64,000 nucleotides of DNA from Phoronis australis. Taxonomy: Eukaryota; Animalia; Phoronida. The stretch spans positions 194,804-258,803 of the forward strand of contig NMRA01000002.1 in NCBI GenBank assembly GCA_002633005.1. The letters run 5' to 3'. The notes under the pieces were generated by a model. It saw only the letters and a list, made by a program, of their open reading frames with translations. It did no database searches and had not been told where the DNA came from. Of this stretch, positions 1 through 64,000 are shown one piece after another. A program made the translations under genes and the position numbers. The number at the start of each line of letters is the position of its first letter. The first letter of the stretch is position 1.

Positions 1-1411
1 GAAGCAATTAACTAGGTCACTTTGACATGTCTGACCTTTAACCTTTGTGCTTTTGAAGAGCTCTGGAATGAATGAAAGTACAGTGACTGACCATGTCACA
101 CAAGCACAGCCATTTCTGAGAACAATGGTGAAAGCCATTCTGTTGTACTACCTAGACAAAGAATGGACTCCCTGAAACCAGAAATAGCTGTCATGAACAT
201 ATGATTTGTTGGTCTTACACGAAACAATAAGGTCGGCACCTCAAGTTTACCGAAAGAAATCCAGAAAAGTGTGTGTTGATTTGGACCGCATAAATTCGTC
301 CTGGATACACCTTCAAACCAAGTTACTGCACAAAAAACAACAAAGTTACTGCACAAAAAATAACCAAAAAAAAATACCTAATGTGCTTTGAATTCACTTT
401 TAATCAATTTGTATTTTTATCAGTTTATGTAATCAAGTTTTCAAGCATCAAAAAATATAACAGATCAACGCTATACCTGAATTACAGTAACCTGGTGATG
501 AAGCTGTCAGCTACTAACGCTATGGAAGGAATGTAAAGAAAGCAGGAGGTACATAATTATTCAACTGAACATGCGACATGGGCAAATGTCATGGGGACTA
601 ATTCAGTTCTTCATGCAACTGTTCCTTGTAATATATCAATGCTTAACTCAATGTTCTAGCGCCCAATTCCATGAGGTATAAGAGATAGTACAACATCACT
701 CTTCCCAGTCTCACTACATCCATGAAGCTGCCAAGCTAAAAAAGTCTACGACAGGGAGAAAGGCTAATAAACCGGCTGTCATGATTATCATCTACTTCAA
801 TGAACCACAATTTTCCCCTCATTATCATTGTGCTAGTACATCGACTGAACTACAATTTTCACCTTGTTGTCAACGTCATTATATCAGTGAATCACAATTT
901 TAATCTTGTAGTCTCCATGAAAGAGGATGCTTATAGACATGATCTGAGACATAATTCACTTCTTTTAACATAATTCAAATATACTGTAACAATACTAAAC
1001 CACATAGGATGTAAGATTAGGTAAATTACTGACGAGAATCATGACAAGCAATCACATATATACTCAAACATCAGTTTTGTGACATAAACCTTCAAACTTA
1101 CTAGAATTTGTATGGAGACATTTCCTGAGTAACTAAATACACCGGTATACCGTTTTCAAACTGCAAACATTTTAAAATAACTTGCAATGGAAACAAATGA
1201 CTCTCAGGAATTTCTGAGGACCAGGTCGCAGATGAGCCATTATTGGAAGTAAGCTTCCCACAATGATTTTATCGAGTTCACAGGAGACTATGTACCATAA
1301 CTGGAGGCTGGAACGAGGCAAGGTAAAGCAACCCAAATGACCAAACTACAGATGAAAAGACTTCCAACTTACCCTTGAAAGCAAAGTCCACTGAGAAATA
1401 CTATAACTTAC

Positions 1412-1561
1412 CATACACCATAAGGTAAGAAAACTTAGCTTGTATACAATCAGTTCCGGAAGAGTCAAGTTAGATGATAAGCTTGTGTGAACGTACAAAA
1501 AGTCATATAATAAGGCATAGAACTGTACAAAGAATATAATTAGAGTAACAAAGCCGTGCAT
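1412..1561 (-). CDS. AIG1/ADTRP family coding exon 1 variant D (50 aa)
   Basis: MHGFVTLIIFFVQFYALLYDFLYVHTSLSSNLTLPELIVYKLSFLTLWCM then ATG|GTAAGT phase-0 donor at Thr+4. Clear paralog of variant C. Acceptor ccttatctgtattag lies 30 nt before the ATG. Confidence 0.8.
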
Positions 1562-3037
1562 CGTGCAAAACAAAGGTCAGTGCATCATTATCTAATACAG
1601 ATAAGGACAAGACAGGTTCAAATAATTAATAATCAGAAGAATTACAGAAAACATGAATGTTATTTTTAAATCCGGTTAAAAATATAATGTAACGGTATTT
1701 CGTAACCTTGCATGTAAGGAGCAAAACTGACGCGGATTAATAACCACACAGTATGTGAAGATTGTCAATGATGTGGTTGCTGTCAAAATGTATGAATGGC
1801 ACATCACCTGAAGCAATGGGTGCCAAAAATTTATATTATCAAAATGGAAAGAATTTTTTACAGGTAATACTATAATGGGTAAATCTGGACAAACAATCTG
1901 AGCATCCAGACACTCCAAGTGCATGGTTGAATTTGAGTCTTTTACCCTGTTCACAAACTACTGGAAAATTGACCCCTTCTTTTGGGCTGAATCGCCAATG
2001 TTTTCACTGTCATTTTAGCCAGTGAAACTGCTAACGTTTTCAACACACTCGTGGTAGCCTAGTGTGAGAAAATCGTCCTTAAAACTCAGTGACATAAAAT
2101 CACGTTCCATCAAAGAAACTTAGACCACTTACCACTGTGAGTGACTATAAAATTTATCTCAATTTGTTCCTTGCTCAGATGAGAAGTGGATTTTGGTCCC
2201 GAAAACTAAGAACCGACAGCTTGACATTCATGAAGACCTCGATCAGTTAATAAAATGACCCACCGCAACCCGGGTCAATTTGTAGAGTCTCTAGCAATAA
2301 CAAACATTCAGCTCTTTTCAAGCTAAAAAATCACATCTATTGTGATTTTAAAAAATTTTGAGACAATTTTCATAACAGTAAATGTTGAAAATCAAAAGAA
2401 GCTTTTGTGACAGAGGGTGAGTTTATAAATATTTTAAGAGTCTGGAACAATGTCAGTTTCCACTTTGTTTCGCCCTGTTGTGTTAAGGTTATGTTGGACC
2501 CTAGAAAGATATTCAAATATCTCATAAACGACTGGTAGTATTCATAAGAAAGTTTCAGATACTATGTGTCACACGCTGTTCTCCAAATTGTTAGGAATTC
2601 TTTTCAGTATGTGCCACTTTTGAATGAGGGGTGTCAAATTAAGATTTTTGATTAGTTTTCTACACATATGTAGACACTAGGTACAAAGTACACAGATTTG
2701 TTGATAAGGTATTAAATAACCTAAATCTATGAAGATATCAGTAGGTAAACCTTAGGTCAGCAACCAACAGGGCTATGAACCTGGTGTTATGCATATCAGG
2801 GGTGTCAAATTACAACTGGTGGCAGCCTGATAATTTTGTGGAGCCTGTGGTCTCATAGTGTTGGCAGGCCATGTGCATGTGACCCACGAATAATCTTCAA
2901 TACTTCAAATGGATATTCAACGCAAACAAGTCATGCTAGATTAATATACCCGTAAGCAGAATTTCCAACAAGCTAAGCAAAATGTACAACCAGAGGGTGT
3001 ACACAATTTTTTTCTGAAAATACACCCAAGTCGTATA

Positions 3038-3381
3038 CAGGCCCTAAATTCCTCGATTTTGGGGCAGAATATCGGCCCAATTCCCCTCTGAAGAATATTG
3101 AAAAATCATGCAAAATTCCACTCATGATGTCCAAAAATTCCTCTCAAATGATTTAAAATTTCCCACTAGGTTCGATTCACTTGTTACTCGCACAGGTAGC
3201 TATTTGAAAGACCACAAAATGTTAGTTTTGGCTTCTCGAGGAAGAGCCTACATGGGGTTTTGCAGCAGGGTGGGGGTGCTTAATTTATGGTGATTGGGAT
3301 GTAACATTTTTCCCTCACTCCGAAATATCCCCATCTCAGAAGGCACAGGTATCTTTCTCCTGTGGATGAACGAGGGCCCTG
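3038..3381 (+). mobile_element. Dispersed ~340-bp non-autonomous element (hAT-like ends)
   Basis: Homologous copies at ~8150-8490 (same strand) and ~32897-33217 (inverted); termini resemble cagggccc/gggccctg. Confidence 0.7.
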
Positions 3382-4178
3382 GTGAAGAAGCAGGTCATAG
3401 TATTAGGCATAGAGACTAGGTGGATGTCTCATAGATCAGCAACTGCCTCTAGTTACCGTACTTCAATAGGACACAGTAAAGTGTATTTAAGTGCCGTTTA
3501 CACTTACAAACTTGGCACGGATCAGCTGACACGGAACAAGTTGTACTAGTGTTTAAACGGACTGACACGGAGCAAATTGACACCGCGGTGACAAATTTTT
3601 GCCACCCGTTTGTGAGTTAGAGCAATTTGCACCTGAACATCTTATGCCGTGTCAATTATAAGTCTAAACGTGAAACTGGAGCAAGGCGGAAAGGATCATC
3701 TCAACTGCGCTTGAGCAATGACCTTCATATGGGTTCTTTGTCACTGCAACTCTCGTCATTTGTAAACCATGTGTGATCCACTCTTTCCAGCCTGCAATTT
3801 CCGTCTTGCCACCGTTAGTGAGTTGTGTGTGTAAATGGTCCCTTGACACGGGTCAATTTGCTCAGTGTCAGTTGCGCAGGGCCAAAAGTTGATGTCTAAA
3901 TGGGACTTTAGTCATAATGTAGGCATTCAGTACAACAAAAACACTTACTGTTCAGTGCTGTTAATAGTCAGGGACAATAGGTCAAGTGCAGCATGGCAAC
4001 ACCTTCCCCCTACTCCCAGTAATAAATATAACAAATGACCGGCTACCAGATTAAAAGGCCTAATTCCATTTTTGTTTTTCAGCACCTTAAACAGGGCAGA
4101 ATGCAGCTTAAAACTCCTGACAAAAAAACTTTCCTAACAATACCTCTGAAAGCAAAGTCTAGTGACTAATGAACCTAC

Positions 4179-4325
4179 CATACACCAAAAGGTAAGAAAC
4201 TTTAACTTGTGTGCAATCGTTCCAAGAAATGTAAAGTTAGAAGAGACCGGGTGGACATACAAAAAGTCATACAATAAGGCATAGAACTGTACAGTAAATA
4301 TAACCAACGTCACTAAGGCATGCAT
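4179..4325 (-). CDS. AIG1/ADTRP family coding exon 1 variant C (49 aa)
   Basis: MHALVTLVIFTVQFYALLYDFLYVHPVSSNFTFLGTIAHKLKFLTFWCM then ATG|GTAGGT phase-0 donor at Thr+4. A possible acceptor lies 37 nt before the ATG. Confidence 0.8.
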
Positions 4326-5386
4326 CTTGCCAGCTTGATCCCAAAGTCCTTTGTGTGCTTATCTGTATTACAGTTTTACAGCAGGTAAAATTAAATGTTT
4401 ATTTTCCATGAGGTCATATTACACTACCAGTGCCACCTATTGGGACAAACTTTGACTTACAATAACAATTTGAGATCGACAGGTTATTGTCACCACTTTA
4501 ACTTAAAGAAGACTGTAAAGCGGTAAACAGGCTAAATTGAAATATTGAAGTGGTTCTCTGCCACTGACACTGAATTCAACCTGCTCACCAGGTATTTTTA
4601 GGGTTTGTTCGTAAAGATTTTTAATTTCTGTTCATATCAAAGCATTTTCTTTTAGTTTCAAAAAATTATCTGTCAACTGCTTGCCACTTCGTCCATTTTT
4701 CTCCCACAAGGGAAAGCACGCTTCCTCATTTGGTACAGCAAGACATATAGACGTAGCAAATTTTTCACGTAAGGAAAATGTCACCTTTGACCTCAAGCGA
4801 CTTCAAGCAACTAACTGCGAGTGCATGCACGCATTATCACAAGTGTGAGGAAGATTAGAAACCATGTTGTAACCATAGAGTTTTTCCATCAGGCGTATTT
4901 CAAAAATCGTGAATTTTGTGATTGTTTCTGGAAGTTTCCTCACAGGGGAAAGTAAAGTAAATTCCGCTGAACTAGACATTGCGAGATGGTACTTTCAACA
5001 GGAATTGTTTTAAAAATATCTTTGACGAGCTTTCGCGATCCATGCCTCTTTAACCCTACACACTCTGATAGTGCTATTAGATCAATGTACCTTTCTTGTT
5101 AAATTTTACTGAACATGGTCAAGTGATTCATTAAATAACACATCGGTAACAACTTAAAAATCAAATTCTTCAGGCTTTCTACTTTCAGTAAATATATCTG
5201 TATTTTTATTGAGCTAAAATCTACAGCTTTTTGGATATTTGGCTGAATACGCAGTCTTGTCAATAACACCCAACATAACCTTTAAGTTGCATATTTACTG
5301 CATGTATGCATGTGCAGCATTGCATATTAATTTGCAAATATAGTTCAACTGGCTGATAGCCATCATGCCTAAAGTTGTGCTAATTA

Positions 5387-5537
5387 GGGCTCAGTTGCAT
5401 AAAACTTCAAAAGTTATCCGCTGGAAAAGTTTGTTTGTTGCATGACATCAGATGCATTGTTCAACAAAAACAGTGTGTCCATGATAATGCGAAGTCATTG
5501 TTGTTATACAGTGTGTAACTTTTATGCAACTGAGCCC
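5387..5537. mobile_element. Small TIR element (Harbinger-like MITE)
   Basis: 18-bp inverted repeats gggctcagttgcataaaa / ttttatgcaactgagccc; TSD not clean. Confidence 0.65.
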
Positions 5538-7103
5538 TGGTTTAGTGCTCCATTGTTCACAAACACATTTTGGCAAGGGAAAAACTAGGCTCGTCGGAAA
5601 ACATTCCAAAAGACATGACAATGAGTTTTATATTTAAATCCTCCTGGGCACCACCACTCATACACGCCACCAATATCACCTCATGGCTTCAATTCATTGT
5701 GGATTCAATACAAATTACGAGCACGTTTACTTGCCTCAAGCTTTCAATTGCCATGATTGGTTTAACATAGGGAAGACACCGGGATCACGTCAGGAAGCGG
5801 TCTTGCAGCATTGCCACATTTTTTTGTACGTGTCTCTGATAAATTACCTTAGAGCACCTGAATGTCCGCAAGCTGCAGACAGCAATGTATTTCAGAACTA
5901 TAAGTCAGAGGCCTGTGCTCAGACAGTAATCTTTTGATCTACCCATGAACCCGGTTCCCTGAGCAGCAAAAGCCCTCTGTCGGGCAATGGCATGTCTTAG
6001 TTTGCGCATTTACTTTGCTACGCACATGCCCATCTGAACACCCTTGATTACCTAATGTTCACAGTATCGAGGGTAAAATATAACAGCAAGAGTCTTGTTT
6101 GAGTTGCCGGCTTCAATGCTAGGAGCTCGATAAAAAAATGAAGTGATCCATGCTAAATCATTTTATTAAAGAAAAAAACAGTGGCTCCTGAGTTTTTGAA
6201 GCCCCATGGTGACTCATTGCCACCATGATGACATGGTGACTTAATTGGCAAGTTTTTCAAATATTTCATTGATTGTTTTCATGAAGATGTTTTTTCTTGG
6301 GGAATTCTTTGGTACGCTATTGCAATTGATGGCCAAGAATACTAAGGTCCCAGCTGCTCCGAAACCCTTCAAAGCAGTAAAACAACGTAGATGGTCAATA
6401 TGCTAGTAGTGAGTTTTGTAGCAGCAGCGAAACTGGTCCTTGGAATCAGGTCAGCGTAAAACTCAGAAAATGTATTTTGATATGATTTACCAGAAAGTCA
6501 CATGTCCGTTACAATTAAAAAATGTCCTCGCAAAAAACATAAAAAGGAATAGTTTGTACTCCAAACTTGAAAACTTAAAGTGATTTCTGATTAGTTGAAT
6601 TTCATTGAACGACTGGAAACATTTGTAGAATAAATCAAAAACATGATTATTACATAATGCTGTAGTACTCCTGTTTACCTGATAATGAATGCATCTGATT
6701 TTTTAAAAATCCGATTAAAGATATTTAGGAAAATGTCCCAAGTTGGCCAACTTCAAAACATCACCTCTCAGAACTGGCCAATAGGATTCCCGTGAAAACT
6801 TCAGATGCTTTTTGCACTATTCTCCAAAGTTCTAAGTTATGATTCGTCTTTAAAATGCTCCACTTCTGTATAATGGCAATCAAAAAACAAAATATTGTCA
6901 CTAAGCCAAATAATGACAGACTGGTAAAAAGACAAAAATCAAATTCTACTAGATTAACACTTCTTTGAAATATACATACTTTTACTAAAGGCCCGTTAAT
7001 ACTAACTTAACTATGGTATGAGTGTAGCGTTGGTGTAAACTGCGAAGTTAATAGTCCTTTTGCAAGTTTATAGCAATAACGCGAGATTATGTGAGACTAA
7101 ATG

Positions 7104-7119
7104 TGACGTCACCGGAAGT
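7104..7119. promoter_or_regulatory. Adjacent CRE + ETS motif (TGACGTCA-CCGGAAGT)
   Basis: Perfect motifs in a locally CpG-enriched segment between AIG1 variants B and C. Confidence 0.35.
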
Positions 7120-8149
7120 GGGGTAAAATCTTGTCGTTTGGCCATTTGCCCGATACGGTAGCAGAGTGTATTCTGTTGTTTACTTCGAACTTTTAATCTT
7201 TTAGTGTGAAAAATGCCAAACAAGCATTTCTGTTATGGCAAATGAAATTCAGATTCGCACTACAATACCTTCCATCGCGTTCTGTACTAATTTCGTCCTG
7301 TGTATTTTAAACAGCAAAATCCGCTCACTGATTAAGTTTTCACCTCGCCAAAAATACATTCTACACCTAAAATTATCACCTACTAAGGCGCTTACATTCT
7401 TCAGTGATTCTTTCTGCTTCTAAACATATCTTTGATGAAGCTTAGCTACGGGAATTCAGGTGACTTTGGCGAAGAATTCCAACTCCACAGTTTGGTTACT
7501 GTTAACTTTGTCCGCGTGCGCGATAACCACAAAGTATTTCAACTGAGTCAGATGAGTAGGCCTGAGGTAAAAGCTATCGCGAGATTGAGCAAAGCGCGTG
7601 ACCTGGCGCGTGACACTTGCACAATAGCATGTGAAAATATCAAGTGAAATTTGTAAGATTTGTGTCCCTTGGACTTTTTGTTTGTCAACAGGCGTGATTT
7701 CACATAACTTCCTCAAAATGGTGCCCGGTGAGAGAAACTCGAGCAAACCGCGAAGTTTTTATGGATATGTTCAAGTTATTTGTAGATAACCATAGGTGAT
7801 GCTGTCATCACCGAAGTAATCACAAGGTGGCGCTGATGCATCCCATGTGCGCTAAGATTTTTTTAACGAGACAATTTGAGAACATTGACAACAATTAGAG
7901 GGTTGTGTCATTACTAATAGTTACTTAATAATATGTTATGTTAGAATTTGTATTTTATTTGCCTAAATACACAAAACTTGCCGATCTAAGGTCCTACATA
8001 ACTATAAATAAAAACACTTTAATAATTAGTTACTAAGTTAATATATATTCTGTTGAAGCAATAGAGTAGTTGATGGACAGTGTGCAGATTTTCCAGCATT
8101 TTTAACCATTTTCTGCCATCACCATGCAATCAAATTGCCACTGATGTGC

Positions 8150-8490
8150 CTGGGCCCTCAATTTTGGGGCCAAACATCGTCCCCATTCCCCTCTGAAAAA
8201 TATTGAAAAATCACATGAAATTTCCTTCATGAGGCCCAAAAATTCCCCTCAAGTGATTGATAACTTTCCCTCAAGGTTCAAATCACTTGTACCCCACACA
8301 GGTGGCAATTTGAAAGAGCACAAAAAGTTTATTTTTGGCTACTAAAGGCAGACCCTATGAGAGCTTTCAAAAGAGGTGAGGGGTGCTATTGATGAATAGC
8401 GGGGGGCGTAGAATTTTCCACTCACCCCAAAAAATTCACCTCTCAGAAGGCACAGTCACTTTTCCCCTCATCGGGTGATAAAGGGCCCGG
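8150..8490 (+). mobile_element. Copy of the 3038-3381 repeat family
   Basis: Shared attcccctctg..aatattgaaaaatca and tctcagaaggcacag blocks. Confidence 0.7.
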
Positions 8491-9182
8491 CGTGCATCAG
8501 GATGATCGGATGATTCACACAAAAATGTCCTGTCTCAAAATGTCCGTGAATGTAAGAAATTGCATCACGTCCCATGTTGTCTTGCACAAAGTGAAGAGAA
8601 AGGCCTTTTGTGCTTTCACTGTGCTGAAGAGTAGTATGTCAAACTTGTTCGCCTGAATCTAAGAAAATGTTCCTTAATCTTAATATAGACGGAAGATATT
8701 GGTATACTTTGATATTATTTAAATAATACATCTTAGCTCGGATAACAGCAACTAACGGCCTTTTTATACATCATGTGCACCAACCTAGACTAACAGGGCA
8801 AGAAAATATTGTGCTCATGATGTCTCTAAGTTCCCAATACCTTTAGCATTGGATTGCAAAGACAGAGAGTCATGAATTAAAATGCAAAATAAATTGTGTA
8901 GGCCTAATACATATGTTGTATGGGGTCAATGCAATGATAAGACGATGCTAAACTCGAAAACCCAAATTTACTTCACAGAACGACAATACTTCACTAAGTT
9001 TAGGATCCAAAATCGCATGGTATAAGGGCTCCAATTAATTTGTCTCCAAAATGGTTACAGAACTACTGAAGGTGTCTCCCTAACCCACACTTATATAAAG
9101 CGCATAGCACTCATTGAGCGCACTGCACTCATTGCAGGGGAGACTCCTACTTCTAGAAACTTCCAAACAAAACTGCACTCAC

Positions 9183-9323
9183 CGCATTTACGAAAGTGAG
9201 ATACTTGAACCGTTCACCGAAGATGCCATCCCAGAGCCCAGGTATGTAAAGATGTTCATAACAATACACATACAAACCAAATATACTAAGGTGGAATGTG
9301 AAAACCAGACCAGTTGAAGACAT
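9183..9323 (-). CDS. AIG1/ADTRP family coding exon 1 variant B (47 aa)
   Basis: MSSTGLVFTFHLSIFGLYVYCYEHLYIPGLWDGIFGERFKYLTFVNA then GCG|GTGAGT phase-0 donor at Thr+4. Acceptor ctgtttag lies 7 nt before the ATG. Confidence 0.82.
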
Positions 9324-10017
9324 GTTAGTGCTAAACAGGTCACAGCTTAGATGATAAGAACCAGTTGTCTGCAGCACCACTTTGACAATGGAAAAAGTTC
9401 ACAATGTAGCGCTAGAGTTGATACTTTCTGCTTCCAGCTAAGTTACATTTTTATTGTTGTTATTGTTGTGTGGGTCACATAAAGTAACAGCATTGACCAT
9501 GAATGATGTTATAAAAAGTGTACCAAATTTTAGAGTAGTAAGTTACATTCTCCTCAGACAAAAATCAACAAGTTGGCTTGTGTCCATAATAGAAGCCATG
9601 CTTGTTCAATACCAAGGAAGACTACTTTACTTGCAGCATACAATTGTTCCTTCTAAGGCAAATTTTCAGTTTTGGGTGTTTCAGTAGTAATACCAAATCC
9701 TGCCAACAGAGGACATGCAGGGTGAACTCTGCAGACAACATTTATAGATGTTCCCTTGGCCACAAGATAATGAAACTCCAAAGGTTATACCAATATTATT
9801 TCAGTTACTGAAAGTTTATATACTGTACTTGTTGATGCACTATTTTATTTTGCAGTGCGTAAGGCTACGTCATAGTACGTGTGTCAATTGGTTAAGCTTC
9901 TTATATAACAGACTTTCCGGTACTATCTGACCTTCTTGACATGAACCGCTATACTGCTAACGCGTACAACGCTAACGATGTTTTTTTATGGAGCCTAGAG
10001 CCTATATCATTGTAAGT

Positions 10018-10246
10018 TTATACTATTTTTCTTTTAAGGCCTCTTGCTCTCGATTGGGCTATCTCTCGGTTGTTCGGAAACGTATCACTTCCCTCTCGAA
10101 AGGGCAATGGAACTATGTAGTGACCATCTGCGTGCTGAACGCCTCGGTTCACAACATGTAGGAATCGTCTGTCGTCTTGGGAGTAGACGGCGTCGTCCTT
10201 CTCGTTAGCAGCATATTCGCAAAAGTCGTATTCGAATAATTTCTGA
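10018..10246 (-). mobile_element. BEL/Pao LTR retrotransposon pol fragment
   Basis: DGHYIVPLPFRE..FPNNREIAQSRARGLKRK matches the BEL/Pao pre-RT motif; truncated at the N at 10247. Confidence 0.75.
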
Positions 10247-10347
10247 NTGAACTCTGCAGACAACATTTATAGATGTTCCCTTGGCCACAAGATAATGAAA
10301 CTCCAAAGGTTATACCAATATTATTTCAGTCACTGAAAGTTTATATA

Positions 10348-10450
10348 CTGTACTCGTCCGGGTTACGGCCCATGCTCGGCTTACCGCCCACCCCTTGTTT
10401 TTTAAGATTCCCAATTTAAGCGCCCTGGGCTGTAACGCAGACCAGTACTG
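10348..10450. mobile_element. Short diverged member of the same MITE family
   Basis: Shares gggttacggcccatgctcggcttaccgccc and caatttaagcgccc; imperfect TIRs with TA flanks. Confidence 0.6.
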
Positions 10451-10656
10451 TAATAAAGCATACAAAAATTTGATACATACAAACATATTGCAGTACTTTT
10501 ATCTTATTCACAACAGTGCATCTTCACTCCACTTAACATACCGTGCATTAAAGGGGCACTTCACTGATATTTAGTTCTCGTTGTTGAGTCCTAAACCAAA
10601 ACGATGTTTAAAAATACAACCAGACTCATCTGATCCCGAGTTGCTTGCCACATGAG

Positions 10657-13600
10657 CCGGCAACTCAAATTACAAGCAATACATACGGTACATCCATTTC
10701 CAACATTCAAAAAGCAGGACACTTCAACCTAGGCCATATAGGAAGGAGAAGATGCATAAAATTGCTAATTGTCCTGCATTTTGAAGGGTTGTCCTGCTAA
10801 TGGGCACATGGCAAAATAGATTTATCACCTAATATTATTATGATATTCCACATGATATATTTATAACCCCTAGCCCAGTTTTTCTGTTGAACTAAAGTGA
10901 CAAACAGTGCAATGGCATTTTGAGGTGTTGAGGTGGGTTTTTCAATCTGTCCTTTTGGCCCCAGCTTTATATCCGATTGTCTCGCTTTTTCAATGCCGAG
11001 TCCCGTTTTCTCATTTTCAAATGTTAGCAAATAGGCACGGTACAAGGTAACAGCCAGAATCACCATGGCGAAGTTTTTTAGTCTTGCTTGTGAAATAGAA
11101 CAGGGAAGTGAGGTAAATAATGTGGAAAAGCACAATAATATAAAATAATATGTAAATTTTGTTGCATGAGTCAAAAAGCGGGACACTGAAGTGCTGTGAC
11201 AGGAGGCGGGACAAAGCTTCAAAAAGCAGGTCCAAATGCGAGGCAGTTGGTAAGTAATTCTTGACATTCATAAAAAGCAGTTCATCTGAATCAGTCATCA
11301 GGGCCAAATTTCCACTACCCAGAAAAATTCCTGGCCAGGGCGCGCCTTATGATAAAAAGTGTACCTTTTTTCAAAAAGTTGCACCCAGAGAGCGCACTGC
11401 TGTAATGTAATTGTGCATTTTTATTTTTTTATGTGCTAGTGGTGCAAAGACGCAGTCCAAGAATATCCCTGGCTACCACAACCAAAAACACAGATGGCAT
11501 TTTCAGTCAATCCTACGAAATGGAACGTGAAATATGGGTAAGTTGCGTGGAAAAGCACAGTAGTACATCAGTTTCGGGCATTTGAATAACCAGAAACAAA
11601 ACAAAACAAAACAAAAAAGAAACACATAAAACAGTTGATTTTCATAATATTGGAGTTCAAAAGCCAGTGCAGTATAGGACCTGAAAGTCTAGCCATGAAG
11701 TGGTTGATCTAGGATATCACAAGGGGGGCCCACCATTTTGTCAGTAAACATTTGCGCAAAGCACGATTTTAGATGTGCATAGCACCGAATGGGGGGAGGT
11801 TGGGAGGGGGGGCGAACCCCCCCTCGGCCGCCAAGAACATTTTTCTGTTTTTTCCTCTAAAAATCAAGCATTTTCCTTGATTCCTGAAGTATTATCCAAG
11901 AAAAAAGAAGCAAAGGAAAAAAATACAGAGAACATGTCTAACTTGAAAAATTGCAATTACCACAGACTCAAACTCATGCCCTGCACCACGATTTCACTCG
12001 TACATTGATTGACATTCTAAGAGACCTACTTGTTTATGGTCCACAGCGTTTGCGCACGAAACCTACTTCTTTTTGTAAAATTTTTACACTTTTCATATTT
12101 TGTGCAATCAGTTCATAACAAATTTGTTGTATTTAAAATAGTCTTCAATTGCCCAAAAGACCAAATCCGTTTTTTTGTGTTGGCATTAATGACGCGGTTG
12201 CTTTGGAAATCGTCTTAAGTTAAGGTTGACAAAGAGAGTAAATGAGTTTCTGGGTGATTCACTAAGGCTTCGATTAAAATTCACATCTTACCAGCAGCTT
12301 GTTTTTTCATCGTCAATCAGATTCCATTTTCTTTAAAAAATGAATTTTCTTCATTGCACAGTGAAGCAGACAATGGAAACGGAGTCGTAGTGTGCAGCGC
12401 CACTGCCGGTCGTCTGAGATATTGCGGGAGAGCCTATACTAAGCCATAGTTCCATTACGATTGCGCTGCGTTCCGAATTTGACACTTGAAATTGGATCTG
12501 AGCCCCCAACACACTAAAACTGCACATATTTAAATCTTGTTTCAGCCGTAAAATGTAACCAGGGTTAATTAATAAACTCAACATTTCTCTACGCTCTTCC
12601 TGTTTTATTTTTTGTGCCCCCCCCCCCCNCATAGTGAATAGATGTATCTTGTAGATCTCTAGAATAAACCCACGTAAAACCGTAACACAGAGTTTTGTTT
12701 GAAAGAGGTTTTCATACACCGGCAACTCAAATTACAGGCAATACATACATCCATTTCCAACATTCAAAAAGCAGGGCATTTCAACCTAGGCCATATAGGA
12801 AGGAGAAGATGCATAAAATTGCTAATTGTCCACATGATATATTTATAACCCCTAGCCCAGTTTTTCTGTTGAACTAAACTAAAGTGAAAAACAGTGCAAT
12901 GGCATTTTGAGGTGTTGAGGTGGGTTTTTCGATCTGTCCCTTTGGCCCCAGCTGTTCTGCACGGTACAAGGACAGAATCACCATGGCGAAGTTGTTTAGT
13001 CTTGCTTGTGAAATAGAACAGGGAAGTGAGGTAAATAATGTGGAAAAGCACAATAATATAAAATAATATGTAAATGTTGTTGCATGAGTCAAAAAGCGGG
13101 ACACTGAGGTGCTGTGACAGGAGGCGGGACAAAGCTTCAAAAAGCAGGTCCAAATGCGAGACAGTTGGTAAGTAATTCTTGACATTCATAAAAAGCAGTT
13201 CATCTGAATCAGTCATCAGGGCCAAATTTCCACTACCCAGAAAAATTCCTGGCCAGGGCGCACCTTATGATAAAAAGTGTACCTTTTTTCAAAAAGTTGC
13301 GCCCAGAGAGCGCACTGCTGTAATGTAATTGTGTATTTTTATTTTTTATGTGCTAATGGTGCAAAGACGCAGTCCAAGAATATCCCTGGCTACCACAACC
13401 AAAAACACAGATGGCATTTTCAGTCAATCCTACAAAATGGAACGTGAAATATAGGTAAGTTGCCTGGAAAAGCACATAAAAATATACAGTGGTACATCAG
13501 TTTCGGGCATTTGAACAACCAGAAACAAAACAAAACAAAACAAAACAAAAATGAAACACATAAAACAGTTGATTTTCATAATATTGGAGTTCCAAAGCCA

Positions 13601-14508
13601 GTGCAGTATAGGACCTGAAGGTCTAACCATGAAGTGGCTGATCTAGGATATCACAAGGGGGGCCCACCATTTTGTCAATAAACATTTGCGCAAAGCACGA
13701 TTTTAGATGTGCATAGCATTTTCCTTGATTCCTGAAGTATTATCCAAGAAAAAAGAGGCAAAGGAAAAAAATATGGAGAACACGTCTAACTTGAAAAACT
13801 GCAATTACCACAGACTCTAACTCATGCCCTGACGGATAGAGCACGCATGCTTTACCACTGCACCACGATTTCACTCGTACATCGATTGACATTCTAAGAG
13901 ACCTACTTGTTTATGGTCCACAGCGTTTGCGCACGAAACCTACTTCTTTTTGTAAAATTTTTACACTTTTCATATTTTGTGCAATCAGTTCATAACAAAT
14001 TCGTTGTATTTAAAATAGTCTTCAATTGCCCAAAAGACCAAATCCGTTTTTTTTGTGTTGGCATTAATGACGCGATTGCTTTGGAAATCGTCTTAAGTTA
14101 AGGTTGACAAAGAGAGTATTATGAGTTTCTGAGTGATTCACTAAGGCTTCGATTAAAATTCACATCTTACCAGCAGCTTGTTTTTTCATCGTCAATCAGA
14201 TTCCATTTTCTTTAAAAAATGAATTTTCTTCATTGCACAGTGAAGCAGACAATGGAAACGGAGTCGTAGTGTGCAGCGCCACTGCCGGTCGTCTGGGATA
14301 TTGCGGGAGAGCCTATACTAAGCCATAGTTCCATTACGATTGCGCTGCGTTCCGAATTTGACACTTGAAATTGGATCTGAGCCCCCAACACACTAAAACT
14401 GCACATATTTAAATCTTGTTTCAGCCGTAAAATGTAACCAGGGTTAATTAATAAACTCAACATTTCTCTACGCTCTTCCTGTTTTATTTTTTGTGCCCCC
14501 CCCCCCCA
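10657..14508 (+). repeat. Tandem near-duplicate (~10657-12628 vs ~12719-14508) with N at 12629; probably uncollapsed haplotypes
   Basis: Colinear near-identical blocks, both ending in poly-C, with duplicated spurious ORFs. Confidence 0.85.
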
Positions 14509-17500
14509 CAGCAATCACATCCTTTTAAAACAATGCAAGTGCTGCCATCTCCTTGATAAGAACTAATCAACCGAATTTTGTGAACATCCATCATGCAGAT
14601 ATAAAAGCAAATGATCAGAAAATCTCAATTGCCACTAGAGGACACCACAGTACCTCCATCTCTACAAAGATCAATGCCAGGCATGCTCATCTCAATAGGA
14701 ACACATCTGAGAAATTTCATAATGATCGTTTAAGTCGATTTCCTGGATAGATGGGTGGACATCAAAAACAGTTGCAAAAATAATAAAAATGGTCATTGGG
14801 AAGTGTGCAGATTAAATAGATCTTTACACGATCAAATTAAATAGTTCTACTTTCTGAAGAAACAACACAAATAGCACTATGCAAGTGCTTCCACTGTAAC
14901 ACAACACAAAGTTTACTTCTGACTGGTCATGTTTGTAAACTTTCCAGAAAAATAGCGACATGAAACTTAAAATTGCCGAGTTTGGTAGCTTGACTAGAGA
15001 ACACTGGCACAGTACTGACACTGACACCTTTTGGCTGTTTACAGAACTAACCAAAATCAATTCTTACGAATTTCTCTATCACATGCAGAAAGTTACATTA
15101 ACTCACAGAAAATTAATAATTGGTGGCGAAATTTACACAAAATCCAAGAAAATAGTTATTTTTGCAGTGATTCATTGAATCTGGCTAAATTCTAATTTGC
15201 ACAATCTAAGATACATGTTGTCCAGTTTGAGTGATTGAACATTTTAATAACAAGTATTTACTCACCATTGGACCTTGTGCCTCATTTTAGAAGTGTAGGC
15301 AATATTGGTCGTCCTAAATTCAAGAATTATCATCAACTACAAACGATCATTCATCTCCATATTACACATTTAGAGACACATGAATATAACGTTTCAGTGA
15401 ATATTTTATACCATTTTCAAATTCTGTTGATACAAAACTCAACTCTGTACCAAATATTTGAAAAATATAATGAATGCCACAATCACCCATGTCCCAATTT
15501 TTAGACTCGAAGAAAATTCAGTTTTGGTCTGTCAAACTTTAGGAACTTTCCCAAACTGGAGAATGCATATATACCGTATATTTAGTATTATGATGACGAT
15601 GATCATCATCGTCATCATAACGCAATTTCATCATGATAGATTGCCCCGAGTCTTTGTTCCATGGATGATGTGATTTCACACCCACCCACACAAAGTTCAG
15701 TGGCATTACCATATTGCCGCGCCATTAGGCCCATGGATGTCAATGCAGAATTTCCATATAAGCCACGAACCTCAAGTCTAGGCAGTATGGTAATACTAGA
15801 AAACTATTTACCAAATTTCTTGAAAATATGCCAAGGAAATCCAAAGATACAGAGGCAAATGTAAAAAAATTGCCATTAGATTAAGCACAGCGGTAGTCAG
15901 AATGAGTGCGGCTATTTGCGAAGATATGTATGAGCCTATGCAAGAGACATTACCTTATGGCTTGAATGCAAAACTCAGGCGCATGTGCCAAAATGCTAAG
16001 CCCTAGGCTAAAAAATGCCAGGGAAAACTCATTATTTTAGACATAGGCCTATGTGCCTAAAGGTGCAGTAATATGGTAAGAAAATGAAAGTCGCTTAATG
16101 ACTCAAGATGTTCATTTTCACTTTTTTGCTCCTTTTAATTGGACTGAAAATGAACGGCCAGATTTGTTGCTCCTTGTCTTAACGCCATCAACTTAATGTG
16201 TTTGGGTGTGAAATTACGTCAACCACCAAACAATGACAATCAGCAGTGATAATGGATGAAAGAGTGTGCACCACAGTCCACTGGAAATGCTGTTTGTACG
16301 GATATTTTATACTCTTTTGAAATTTACCCATGTATTTTGAACAGCCATATCATAAATTGGCACTGTAAAGTCGGACGTTTTTACCTCACTAAAATCACAG
16401 TTTAAATTTAAGATCATAACATTTATGAAAATGCTGAACTGTTATGCATGTTGTCTGCCTACAGTACTTAAATTAGGAACTCAAAAATCAGAAGGTAAAG
16501 CCGAGGATGGTTGTTAAACAAAAAAATTTAAATTTAAAATGAGTGTTAATGCACACGAGCACTGTACTTTTTTCAGCAACTTTTTAAGTAAACCTAATTC
16601 AAAGAATATTTACTCACTCAAAAATGACGACTTTGCAAAAAATCTGATCCCGCATCCTCTTTATGGCGTGTTTCATTAATTGTTTATTTTTATTATCAGG
16701 ATGTGCGAAACTAATGACAACTACATTCAACATCAGCCCAAATGTTTGCCACCCACTATTTAGGCCTACAGTAAGTTTTACTGTAGCCACTGCAGAGCTG
16801 CAAGCTGAGAGATTAAGGAAAAACAGACAGACGAGCAGTTCTGAGGTGATCGCATTCTGTAAAACCTAAGCCACTGCAAGTGCTGATATTTTGGCAGCCC
16901 CAATTTTGGCACAGGCAAACTGTACCCTAGTAATCAACTAAGCTTACATATGGAGACTAATTCCATAATAGAATATGCACCATTAGGCTAACTGTCATGC
17001 AGGCTTTTACAACCATGATGTCACAACATGAATAGGCCTACTCACTATTGTCGTCTATGGCCATAGCCACAAGCACTAACACAAATACTTAATTTAGGCC
17101 TCCTAGTCTATGCCCTCACACTACACTCCTGTACATGCACATCTCACCATTGCACTTTTAATTTCGTATAGTACAGATGTATGGTGAGGGTGCAGTGCAA
17201 TGTTCACAAAGTACACAATGACTAACACTAGACAGTGATCACCGTCTCCCCCCCCCCCCCCNTCCCCCCCCCCCCCCAGTAAAATTCTCCTAGATCCGGC
17301 AGTTCGGGGGCGCGAACATCTTACGAACGAAATCCTGGCTAATACTCTGACGTGGCTCCCCCTAACTCAAAATCCTGGATCCGCCCATGGGTAAGTTGTT
17401 CCAGGAGACTGTTAGGGGTAGGCCTACTAATGAGGGATACACAGCTACATGTGCCAGTGGCAATGCCGATGGACTGGTGGACAATTATAGAATTTGGAAA

Positions 17501-17512
17501 GTTCATAAGTAC

Positions 17513-17665
17513 CTGGTTCCACCAAGTTAGGAACTTCCACCTTCCCATAAATGTTGTAACATAATCTAACGACGGGTTCCCCTCCGCAACGAAAACTCTG
17601 TAGTAAACGCCGTAGAGATTCACGGATAAGAAAATAACGTAAATAATTTCTCCTGAGTTGACCAT
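17513..17665 (-). CDS. AIG1/ADTRP (FAR-17a) family protein, coding exon 1 variant A (51 aa)
   Basis: MVNSGEIIYVIFLSVNLYGVYYRVFVAEGNPSLDYVTTFMGRWKFLTWWNQ then CAG|GTACTT phase-0 donor. It has a TM helix plus GRWKFLT, matching AIG1 YGGSWKFLT (catalytic Thr43). ETS-like CCGGAAG lies just upstream. Confidence 0.88.
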
Positions 17666-18007
17666 TTTGTATATTATGCGCCACCTTCCGGTGTTTTATA
17701 AAGTTATATAGGACCTTGTCGCCAAGTATCTGTATTCATGCAGCTAATTACCTAAAAACTAAAGATTTTACCTCAGAAAAGTGTACCTTTTTGAGAAAGT
17801 CTTTGAAAATTAATTTTTTACTTTATTACAATATGACTTAAGTTGGGTCACGTGACCGTCACGTGCTTTAGTAAAACTAGTAGCAAAAAGAAAGGTACAT
17901 GGCGGCATAGCAAAACACTTAGTGAACGGGGTATTAGTAACGTGGCCAAATTTCGTTTGACAGAGATGTTCAAGATGAAATCCCGAAACGCTGTTACAGT
18001 TTGCTAG

Positions 18008-18500
18008 ATTGTACAAAGCCACACATAGAATCACAACTAATTACCTTACTACTAAATTCGAGACAGTCAGATTCTCACAATCACAGTACTAGCCAGCGAG
18101 TGTTTCTGGCTGCCTGATACCAGTTAAACCTGTGGCAAAAAGAACTTTTGCCTACAGAGGTGCTGTCGCTTACAACGGGCTGAGGATTGCCGTAGTGAAC
18201 ACGCCCATTGTCCACGCCTTCAAACAGAATTACTGGGACTTTGTGCGTTGTTCGTTACAGTAGGTCTCAGATCATCACTATTTTACTTCGCTATTTTATC
18301 TTATTTATTCATCAAATTGTACATATTAACTAATTTTATACTAATTTATTTTATTTATTATCTTTTCAATCTAATTGTACATAGCTGCCTGCCTGTATTT
18401 TACTTCATGTAATTATTTCAGACTGGGTTCACTTGAAAATCAGTGTATTCACTGAAGTGGTCACCCAGTCTTTTAAAGAAGTTTAAATAAATAAATAAAT
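18008..18500 (+). mobile_element. CR1/L2-type LINE 3-prime remnant
   Basis: Degenerate ORF2 end GKRTFAYRGAVAYNGL, a 3-prime stem-loop (gactgggt...acccagtc) and an (AAAT)n tail. Confidence 0.7.
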
Positions 18501-21500
18501 TGTCTTTTCCTTTCGTTTTCGTTTACGCAACTTTTTCCATTTTTATTTACAATCACAAAAGCTTTTTGATAGCCCCTCTGCGGTTTAAAAATGGCCACTG
18601 ACGGTGTTTTGAAGAACAGTATCAGAAACTTTCATATAAATCTGATCAGCTAGTTCTGAGATATGATGTTCCGCAGCTAGTCAGGTTTTGACATTTTTCA
18701 GTCTAAGCTTCTATATACTCTTTAAACAGCATCAACTAAATGGCGGGACCCTAGAAAAATGGTCATTGCGGATTTTCTATAGAGTAGGAATGTGCAGCCA
18801 ATTCGCGGCTTGGGCCGGCACTTTGGACCCCTCAGTATTATCTCGGGTGGGTACTTTTAGTCTTGGTCTAGATTTATACGTCTCCGCGGCACACGCCACT
18901 GATTTTTCGGTGAGAACCCCCCCCCCCCCCCCCACCGANATGATATCTCACTGCTTATCAAATACAAAATGAAACTTTCAGTTTCTTCTGTTGTACACTG
19001 TTCTCCAAAAATAAGACTCGTAATTGTTTTCAAAATGTTTCATGGCATAGTGGACTGTCGAAAATTGACATTTTAAGTTGATATAAAAACTTATATCGCC
19101 CCAGGAAATTTCTATGAAAGACATGGTTACGTAACCCCATTGTTTGCAGATCGTGATCTGAAGACAAAAATCAAATTCCTCGGTTTCCGACTTCCAAAGA
19201 CAGAGTCCGCTTTACGCATATTTTCACTGATTAAGTTTCAAACTATATATTTTTTTAGAAATTTGGCAAAATATAAAGATTAATTTATTTGTTGATAAGT
19301 CCCAACGCTCAGTAAAAGTTGTTTCTTTTCTGGACACCGCGGGGCGGGCAGTGGCGTAGCATGAAGTGGACCAAGTTAGCAGAGGGCCGGAGAACAGCTG
19401 CCCTCGGGCGCCAGGAAGACCGAAGGTTTTATTTAGTGTTGAGGACGAATAAAAATTCACAAGATGTGAGAGAACCCCACGACTCAGTGATATTAGTTTC
19501 GTCCCTTCCCTTCAGTTGTCATCGTCACCAGTCTTGCCTTCAGCACCCGGCTCTTGGTTTGATGTCCCAGTTTTACACCCACCCGACGCCACTTTAATTT
19601 CACTAAACTGAAATTTAGATCTACCACTTGACTGTCTGCAATCAGTAATAGCAAACATTCCCTTACAAAAACATTCCGTTTGGTTTTAAACTCCTCAACA
19701 GACCACAGCGGTTTCAATCGAGTCCAATCCACTGACAGCACTATGATCCAAAAACGTTGCCGAGCTTTTCAGTTGGTCGCAGGTGAATTATCTACCAGGG
19801 TTCAAACAGATACTAAAAACCATTCATCAATGAGAACCAGAAAACCGAAACATAACACCTATTTTCGATAATTTTCATCGTATTTGTTCGGGCAAAATGG
19901 TCCTATCTTAACTTTATATGAGTAATTCAATTGGACCTTAGATTATTAAATCCCTGACGATCGACGTGCTACTAGTGTGCTGGTTGTCTTTAGTGAGGAG
20001 GGCTTGCCTCCCAAGCTAATGTCTCGACAAAAGACAAACGAGTCAAGCTACTGGTCGTAAGGGGGTTCGACACAGTTTTAATTTATCGTTGAGTTTTTTA
20101 CTTGTCATATTTTGTAGTTTGGTCTTGGCCTCAGTACAACAACTTTGCAAAAAATGAGGGTCACGTAATTACTTTTCCTGTAGCCGCCCAAGCAGTCCTC
20201 TCTTAAGCTGCAAAAATGTGAAATTAACATGAGTTATTGAAAACCCACATGCAGTTAAACTAATCATTAAAATCGTTTTAAAAAATATTTTCGTTGCATT
20301 ATGTCAGTTTTATGCTAAACAGCTTTAACAATATTTACATGTTTACTGATGCTCAAGTAAATGTTGTATTTCAAGTATCTCAATTTTTCCGATTGGGCAT
20401 CTACACAAAAAGTTACATCGTCGCCTTCTTTCTTATAGGCTTCTTTTTGATGCTCAACGTATTTTCTATGAAATAAGGAAATTATGGGTCACTGTTATGG
20501 CTTTTTAGCTATCTTAGCTCAAACATCGTCTTACATGAATGCCCAATGCGACCTTCTCAACCTGAAGCGCCGACACCCATTGAATTTCAAGTTCATAATT
20601 ACTCGTTGCAGTTTTCTAGATGGCAATTAATGTTATTTTGTTGGGATTGCGAAATAAGCTTAGTTGATGTGAGTAATCTAGTACAAGAAGTTTCTTCTTT
20701 AATAAATTCAAAATTGCAGTTTGAATTACGACCTGCCTGAAGTATACATTTTGATTTTCCTATTTTTGTTTAATATGGCTTTATCGCGCTTTTATTCATC
20801 AAAATAACAATAAGTTAGCCCAAAATCAAATATAGTGCTTTTCAAATGCTTTATAAGTTATCAATATCGTAACGCATCTCAGTGCTGTCGCGTTTATGGC
20901 CTTTTGTGTCAAACCCGTTATCTTATTGAAAACATTCCAGTGCGAAAACCTATGAACCTATTCATCCAACTTTTGGTCTACTGTTTCACATTTGCTGTCG
21001 TAGTTGCCATAAAAATAACTTCTCCACCTCCCTTCGGCAAATTTTCGACTTGCAAGAAAATTTTCAACAGGATCATTTTGACCAATGGTCGGAAATTTCT
21101 ACACGTACCGTGAAAAGCGATCCGAGGTCATTTCAAACGTTGAAAAACGAACCTTGCAGTCATTTTTCTTTGGGGTGAAAACCCATTGCTACACTGACTG
21201 ATTTCAGTTAGTAGGCCAACGTTACGCCCCTCGCTCCACGTCCAGCCAGTACCTTGCCGCTTTATGCACGGGACCTATCATTCTTGTATTATCGAAGGAG
21301 TGTCGATTTCATGTTGCCCTAATCCGACAAAAGATTGTCCGACTTTAATCAGCGAGATCGGCATCCCTCGGTGGCCTTAGAATCGTTTTCACACTGTGAC
21401 TTGGCAAAAAATGGGTTACTTCGAATATCGGCGCATGGTCCTAGATGATTTTTGCAGATTTGAAATAACTCATTAAAGGAAGTATTAGTACGTCCGAAAA

Positions 21501-22084
21501 AACGCCTGTCACTTTGTTGTACGGGGTAGGCTTTTTGCATCGATTTTATTATAAATCGCCAATTTGCCGACCAGAGATCCTCTGAAATCCAGGCCGGTCA
21601 CTTTCAACCACTAAATTCGCTTACTTTGCCATTCATCGACCGGGATTTAGCTCAGCCAGCAGAACTTTTAATCGCCATCTTGAGGGCTCTACGTTACGTT
21701 GGCTCCCGAGACGATAATGTCACTCAAATTGTGGTGTTTCGGTGAATCTTTTGATTTGGATGAAGGAAAAGAGGAAAATTTATATCACCCCTCTGTTCAC
21801 AATAGATATATATCACTCCCTATAGCTACGGAGGAAATTTGGCAATTGTGGCTGCAGGGGTTATTTAGTTGACTGGGTAAATCGAACCCTTCCCCCTTCA
21901 CTAATTTTACTCGCCGGACTGTAAAAACACAATTTTCTAACTTACAAAAATGACCGAACAAACTCAACAATATTTTACGAACAATCTATTTGCCATCACC
22001 GACACCAATAAACGTGCACAACGCAAGCAGTCTCAAAATTGAGCGTGCGAAAATATCCGAGGTATTCCGGATGCCTCCGTGGCA

Positions 22085-22400
22085 CCACGCACGTGACGTC
22101 ACGCGACGCTCGAGAATTCACCTCAATGACTTTTTACAGGGAAATCCGTTAGTAAAACGTCGCAATGAATGTAGGTCTATATTTTATATCAGTTACTTGA
22201 ATTTTACTGTAAGTGTTTGGACTTATTTAGCAACTTAATAGTATTGTTTAGCTTGTATTACCATAACCAGTACCAACCTCAAATTGTTGCTCATGATTTT
22301 GTTTGAAAAAATATTGCGGTCGCCAAAGCTGCGCATGAATATTCAGCTGGGATATCCGCATACTGGGTATCGCGGGGCATCCATGACGTCATCAGGTTGG
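22085..22400 (+). promoter_or_regulatory. Putative schnurri promoter / 5-prime region
   Basis: CpG-rich; E-box CACGTG overlapping CRE TGACGTCA (22090-22101) and a second CRE at 22384-22391; 200-500 nt upstream of the ATG. Confidence 0.5.
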
Positions 22401-22600
22401 CTTGTTCTGGCGAAGAAATTCCCAAAGTTTGTTGAGAAAACCCCTCAATTTCTAGCGTAAATTCGGAGGAACAAGGATTGAATCCTGTACCAAGCTGCAG
22501 CATGATAAACGTAGCAAATGACAGCAACGTTCTAGTGTGTTAACTTGACAAGAAATTGCTACAATTGAGGAAAACGTAGACTGTCAGAAGTCAAGAAACG

Positions 22601-22637
22601 ATGCCACGTCGGAAAGCAAATCAACAAGAGTCGATAT
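22601..22637 (+). CDS. shn: schnurri/HIVEP coding exon 1 (MPRRKANQQESI)
   Basis: The MPRxK start resembles HIVEP1 MPRTKQ. The T|GTAAG phase-1 donor joins in frame to the acceptor at 26718. Confidence 0.8.
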
Positions 22638-24267
22638 GTAAGTTTTCAGGAAATAATTGGTTGATTTTTACTTCATAATGCGTGAAGTGTCGTTATGTTT
22701 GTCTACGTAACAACGTCCCTAAGATTTATACACTATTTTCATTCTTTCGTCTCTGCGTTTGATATTCATTCGTTCACCAATTGGGAAACACCTTCGTTCG
22801 GGTTACCCGATCTACTTTCTTACAATCTTGCATAAATTATTTGTTTTTGGTTGCACACCAAATTCTGTTGTGTCGGGAAGCCTGTGTTATTAGTAAAAGC
22901 ATATTCTGGTATAATTTAGTCTTCTGCTGGGCATGCCAGAGTTACTGTTGGGTACTAGAATCTTTTCATAAGAATTTTGTGGGTATTTCCCAACCGCGTT
23001 GAACATGAGGCGACGATCTACTTTCGAGGCCATCATGGCGAGACGACGGGAACGACCTACTTTCATTAAGGAGTTACTGGCGATATGCGAATCTAATAAA
23101 AACGAATTAATGTATGACACAGTCAATTACGATACCGATTTTGAACAAAACTTACTGAAGTGACTGATACGTTCACTTGTCGCCCGCTATTAAACCTTAT
23201 GCACTATGCCGGCTAACTGCCAATGCAGAGAAACAAACAAACGAAACGTTCCAGGAAACTACACGAGTTGATGAGTTAATAGCCAACAAGGCGTTCTGCT
23301 GGTTGGAACGAACAAGCAAATTTTGGAACTTATTGAATAATGCACCTTGTGTTAAATTTAAATAAAATATGAAAAATGGACATGCCTCAAGCAATTCTTG
23401 TGAATTCTTGGAAAACTCGTAAAGTGTTTGAAGGGATGGGCCGGGCTATCAAGAATCAAAACTGAAAATTGCAATTCACAAAAATTATTGTTGACAAAAT
23501 TTGCAGTTTTTGAGATATCATTTTCCAGTGCATGCAGCCCAGCACACAATTAATTAAAAACAGATTATTGAAAGACTTATACACCAACGTCTATTTCCAC
23601 TTCAATTGAGTGGACAACTGCTAATAATTTTTCGAAAATAGTTATCATCTTGTTATTGGCTAATATTTGTATGCTAATTGAAAAATTAATGGTGTTTTTT
23701 GTTTTGGTGTTTTTGCGTAAACAATTAAAATCATTGAGCTCTGCTTTTAAAATTATATTTTTGGCATGTACGAGCCTGAAAATTGCTTGCTGAATTGTAT
23801 AAATTATTTATAAGCCTAGGCCTCAAAGTGTATCATTGGCTTTTCCGACATTCATTATTCATTACTGATCCATTATTCGTGCAGCGTCTATATTGATTTT
23901 AGCTTGTTACATTGTGTACAAGTATTTGTATTGCGGTATTGCCATCCTACTTTTTTGAGGTTTTTCACCTTTATTTTGCCTTTTTTGGACAATGTTAGGG
24001 TTCTTGCATCAAATAAGCTGTTCAGTTTTATGGAAATAAAGTTTTGTTCTTGCGTTATACCGCATTGCAAGTATAGTGTTAGATCAATAGGGAACACTCT
24101 AAATACAACTCTTTATCATTCGTGAGAGCACATAAGGCCCTTTCATACCAACGTCAATGCACTGATGTTTTGGGGGATGGAGTTGCGATCAGTACGAACG
24201 GTTAACTTCAGTCCTCAATCGAAGTTAACAGCGTCAGTCAATTTCGAAGTAACTAGGTGCATGTAAC

Positions 24268-24672
24268 CATAGACTATAGTACATGGACTGCCAACTCTGT
24301 ATACTTTCAATGGACGAAATCTGTGCTCTTCCACACAACGTTACGTCATTATTCACTAGCCACACCTGGCCAAATTATCTGGTATTATTTCCGGTAAGCA
24401 CGTCGTCTGCTAATCTTGGTCGACTGTTGTGTGGTCAGGTGGTAGTAGCATTGCTAAATTTTCTCACTATACCAACAGTTCTACTATTTTAAGATTTCGA
24501 ACAGCGTTTCAATCCCGAAATTATTATATTCTTTTCGTTGTACTGGACAGTAAAATTCCCCGTAACAATATACTAACCGGAAATGAACCAGATAATTTTG
24601 GAGAGTGGCGCCGCCTCTAGGATAGTACGAAAGAAAATGTCCGAGTTGCGAATCTGTTGTCTATAATCTATG
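24268..24672. mobile_element. P-element-like MITE with 7-bp TSD (atgtaac)
   Basis: Termini CATAGACTATAG ... CTATAATCTATG; atgtaac directly repeated at 24261-24267 and 24673-24679. Confidence 0.75.
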
Positions 24673-26718
24673 ATGTAACAGTGGAGCGTCAACGCTGCGG
24701 TATCGTGTATGAACGGTTCTTTCGGTCTCTTCGAAGTTATCACCATGGGTCACTGCTGTTGCTAACAATTGAAGGGCAGTGTCGTCGCTAATAGGTCTCT
24801 TATATTGTGCTCGAATAATCTCCAATCAAATTAGAAGTAAATTTTATGTCAATTAGCACATGTAAATTGTCACATTAAAAAAATTTAGCAAGTGCGGGAT
24901 GCATCAGCGCTACCTTGCGATTACTTCGATGACGACAGCCTCATCTAACGTTTACTTTGATGCTGTTAACTACTGAAACTGGTATGAACGATTCAGTTAA
25001 CTTCAGTGTTTACATGGACTCCATTATTGGCTTGAATTATTTAAAGTTTGCTTTAGTTGTAGTCTTAGTACAATAAAGAAGTACCCCTGAAGCTTCCTCC
25101 AGCGTCATAAAGTATGTCAGTTGGAGCTCTCTTATACTGTTTGTAAATAAATCTAAAGCTCAAAACTTGAGGGGATTTGATTATTTGTGCTGATGCTATA
25201 AACACTGACAGATTTTAAGCCATTGAGGATGTTACAGCAATGGGGCCCAACCACTAGGTTTTAGGGAAAAATTTTGGTGCCACCCCTAAAAACAGCATGC
25301 TCACAAACATTTTTGGCTGTGTCCTGGTGGGAATCGGGCATCTTTGGCCCCCTAAATTGCCTTTTTAAAATTAAATTGGAAATTTTCTCAATATAACATT
25401 GGATGTTGATAATCTTTAAAATTAAAATAAAAATTTCATAGATGAGAACAGCTGATAAAAGTTTTCAATAATTGATATTTCATGATTTCACCAGTGTTGA
25501 TTTAGTAGTCAGTCCTATTCTGTCATGGTTGTTATCAGTTGTGCTGTAGCCATGGTATATCCTGGTTGTTCTTATATTGATGAAGTCATATCTATTTTTA
25601 GCACTTTATGTACACAGATGTGTTATCTACTTTGCTATATATGTGTTTTGCAGCTCCCTCTGGTGAGTGTGATGGTACTAGGGGAAAGTCTAAGAAAGCC
25701 AAAACAGGTAATGCCTAATATTCAGGAAACTGCTACTCGCTTAAGAACAGCTGCAGTTAGATTTCTGAGATAATGTTGTTGCCCATTTCTGCATTGCAAT
25801 CAATTGTCTACCCAGGGACTCTATAATAGGAGGGGTGGGTGAGGACATGCCGTTATGGACTGTAATTATTTTTACTGAAGTGCTGTTTTAGATTGATTAC
25901 TAAATCAATTTTTGGCTTTGATAAAAATTGAGAGTGAATTCTACTTTGGATTTTCAATGTTATTGAAAATAAGTAGGGATCTTTTCATGCAACGCCCCTC
26001 ATTTAGGGACTAAGTCCCTATTTATTTTCATTGAATAAATGCTCAATTTTCAGTTATACTATTAGAAAAATTTATCAAAGGGGAGCTAATAATAAAGATA
26101 GACTGATAGAAAAATATTACATCTGTGAGTAAAGGACAACAGAAATATGCAAAAGATTTAGGGATCTTAATTGAGTCCCTATTTGGGACTTTTTCGTGCA
26201 AACGGGCACAGTTTCCCTGCAGTCCTGGAAACAACAACAGTGATGCTTTTCAAAATATTATACTTTACACCATTCTCCTGATATTACTCATGTGATAGGA
26301 GGCTTTACTGTTAAGAATCGAGTTGCTTCCCAGTGTCTGACTCATGACAACCGTACTAGTAACTGGGTTGTTTATATTCTTCCCTGTATTAAAAGTGTTT
26401 CGGGTAAAATCTCGCCAGTTTTCGAACAAAATTATCGGCAAAATTTCATGTTTTTTGTTTTTCAAGGTCCTCTAACTTTGTTGTGAATGCTCACATTTTT
26501 TCAAAATGTTTTCTGATCGTAGCTATAGTTCAGAACCATGGTAAAACATTAATTAGATGCAACATGTCTTTAATGAAAAAGTGAAAAAAGGAAGTTTCAC
26601 TTGTCCACTATATTGTGTCTTGATTTGGTGAGAGTTTACTAAATGTTGCGTGCAAAATGTAACATTTTGTGTTCTTTTTGATGTCAAGATCTTCGAATTT
26701 GTACGTTTGCTTTTTCAG

Positions 26719-27729
26719 GTGGAAAAGGGGCCCGCAAGAGCCCGGTTCTGACTGCAAAGAATGTGCAAATTCCGACGGATAATGTCAGCAGTAATAAATC
26801 GCTGGACGCTCTTTTTCATATCACAGATCTGGAATTGCAGAACATCTCGAAGAACACTGCAACCACTGATCTGTTGGCATCTCGGACACCAGCTTTAGAA
26901 GCTGTTGGCCCAATGCTCCATCAGGTTGTCCGACTTCCTGGCCAGGAGAAAGGGATTGAAAAATACCAGCTGAAGTCAGACTCATTGGAAGAGCAAGGTT
27001 TAAAACTAGTATACACTAAACACACAATGTCCAACCAATACCAGTCAAATCCAGTCAGTTACGGCTCATATCGTCCGCGCGGATTCAAAGAGCAGAGTGG
27101 AGGAACTGCCTCCAATGTTTCTGCCAGTCCAACTGTCCCCATTTCAACCACCACCATTGGTGCTGCTATTTCTCCTCAGATTTTCCCAGAGATCACTGTT
27201 GGCAGGAAGCGAAAGCATCCACAGAAGCCCGGTCGCCATATTTGTCCATACTGCCAGCGTGGCTGTGCCAAGCCTAGTGTATTGCAAAAACACATCCGTG
27301 CTCACACTGGCGAGCGGCCATACCCTTGCGTACCTTGTGGCTTCTCTTTCAAGACAAAGAGTAACTTATACAAACACTGCAAATCCAGAGCCCATGCTGT
27401 AAAGGTAGGACAATCACCCAATTTTGAAGATGCCGCCAAATTTGGAAACGATGAAATATCAGACAGCGAGGATAACGGTAGTTCAACAGACACAGATGCT
27501 GAAGTAGACTCTTCTGCAATACCATTAAGTGCAACACCAGTGCCTCCTATTGACATTAAACCTATTACCACCCTGAGTTCAAATAGTGTGGTGTACCATA
27601 CTGAAAAGGAATACTATGATATTGTTCCTACTACCAATGAAGCTCCATCTGAAGTTCCGTTGTCTGTACAGCCAGAGCAGCAGCCACTCCGGCAGCAACA
27701 ACAGAAGCAACACCAGCAGCAGCAGCAAT

Positions 27730-27765
<36 letters not shown>

Positions 27766-30729
27766 CATTAGTGCTTCCTAAGCCGGTACAACAGCAACCT
27801 GCTGTCATTGTATTAGAGAATGAACCAACAAAATCTCTGATGGCACTATCAGAACCAACTGAAGCTACAGCAGCACTCAGGCAACTGGAAGACATGAGCG
27901 ATGAACTGGCACAGATGGCTGAAAATGCCAATGTGGTGATCACAAGCTCTGTACAAACACTGCCAGACAAACTGGTACGAGTCACAATCCAACTTAAGAG
28001 GCCGAAAGCATCAGATGGCAACACCGCAAGTGACACAGCTAAACCGCAACATCCTTCTGATGTTGGCAGTGCTAAGTTTTTACACTCGATAACAAAACCG
28101 GTTGATCACAGAACAATGAGTTCAGAGATGTTACACAATCGTATTCAACAACTTATTGCAGAAAACCAAGCAATTGTTGACACAGCTCCAATACTGGACC
28201 CTCCCAGGCAGAAACGACTTTCACGCCAAAACAGTGAGACAGCCAAGTCAGGCAACAACTCTCCGAAGAACATGCCATCGACGAGCGGTATGCAAAAATC
28301 TGAACAGTCTTTTTTAGAGATTACCGAGGCCTCGGACCGCCCACCTGAATTCCAAATGAATGCCAAATGGAAGTCTTTTGAACTCGGGCTCATTCCAGAG
28401 ATTCAGATAAGTCTCAAATTGCCAAAACCTCTGGAGAATGCAAAAAATCCGATAGTGCAAGAAGGAAGCGTTATCAAGCAACTACTGAGTGGGCTTGTTA
28501 CGTCACCATCATCAACTCCTACATCACTGGCTCCTCCCATCTTTGTTAATACAGACAAGATTGTTGACAAATATGGACCCTATCTCTGTCATACCTGCAA
28601 TGTATCATTTCGCAAAGACACCAGTCTTCAGATGCATCAGAGGTTCTATTGCCCCGAGCCGGCACAGTCAGAAAATACACTTCAAGCTGCCATCTTGTGC
28701 TTACAGGCTGAGCGAGAACGTGAAATACTTGACAAAGTCTTCCCTGAAGTGCCCGTCACTCCAGTAAGTCCAACAAAGTTTTCGTACAATAGCAATGGAA
28801 CATCTGCTGGCGAAGTTGGCTCCCCTAAGAAAAAGGGAAAACCAAAACTGAGCAGAACCAAGACGAGAGATAGCGAGAGCTCAGATGCGACACCTGTGCT
28901 TCTGTCTTCAAATCCTGCTGCTCCCACTCCGAGTGGTGGCTCCATCATCAAGATGTCTACGCCGTCTTTTCCTGCAAGCGTTCCCATTGGACCAGTCATT
29001 GTGGACAAATCACAGGACCCTTTCCCCGCTGGACCTGTAATTGTGAATGAAATGCACAAAGTTGTCCCTTTCGCATGTTTTGGTGGCAGTCTCCTGAAGC
29101 GATCCTTATCTGTTCCATCGTCGGCATTTTCCGGTGAGTCTTCAGTCCTGACTGCTCTTAAGGCGCAGTGCACCAACTCTTCATCAATTCATTCGAAAAT
29201 AGAGACCATCATCTCCAATACAACCACTTCACCATTAGCCAGATCCATGGCTACAACTGGTGTCCCATTAACCAACCAGCAAGAATCACAGTCAACATCA
29301 GCACCAACAACTTCTTCTTCTGCAAAGAATCTATGGAAGCTCCAGCTAAGGGGGAAACTATTAATGAAACGCTCCATGAGTGTTGAACGCATGCTTTCGA
29401 ATGAAGAGACTGACAAATCTTTCACCCCTACAAAAGTAATGAGCCGACCCAACTTGGCCTGCCCTTTGCCACCAGAAGCCCCGCGCTTAATGAGGAGCAT
29501 CACTGTCGATGCGTTACCTTTATCACGTGCAAGTGTAAAAATTGAACCAAAGAAAATACGTTTCAAACCTATAGCTAAAAGGCCGGAATCTCCAGTTTTG
29601 ACTGCCAAGCCACAGTTGGCTCTTCCCTCAAAATCATCTTCCAAAATTGTCAGATCGCTACAGGTGTTGAGAAATTCCTCTTGTTATGTTGCCACTTCAA
29701 AAGTTAGTCCTGTTAATTTTGTTCCCCTAGCCCAGGCTGGCTCAATGCCTCTCGTGCCAAGTATAATCCAAGGTAGCGTCATTAAAATACCCATGTACCG
29801 TGCTAAAAGTCTGGAAACTGTGACTCTGGCAACAAGCCAGGGAACATGTATAGTGCTTCCACATTTGTCCCTACCTCCAGTTCCTCCACATCACGTGTCT
29901 GTTATACAGACGACTCCGTCAACCACGAAGATGATTGCTTCACCGCGTGGCTCTCTAACGAATACTGTAAAAGCTAAATTCAGTGTGGCATCTGCTGTCA
30001 CAATTGCCAAACCTTTGTCTACTGAAACCAGAGAAGATGCAAAACATTGTACCCCTATCCAGAACATTCCACATATGCTCGCTGGGCACAACCTACCATC
30101 GCTTCGGTCGTCAACTCATGCCACATTCTGCTGCGTCCAGCAGAGTCAACCCATGTACGTCCAACAGGGATCCAATCGGAAGATTTCCATGTATTCCAAC
30201 TGGCGTGTAGCCGCATATAATCCTAACCCTCAGGGTCTGACCGCTGGAATGCTGTTCTCTCTCTACAGATCGCGACAGTATGCGTATGATCCTACTTATG
30301 TTATGTCTAAAGTGGGCAGCTCTCAGCCTGGTTCACTCACACATTCAAGTTACTGGAACTATTACAACAAACTTAAGGCCATTCAGTCACTGCAAGCGTC
30401 GCCATCTGCCACTAATGAAACCAAGCCGATTGCAGCGCCACCATGTGATAATCTTACCGCCAATGCTGTAACAGTGGCTGCAGCTACGTCTCCAGCAAAG
30501 ACAAAAGAGAGCACCACACCTTCAAAAATGAAGAAACGCTTATTTGCCGGTGGTTACAAGTCTAATGATTACTATGTTTATGTGAGAGGTCGAGGTCGTG
30601 GCAAGTATGTCTGTGAAGAATGTGGGATTCGCTGTAAAAAGCCAAGCATGTTGAAGAAGCACATTCGCACACACACTGACCTTCGACCTTACAGCTGCAA
30701 GCACTGTAGCTTCTCATTCAAAACAAAAG
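26719..30729 (+). CDS. shn: schnurri/HIVEP giant exon 2: ZF1-2, polyQ, central C2HC finger, ZF4 and start of ZF5
   Basis: HIVEP signatures KPGRHICPYCQRGCAKPSVLQKHIRAHTGERPYPCVPCGFSFKTKSNLYKHCKSRAH, ISMYSNW and GGYKSNDYYVYVRGRGRGKYVCEECGIRCKKPSMLKKHIRTHTDLRPY. Acceptor tttttcag, donor G|GTGAG. Confidence 0.96.
27692..27764 (+). repeat. CAG/CAA repeat encoding a polyQ tract in Shn
   Basis: QQQQKQHQQQQQYQQQQQQQQQQQ. Confidence 0.95.
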
Positions 30730-31370
30730 GTGAGATTTTTTGTATCGCTTGTATTTACCTGGCATTATGCAGTTGTGGATGATACTTTAAATCCTTTGAC
30801 AGTTTTTAATTTATTTTTTCACAGATTACAAGATACTATCTAGTCTTGCTGTAGGTCTCAGTGTTTGCTTCTATTTGTACACGTTTTCCATAACGTGCTC
30901 CGGGCATATAGAAAGTCAGGTTCCAAACACATGCTGTTCTGCAATCTGTGACGAGATGTTATGCCAATGCCGTCGCTGGTAGTTTTACAAAAATTTCGTC
31001 GACTACAGATTATTCTCACACCAGGAGGAGGAACTTTGTCATGATGAAATATACAAGAATTAGCCTCTGGTTTGGGCTGTAATGAGAAACAATCACAGAT
31101 CATTACTGTTCTGAAAGGTAGTCACCAGGGTCAAAAAACAAAATAACCCAGCTGCTAGACAAAAATTGAAACTTGAGGTCAAGTGAAAATTTGCACTTTA
31201 AACTTTATTTCTTTAATTACCGTGCTTTTGAAGATTTAATTTAATTATGTGTTTCAGTGGTGGCTCTCAGTTACTGGCACTTTTTGCAATGAATGTGACA
31301 CAATAACCTATGTACCATGTGTATTTAACTTGCTCTAACATGCTAAAAGGCTTAGCATCTTTATCGCCAG

Positions 31371-31570
31371 GTAACTTGACAAAGCACATGAAGTCAAAGG
31401 CTCACTCGAAGCGCTGTATGGAGTTAGGCATTGTGCCAGTACCAACAATGGTTGACGACTCTCAGATTGACAATGAGGCTCTGGAACGTCAGCAGGAGAT
31501 CTCCAGGGAAAGTAAAATTTTGGAAGACAAGCGGGCGCTTAAGACAATGAAAGCAGAATTAAAGGATCAG
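31371..31570 (+). CDS. shn: schnurri/HIVEP exon 3 (end of ZF5)
   Basis: GNLTKHMKSKAHSKRCMELG completes the HIVEP finger. Acceptor ccag, donor CAG|GTACAG. Confidence 0.93.
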
Positions 31571-32277
31571 GTACAGAATAGTTTCATGCTAGGCAGTTGT
31601 CATGGCAACAGGAAAATGGTGTTAGCATTAACAAAACCAAGGCAATGATATCTGATAATTTTTTCCAGTTCAAAAATTGATAGACTGGTTCGAATTCTCT
31701 GTCTTCTCATTAGTTGCGGGTATGGCACCTTGTTGCTTTTTTCTCAAGTGGGAGAGTTAGTTAGGTGACTGAGAATTTGTTGTCAACACGTGTGACTATT
31801 TGCTGGGTTGTATTATATGATGTAGGTATGTGGGATTACTTCAATCTTTACATCATCTTTGGTCTGGGGATACCAAAGTGATGATGCCCAAGAAAGAAAG
31901 TTGGTATTGTCTAGGGTATCCATTTTCTTGCCCAGATGTTTGGTTCCTCTCGATTTTGAATTTCTGGCATCACCCCTACTGAGTAGGAGGAGGAGAACCG
32001 TCTGTTTGAATACCTCCATACCTCTAAGGTATTATTTGCTCATGCTTTGCTGGCTCTTTAATAAAACACCTCGTGGGTGTTACTGGAACTTCTTAAAGTA
32101 CATTCGTGATTGCAATTTTTGTTACACAGTAAGGAATTTTGACAATCCTGAGTACATCTGCTGACTACTTGGGCTGGTCTCTTATTACAAAGTTGCATTA
32201 TGGCAAAATCTTAACTTTGCATTAAGGTCAAGTCACTCTGTTAACCTACTAAGTGAAAGTCATTACGTTTTTCTTAG

Positions 32278-32423
32278 GGAGGTGATGATGAAGATGATCA
32301 TGATGAAGAGGATGATGAGTTTGAAGATGAGGAGGATGACAGCGACGAGGAGAGTTGTGAGGAAGATGATGAACCTAACCTCATCATCAATGAAGAACTT
32401 GGCAACAGTTCAAGTAACACTGT
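32278..32423 (+). CDS. shn: schnurri/HIVEP exon 4 (acidic tract)
   Basis: GGDDEDDHDEEDDEFEDEEDDSDEES, the acidic region typical after the ZAS finger pair. Acceptor ttcttag, phase-2 donor GT|GTAAG. Confidence 0.85.
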
Positions 32424-33366
32424 GTAAGGGATTATAGTTAAAAATGCTGTGAATGCCCGTGTTCTTTAATAAGGTTTTGTATGTATTTGAATATGGTGCA
32501 TGCTGATTACCATGTATCTTTGTGAATATGCGATCAAAGAAATTAAAACTGCAGTACATGGCGCCACTCACCTGAGTGGAAAGGTGCCTGTACCTTTGTA
32601 AATGGGACTTTTTGTGGCATTTTTACTGGGAAGGGAATTTTTGTGCCATTTTTACTAACCAAGAGGGGAATTTTTGTGAGGTTTATTTGTTGCATTGCTT
32701 TTCATGACAATGGTATATTGCAAATTTTTTGTCTTGATAAGGGGAATTCTGAGTGATTTTTAAATATTTTTGAGAAGGAAAGGTGGCCGTTATTTGTTTT
32801 TTGCTGAAAATGATCCTGCACAACCAACTCGACCCTTGTCAAATCAATATTTTGACATGGTGCTGGGTAAAACGCTGCATGTTGTCAGTCACCATGCAGG
32901 GCTCTTGTTCACATTAAGGGAAGTTAATCGTGCCTTCTAAGAAGGGAATTTTTTGGGTGAGGGAAAAATTGTCCCTCCCACAGCAACCACCAATAGCATC
33001 CCACTCCCCCACACCCATTGCCGCCCATCGTTGGCTCCTGCCTCAAGGAAAGTAACATTTTGTGCTGATTCAAATTGTCAAGTGTGTGAGTTACAAGTGG
33101 TTCTAACCTCAAAGGGAACTTTGAATCACTTGAGGGGAATTTTGTGCAATTTTTAAATATTTTTTCAAAGGAGAATGGGTTGGATATTGGACCCCAAATC
33201 AAGGAACCGAGAACCCCGTCATGTGTATCATCTTACAGTCACAGGTCATGTTTTTGCAGGTTTTTGTGTTTTTTGATTATTCATTGTTACTCTGCATAAT
33301 TCAGTTAGGGATGTGTTAAGATAATTCTACTTTGTTGTTTATTGTGTGATATCAGCACTATAATTT

Positions 33367-33549
33367 CATCGCTGTGGCGAGTCATTGCTGTGGCGAGTCA
33401 TCGCTGTGGCGAGTCATCGCTGTGGCGAGTCATCGCTGTGGCGAGTCATCGCTGTGGCGAGTCATCGCTGTGGCGAGTCATCGCTGTGGCGAGTCATCGC
33501 TGTGGCGAGTCATCGCTGTGGCGAGTCATCGCTGTGGCGAGTCATTGCT
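33367..33549 (+). repeat. 16-bp minisatellite (catcgctgtggcgagt) x~11
   Basis: Near-perfect head-to-tail units with no spacers. Confidence 0.95.
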
Positions 33550-34656
33550 TTTTGTCAGAATGTCATGCTTAATACACAGTCATGTATCATGGTGAGGTTG
33601 TTTTACAGAGGAAACGCTGTGGAGGAACTGGAACTTGATCAAGAGAGGATCACAAGTGTTGTTGGGATGCCAGTGGAAATGCAAGTTTTCATTTTAGCTG
33701 ACGTGTGTGCATCTGGTGTAGATTCACAGTTCTGCTAGCTCCATTAAAATAAGGTTGTGTGGGACCCTAGAAAAACATCCCAATTTGGCTGACGTCAGAA
33801 CATTATATCTCAGAACTGGCTGATCGTATTCATGTAATGAAATTTTCAGATAATATTCTGTATGCTCTGTGTTCCAAAATGTTGTTGGAATTGTTTTTTT
33901 TTAGAAAGTTTCAATTCTACTTGAGATACTATCAAAAATAGGACTTTAATATAGAAAGCTAAAAAAATGCATAAAACAACAAACGAAATGCTTATGTGGA
34001 AAACTGTATCAGTGTTTTTGAGAGATTAAATGAAATTTGGTTATGTTAATGGTACTGTGGTTTTACTATGAATTCAACTTTCTGTTTTCCTAAATTTTAC
34101 TGAAAGACATGGTCATGTGACCCAATTAATGCCAAATTGGTATTGATGCAACAGTCCACATGCCTTCTCCTTTCAGAAATGTATAATACTTTTTCTGAGT
34201 TAAAATCTGTTGTTCTGCATAATGATTTTTGTAGCTTAGTGGCATTTGTGTGGCTTTAAAAAAGATTGAGATTTTTCTAAAAATGATACGGACAGGTACT
34301 TTTCCTGCTTTTTTAAGCAGCGAGGCACATGTTTCAAAATGAGTCTAGGTGCATCCCGGCAGGCTACAATCAACTGGTTTTGTTTGGCCTAAGTGATAAT
34401 TTCAATTTTTGTTGCTGTGGCTCCATCTAGTCGCTGTGCTCAAAATAATGTGCATCCCCTCAATTGTAGCTATCCTTTTTGCTAGCCACCAGGTGGATGT
34501 ATAGCAACATTTTGCATTACGACTCTTGTTAATTGTCTGACCAACCAGTGATCAAGTTTTTATCCTAAATCTATACATATATACTAAGAAAGCTTGTTGA
34601 ATGCTATAGAGAATCATGTTTCGTTCCATGTAATAGTGTTCACCATTCTCTTGCAG

Positions 34657-34736
34657 TGGCAGAGGACTCCTGCCCGCTCCAGGAAGCGCTCTTGGTAATG
34701 GTGGAATGGCAACTTCATCAGGAAATGCTGTAAATG
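34657..34736 (+). CDS. shn: schnurri/HIVEP exon 5 (copy 1)
   Basis: 80 nt, phase 2 to 1, GRGLLPAPGSALGNGGMATSSGNAVN. It restores frame between exons 4 and 6. Confidence 0.7.
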
Positions 34737-35577
34737 GTAACGTTTTGCTACTTTTCAGCTATTCTTATCAGTTTTTATTTCTGCACACAGACAATGCAGA
34801 GTGAATCAATCACAAAAGCAAGAAAAAGCCAAGATTTCTGTGCAAGTTGTGCTTGCGTGCTCAAAGCTCTCAGACTTCCCTGCAGTGAATGGTTTGGGCC
34901 TGTCTGCATATAAAAATTCTCTCGCATATGCTTTTCCCCTCTTGCAAACGCATGTTCCCTCTGCCTAGACCACTTTTTCCATCTCATAGACATATTTCTC
35001 TGCTGTAGACATATTACTCTTGCTTCAGCACATTATTCCCTTCTGTGAAAGCTAGTCTATACCCTCGCACGCTATCTCCCATTTTGCATAACCTGATGTA
35101 AAATCATTATGCACAAATCAAGTATGAAAGGTCTCTACTTATAAATATATCACTGCCAATTTTTGATTGTTTGTTTTCTGTAGAATCATTTCACAATTCA
35201 TATTCAAATAATCTTCTATGCAATAAAGTGTTCAGTTGTCACTCCTTTTATTCAGCTCTTCTCGTTCACGAGGTATGAATTAAACCTATTGACCTAGTGT
35301 TTCTGATTTGAGACGGAAAAGAAAACTATTCAAGTCTGCATTGCAACTGACAGTGCATCAGTCATCTTTAGTAATAGAATGGCGAACATCAAAATAATTT
35401 TGCAGTAAGATAGCGATTAGTAGGGCTAATTAAGTAGTGTACAACTGTGGTATAAGTGCCATAATGGCACGCAGCATTAAAGTTATGGGTAATTAATGCA
35501 GAATCAGGGAGGGCGCCACAGGATTTTGTTACATGGCAATGGTAGTGTGGCAACACCTGTTCCTGCAGAAAAACTTA

Positions 35578-35827
35578 CCGTAATCGTTCGGGTTAACGCC
35601 CATGCTCAGTTAACCGCCCATCCCCGACTTTAAGTGGATTTTCGATTTAACCGCCCACTGCTCAGTTAAGCGCCCCCCTGCGATTTTTGAAGATTTCCAG
35701 TTAAGCGCCCATCCCCGACTTTAGGTGGATTTTCGATTTAACCGCCCACTGCTCGGTTAACCGCCCTCCCCCGATTTTTTGGATTCGCCAATTTAACCGC
35801 CCAGGGCGTTAACCCGAACGATTACGG
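35578..35827. mobile_element. Tc1/mariner-superfamily (pogo-like) MITE, 250 bp, TA TSD
   Basis: TIR ccgtaatcgttcgggttaacgccc / gggcgttaacccgaacgattacgg, flanked by TA. The empty site aaaactTActggg is present in the duplicate block (~38323). Confidence 0.92.
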
Positions 35828-35939
35828 TACTGGGAGCATTTTATATTCTTGCACTAAAGGAATAAAAAGTGGCGTAACAACTGTCTTGCCAGTGTTGCCA
35901 GGACCTGGAACTATTCATTGTAATATGTTGCACTTCCAG

Positions 35940-36068
35940 AAGCCGCCATTCACCGACAGGCTATAGATGCAGAGATAGCGCGAAGTCTTCTTGACCTGTC
36001 TAAGCAAGCTACTGACCATTCAACAATTGAAAAACCAAAGCACTCCACAGATACAGACACTACAAAAA
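35940..36068 (+). CDS. shn: schnurri/HIVEP exon 6 (copy 1)
   Basis: 129 nt, phase 1 to 1, EAAIHRQAIDAEIARSLLDLSKQ. Acceptor cttccag, donor GTAAGT. Confidence 0.75.
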
Positions 36069-36218
36069 GTAAGTCCTTTGAANTTATAGTCACAGGTCAT
36101 GTTTTTGCAGGTTTTTCTGTTTTTTTGATTATTCATTGTTACTCTGCAGAATTCAGTTAGGGATTTGTTAAGATAATTCTACTTTGTTGTTTATTGTGTG
36201 ATATCAGCACTATAATTT

Positions 36219-36320
36219 CATCGCTGTGGCGAGTCATCGCTGTGGCGAGTCATCGCTGTGGCGAGTCATCGCTGTGGCGAGTCATCGCTGTGGCGAGTCA
36301 TCGCTGTGGCGAGTCATTGC
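36219..36320 (+). repeat. Same 16-bp minisatellite x~6 in the duplicate block
   Basis: Same flanks as 33367-33549 with fewer units. Confidence 0.95.
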
Positions 36321-37406
36321 CTTTTGTCAGAATGTCATGCCTAATACACATTCATGTATCTTGGTGAGGTTGTTTTACAGAGGAAACCCTGTGGAGGAAC
36401 TGGAACTTGATCAAGAGAGGATCACAGGTGTTGTTGGGATGCCAGTGGAAATGTAAGTTTTCATTTTAGCTGACGTGTGTGCATCTGGTGTAGATTCACA
36501 GTTCTGCTAGCTCCATTAAAATAAGGTTGTGTGGGACCCTAGAAAAACATCCCAATTTGGCTGACGTCAGAACATTATATCTCAGAACTGGCTGATCGTA
36601 TTCATGTAATGAAATTTTCAGATAATATTCTGTATGCTCTGTGTTCCAAAATGTTGTTGGAATTGTTTTTTTTTTTAGAAAGTTTCAATTCTACTTGAGA
36701 TGCTATCAAAAATAGAAAGCTAAAAAAATGCATAAAACAACAAACGAAATGCTTATGTGGAAAACTGACAGCGTTTTTGAGAGATTAAATGAAATTAAGC
36801 TATGTTAATGGTACTGTGGTTTTACTATGAATTCACCTTTCTGTTTTCCTAAATTTTACTGTAAGACATGGTCACGTGACCCAATTAATGGCAAATTGTT
36901 ATTGATACAAAAGTCCACTTGCCTTCTCCTTTCAGAAATGTATACTTTTTCTGAGTTAAAATCTATTGTTCTGCATAATGATTTTTGTAGCTTAGTGGCA
37001 TTTGTGTGGCTTTTAAAAAGATTGAGATCTTTTCTAAAAATGGTACGGACAGGTACTTTTCCTCCTGTTTTAAGCAGCGAGGCCCATGTTTCAAAATGAG
37101 TCTGGGTGCAGCCCGCCAGGCTACAAACAAGTGTGGTTTTGTTTGGACTAAGTGATAATTTCAATTTTTGTTACTGTGGCTCCATCTAGTCACAGTGCTC
37201 AAAATAATGTGCATCCCCTCAATTGTAGCTATGCTTTTTGCTAGCCACCAGGTGGATGTATAGCAACATTTTGCATTAGGACTCTTGTTAATTGTCTGAC
37301 CAGCCAGTGATCAGTTTTTATCTGTACATATATACTAAGAAAGCTTGTATATGCTATAGAGAATCATGTTTCGTTCGATGTAATAGTTTTCGCCATTCTC
37401 TTGCAG

Positions 37407-37486
37407 TGGCAGAGGACTTCTGCCTGCTCCAGGAAGCGCTCTTGGCAATGGTGGAATGGCAACTTCATCAGGAAATGCTGTAAATG
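37407..37486 (+). CDS. shn: schnurri/HIVEP exon 5 (copy 2, probably allelic)
   Basis: Same peptide as 34657-34736 with only synonymous changes (CTC/CTT, CCC/CCT, GGT/GGC). Confidence 0.65.
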
Positions 37487-38434
37487 GTAACATTTTGCTA
37501 CTTTTCATCTATTCAGTTTTTATTTCTACACACAGACAATGCAGATTGAATCAATCACAAAAGCAAGAAAAAAGCCAAGATTTCTGTGCAAATTGTGCTT
37601 GCGTGTTCAAAGCACTCAAACTTCCCTGCAGTGAATGGTTTGGGCCTGTCTGCATACAAAATTCTCTCGCATATGCTTTTCCCCTCTTGCGAACGCATGT
37701 TCCCTCTGCCCAGACCACTTTTTCCATTTCATAGACATATTTCTGTGCTGTAGACATATTACTCTTGCTTCAGCACATTATTCCCTTCTGTGAAAGCTAG
37801 TCTATACCCTCACACGCTATCTCCCATTTTGCATAACCTCATGTAAAATCATTATGCACCAATCAACTATGAAAGGTCTCTACTTATAAATAAATCACTG
37901 CCAATTTTTGATTGTTTGTTTTCTGTAGAATCATTTCACAATTCATATTCAAATAATCTTCTATGCAATAAAGTGTTCAGTTGTCACTCCTTTTATTCAA
38001 CTCTTCTCGTTCACGAGGTATGAATTAAACCTATTGACCTAGTTTCTGATTTGAGACGGAAAAGAAAACTATTCAAGTCTGCATTGCAACTGACAGTGCA
38101 TCAGTCATTAGTAATAGAAAGGCGAACATCAAAATAATTTTGCAGTAAGATAGTGATTAGTAGGGCTAATTAAGTAGTGTACAACTGTGGTATAAGTGCC
38201 GTATCGCGTAATGGCACGCAGCATTAAAGTTATGGGTAATTAATGCAGAATCAGGGAGGGCACCACAGGATTTTGTTACATGGCAATGGTAGTGTTGCAA
38301 CACCTGTTCCTGCAGAAAAACTTACTGGGAGCATTTTATATTCTTGCACTAAAGGAATAAAAAGTGGCGTAACAACTGTCTTGCCAGTGTTGCCAGGACC
38401 TGGAACTATTCATTGTAATATGTTGCACTTCCAG

Positions 38435-38563
38435 AAGCCGCCATTCACCGACAGGCTATAGATGCAGAGATAGCGCGAAGTCTTCTTGACCTGTCTAAGC
38501 AAGCTACTGACCATTCAACAATTGAAAAACCAAAGCACTCCACAGATACAGACACTACAAAAA
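38435..38563 (+). CDS. shn: schnurri/HIVEP exon 6 (copy 2, probably allelic)
   Basis: Appears identical to 35940-36068. Confidence 0.7.
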
Positions 38564-40321
38564 GTAAGTCCTTTGAACATAATGCAAGAGATAAAGAATT
38601 TGCTTTTTAGTGTCTTGTCACTTTTTTTCATTTTGGAACTGGCAAATTTCAATTCGTACTAGATTGCATTCAACATTTCATGACTAGCGATGGTGGAAAT
38701 CCCTTTTTTTCAAATATTGATGAAATTCCAGAGCAAAAGATTTTGGTTCCTCATTTTCATGTCATTTTGTTTATGTTCATCTCATGTCTTTTTGGATTTT
38801 CTTCTTTGTCAAGACCACTGTGTTATGCCTTTCATGCCTTTGGCTTATTTATTTTGAAGCATAAGTATGTTTCCTAATAAACATAGATAAATACAGTTAC
38901 ATTTGTTTACTTGCCCACGTCATTAAGAATTTCTTTCACTGACCTCAGTTGTCTGTCAGAAAGTCAAACCCCTACTGTGAGTGCACTGACTGGCATGCTA
39001 GACTATGAGTAATGAGTATAGTCTTATTGCTGTATAGGATTATTGTTACCTAGTAATGTGCAGCTGTGATACATTATGCCCTAGACTACTCTGTGAGATT
39101 TATTTTGTAATAATGTCCACTTATTCACAACTAGGATTACTGAGTATGTTATTGTTGTGTACTGATCTGGGCTGCCTTTGCATTGTACCCTGGGGAACAA
39201 ACAATACATAATTCTCATCTGGGAGTAGACACCATTGTTAGTAATCCTGAGGTGTTTCACCAAATCTCAGCTGCACTCATTTCTTTCTCATGTTGACTGG
39301 CAGTTGCGGGTGCATGTGGTGGTGGTTCTAAATTACCTATGCTTCAGTTTATGTTCTGCTGTGCTTCAGTCAAGTCAGAATTATGTTCAGTCCTGTATAC
39401 TGCTATCCATTACATGGTCGGCATATCATGTATTATCCAGGTTTGCTATCTATTAATTTGAAACAGTTTTAGCAAAAAAGGAAAGGGGAATGTTTATTTC
39501 CAGCCATTAAAATTACTGGACATTAGTTTGATTAATGAGATGGTTAAAATTCAAATTAATCCTGTTTTTTGTATGCTATACATAGAAACAATTTCTAAAC
39601 TTTGATCTGCAGGTACCAAGAGTCCCAAAACTGTCACCTTGTATTCTCTAACAATGACTGCAGAAATATTTAATTTATGTCCACAGAAAAACATTGACAA
39701 TCATGTGCCAATGACCTCAAACTGTGGAAAATTTAAAACTTTTTAAAACCTCATTAAAAAGTTTGCCTCATTTCGATTTCAAACAATTCTAAAACAATTC
39801 AGCAAGTTTAAGTTTGGGAGGTAAAAGGGTTCACATTCAAATCTCTCACTCAGCCATATTCTTTACTGCATTGTTTTGTATTATCACTGATAGCTAGGAC
39901 CAATATCAAATTACTCCCAGCTGATAGTAAAGTGAAGCTCAAAAATTATTGATTAGTTTATAAAAGAATAGTATTTGATAAATGATTTATTATTTTTCTT
40001 ATAAAAATATGTACCAATTTCGGACAAAAACTTTTGCAAAATTGCCCATTTTTATATCATTTAAAGTCTTCTAGCATTGTAGTGAATGGATTCAAGTTTT
40101 CAAAATGTTGTCCTGGTGGTATCTATGGGACGTAGTGTCTATATGGTACAGAACCTGAAAATTTATGAAGCATTAAAAATAATTGCAGGTGGTCTGGTAC
40201 ACTTTGTACGTGTGCAGGCCACGCATGTGGGCCCATTGCTCTGGTCACCTGTAACCATTTTTGTGCTTTATTAATATGTAGTTAAGGCTGAGCTGAGGAG
40301 ATAGAAACCTGAATCAAGGGT

Positions 40322-40392
40322 CTAGCAGTGTGACTCGAACCCACGACCTCGAGTAAAGAAAGCGGGCACCTCTCATACTAGGCCACACTGCC
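40322..40392 (-). mobile_element. tRNA-derived SINE head
   Basis: Minus strand ggcagtgtggcctagt (A box) ... gggttcgagtcac (B box); no full cloverleaf. Confidence 0.6.
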
Positions 40393-40506
40393 TTCTCGTT
40401 TGTGAAGCATTGGTGTTACATACTTTTGTGAGAAAATAAAATTTCTCTTGTCTGCCATTTTGTGTCCTACTGTAGCAATGCATATGTATCTGGTTCACGA
40501 TTTTAG

Positions 40507-40658
40507 CTCCACATCTGCAAAATCTGATTGGCTCTCTGATGTCTCATGCGCCTGTCACCTCATCATCGTTGATGACTAACATGCCGTCTGCTCCTACTGC
40601 AAGGTCTGAGAAAAGAAAGGTCTCTGGTGACGATGAGATTGAAGGTGGCGTTATCAAG
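40507..40658 (+). CDS. shn: schnurri/HIVEP exon 7
   Basis: Acceptor ttttag, phase 1 to 0, PHLQNLIGSLMSHAP...GGVIK|GTAAAC. Frame-compatible on both sides. Confidence 0.75.
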
Positions 40659-41751
40659 GTAAACTTGTGGGATACTGAATGTGTGTCATGGCTGTTGTGT
40701 ACTCACACATCGAGTTCAATACCAATAAAAGTCATGTTTTTTCGGGATTGGTTTGAGGTTAGTACGAATGCTGGGGGTACTGAAGTATATTTTTGACGGG
40801 GGTGCTTCTGAAAAATTAGGCTATATTGACCAAAAGCAAGTTTTCACCAAATAATTAAGCACTTAATTTTAATTTAGGAACACGAGTTCTTGAAAACGTC
40901 TTGGTGAAACTTTCCAATTTTATGTTTTATTCTTCAAAACTCAAAAAACTATTCTGATTTTCCTTTTAAATGCCTAGTTTTTGCATACCGTAAGATAGAC
41001 GAATACGACTGCTATTTTTGTAAAACATACCTCACGTTTTGAGAGTTAATTTGGCATAGAAAAAACTAAATGAGTCATCGAAAATTCCTAACAGCGTTTT
41101 TGAGTTAAATGGTGATATTTTCATTTAAAAAGGGTTTCATTAAAATTGACCAAAGTGTTATTTTGCTATGAATGTATCTTTCTTAAAAATGAAATTATGA
41201 TTAAAAAGAAAGTAATGTTATAGTAATCATAGCACATAAATATAAAACATATTTTTATAATCGCTGATCTTTTTTTTTCAGAATGTACTTTTACTTGTTG
41301 ATATAGCCTTTTTTTATATATGATTTAGAATGAAGGTCTCTGAATAAGGTTTGAGGTAACCTTAACGTCTTTCGTGGGTAATTTTGTTGGAAAAGGTATC
41401 ATTTCTTAGGGAACCTGGTTGTAAAAGTCATCCTTTTAAGTGGAACGTCCCATATAACTCTTCATGGGAGTACTTCCTCTTAGATAATTATGTAACTATA
41501 CCAGAATCACTGACCAGTTGCCTGTTCAAAACAGGTTTGTGGTTTTATATTAAATTTGTACACTTCTGACTTCGAGACCATAGACAATTGTTTTGTAAGG
41601 CATGGGACATGCTATGCATTGTCTGTTTAACTGTTGCCTCATATTTCAAATAGCCATTCAACTTGGTTCTGCCTGGTTACTTTGAGAAACCACAGTAAAC
41701 TAAGTGATGCATTCACAGTGTGCAAATTGCTTAGTTCACTTTGTATTTCAG

Positions 41752-42865
41752 AGAGCCAAAGTACTACCTGAAGTTTGTCTGCCATCCACTCTAGCTGCTC
41801 CCAGCCAATGGTCTTCAGCTCAGTCAAGTGGTTCTGCCTACCATCTTAACGCGTTATTTCAACCTTCTAGCTCAGGATTTCTGCCACCTGTTGTCACGTC
41901 CAGTCGTGGTCCAATAATTGGACAGCTGATCTCTAATATTCCTACGCCCACCATTTCACAGACATTTCCTTTCCAATTCATGCACCCGTTCCCACGATCC
42001 CTCGACAACCCCGGGATCTCCCCCGTTCACATGACCTCTGAAGAGCCAGTCAACCTGTGCATGAAAGACGACACTGCCACTAAAACTGATTTCTCTGCGC
42101 CTAACACAAGGCCATCGTCGAGCCACGTTACGTATGTGACTAGTGACAACCGAGCACCCTATGAAATTCAACCAATCCCGGGCAAAGTGACTGATGACTC
42201 CGAAACTACTGTCGATGGTAAATTTGTCTGCAGCACATGCCAGAAGACATTTTCCAAACAAGCTCAGTTGAATCTGCATCGGAACATTCATTTCTTTGAG
42301 AATCCCTACAAGTGCAGTGACTGCACTGTCAGTTTCAAGTCGGAGCTTCAGCTGGAAAAACATCGCCAATCAGACATTCACAGTAATAGAATCAGTCTAG
42401 GCCCATCGCAGAGCACCCCTTCAGTTGAGAACCCGCGACCATACAGATGCGAGGATTGTGGAATGGGCTTCAGAATTCAGGGACATCTCGCCAAGCATCT
42501 TCGCTCCAAAACGCATATTGTGGCTCTGGAAAAGCAAGGAAAGCTGCCTATCGGCTCCTATGAGCAAATCCAGCGAATGTCGATTGATCTGAAAGACTGT
42601 GATACTTTAGAGAGTTTGCGTGTCATTGTTGGAAAGCCAGATGTTGATGAAAACCAACTAGATTCACAGGACAGTGACGTGACTTCGCCAAGTTTTTCAC
42701 CACCCCCTTTGTCTGGAGTGTTTGAACGAAATAGCCAGGCCTCCAACGATCGAGTTACCGTGGAGATTAAGAATGAGGTGCTTGAAATGTACGACGTGCG
42801 ACAGCATGATGATGAGGCCTCGGAAGAGTTGACGACCACAATGACAACACCTCTGCATAGTCAAG
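41752..42865 (+). CDS. shn: schnurri exon 8 with ZF6-8
   Basis: Three C2H2 fingers, including NPRPYRCEDCGMGFRIQGHLAKHLRSKTHIVALEKQGKLP, which resembles the Drosophila Shn C-terminal cluster. PVNLC resembles a CtBP-type PxDLS motif. Confidence 0.9.
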
Positions 42866-43868
42866 GTGACTACTTGATTTACCCCTCAGTGAAATCTAGT
42901 AAAATTTAAACTATAGTCGTAGAGATGAATTTGAAACAAAGAAAAAGTTTTGTCAAGAAGTTTTTAATCGTGGTGTCTAAAATTTATGCAATGATTTTTC
43001 TATCTAAAAGTCATGAAAATTTAATGTCTTTGACAACTTAATACTAACCACCTTTGTCGTGTCGTCTTTTCTCTAGCCCTTGATTTTCTGAAGTCATAAC
43101 CTCTAATTAACTGACTGAATTGTGAACAAATAAATTAAAATATGCTTTTATGTCTTAGCTCCGTTAAATACTTTGAAAAATCTTCTGCACTTTGCTCACT
43201 TATGAATTGCGTCTTATTTTGTTCCTTCCTATGCACTGAATATCTGAATGGAGAGTCTGTTACTCAAGTGAATATTCAACCCCTTGTCTATATCTTAATT
43301 AGTGCAATACAGCCATTAGCTATCAGTTGTGGGGCTCTCAGCGAGAAGGTCCAGATCATAATACCAACGTTATTGTCTAATAGTAAACATAGTCTTCCGA
43401 CTGTGAAATTCCTCAATTAAATAAGTAAATCTTTGTGATACGTAAAGATGGAAATCAGAGCTAAGTTTCTAAGTGACAGTCTCTGGACAAGTCACTCTCT
43501 GTTTAAATTTCATAGATTGTTATATAATCCTGATACCTCGGTTGTGAAATTGATTTACTGTGGATCAGAATGAAGGAACAGCTTGTGTTTTGCTGACTGG
43601 TGTGCGTAGCACTCCAATGAATTTGTTTATATGTTCTTGGAGCGGATGGCCCTGTGTACAATAAAGAAGATATAATGCTGCATTTTTGGCATTCATGTAG
43701 ACATAGCTGGGTTTTTGTTAACTTAAATTGGGTCAATAAGATTCTGTTGTGTTTTCATCTTGAAGATATTCATTGGTAGATTACAGTCATTTTTATGTAC
43801 ATATATTCCTGGAAGATTCTATAGATTCAGTGAGATGTTCGCTCTATGTTCCATAATTTGTTTTCTAG

Positions 43869-43963
43869 GAGACACGTTGAGTTCTGGGACAGAAAAGATA
43901 CCCATAACAGGACATCAGTGTAGTATCTGTGAAAATGTTTTCACAAACCTGACAATGTTGAAG
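43869..43963 (+). CDS. shn: schnurri exon 9 (start of ZF9)
   Basis: Acceptor ttttctag; GHQCSICENVFTNLTMLK|GTAATT. Confidence 0.8.
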
Positions 43964-45768
43964 GTAATTAGTCCCCTGTAGTCTCCTTGTGGTCTTTCTG
44001 AACTTAGATCTGTTATTGTTGGTTTTCATCATGCTTCATCCTGTTGTTGAGTGTTATTAACGAAATAAGACAGTTTTATTGCCTTGCCAAAATACTTGAA
44101 GACAGAAAAACATATTTCCTTATCCTCTTAGCCAAGTTAAATTTGAAAAGTTTTATTAACAAACAATTTTTTTTACATTATAAAATGTCCAGCATTGCTT
44201 AAATTGCCATATCTGTGGTACTTCGAATTCAGATACCCCGCATTGCAAGTTTTCAAAATTGAAGGCAGTTTCACATTTATTTTTCGCGGTCAGGTGGTTT
44301 TTGATCAATTTGAAAACTGATGCATTAGCAATTTTTGTGCATTTGCTAATTTTTTTTCTCAAGTTCTTAGAAAAAGCTGTTTTGGTTAGTGTTTTGGGGT
44401 GGGACCCTTTTGTTTTGTTTTGTTACAGATCCTAATTCCAATGCGCTAAATTGATTTTTTCCAGTTTGAGATCTACAATTTCGTCTTGAGATCAATGTAT
44501 TGCTATGGTAAATATTAAGGACCACTGAGGGTACCCTAGTAGCAATCATTTATGTCACTTTCCCACCAACGCTTCAACTCCCGTGGGAAAGCTTAATAAC
44601 TTAACTAGCCATCGCAACTGCTCAAAATAGGTGGATTAAAGTGCAGAATTGTGCAACTCCACATCGGTGGATAATATTAACTCTACTTGACTGTATTAGT
44701 CGCTAGAGGTTGTGACATTAATCACGAGGGTCTCCACATGACATTCGCCATTCCCACGTCTTACAAACAATTAACAGTCACCCGCAATCAGTATACTTCG
44801 GTGGCAGTCGTCCACACAAATGATATTAGCAAGGTTGTAACACCAGAATGAAAGAAACAATGTTTTTGTTGTTTAAAAACTTGTCAAACAGTGTTCTCCT
44901 CACTCGAAAATTCACAGGTTGCATTTTCAACCACGTTGAAAATTTAGATAGTATGCAGCATGTGCATATTATAGTAAGCACTCAAAAATGATACTTTTTT
45001 GTTCAAAATGAAAAAGTCAGTTGTGTCGCATGCTATTCAAACAGGTCAGGGGTCAAGTCGAACAAAATGCGGCATCAGGTCATGGAGAACACAAGCTTAT
45101 GCAATATTACTTTGAGCGATTTGTGTGCACTTACTGAGAACAGGATTTGATTCTTCGGAAACTCATTAGGTCCCTCTTTCATTGATTTTTCCAAAACTGG
45201 AGTTTTTACCATAAATACATGTCATGAAATTTCCTGCAGTAAGGCAGCCAAGTGGAATGTTATTTTTCATTCTCTTTATAAAAGAAAAGTAATAGAACAT
45301 AGGTGGATTCGAGGGAGGTCCCAGGAGAGCAGACCCCTTTTTTAGCCAGAGTGACAAATAAAAACCACTGGAAATATAGACGATTCCTATTTTTCATTTC
45401 TATTGGCCACTGTGTATAGAGATCAGGACACTAAATTTCATTACCCATTTTCTCCTCATTTGTTTGTGTTATACAATTCTCTAAAGAAACCTATCATTTT
45501 ACTTGAGCCTCTCCTTTCGTAAAAAGCTAGATGCACGCGCCCTTTGCACTTAATAAATAATTTGATATTTTCAGGTCTGTACCCTAGCTAACTTCTGAAA
45601 AATTTGTAGGCATACAGAAGAATATTAGAAGCTGTGAAAAATTAAAAAAGACTAATTTCGGCAATTTTTTTTTCTCCAAAATTGATGAAGTTTTACTATA
45701 CAAGTTCTTGTGAATCAGTTTAATTCAGACTGCTTTATTATTCAGCTGCTAATCCAATCATATTTCAG

Positions 45769-45876
45769 CAACACTTGGTGTCTCATGCTGAACTTCGACC
45801 CCACGTATGTGAATATTGTGATGCAGGCTTCACTACTGCCCAATCACTGAAGGTTCATCTGAGGACACACACTCAG
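45769..45876 (+). CDS. shn: schnurri exon 10 (end of ZF9, ZF10)
   Basis: QHLVSHAELRPHVCEYCDAGFTTAQSLKVHLRTHTQ|GTAATG. Missed by the ORF track. Confidence 0.85.
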
Positions 45877-46214
45877 GTAATGATGCAACTGCATCCAAAC
45901 GGGGGTGCCAGTGTATAGAGATGTATGTATATATATATATATATATACACTTGTTTTAATTTCATTTCACTCATATTTAATGTAATCGGTGTATTTTCTG
46001 TCCATACCTAGAATGAAGTTGTCAATCTACGTGCATCATTATTATGACAATACTTTATGCAATCTTATGATTTCTTTGAGTCTGAAAACTGCTCACAAAA
46101 GTGGGCTATTAAAAAATGCCACCCCACTGCATAAATTTCAAAAATCTACCACATCCATGCTTTTTTGCCTCAACAGGTATTTGAACCTACCATGAATCTC
46201 ATTTCATTTTTCAG

Positions 46215-46325
46215 GAGCGACCATATGTCTGCGGTCACTGCGGCGACACATTTCCATCTTCATCTTGTCTACAGATCCACACAAACGAGCACTGCTCACA
46301 AGAGGGCCCATTGCACTCTGACTAA
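46215..46325 (+). CDS. shn: schnurri terminal exon 11 (ZF11, stop)
   Basis: ERPYVCGHCGDTFPSSSCLQIHTNEHCSQEGPLHSD-TAA. AATAAA at ~46394 and ~46934. Confidence 0.85.
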   Translation, partial: ERPYVCGHCGDTFPSSSCLQIHTNEHCSQEGPLHSD

Positions 46326-49300
46326 TATCAACAGAAGCACAGGACTTTCCAGTAGTCTGGAAAAACACTAGTTGCTCACCCCAATGAGGATTTAATAAAT
46401 CTGCTCTCTCCTTGCTCTTGCCACAAGGCCTTTTGTACAAAATACTGCATAACTTTTCCACTTGTTTACCCTGCTGTAGGTTTTACTCTGTGGAAATGCT
46501 TTTTTACTTAATAACATTACTTTAATATGATTTTTCTTTATTTATCCAATGGCTGCGAATAACGTACTCCTGGGTGCTGGAAGCGCTGACTTTTATCACC
46601 AGTTTTCGTGTGCATTTTCTTAGCAGAATTGTGTTGTTTTAATGGAGAGCCATACTTTCCTGTTGCCAGTCTAATGACCTTGATCCATTTGTCTTTGAAG
46701 ATGGTCACTATATTTTTTGAATGTGTCACTGAAAAGTGAGCTGATGGATGTGAATAAACAGCATAAACTTGCAAAAACCAAATATTTAAATCTGGGCCAT
46801 TGATATAAATCTAATGTGCCAAGATGAACAGCCTGTGTACATAAAGAGACTGTTGTGTTAGAAATTTTTACTTTATTGTGTATATTAAAATTTCTGTATT
46901 ATTTTTTCTTGTTTTTTGTGTTTATTCAAGTCTAATAAAATGCTTCAAGAAGCTATGTACTTCATGTGAAATTTTTTTTAATTCAGAAAAATCTGTGCAT
47001 ACAGATTATGCCTACAGAGGTCATCCAATAAAGCATACAACCTTATAAGGTTTTGCTCCGGGCCAGGTTACACGATCGTCGTCAAGGGGGGTCCTTGAAC
47101 ATGGGTACTTGATATCCCTCAATACTATGCAAAAGCAGTCATGCAGACGAATCCTGACCCCCTCATCCCAGATCTCGGTGCCTCTGAGGTGCTAACCTAG
47201 AAAAAATGCCAGGAATTCCAGTTTCGTTTATTAATAACCGTGGTTGGGCTTTTTGACAAAAAGGTTCGCCTTAGTAATTGGCCGCGGAGACAGGATCTGT
47301 GCTTTTCTTACCGTGAGGTTTTCTCCTGTCCACTTCTTGTGATGGCTTGCCGCATAGATTTAATGGATCTGCCTGAAGGGGAGGATTACCAACGTTTATA
47401 ATTCACGACAATATCTTGGCCATCGCTATTCCACGGAGTGTATCTCGTAGTAGGCGTTATACCCGCGGTCATCAGTACGCCGCCGGCGATGTGCACCTCC
47501 GAGAGAGTTCTACTGGAGTTGAGTTTGCGTATAGGTGTCAGTTAAACTGGACGTTCCCATTTTGCCAATTTTCCAAAATTTGCCGTAATCAAAATTTATT
47601 GAAATGTTGGAATGGAACGACATTGATACCGCGATCTTTGGAAACAAGATATCTTGTAACATTAACAAGGTGTACGCAATGGAGGTAGAAATAGGGTGCT
47701 TGGGTGATCTTCCTCGTGTCACGCGCAAAACTGCCTCGGCGGAGTTCCTTAGCAATTTAATTGACGCTTTAAATACCTTTAATGTTCTAAGTCACCACTA
47801 TAGGGTTCGTTACCAACTGGTTGCTTGGGCCCCAACTTTAGTTGAAGGCTCTCAGCTCACACAAATGGTTGAACCTCTAAACCGTGGTGCCTACCAACTA
47901 GTATTGTAGAAACACAACTGAGGTTTCACCGTTCCGGCGACTTGATGCACACAGTATACGTGCTGAAATCTGTTCCCGCTTGAATGTGGCGCATTTTCCA
48001 ATGGCGGGATACCGCGCTTCAAATTCCGCTCATGCATGGCGCCCGAGTGAATGTTAGAATGACTTCAAGTTTCCACGGAAGCTCCCGAAATTGACCCCCC
48101 TTTATTTGCATTAACGCTGCAGAGTAGAAATTGTCTTGTCTATTCTCAAAAAGGGTGAGATGGGCAGATCTCCTTCGGCCGAGGTGCTTCGTTGGACAAT
48201 GTGCCCGTGTTGCGGCAATTGAAGGTGTACATGTACTTCTGGGTAGTAGAGTCTTCTGGCCCCAAAGTAGCCTATCGCTAAAATAAAACTTCACGATATT
48301 TTACTCTGAGTCCGAACGGAGATTCAAAGGTCAAAACTGACAACTCTCAGTTTAGAGTATGTGTTTAGACCCCCTGCAGCGCAAAAACTAGGAACCAGTG
48401 ACCTGGCGTAGGTTCAAACCGTCTCGGTGCCCAAAAGCAAAGTTCAGTGCAGCAGGTCAACGAACTGTCACTTAGCGAGTGATTAACCGAATTAAGCGGA
48501 GACCAGTTAGTGTCATTTATAGATTGTTTTGAAGGCGGGTAAGTAATTACGGCAATCCGAGATTGAATTGAAGGTATAGTTCCGGTGTATAAATTATTTC
48601 TTTATCGCAACATCAGCAAGCCTGCTTACAGTTGTCAATCTCAGGCTGATGTTGCGCTTCGAGGTTTAAAAACATTTCGTCGGCTCTGAATTATTGCCGA
48701 ATGAGCCATCCAATTCAAGGCACAGGTAATGTTTTCACTATGGCATTCGCGAAGTCTAATCGTTTTCTTGAGTAGCTGAAATATAATCATAACCTGTAAG
48801 GAATATTATGACCGACCGTGAGACTATTCATTTTTGCCAGTTACTATATGAAGACAAACTAAAACTTTAAACTTGGATGTTTATGTTAGGGGTGTTAGTC
48901 TTACAGCCGGCCATTGGGTAGGAGAGTCGATCGAACCGGTGTCACACTTGTAGTTATCGGTGAAAACTGACGTGAGTCCTGCTTGTGCAGATCCCAAACC
49001 AGTGAAATGAGAACTTTGCCAGCTTGGTAGTCAGCAAATCAGATGGAAGTCGTTATGATTACAGTTAAAATAGCTCACTGCATGGTACCTAGGTAACGTT
49101 TAATTATATAGTCTCGCTCAGTGTTGCCATGCAGTTTTGCTTTGACCTTTTTAATTTTACATTATCTTTTTTCTAATGCCATTTTTTTAGTCAGATTTTC
49201 AATACTTTCTGGCTTATCCGGCCGGGCTCTACTGGTATGCCATACCGGTGGGAGAGCGGTACCGTACGGGTAAGAAAATTTATTATGAATGAATAATGTG

Positions 49301-51139
49301 TCTTAATTACTGCTTCATTGTCAAAACTTAATAGAAAACAAAATGGTTAAAACACGACAATCCCTCTAACTTTCGAGTCAGGTCACGTGAATCCGTTGTG
49401 TCGATCAAAATAGCACAACAACATTGTGGAGGTATTCAGTCAAGGTTAGTAGATCAGATTACTCGAGAAAAAAAGTGTCACGAGCCTGCATTACTTTACT
49501 GATTAAGTCATGTTTACATGCTCATAGTCCATTGGCTTAGTGATAACAGCAAGGTTTCGACTGGATGTCTTTCTTGAAGCAGTGATTATCTAATGACGAT
49601 ATAGGGCCTATTTAGTGGCAACCTTTTCCTGTTGTGATCTATCTGTAGTTTCGCACGCTTATTTGTAATTAAACGCGGGTACCGTACTCTCCTCGATGGC
49701 AAATAAAACACAAATCAAATGGAATCGATGGGTTTTTTATTCTCCTCGTACAACACTAAAAATGGACGCATCGGCACCCTCATTAAGTCAGTTTCATAAC
49801 ATTCTTTACCGTGATAGAATTCATTTCCGGGCCAACAAGAGCAACGAAACATAAATACGGAGACCACTTGCCAGTCTATCATGATGGTCGCTCGAGAAGT
49901 CACGGAGCGTTGACCGGGCTCGAGAAAATTCGGGGGTTGCCTCTGCGCCTGGCACAATCATGTACGCATTGCTTGTGTCTTCAGTTGCCGTGATCATGTT
50001 TTTAACCCTGAAAGCGCTTCAGTTAAGAATTAAACATTGACAACGAAACAAGCCTGAGGGGGACTGCAAGAATTGGACACCACCTAACGCGGATAAACCG
50101 GTGGTAGACTTGTCATTTTTCACTCCTTCATCCTTTCAAATTTCAACTACTGCCCCCTCTCGTGGCATTTTTGCTCGAAAGAAAATACACTCAAACTGGA
50201 AAAACTTCAACTCAGAGCCCTGCGTTTTGTTTACAACGATCGACGACGTTAGCACACACGAACAAGTGCTCTCACAACAAACCACCCTTTCATCTACACA
50301 GACTTCGACTTATTGCAGTGGAAGTATTTAAAATCCTTTGGGGCGAGTCTCCCAAGACACTTCTTTCACTTTTAAAGAAGCAAGAAAACAATACTTTCGC
50401 TACAGCAACCTTCTCGTTATTCCTGAGTTAAATCTGTCAAATATGGTAAAAAATCTTTTCACTTCGAAGCTGATCGTGTCTGGAACAGTCTACCGAATAT
50501 GATGTTGCGCACAACAGATCCGAGCACTCATGATTTTCCCCGCCGGCGGAGTGGACTGATTTGGACCTGCCCGGCAGTGGACTGGCCCTGAATGCAACTG
50601 ACTGTTCTCTTTGCAAAAACTCCAGGTTATGCTGTAATTAGTACATGCCATCGTTTCTTTTATGATTTATCTAGATTATAGCATTTACACGTGTACCTAT
50701 TATCGTTTATGCTCACCTCTCTTAAGCGAAAATAAATATCTCTGAGTTATTCTCCACCTTTAGCTTAAGTTACATTTTCTTCATGTTTCTGTTAAATTTA
50801 ATGTCGTAGAAATAGCCCAACTGGTTAATGTTAATCCGTTCTCCGAACGACGTTAATAAAGTGATTCTTGAGTCTTTGAAGACGATTTAAAGGCTAATGC
50901 CACCCGATTTAATAAGTCTTTTTTGACGTCTTAATCGGTCTATATCCACACCGCCTCGCATACGGTCGACCTTACCTTGCCAAGAGGTGTCGTGTTAACC
51001 TGTGAGGAAGGTGTGAAACGACGCTAGCGACGTCAGTGGTTCATATGCAGAGTGAATGCCGCTATGTTGCGGTGCATCGTTCCCCCGCTTGTGCGAACTA
51101 AGCAGCTGCGAGGAAAGCGGGTATATCAATTATTTTACT

Positions 51140-52099
51140 NNNNNNNNNNNNNNNNNNNNNNNNNNNNNNNNNNNNNNNNNNNNNNNNNNNNNNNNNNNNN
51201 NNNNNNNNNNNNNNNNNNNNNNNNNNNNNNNNNNNNNNNNNNNNNNNNNNNNNNNNNNNNNNNNNNNNNNNNNNNNNNNNNNNNNNNNNNNNNNNNNNNN
51301 NNNNNNNNNNNNNNNNNNNNNNNNNNNNNNNNNNNNNNNNNNNNNNNNNNNNNNNNNNNNNNNNNNNNNNNNNNNNNNNNNNNNNNNNNNNNNNNNNNNN
51401 NNNNNNNNNNNNNNNNNNNNNNNNNNNNNNNNNNNNNNNNNNNNNNNNNNNNNNNNNNNNNNNNNNNNNNNNNNNNNNNNNNNNNNNNNNNNNNNNNNNN
51501 NNNNNNNNNNNNNNNNNNNNNNNNNNNNNNNNNNNNNNNNNNNNNNNNNNNNNNNNNNNNNNNNNNNNNNNNNNNNNNNNNNNNNNNNNNNNNNNNNNNN
51601 NNNNNNNNNNNNNNNNNNNNNNNNNNNNNNNNNNNNNNNNNNNNNNNNNNNNNNNNNNNNNNNNNNNNNNNNNNNNNNNNNNNNNNNNNNNNNNNNNNNN
51701 NNNNNNNNNNNNNNNNNNNNNNNNNNNNNNNNNNNNNNNNNNNNNNNNNNNNNNNNNNNNNNNNNNNNNNNNNNNNNNNNNNNNNNNNNNNNNNNNNNNN
51801 NNNNNNNNNNNNNNNNNNNNNNNNNNNNNNNNNNNNNNNNNNNNNNNNNNNNNNNNNNNNNNNNNNNNNNNNNNNNNNNNNNNNNNNNNNNNNNNNNNNN
51901 NNNNNNNNNNNNNNNNNNNNNNNNNNNNNNNNNNNNNNNNNNNNNNNNNNNNNNNNNNNNNNNNNNNNNNNNNNNNNNNNNNNNNNNNNNNNNNNNNNNN
52001 NNNNNNNNNNNNNNNNNNNNNNNNNNNNNNNNNNNNNNNNNNNNNNNNNNNNNNNNNNNNNNNNNNNNNNNNNNNNNNNNNNNNNNNNNNNNNNNNNNN
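51140..52099. other. Assembly gap (N run)
   Basis: About 960 N characters. Confidence 1.
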
Positions 52100-52494
52100 T
52101 GTTTTGATGATCTCTGTAGTAAACAAGATTGCGTAATGGTCATTCACAGAAACATTGCCTAAAGACAGCTGACCATTACCATATATGGCAAACACAACAG
52201 AGTAGTTCAGATGATTGTTGTGAAAGTTTTTAGAGTTGCTTCCTGTTATTTTCCTGTAGAATATTGAATCATAAAGTTTGGTGCATGCAACCCACATACT
52301 TGTGACTTGTATATAAATCCGTTCACTTGTCTAATAAAGACAGTCCTCATCTTGCTACTGCCAGTTGCTTTACTAGTTTAATTGAGTGCTTCACACTTAG
52401 TTACTGAATACAACCATCTCACTGACGGACCGAGGCTGTCCACACCACAACACAACGCTGCTACTAAGTCGAGTTATTCTCCACTATTCTACTA

Positions 52495-53015
52495 CAACTT
52501 AAGACGATTTCCAAAGCAATCGCGTCATTAATGCCAACACAAAAAAACGGATTTGGTCTTTTGGGCAATTGAGGACTATTTTAAATACAACAAATTTGTT
52601 ACGAACTGATTGCACATAATATAAAACATGTAATAAGCATTACAAAAAGAAGGTTTCGCGCGCAAACGCTGTGGACCATAAACAAGTAGGTCTCTTAGTA
52701 CGAAACTAGGAGTTAAATCGTGGTGGTGCAGTGGTAAAAAACGCGTGCTCTATCCGCCAAGTCGTGAGTTCGAGTCTGTGTCGCTTACAGTTTTTCCTGT
52801 TTGACACTTTCTCCGTTTTTTTTGCCTTTTTTTCTTTGGGAATCAAGGAAAATGCTTGATTTTTAGAGGAAAAAACAGAAAAATTTTCTGGGCGGGGGGT
52901 TTGCCCCCCTCCCAACCTCCCCCCAGTCGGTGCTATTCACATCTACAATTGGGCTTTGAGCAAATTTTTACTGACAAAATGTTGGCCCCCCCTGTGATAT
53001 CCTAGATCCGCCACT
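52495..53015 (-). mobile_element. Dispersed repeat, inverted copy of ~11700-12222 / ~13632-14100, containing a tRNA-like A/B-box segment
   Basis: Reverse-complement match; begins cagtggcggatctagg; internal gtggtgcagtggtaa...gagttcgagtc. Confidence 0.75.
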
Positions 53016-53027
53016 GTGCGATCCAGT

Positions 53028-53279
53028 ATGGCGACTCTGAAGCAGATTGTGTTGAACGTCTTAGCCGATGAACTTAACACTGACCGTCCTTCCTATGGTT
53101 TACTGAGCGATAAATATTAATCTTTGCCACTCCAGGCAATATTAATATCGGCAGCCCAAGACAACAACCGTGAAGGCTTTGGAACGACAAGAATCGAAAA
53201 TTACGTCGAGGAAACTGTTCCTCGCTACAGCGACCCACAATTTAAGTCACACTTTCAGATGAGTCGGTCAACTTTTGAG
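53028..53279 (+). pseudogene. PIF/Harbinger transposase N-terminal exon remnant
   Basis: RIENYVEETVPRYSDPQFKSHFQMSRSTFE followed by GT, matching the Harbinger FRMSRxTF motif; in-frame TAA at codon 31. Confidence 0.7.
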
Positions 53280-56200
53280 GTTTAACTTAGTTTTCGTGTT
53301 GCAAAACCATAATGGGTTCATATGTTGCAGACGTGAAGCCTTCGCAGGACGCCATCTTGGAAATCTAAGCGAACATGCTCTCAAGGTTGTTTGCGAGCGC
53401 TAACGTAAACACAGTTGTTCAGGACGAGGGCACTCAAATTGCTCGCAGGCACTCACTCTATTGAACACGCTTCTGGTAGTTCTGCTCGTCACATAGACTG
53501 ACCATCACCTCTAGGCTCTAGGTGGCAGTAGAGACGGTGAAGCTCCTGTACCTATTGGCAGTTCATATGCTGGAAGCTTTTCATCGAATTATGGCATGCC
53601 TCACACTGATTCAAACATCAAAGTCACATTGCTGTAAGTACCTTATGCGCATAGAGGAACACCTTACTCTCGAGTTCCAAATAGTTGTAGAGACAGCAAT
53701 AATAGTATAGACCGGAAATTTTCAAGATTTCTAAAGATTTATAAACGTAAAAGACCCAAAGACCGCAAAAAGAGTCTGAAATAAATAATCGTATATTCGG
53801 AACTCAAGAGTAGCCCTATGAGGTCATCAATGTCTTTAATATCCTCCAATTCGAACAAATACTACCATAATCAAACTTTTTCTTTGAGCAGTCTTTTGTT
53901 TAGTTGCCCAAATTAGCAACTGGCCTTTCTTAACACTCGACTGCATACGCTCCTGGCAGGTGTGGTAAAAATAGGTGCGCGTGCAGTTTAAAAATAGTTA
54001 GTTACCAATTTGGCGGGTAACTGAACGAAGGACTGTGGGAGTATTTGTTTGAGTTGAGAGGAATTAAAGACACCAACAGCCTCCTAAGGTGTCTCTTTAT
54101 GTCTAAAATGTACTTGTAACAACGTGACTGATGTTTTAATCAGTGAGAGGCATAATTTTCCGAAAAGCTTCCGAAGTATGAAGCATTTATTGGAGCTTCA
54201 CCATCTTACGTGCCAGCTAGAGACGGTGGTCATTGTCTACTCGTCATCTCGGTATGAAACCTATATCAACATGTAGAGGTAACAACCAGTGGGGGTGCAT
54301 ACAAAATCTGGGAGTCAACTGACACTCACCTTGCCCATTGCATCCGTTTAAGTGGAAAACAATCTAATAAAGTCTTTTTCTTGCGTTATTCTCCACCTTT
54401 TAAATCAAAGAAAAGTCTATCATTCTGTGAAGACAGTACGCTCGTGTCATGCGCATGCGCTATTTTCCGAAAATTTTGATGATGACAGCTTTGCAGCAGC
54501 AAAATTTGTTCTGAAATTCGGTTTGTTGGTATTAAAATTCTAAAAACTTGCAAAGAAATGAAACCACTTCCGATAATTTGATGTGACATGTACGCAACCT
54601 TGTGGAGGAGAAAAACAGTTGATTGAAGAATCAGGGCCAATAGGTGATGCAATACTTCATGGCTCCGAAAGCCGACGCAAAATTTTGTACTACAATTATA
54701 GCTGCAGGATAACGATAGAATGCCAATTTCTCCAACACTAGTAAATAATTAAGTTTACTCATTATTAAGATTGTTGTTTTTAATGACACTGATTTTGAGT
54801 CAGATTTTATTTGGTCATTTTTTTACCCACATCGGTGCAGAGCTGTATAATGGTATTTAGTATACAGCTTTGCACCAAGGGTACCAACCCCATAGCCATA
54901 TCGGCGATAATCGTAAACTGGTCATATTTTTACATTGGTCACGTCAGAGGATATGATGGCAATTGTCTATTGACTGAATGGTTAGTGGGTATGATTATGG
55001 GGAGGTCACCGTCTGCGAGCCATGGCGAAGCAGCACAGAGGGGTACCTGTCTAAACACCTTTAAAATCTATCAAGCAAAAGCTTAGCTCAACCTAACCTC
55101 AACATTGCAGTGACTTTACTCTGGCCATGTTGAACGCTGAAAATTCTGTATTTGTTGACTTACTCTTCTTCTATTCCTTTTCAGTGGGTTAGAATGGTTC
55201 TTGTCAAGGTTTGCTCAAGTCAGTGCTATGAAGGCTAAAACTCGGTAAGCATCCATGAGGTTTATTGCGTTTTTGAGATTTTGCCTTGAAATATTTATAT
55301 CATATTAAATTTGGAAATGTTATTGATCCTTTTGTTTTATTATAATTGCACCTTTCTTTTTTGCCGAATTTTCATGAAAAAGCATGACCTAATTAGTGCC
55401 AGATTGTTATAAAGTTATAAATTCATTGCTGCGGAATTTCTTCTTTCATAAAATACACACTTTTGCTGAGTTCTAATAGGTTTATAGATATTTGGCTAAA
55501 TATGCTGCCTTGTTGATAAAGTCCTACATGTGTAACCTTTATGTGTTCAGTGCGCAAATTCTTTCCATGTAATAATCTCCAGTTCAATATGGCTCCTGAA
55601 ATGAATGTCTTTCATTTGTTACTCATTACTGAAGCGTGATTATTAAATGAGCACTTTGTGATCGAGCAGGTGTTATTGCTGTTGTCTTACGTTTTAAATT
55701 TGTCTCATCAGAAGCTCTGCGGATGACCATGAGTCGTTGTAAGTTGTGTTTGCAAGACTTTCCTGTGTTCTTTGTTGCTATTGAAGATCTAGATAATTGA
55801 TGTGTATTTCACTAATCTGGATTGCAGTGTGCAACAGTGTTGATATTTTTTGAGAGACATTGGGTGAGTGTATTTCATTTTCTTAATGACAATTCAGTTA
55901 AGTCGAATGCAACAGTAACACTACCAAACTGACTAACACAGGTCAGTAACACAACGACCAGTCACTCGGTAAATATACAGGACTCCTATGTAACAATACC
56001 ATGACGTGATTACCATTTTCCAAATGGTGTTGTTATTTGGTCGTTGAAGCTCTGTCCACTCACTCCGATTCAAAATCTTTGAATACCATATAACCCTGCA
56101 AATAAGCATATGTGCACCAAAATGCAGAACAATGTGTATTCTTGCATGATTTTCCTTTCGAATGCCTCGCATATAGGTTCCATTAGGCACACACTTAATT

Positions 56201-57533
56201 GTGGTCTATACAATAGAACTTTTTCATAAACAACTTCTTGGAGTGTGTAGGTAGGTGTTACAATTCTACGTTTTGAGCTAAAAAGTCATGTACAACATAT
56301 CGACTTCAATACAACACAACCGATTTTAGTCCTACTTTAGTTCTACATAAAGTCCGTATTTGGAGATCACAGAACAAATGCTAACCATTATTTACTTGTT
56401 CCTCAAGATTTGGTGTGTATGGTGTTGATGGATTGTATGAAGCAACAGTACTACACACTGCGGTCATCTCTGAATGCCCCCATTCAGTAAAGCCACAACG
56501 CTACAAAAATAGCGTCAGTTGTAAATAAAGTTGTTTACAACTTGTCGAAGATTGTAGACAATGGTCCAAAGGTTGTATAGGAAGACATATTTGAAAAATT
56601 GGAGTCAAGGCGCTGTGCTCCTTATAGGCCAACCGCCATGCATTTTTACCTCGTTGATTAAAGATGTCAGTGTAAACATGGATGCTCTTGAGACCGAAAT
56701 CTGAAAAGTGTGGTTGATGTATCTCTTTGTCATGAGATCATGTGTAATCCATCGTGAACAAAATCACTCTTTGCTCCGACTGGTGGTTATTTGTGAAATA
56801 CATGAATATGACAATTAAAAAGGTTATCATTATGTTATTTTCTTATTTGTTTTGGTTAGATAAAAAACATATCATGCCTTGCCAACTGTGGAAGAATACC
56901 AAAACAAGATTGACCTGCGTACTTGATTAGTGAGGTCAGACTGAACTTGTTACTGTAAGAAAAATACTTACCATGGATGGATGAACTGTTTTAAGTACCA
57001 GTTTTGTTTAAATACCAGTTTTGTTTAAATACCATTCTTAACTGATTTTTAGGCTGGTAAAAAACCTGGCAATATCTTTCAACATTCCTGCATAGACCTT
57101 CCAACCATGTCACTATCGATACTAATTGTGTGGTAGGCCTCTAATTTGGTACATTGGCAACAAAAAACATGTCATCTACTGCTTTTTTGACTGAAAAGAG
57201 TTTTTTTATTTCTTGGTGTCAGTACTTACCCTTTGAGGTACTCATAAGTTGAAAATAATTTTGCCTTGCGGGCCCTGTATCTTTGTGGATTGTCATGACA
57301 TTACTAGTTTGAAGTGCTGTAACTTAGCTTTAGAATAACAGGTGTTTAGTTTTATTATATAGTTTGTTAAACTAATTAGTGTGTGTGTGTGTGTGTTTGT
57401 ACACTTTAAGAACAGCTGCTGTTAAAATTGTCTTTTCGTGACGACCAAGTAAACTAGTGAGGTAATAGATTTCCTGAGGAAAGACTTGTGTAATGACCTG
57501 AATTTAGTAGTTTAGACCATGGTGTCAATTTTC

Positions 57534-57810
57534 GTAATGTTTGGTTTACTCAGACAAGTTTACTGTGTTAAAAATTACAATGATCATGTGCTTATTTAGG
57601 CCCGTAAACATAGGTATGATCATGTGCTTATTTAGGCCCGTAAACATAGGTATTTATCTCTTGTATTTGTTCGTGTCTTAAACTGGTTGTTTTTAATGTT
57701 ACATTTTAGTAATGTTTGGTTTACTCAAGTTTACTATTACACTAATCATGTGCTTATTTAGGCCCATAAATGTAGGCATTTATCTCTTGTATTTGTGCTT
57801 GTCTTAAACC
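57534..57810 (+). repeat. Local tandem duplications (36-bp unit x2 inside a ~175-bp duplication)
   Basis: tgatcatgtgcttatttaggcccgtaaacataggta is repeated, and a degenerate copy lies at ~57745. Confidence 0.7.
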
Positions 57811-58071
57811 ATAGGCAGCGCACTGAAGAAAGCCCCCCCCAGCCCCCTATAGTGTGCCGGCCATGTAAACTGGTTGTTTCTAATGTTGTTCTGTCCTTTC
57901 AGAGTACTTTTTGTTGAATTTGTGACATTGTATTTACCATTTTATAATGGATAGGTCAAGTTTCATTGTATTGCAGTCTTAAAATTAAAATTTTGGTTTT
58001 ACTCAATTGTTATGTGTTCCTAATTCTGGATGTTGGGACAGCTTCACAAATGAGTGCCTTGGACAAAGGGG

Positions 58072-58140
58072 GGCAGTGCGGTCTAGTGGGATAAGTGTCC
58101 ACGTCCTTTCCTTAAGGTCCGAGGTTTGAGTCCCACTGGG
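58072..58140 (+). mobile_element. tRNA-derived SINE head, similar to 40322-40392
   Basis: ggcagtgcggtctagtgg (A box) ... ggtttgagtccc (B box). Confidence 0.55.
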
Positions 58141-58546
58141 GCATACTGCTGGACCCTTGGATCCTCAGCTCGGTTTTAACTATTGCCCCTTTTTTACCCA
58201 AAAAAATAATTGCCAAAATTTTTATTTTCTGTTTTTCAAAGGCCGGTTGCTTTTACCGCAAGCAATGGAAAATTTATGAAATGTTGTTTTACTGTATGAC
58301 ACCTACAGCCCATGCATGGGATACAGGTGTACCATATTTTATTAATTCATGTTGTTGAAAAATTTGGTAGAACAGAATTTCACATGTCGGCCATTTTGTA
58401 TGGTAAATACTTGAAGAATTAGCGAACCTATATAGACCTGTACCATGTGTTCTTGACATGCGCTATTCCTGTATGGATAACTTTGTTTCTTTCCTTTCAG
58501 ATTTCTAATTGCCAGCCTGTACAGCACTGCGCAAAGATATGTCCCA

Positions 58547-59677
58547 ATGAAGAAGATTGCACATATGTCCAAGACTTTATTATTATTTTTACTCGTAGTC
58601 ATGTTGCTGACGGTGCTTTCCCGAGCAATGCAAAGCAAGTCTATCCCACAGTCTGAGAGCTGTCAAGACTGTTTCTCATTTTCTTACAAGTATCGTATCA
58701 ATGAGAAGCAATTGTGCTTTCAATACGGACCTTTCAGCCCGCAAGTTGTCATTCTAGTCAGTAGTCGCCCTTCGTCCTTTGATAGTCGCAAAGCAGTTCG
58801 TGAAACGTGGTCGAAATCGCTCAGTGCTTATCCAGGTCGTGTTGCTATGGCGTTTGTAATTGGAGAGGAGCCCAGGTGGAATACAGTAATCAAGAAGGAG
58901 TCCTCGAGACATCATGACATAATACAGGGGAATTTTAATTACCAGTCCCGGACGTTGGAAACGGTTTTCATGTTGAAGTGGATAGCCGAATTTTGCTCAA
59001 GTACACCAGTATTTCTGCTAACTGATGATTCAATTTACATCAATGTACCATTGTTTATGAAATATATTGTTTATCGACAGTCACATGGGTGGGAGCCCGG
59101 AAATGGCTTAGTGAGACAGTGTTTTGGCAGTGAAATAACTCGTTCGCAGAAATCTCTGCCTTCTAGCAAAGGCTCACAAAGTACATATTGTGATAATGGC
59201 ATTTACATGATGTCAGGTGAACTTGCCAAAGCAATGTATATTTCGTCATCGCAGGTCTCTTTCGATGATGACGAGGGTACATTCATTTCTGCTGTTATGC
59301 AATATCTAAGACTTCCAGTTGAGTCAGAGTCAACATTAGCCTCGTTTTCAGCAAGTTTTGACGATGATACCATCAAAGTTTTGCCACCTCATTTCTTCTG
59401 CCGTTGCTCAATGTTCGTGAAGAATCTCCCAACAAGACAGTTCAGAGAAGTGTACAGGACTCAGGTGGAGTTGGATTGCAGCACATTTAGTCCTACCTAC
59501 AGTAGCTATTATCCAGCTTGTTTCCCTTTGTATGTTTACAAACATTTTCTATTTTATACCGTTTTGTTAGTCATTATAACAGCAGTTTTAACAGTTTTTG
59601 TTAGACAATTTTTGTTCAAGCATCTTAGACAACTTAGGGTGTTAAGTCTAAGAAATGTACATTATCTTATTAAGTAA
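58547..59677 (+). CDS. GT31 family beta-1,3-galactosyltransferase-like protein (376 aa), divergent
   Basis: N-terminal signal anchor; motifs SRKAVRETW, DIIQGNF, TDDSIYINV and YCDNGIYMMS. Splice acceptor ttcctttcag at 58500 before the ATG. Confidence 0.88.
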   Translation: MKKIAHMSKTLLLFLLVVMLLTVLSRAMQSKSIPQSESCQDCFSFSYKYRINEKQLCFQYGPFSPQVVILVSSRPSSFDSRKAVRETWSKSLSAYPGRVAMAFVIGEEPRWNTVIKKESSRHHDIIQGNFNYQSRTLETVFMLKWIAEFCSSTPVFLLTDDSIYINVPLFMKYIVYRQSHGWEPGNGLVRQCFGSEITRSQKSLPSSKGSQSTYCDNGIYMMSGELAKAMYISSSQVSFDDDEGTFISAVMQYLRLPVESESTLASFSASFDDDTIKVLPPHFFCRCSMFVKNLPTRQFREVYRTQVELDCSTFSPTYSSYYPACFPLYVYKHFLFYTVLLVIITAVLTVFVRQFLFKHLRQLRVLSLRNVHYLIK

Positions 59678-60826
59678 GACGTCTTTCTAACAGGTTCACG
59701 GTAATGTAAAGTAATATTCTGTTAGATTATACAGTACTGGCCATTGAACTTGCGCTATTGTTAAACTTATTTTCCTTTCTTTTGGCAGTCCAAAACAACA
59801 AAATCAAAACTAACTGTATTAACAAGTCCAAAAAATGGTTTTCAAAAAATCCTTGAATCTCACTGATTTAGGACACAATGTGACGGGCTATTGAACTTAT
59901 TTCTCTTATTTTTCATAAAAAAACATGTGGCCTCAAAATAATTGTTTACCATGTTCAACTTCTGTACTATTTACTAACATGCTAGATGGCCTTGAAAAAT
60001 GAAAAAAGGTAATTTTGGCAATTATTTTCATCCTGAAATTGATGAGATTTTACCATACAAAACTTTATTCCGTTTGTGACGAGAATTCACAGAGTTTGCC
60101 TGTCAAAAATACTTCAGACAATCATTGAGAAGGCCAGCTCTGTTATGGTGAGACTGTTGTCGTGGCAACAAATTGTCCTATTTGATAGATCTATTACTTA
60201 TCATATTTCTTGATTGGGAATTTGAAATGTAAGTTAAGAGGAAATTCTGGAACAATTTTGATGCAGCCTGGTGTGATAAATGCAACATCTTAGTCATTTG
60301 GAGTGGCACCAAAAAGCATAGATAGGCTTTTTTGTTGGCTCGGCAGTTTTATTAACTCTGCTTGATTGTGATAGGGTTGTTTTTTCCCGTTTGGTTACCA
60401 TGTTGATATCTGCGACACCATGGCTCAGCTTATCATAGCTCAGCATGTCACGATCCACGGTTTATTTAATTTCCCAAAACAATACATTATTAATTTTAGA
60501 AATGATCCTCACTACGATTTTATTTGAGTACTAAAGGTCTTACCTAAGCAATAATACATGAAGATTTCAGTGCCTTTTCCGATGTGGTACCAATTGTGGA
60601 CACGACCGTTTTCATTTTTCCAAGGCTTCTCATATTGTTGGGAATGCCCAAAATTTCTCAAATCATTGTCTGATATAGTAGCTATGATTTAGATCTTAAA
60701 AATGATCAAGGTTCTATTTGGTGCTACCAAAGGCGCTCATGAACTATTTTTTTGTTATATTAGCATTATCCCTTCAAGATGAGAAGGTAGATAGGTAAAA
60801 TACTTCAAAATGAAGAACCAGTGGCA

Positions 60827-61251
60827 GGTTGCATGAAACAGTCCGAAATAGGGACTCAACTAAGGTCCCTAAGTCTGTTTGCGGATTTGTGTCTTTATGA
60901 ACTCGTAGGTGCAATATTTTTCTATCCTTTCATCGTTATTATCATCAGCTCCTCTTTGATTAATGACATTTTCTAATCATATAACTAAAAACTGAATAAA
61001 GAGTTCATTGAAAATAAATAGAGACTCAGTCCTTAAATTGGTGGTATTGCATGAAAAGGTCCCTAATTATTTTAGATAATATTGGCAATTCAACATAGAG
61101 TTCACTCTCGCTTTGTGGTCAAAAGTTGACCTAGTAATGAAACTAAAACAATACAAGAAAGGGCAATCGATGTTTTCACAAGTCCAAAAAATATACAGTA
61201 GATTTATAGGGAACTTAGTTGAGTCCCTATTTGGGACTGTTTCATGCAACC
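60827..61251. mobile_element. MITE with ~38-bp TIRs; related partial inverted copy at ~25975-26215
   Basis: ggttgcatgaaacagtccgaaatagggactcaactaag versus cttagttgagtccctatttgggactgtttcatgcaacc. Confidence 0.75.
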
Positions 61252-64000
61252 GCGCACTGCTCTCCAGCAATTATGTACTGGAAGCTCTTTCCAAGAAAAT
61301 AGATCACATCTGTTTTGACGAAAGTGTTTCAGGAGTATGCACAAAACCTTACTAATTGTACCCCGGGCAAAATGTCTGACACTGACGTGATTGGTTGGTG
61401 AGGTTGAAATATTGAAAGTATGGTATAGAATTCTCAGTTTAATAAGTGAGTGTCTTGGGTACACTGCAACGCTGCACCGGTCATGTACTGTTTTAATTGT
61501 AAAATGGTGTTTTATGGTACTTATAGTGTTTGCCTCATTTTTTGTATTTTTATAAAATTTGTGCGTTTTGTAAGACTTTTCTTTGTGAATCAAACTATCT
61601 TTTGTTGTATAATATATAAAATGGTTTAATTATTAAAAATGTTACATTTCATCTCAGTACTTGGGTTTCTAAACTTTTAATAACGGAAAGTTGCACAAAT
61701 TCGCAATGTGGTAACCATGCAGAGTGTCTGCAGTCATGCACATGGGTAACCAGTGTGAGGTCTCACAAACCTCAGCAGGATATCCACTGGGCAGTTGCAA
61801 GTTAGCACGATATGTCAACAGAAGTAGGACAAACATGTGCCTTGTTCGTCAGTTTCGCGGATAGTATTTGTCTGCAAGTGTCCTCTCTAGGATAAATGAT
61901 ATCTCTTTTGGCTAAGTGCGATGTCAAAAGGTACATTTAACCCGCGCTATGTCCTAAGAAGTCAACTTTTGATTCAGATCAGTTACTGCTGTAAAACTGG
62001 TCGCGACTTGTTCCTTACCCTTGCAAGTTACTGACAGATCGTTATTCCTCGAGACAAGCTTTGACAAGCCAACTTCCCAGACGTAGACTTCAGCAACACT
62101 GAACCGTCAGATGTTCCAAGCCCCTGAATTCACTTCTTATGAGTAAGGAACAATTTGAGACCAATTTAATAACGACAAGTTTGTTTTTATTTTGCGATGG
62201 GAGGCAAGTTTGTATCCACGTTATCTGAAATAGAAACTTTTGATTTGATTACCTCTGAAGGATTATAGTTTGAAAACTCGTCTGTTATTAGTACAAAAAT
62301 ATTACTGATGTATATGATTGACATCTTTCATATTTTCAAAGATGAACTACATTGCTGAACATGTTCACATTTTTACCCAAAGTTCCTAAGTCACAGCTGT
62401 GTTCTATAAATCATGCTAATGAAGAAGTAAAACTTTCCGAAGTTTTGTTTTCGTTGAAAATTTTGACAAAGGGAAATTCCTCTATTCCACCATATTTTGA
62501 AAAATTTTGTGGTATTGGCCGTAGTTTCATCTCTCGGAATGTCCATTGGTGTAGAAGAGCATGAAAACATTTTTGATGAATGTGTTTTCGACTAATTATT
62601 CTTCATCATACCAGTGTCAGTCTTATGTGTTTTCATTTTGCTGTATTCATTGGATTTTAAAGGAATGAAGTTTTTGACCATGTCGTTGGGTGGTGTCCGA
62701 CCAGTGACCAGTGTTTGACCTTCAGCAAATAAATGTGCTGGCTCGCCGGGCCAGTTACATGAATATGAGACCACATCCAGATAGGGCCTATATGTTAAAA
62801 TTTACAGGCCTGGCTGCAAATCCACTAGCCCCGGGCCATCGTGTATTTCAAACGCTGCTAGTGACTAGGTAAAGTCTCATTTAATGAAAAGAGATGAATG
62901 AAGAAAGTTCAATTTTAGTGCTTTGCTGCCGTCATCATTGAACATAGTAGTGCAAATGCATGAACGAGATCTTGCAAGTCAGTCTCCACAGAGCCTACTT
63001 GTGGCTCAACAGAGCTCACTTGTGGCTCATTTTGTTGGTGTGGTTGACTGTCATTAAATAGTACGTTGTTGTTGTATCACCTTAAATAATAAACTTTATC
63101 CACTTATGAATATTGAAGCTTGTTAGGTCATTACGTTTTTTAAATTGGAATTTCATAAATAATTGATGACGTCATAATTTTCAGAATCATTTTTAAAACA
63201 AAGTAATTCATTTTCCAGCTACTAAATGTTTGATTTGTTTGGGGTGTGCTCCAGAAAAGAATTTACTTGCACATTAGTAATACCCAAAACTCGAGTGAAA
63301 GGTGAGTGTAAACTAGCATAACAGGCACACTGAAGTGATTGGTCTGCGTAGCGATACTGTTGAATTCAGGGAGGGGAATGTTTTTTGTTAAATGTAACGT
63401 GCCTCTGGTTTACAGGATTTGGGTATTAAACCCAGTAGTGGTCGGTCAAAAATGGGATCATGATGATTGAATGATCACTCCAACATCCATTGGAAAATTT
63501 AGGAAAACCAGTACACTTACTGCTGTCAGTGGTAAATGGTGGTCGGTGAATATTGTTATGCTCCTACACTATCGCACATGGATGCAAGCTGCCCCCAAGC
63601 CTGGCCTACCCCTAGAATTTCTTTTTGGTATTGCAAATTGGCTACAGCTGCACCCTAACTATTCAGTGCCACCTTTATGAAGAATAGGTCCTCTTTTTCT
63701 TACCAGAATTCTACGAAAACAGATGTTGGCAAGGGGTTCTGGATTTAGAGAACCAGTTTTATAACAGTTATTCAGTGGAGAAAACTGTTTATTAAGATAC
63801 AGTATCCCTGTAAGTGACCCAGCTGTTCTCCCAGTGACGTGGGATACATTTATAACAGCTAAGACCTCACCAACGCCAACTAGTCAACTTTGAGATCTGT
63901 TTATTTTTTGTAATTCCAGGTATACCACGTACACCCAAGGTTAAAAAACAATTGATGCAATAGTAACAATTTGAAAAGAAATGAATTTTGGCGGGAATGT

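Follow-up and report, generated by a model that had tools for sequence, protein, structure and literature searches.

Are four short reading frames that resemble the beginning of a membrane hydrolase the remains of four genes, or are they alternative beginnings of a single one? This question is raised by a 64,000-nucleotide stretch of the Phoronis australis genome (contig NMRA01000002.1), which we analysed as a whole and refer to as the window. As the sequence-only reading had described, four cassettes of 47-51 codons (A to D) lie on one strand, the minus strand. Each has an in-frame ATG of its own, a hydrophobic segment (Kyte-Doolittle means of 1.35-2.01 over the best 19 residues) and a phase-0 GT donor positioned four codons past the threonine at the family's catalytic position (Table 1). 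Cassette A comprises helix 1, the loop and the Thr, and in cassette D the third position ahead of the Thr, usually a Lys, is a Ser. A candidate fifth cassette at 19033-19170 was dismissed, as it has neither the Thr nor a donor and scores E 0.64 against the head profile described below.

Table 1 Features of the cassette array and its surroundings; positions are those of the window.
Feature	Position	Strand	Details
Cassette A, most upstream first exon (coding part)	17513..17665	-	51 codons; KFLTWWNQ; phase-0 donor GTACTT after 17513; head profile E 2.3e-10
Cassette B, first exon (coding part)	9183..9323	-	47 codons; KYLTFVNA; donor GTGAGT after 9183; head profile E 1.7e-4
Cassette C, first exon	4179..4325	-	49 codons; KFLTFWCM; donor GTAGGT after 4179; head profile E 1e-10
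Cassette D, first exon	1412..1561	-	50 codons; SFLTLWCM; donor GTAAGT after 1412
Two TATA-like words	17694..17710	-	45 and 35 bases upstream of the cassette A ATG; candidate promoter words from sequence
Beginning of the shared first intron, which extends beyond the window	1..1411	-	junction reads and profile searches
HIVEP/Schnurri-like zinc-finger gene, head to head with the cassettes	26682..42906	+	large ORFs 26682-30779, 31307-31645, 41704-42906; context, outside the array

When the window's 3401 six-frame ORFs were ranked by a profile built from 57 family heads from elsewhere, the four cassettes came first (E 1e-10, 2e-10, 2e-7 and 2e-4; next match E 0.64), and the relatives retrieved by a cassette profile carry the FAR-17a/AIG1 domain PF04750. 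Judged by this likeness, cassettes A to D are confirmed as first exons of the AIG1/ADTRP family. Pfam alone is too weak to detect the bare cassettes: none of the four matched PF04750, and of 192 minus-strand frames one did so, weakly (cassette B, positions 5-49, E 0.017). Single-cassette searches, namely a homologue search with A and searches of the ESM Atlas and of PDB sequences, returned no match. The neighbouring gene provides supporting synteny for the family without being a strict criterion. Its residues 1308-1352 match 1BBO (MBP-1, another name of HIVEP1) with 74 bits, and in cartilaginous fishes HIVEP2 and AIG1 are arranged head to head (PMC8394805 supplement).

Tandem paralogous genes would have sets of downstream exons between the cassettes. 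Twelve sliding 30-residue profiles of the family body detected no downstream AIG body exon in the window (maximum 9.2 bits, minus strand left of 17700), in agreement with the earlier observation that no convincing exon 2-6 occurs between the cassettes. In a control with held-out Lingula, 10 of the 12 pieces scored 34-77 bits; the final two reached no more than 19 and 9.5 bits, and the extreme C-terminus is hence poorly tested. Going by these profiles, tandem paralogous genes are excluded for the N-free stretch containing B, C and D. An arrangement of tandem homologous coding first exons lacking downstream exons of their own is firm for B-C-D; between A and B there are three single Ns, at 10247, 12629 and 17262, which might conceal sequence.

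A, and perhaps B, might accordingly represent a separate paralogous gene with its other exons hidden at the single-N joins, or a dead copy, so that only C and D would share a body. Among the RNA matches listed for positions 1-10000, no junction of B occurred, and B is nearly silent in the RNA runs (minus-strand depth about 1 in one of three raw-read runs). Separate paralogues also exist in the family, as illustrated by a Babylonia pair with bodies 69% identical. However, B to C contains neither an N nor a body exon, and two of the three Ns stand between near-copies that overlap (98% and 94%), a picture suggestive of overlapping haplotypes and not of a large gap; the N at 17262 has no flanking overlap that would account for it. 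Furthermore, both A and B have retained their ATG, reading frame, Thr and donor even though their synonymous divergence from the other cassettes approaches saturation (dS 1.45-2.5), and in Lingula five heads sit on one body. Altogether, we consider a separate A/B gene unlikely.

Reads from RNA show how cassettes C and D continue. A first mapping (positions 1-10000, likeness 90) was crowded by repeat-derived reads and had no cassette junction among the rows listed, and a second (positions 1-4500, likeness 97) yielded junctions for C and D. Thirty-four junction reads leave the C donor at 4179 (7, 12 and 15 in runs X1, X2 and X3), and six leave the D donor at 1412, all of them in X1 with none listed in X2 or X3. 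Both groups continue into the same 30-base sequence (agreement 1; no read fitting two places), the junction from C skipping D, and RNA depth over the exons has the mate orientation expected for minus-strand RNA. Translated in frame 0, the 30-base loose end reads LFQTFYFGLC, which matches family exon-2 starts in up to 9 of 10 residues; even with up to 3 mismatches allowed, it occurs nowhere in the window. Cassettes C and D are both spliced in frame to a single exon 2 that lies beyond the window, and this exon and the predicted His-bearing body are situated either further left of the window or in unassembled sequence. Of the four donors that the sequence-only reading had expected to converge on one acceptor, those of C and D do so, and A and B likely join the same exon 2. 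Its variable-constant gene stands to the same extent, with C and D as established and A and B as probable members.

The same reads decide whether C and D could be two alleles of one exon that the assembler put in tandem. Apparent assembly artefacts do occur elsewhere in the window, where near-copies at 10657-14507 and 33233-38577 (91-94% identical) each extend across an N. C and D, in contrast, have 75% DNA identity and no N between them, and X1 reads match both at 97% or better with none fitting two places. These reads, distinct for C and D, refute an allelic duplication, to which we assign practically no chance.

C and D differ by a dN of 0.20 and a dS of 0.64 over 49 codons (dN/dS about 0.3), and thus do not exhibit the neutral decay (dN/dS near 1) that had been named as evidence against a functional array. 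The other five cassette pairs are near synonymous saturation (dS 1.45-2.5), yet frame and donor are kept. The variable exons are likely kept by purifying selection, as estimated from a small sample (49 codons in C/D). The array probably grew by tandem duplication of exon 1, with C/D as the most recent event.

Taken together, one gene for a membrane hydrolase of the AIG1/ADTRP family very probably uses A to D as alternative first exons in front of a single body. Most likely, each cassette would be driven by a promoter of its own. Splicing would link the donor of whichever exon begins the transcript to the acceptor of exon 2, and any cassettes lying downstream of that exon would leave with the intron, as seen where C skips D. 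Every isoform would then combine a first helix, a loop and a catalytic-position Thr of its own with the shared body, the likely source of the catalytic His. Alternatively, the cassettes might be second exons that exclude one another, preceded by a single non-coding leader exon or a spliced leader and lacking promoters of their own. The matches listed include no start-site pile-up for C or D, and 5' coverage by short reads is thin. Yet cassette C has 34 reads over its 3' joint and no listed 5' loose end, its RNA depth stopping by 4350 and being 0 from 4351 on; moreover, the joints listed for 1-10000 include none to upstream sequence, and TATA-like words lie just upstream of A. A common leader therefore appears very unlikely, and we favour first exons with individual promoters. 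The 300 bases upstream of each of the four cassettes have no clear mutual similarity, and a search for a promoter motif shared upstream of A to D found none (best pair A-B, with a score reached in 9 of 200 shuffles).

The layout is not special to the Phoronis australis genome. In 18 of 24 hand-picked invertebrate protein sets, covering five phyla, 2-6 different Thr-bearing heads are found on one body with the same joint; none of three frog protein sets contains a second Thr-bearing head. Ptychodera has six heads per body, Lingula five (X1-X5), and Haliotis and Ostrea four each. In annotated invertebrate AIG1-like isoforms, including those of Drosophila CG3625, the heads are joined to an identical body four residues past the Thr; these sets are RefSeq/GenBank gene models, known here from proteins and labels. 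Two such cassettes also stand in tandem on a 1303-base Logan contig (P0001). As far as literature searches show, the multi-head layout has remained unremarked though present in these annotations. The previous suggestion that the architecture is undescribed thus holds for the literature searched, but databases already annotate such isoforms in many invertebrates. A family-wide phylogeny dropped alternatively spliced sequences before analysis (PMC8394805) and for this reason could not see the layout. In our tree of 61 heads (55 columns, many open forks), most heads form long branches and few stable classes emerge, some of which are common to distant species: one unites chiton, oyster, zebra mussel and mussel (96/92), another cassettes C/D of the window and Lingula X4/X5 (96/91). 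As a clade of the four window heads was not rejected in this tree (p-AU 0.161), we make no claim that the heads are older than the species.

What would the exchange of first exons mean for the enzyme? The AIG1/ADTRP family body has six helices with the catalytic His, and FAHFA hydrolysis by AIG1 and ADTRP was reportedly studied by Parsons et al. in 2016. The catalytic residues of AIG1 are T43 and H134 (PMC8123165), and human and mouse AIG1 and ADTRP are described as Thr/His FAHFA hydrolases (PMC8123165, PMC8394805). All four cassettes have a Thr at the catalytic position, and in two frog AIG1 proteins the Thr of this motif is number 43; by the same count their NHxxH motif occupies 131-134, which fits H134. 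The proposed equivalence of the cassette Thr with T43, with the His further downstream in the constant part, is supported by this numbering. An AlphaFold model of a snail homologue displays a helix at 3-26, a low-confidence loop at 31-42 and Thr48 at the start of a helix at 47-68. The variable part is accordingly predicted to consist of helix 1 and a flexible loop leading to the Thr, which would open helix 2, and its joint to the constant part is predicted to lie inside a membrane helix. No solved AIG1/ADTRP relative was found in the PDB copies searched, neither by sequence nor with Foldseek (0 at E 0.001 or better). The variable stretch covers about 50 of 240 residues, within which helix 1 and the loop differ but the motif surrounding the Thr is conserved; to speak of half of the active site being swapped, as before, is an overstatement. 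Among the 61 heads, for which the Thr was the criterion of choice, the three places before it are occupied by Lys in 49, Phe/Tyr in 60 and Leu in 59. Since cassettes C and D deviate from the GGK-K motif that precedes the Thr, activity of these two isoforms is not assured.

One gene would in this way make several enzyme variants, likely differing in tissue or lipid preference. We infer that the isoforms may differ in substrate, in that the variable part would tune which lipid esters gain access or are preferred, in addition to promoter-driven tissue control; we give this proposal roughly an even chance. The layout may also be purely regulatory, with promoters providing tissue or stage patterns, the coding exon having been copied whole, and all isoforms performing the same chemistry on the same substrates. 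Conservation of the residues round the Thr across the 61 heads, divergence of the upstream regions and the prevalence of long branches with few stable classes are consistent with regulation alone. In contrast, heads on one body are just 20-63% identical, and the head classes common to distant species suggest distinct constraints. The gene structure is the same as in the explanation we prefer, with function as the sole difference; we regard regulation alone as a possibility somewhat short of an even chance.

The known enzyme clusters with variable first exons are mostly those of vertebrate glycosyltransferases. The design now occurs in an unrelated membrane hydrolase of five invertebrate phyla, in which the catalytic pair would be split between a swapped and a shared exon. 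Research on metabolic disease deals with AIG1 and ADTRP as FAHFA hydrolases, and isoform sets in which 2-6 divergent heads share an identical body would be natural swaps for testing the role of helix 1 and the loop in substrate preference, with Drosophila CG3625 as a genetic model for multi-head AIG genes. A more speculative scenario, which we put forward tentatively and consider rather doubtful, is that a HIVEP-linked variable-constant AIG locus is older than the protostome-deuterostome split and serves invertebrate bilaterians to diversify their lipid hydrolase, that helix and loop of the swapped nucleophile exon set lipid-ester preference, and that vertebrates kept single heads and used the paralogues AIG1, ADTRP and AIG-L instead. 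If so, natural isoform sets could map specificity determinants of a fold without a solved structure.

Compared with known systems, the array most resembles the UGT1A, UGT2A and GCNT2 clusters, in which, as described in PMC1885805, tandem homologous coding first exons are each spliced separately to common constant exons, yielding enzymes with different N-terminal parts, and variable exons have been gained in a lineage-specific manner. These clusters are called vertebrate-specific in that account (PMC1885805). UGT1A1 likewise has its proposed catalytic base, H39, in the variable part; the UGT1A variable exon, however, encodes an entire acceptor-binding domain that includes H39 and D151, the two residues proposed as catalytic (PMC1885805), whereas in the invertebrate AIG array about 50 of 240 residues vary and the Thr-His pair would be divided between variable and constant exons. 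UGT1A is established to have separate promoters and different substrates, both of which would apply to the AIG array by inference. Human and mouse AIG1 and ADTRP share with the array PF04750, the Thr at the T43/T47 position and a head-to-head HIVEP neighbour (PMC8123165, PMC8394805). Vertebrates differ in having the separate paralogues AIG1, ADTRP and AIG-L, and the three frog sets showed no second Thr-bearing head; FAHFA activity is a feature of the human and mouse proteins, to which invertebrate members are likened by sequence only. Among invertebrate AIG1-like isoform sets and the Phoronis australis array, head number and class vary by lineage. Clustered protocadherins and chelicerate Dscam similarly place tandem 5' cassettes on a constant 3' region, with promoter choice among cassettes in the protocadherins, as portrayed in PMC4835542; these are adhesion receptors with large arrays, whereas the AIG genes present a small array of 2-6 cassettes in an enzyme.

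When RNA reads of three (X1, X2 and X3) of four Phoronis australis runs were aligned to positions 1-4500 of the window at 97% likeness, 7 (X1), 12 (X2) and 15 (X3) reads left the donor of cassette C, an AIG1/ADTRP-family first exon, at 4179. The donor of cassette D at 1412 was left by 6 reads in X1 and by none among the matches listed in X2 or X3. Reads from both donors enter the same 30 bases (agreement 1; 0 reads fitting two places), which match nothing anywhere in the window with up to 3 mismatches allowed. The reverse complement of this loose end reads LFQTFYFGLC in frame 0, with up to 9 of 10 residues matching the starts of family second exons. As the two loose ends are identical and absent from the window, C splices across D and both join one exon 2 outside it. 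The reads thus show separate, in-frame splicing of two homologous first exons to a single second exon, and no C-to-D joint occurred among the joints listed (window 1-4500, X1-X3).

Coverage of C ceases by 4350, and the rows listed include no loose end on its 5' side, which favors a true first exon; but they do not include a start-site pile-up at C either. The sequence-only reading had proposed a variable-constant gene with a common acceptor for donors 17513, 9183, 4179 and 1412. Junction reads bear this out for the latter two. Over cassette B (9183) the RNA depth was about 1 in X1, whereas X2 and X3 both gave 0, and none of the rows listed held a junction for it; A and B are probably spliced to the same exon 2. 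Together, these data identify a real, expressed variable-constant AIG locus, with a secure gene structure in the case of C and D. Since the upstream regions of the cassettes are unrelated, each may have its own promoter, and cassettes downstream of the starting exon would be removed together with the intron. All X3 reads covering 4262 and 4299 in exon C disagree with the assembly (one Leu-to-Met, one silent), and X3 also has a 35-base intron deletion (3004-3040); these differences are probably allelic. Over cassette D (1201-1800), X2 contained a few opposite-orientation reads at a depth under 1.

Features of the AIG locus and its neighbors within the window
Feature	Position	Strand	Description
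Cassette A	17665-17513	-	51 codons
Cassette B	9323-9183	-	47 codons
Cassette C	4325-4179	-	49 codons
Cassette D	1561-1412	-	50 codons
HIVEP/Schnurri-like zinc-finger gene	26682-42906	+	1366-codon ORF with poly-Gln run, separated zinc-finger pairs
Galactosyltransferase-domain ORF	58481-59674	+	398 codons; PF01762, E 1e-19

All four cassettes were recovered where first proposed, each opening with an ATG, followed by a hydrophobic stretch, a variable loop, (F/Y)LT, four codons and a phase-0 GT donor. Pfam matched 0 of 4 bare cassettes. A profile of their alignment, searched against 1.84 billion representatives, returned 4 proteins, 3 of them with PF04750 (FAR-17a/AIG1), and a second search with the profile returned 14 full-length PF04750 proteins. 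With a profile built from 57 family heads (the Thr-bearing N-terminal parts), none from the window, the cassettes ranked as the top four of 3401 six-frame ORFs (E 1e-10 to 2e-4; next ORF 0.64). A minus-strand stretch at 19033-19170 resembles the pre-Thr motif without Thr or donor (E 0.64); the likeness is probably accidental or stems from a copy that has decayed. Numbered on two frog AIG1 proteins, the motif Thr falls at residue 43 and NHxxH at 131-134; this agrees with T43 and H134, given as catalytic in the review PMC8123165, and upholds the assignment of the cassette Thr to the nucleophile position. The His is numbered H181/H149 in PMC8394805 versus H134/H131 in PMC8123165, probably because different isoforms were used; the frog numbering fits H134.

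The reported lack of exons 2-6 between the cassettes also held: none of twelve sliding profiles drawn from 126 family bodies exceeded 9.2 bits in the minus-strand sequence left of 17700, against 34-77 bits in 10 of 12 body windows of a held-out Lingula control, which was weak in the last two (19 and 9.5). A smaller body profile gave the same outcome. No N interrupts the sequence holding cassettes B, C and D. Of three single Ns separating A from B, two have overlapping near-copies (98% and 94%) on their flanks and the third, at 17262, has none. At 10657-14507 (N at 12629) and 33233-38577 (N at 36083) lie near-copies in tandem, about 1.9 and 2.4 kb long and 91-94% identical, which the assembler probably joined from two haplotypes. 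The window also holds a 33-base near-perfect palindrome (15588-15620) and a 960-base N gap (51140-52099). The HIVEP/Schnurri-like gene stands head to head with the array, as do HIVEP2 and AIG1 in cartilaginous fishes according to supplementary material of PMC8394805.

Neutral decay, with dN/dS near 1, was not what we found between C and D (dN 0.20, dS 0.64; 49 codons). In the other five pairs synonymous sites are near saturation, yet frame, Thr and donor are kept. About 55 intron bases past the C and D donors (1343-1411, 4111-4178) remain alignable, scoring above all 200 shuffles, unlike the upstream regions; they may be left over from the duplication or act in splicing.

We also compared 27 same-species protein sets, hand-chosen by isoform labels or shared locus tags. 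In 18 of 24 invertebrate sets, a count that is not a frequency, one body carries at least two distinct heads with a Thr, the joint falling exactly four residues past it; these are database gene models, known from proteins and labels rather than DNA. Ptychodera has 6 heads (one missed by the search pattern, its Thr at the same place), Lingula 5, Haliotis rubra, H. rufescens and Ostrea 4 each, and Patella vulgata and Gryllus 3 each. Two heads each occur in Owenia (body 96% identical, no isoform label), Liolophura, P. caerulea, H. asinina, Dreissena, Sinanodonta, Zootermopsis, Anabrus, Bradysia, Musca autumnalis and Drosophila erecta. Heads within multi-head sets share 20-63% identity. Artemia, Littorina, Babylonia (two paralogues), Mytilus trossulus, Homalodisca and Macrosteles gave no multi-head set, and 0 of 3 frog sets had a second Thr head. 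The protein P0001 derives from a 1303-base Logan contig encoding two cassettes in tandem. Two further annotated isoforms, P0027 (Musca autumnalis X2) and P0200 (Eleutherodactylus X2), carry an unrelated N-terminus that lacks the Thr, attached at this exon-2 joint or close to it, and would be without the nucleophile. The leafhopper isoform pairs P0006/P0019 and P0007/P0025 have the head in common and vary at the C-terminus.

A 61-head tree built on 55 columns places C and D together with two heads from Lingula and the first cassette of P0001 (96/91). Certain head classes are also shared among molluscs and between termite and katydid. Judged by this tree, the source animal is probably a lophotrochozoan. 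Most branch points stay open, and monophyly of the four window heads is not rejected (p-AU 0.161); the heads may thus stem from one old origin or from repeated origins.

AlphaFold predicts, for a homologue from a snail (mean pLDDT 81), a head made of helix 3-26 and a loop of low confidence at 31-42; Thr48 lies at the beginning of helix 47-68, most of which stems from exon 2. Residues around the Thr are conserved across the 61 heads, themselves chosen by Thr, suggesting that a swap alters helix 1 and the adjoining loop more than the chemistry. The chances appear evenly balanced between heads that would set different lipid-ester preferences and a layout serving regulation alone.

The variable-constant layout is apparently widespread and unremarked. 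Titles and abstract starts in the open-library literature describe neither a variable-first-exon AIG family nor CG3625 isoforms, which subscription papers or exon-survey supplements outside this scope may list; the family phylogeny in PMC8394805 dropped alternatively spliced sequences. The architecture thus seems undescribed, as had been supposed, although the isoforms themselves are already annotated in RefSeq and GenBank. According to PMC1885805, the UGT1A, UGT2A and GCNT2 clusters likewise place variable first exons on constant exons. Of the features of this class, the AIG locus shows tandem exons, selection and, for 2 of 4 cassettes, shared splicing. Variable exons bearing a catalytic residue have a precedent in H39 of UGT1A1 (same source). 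Unlike these clusters, the AIG locus has a small head, a Thr-His pair that would be divided by the exon joint, a joint within a predicted membrane helix, and an occurrence in invertebrates.
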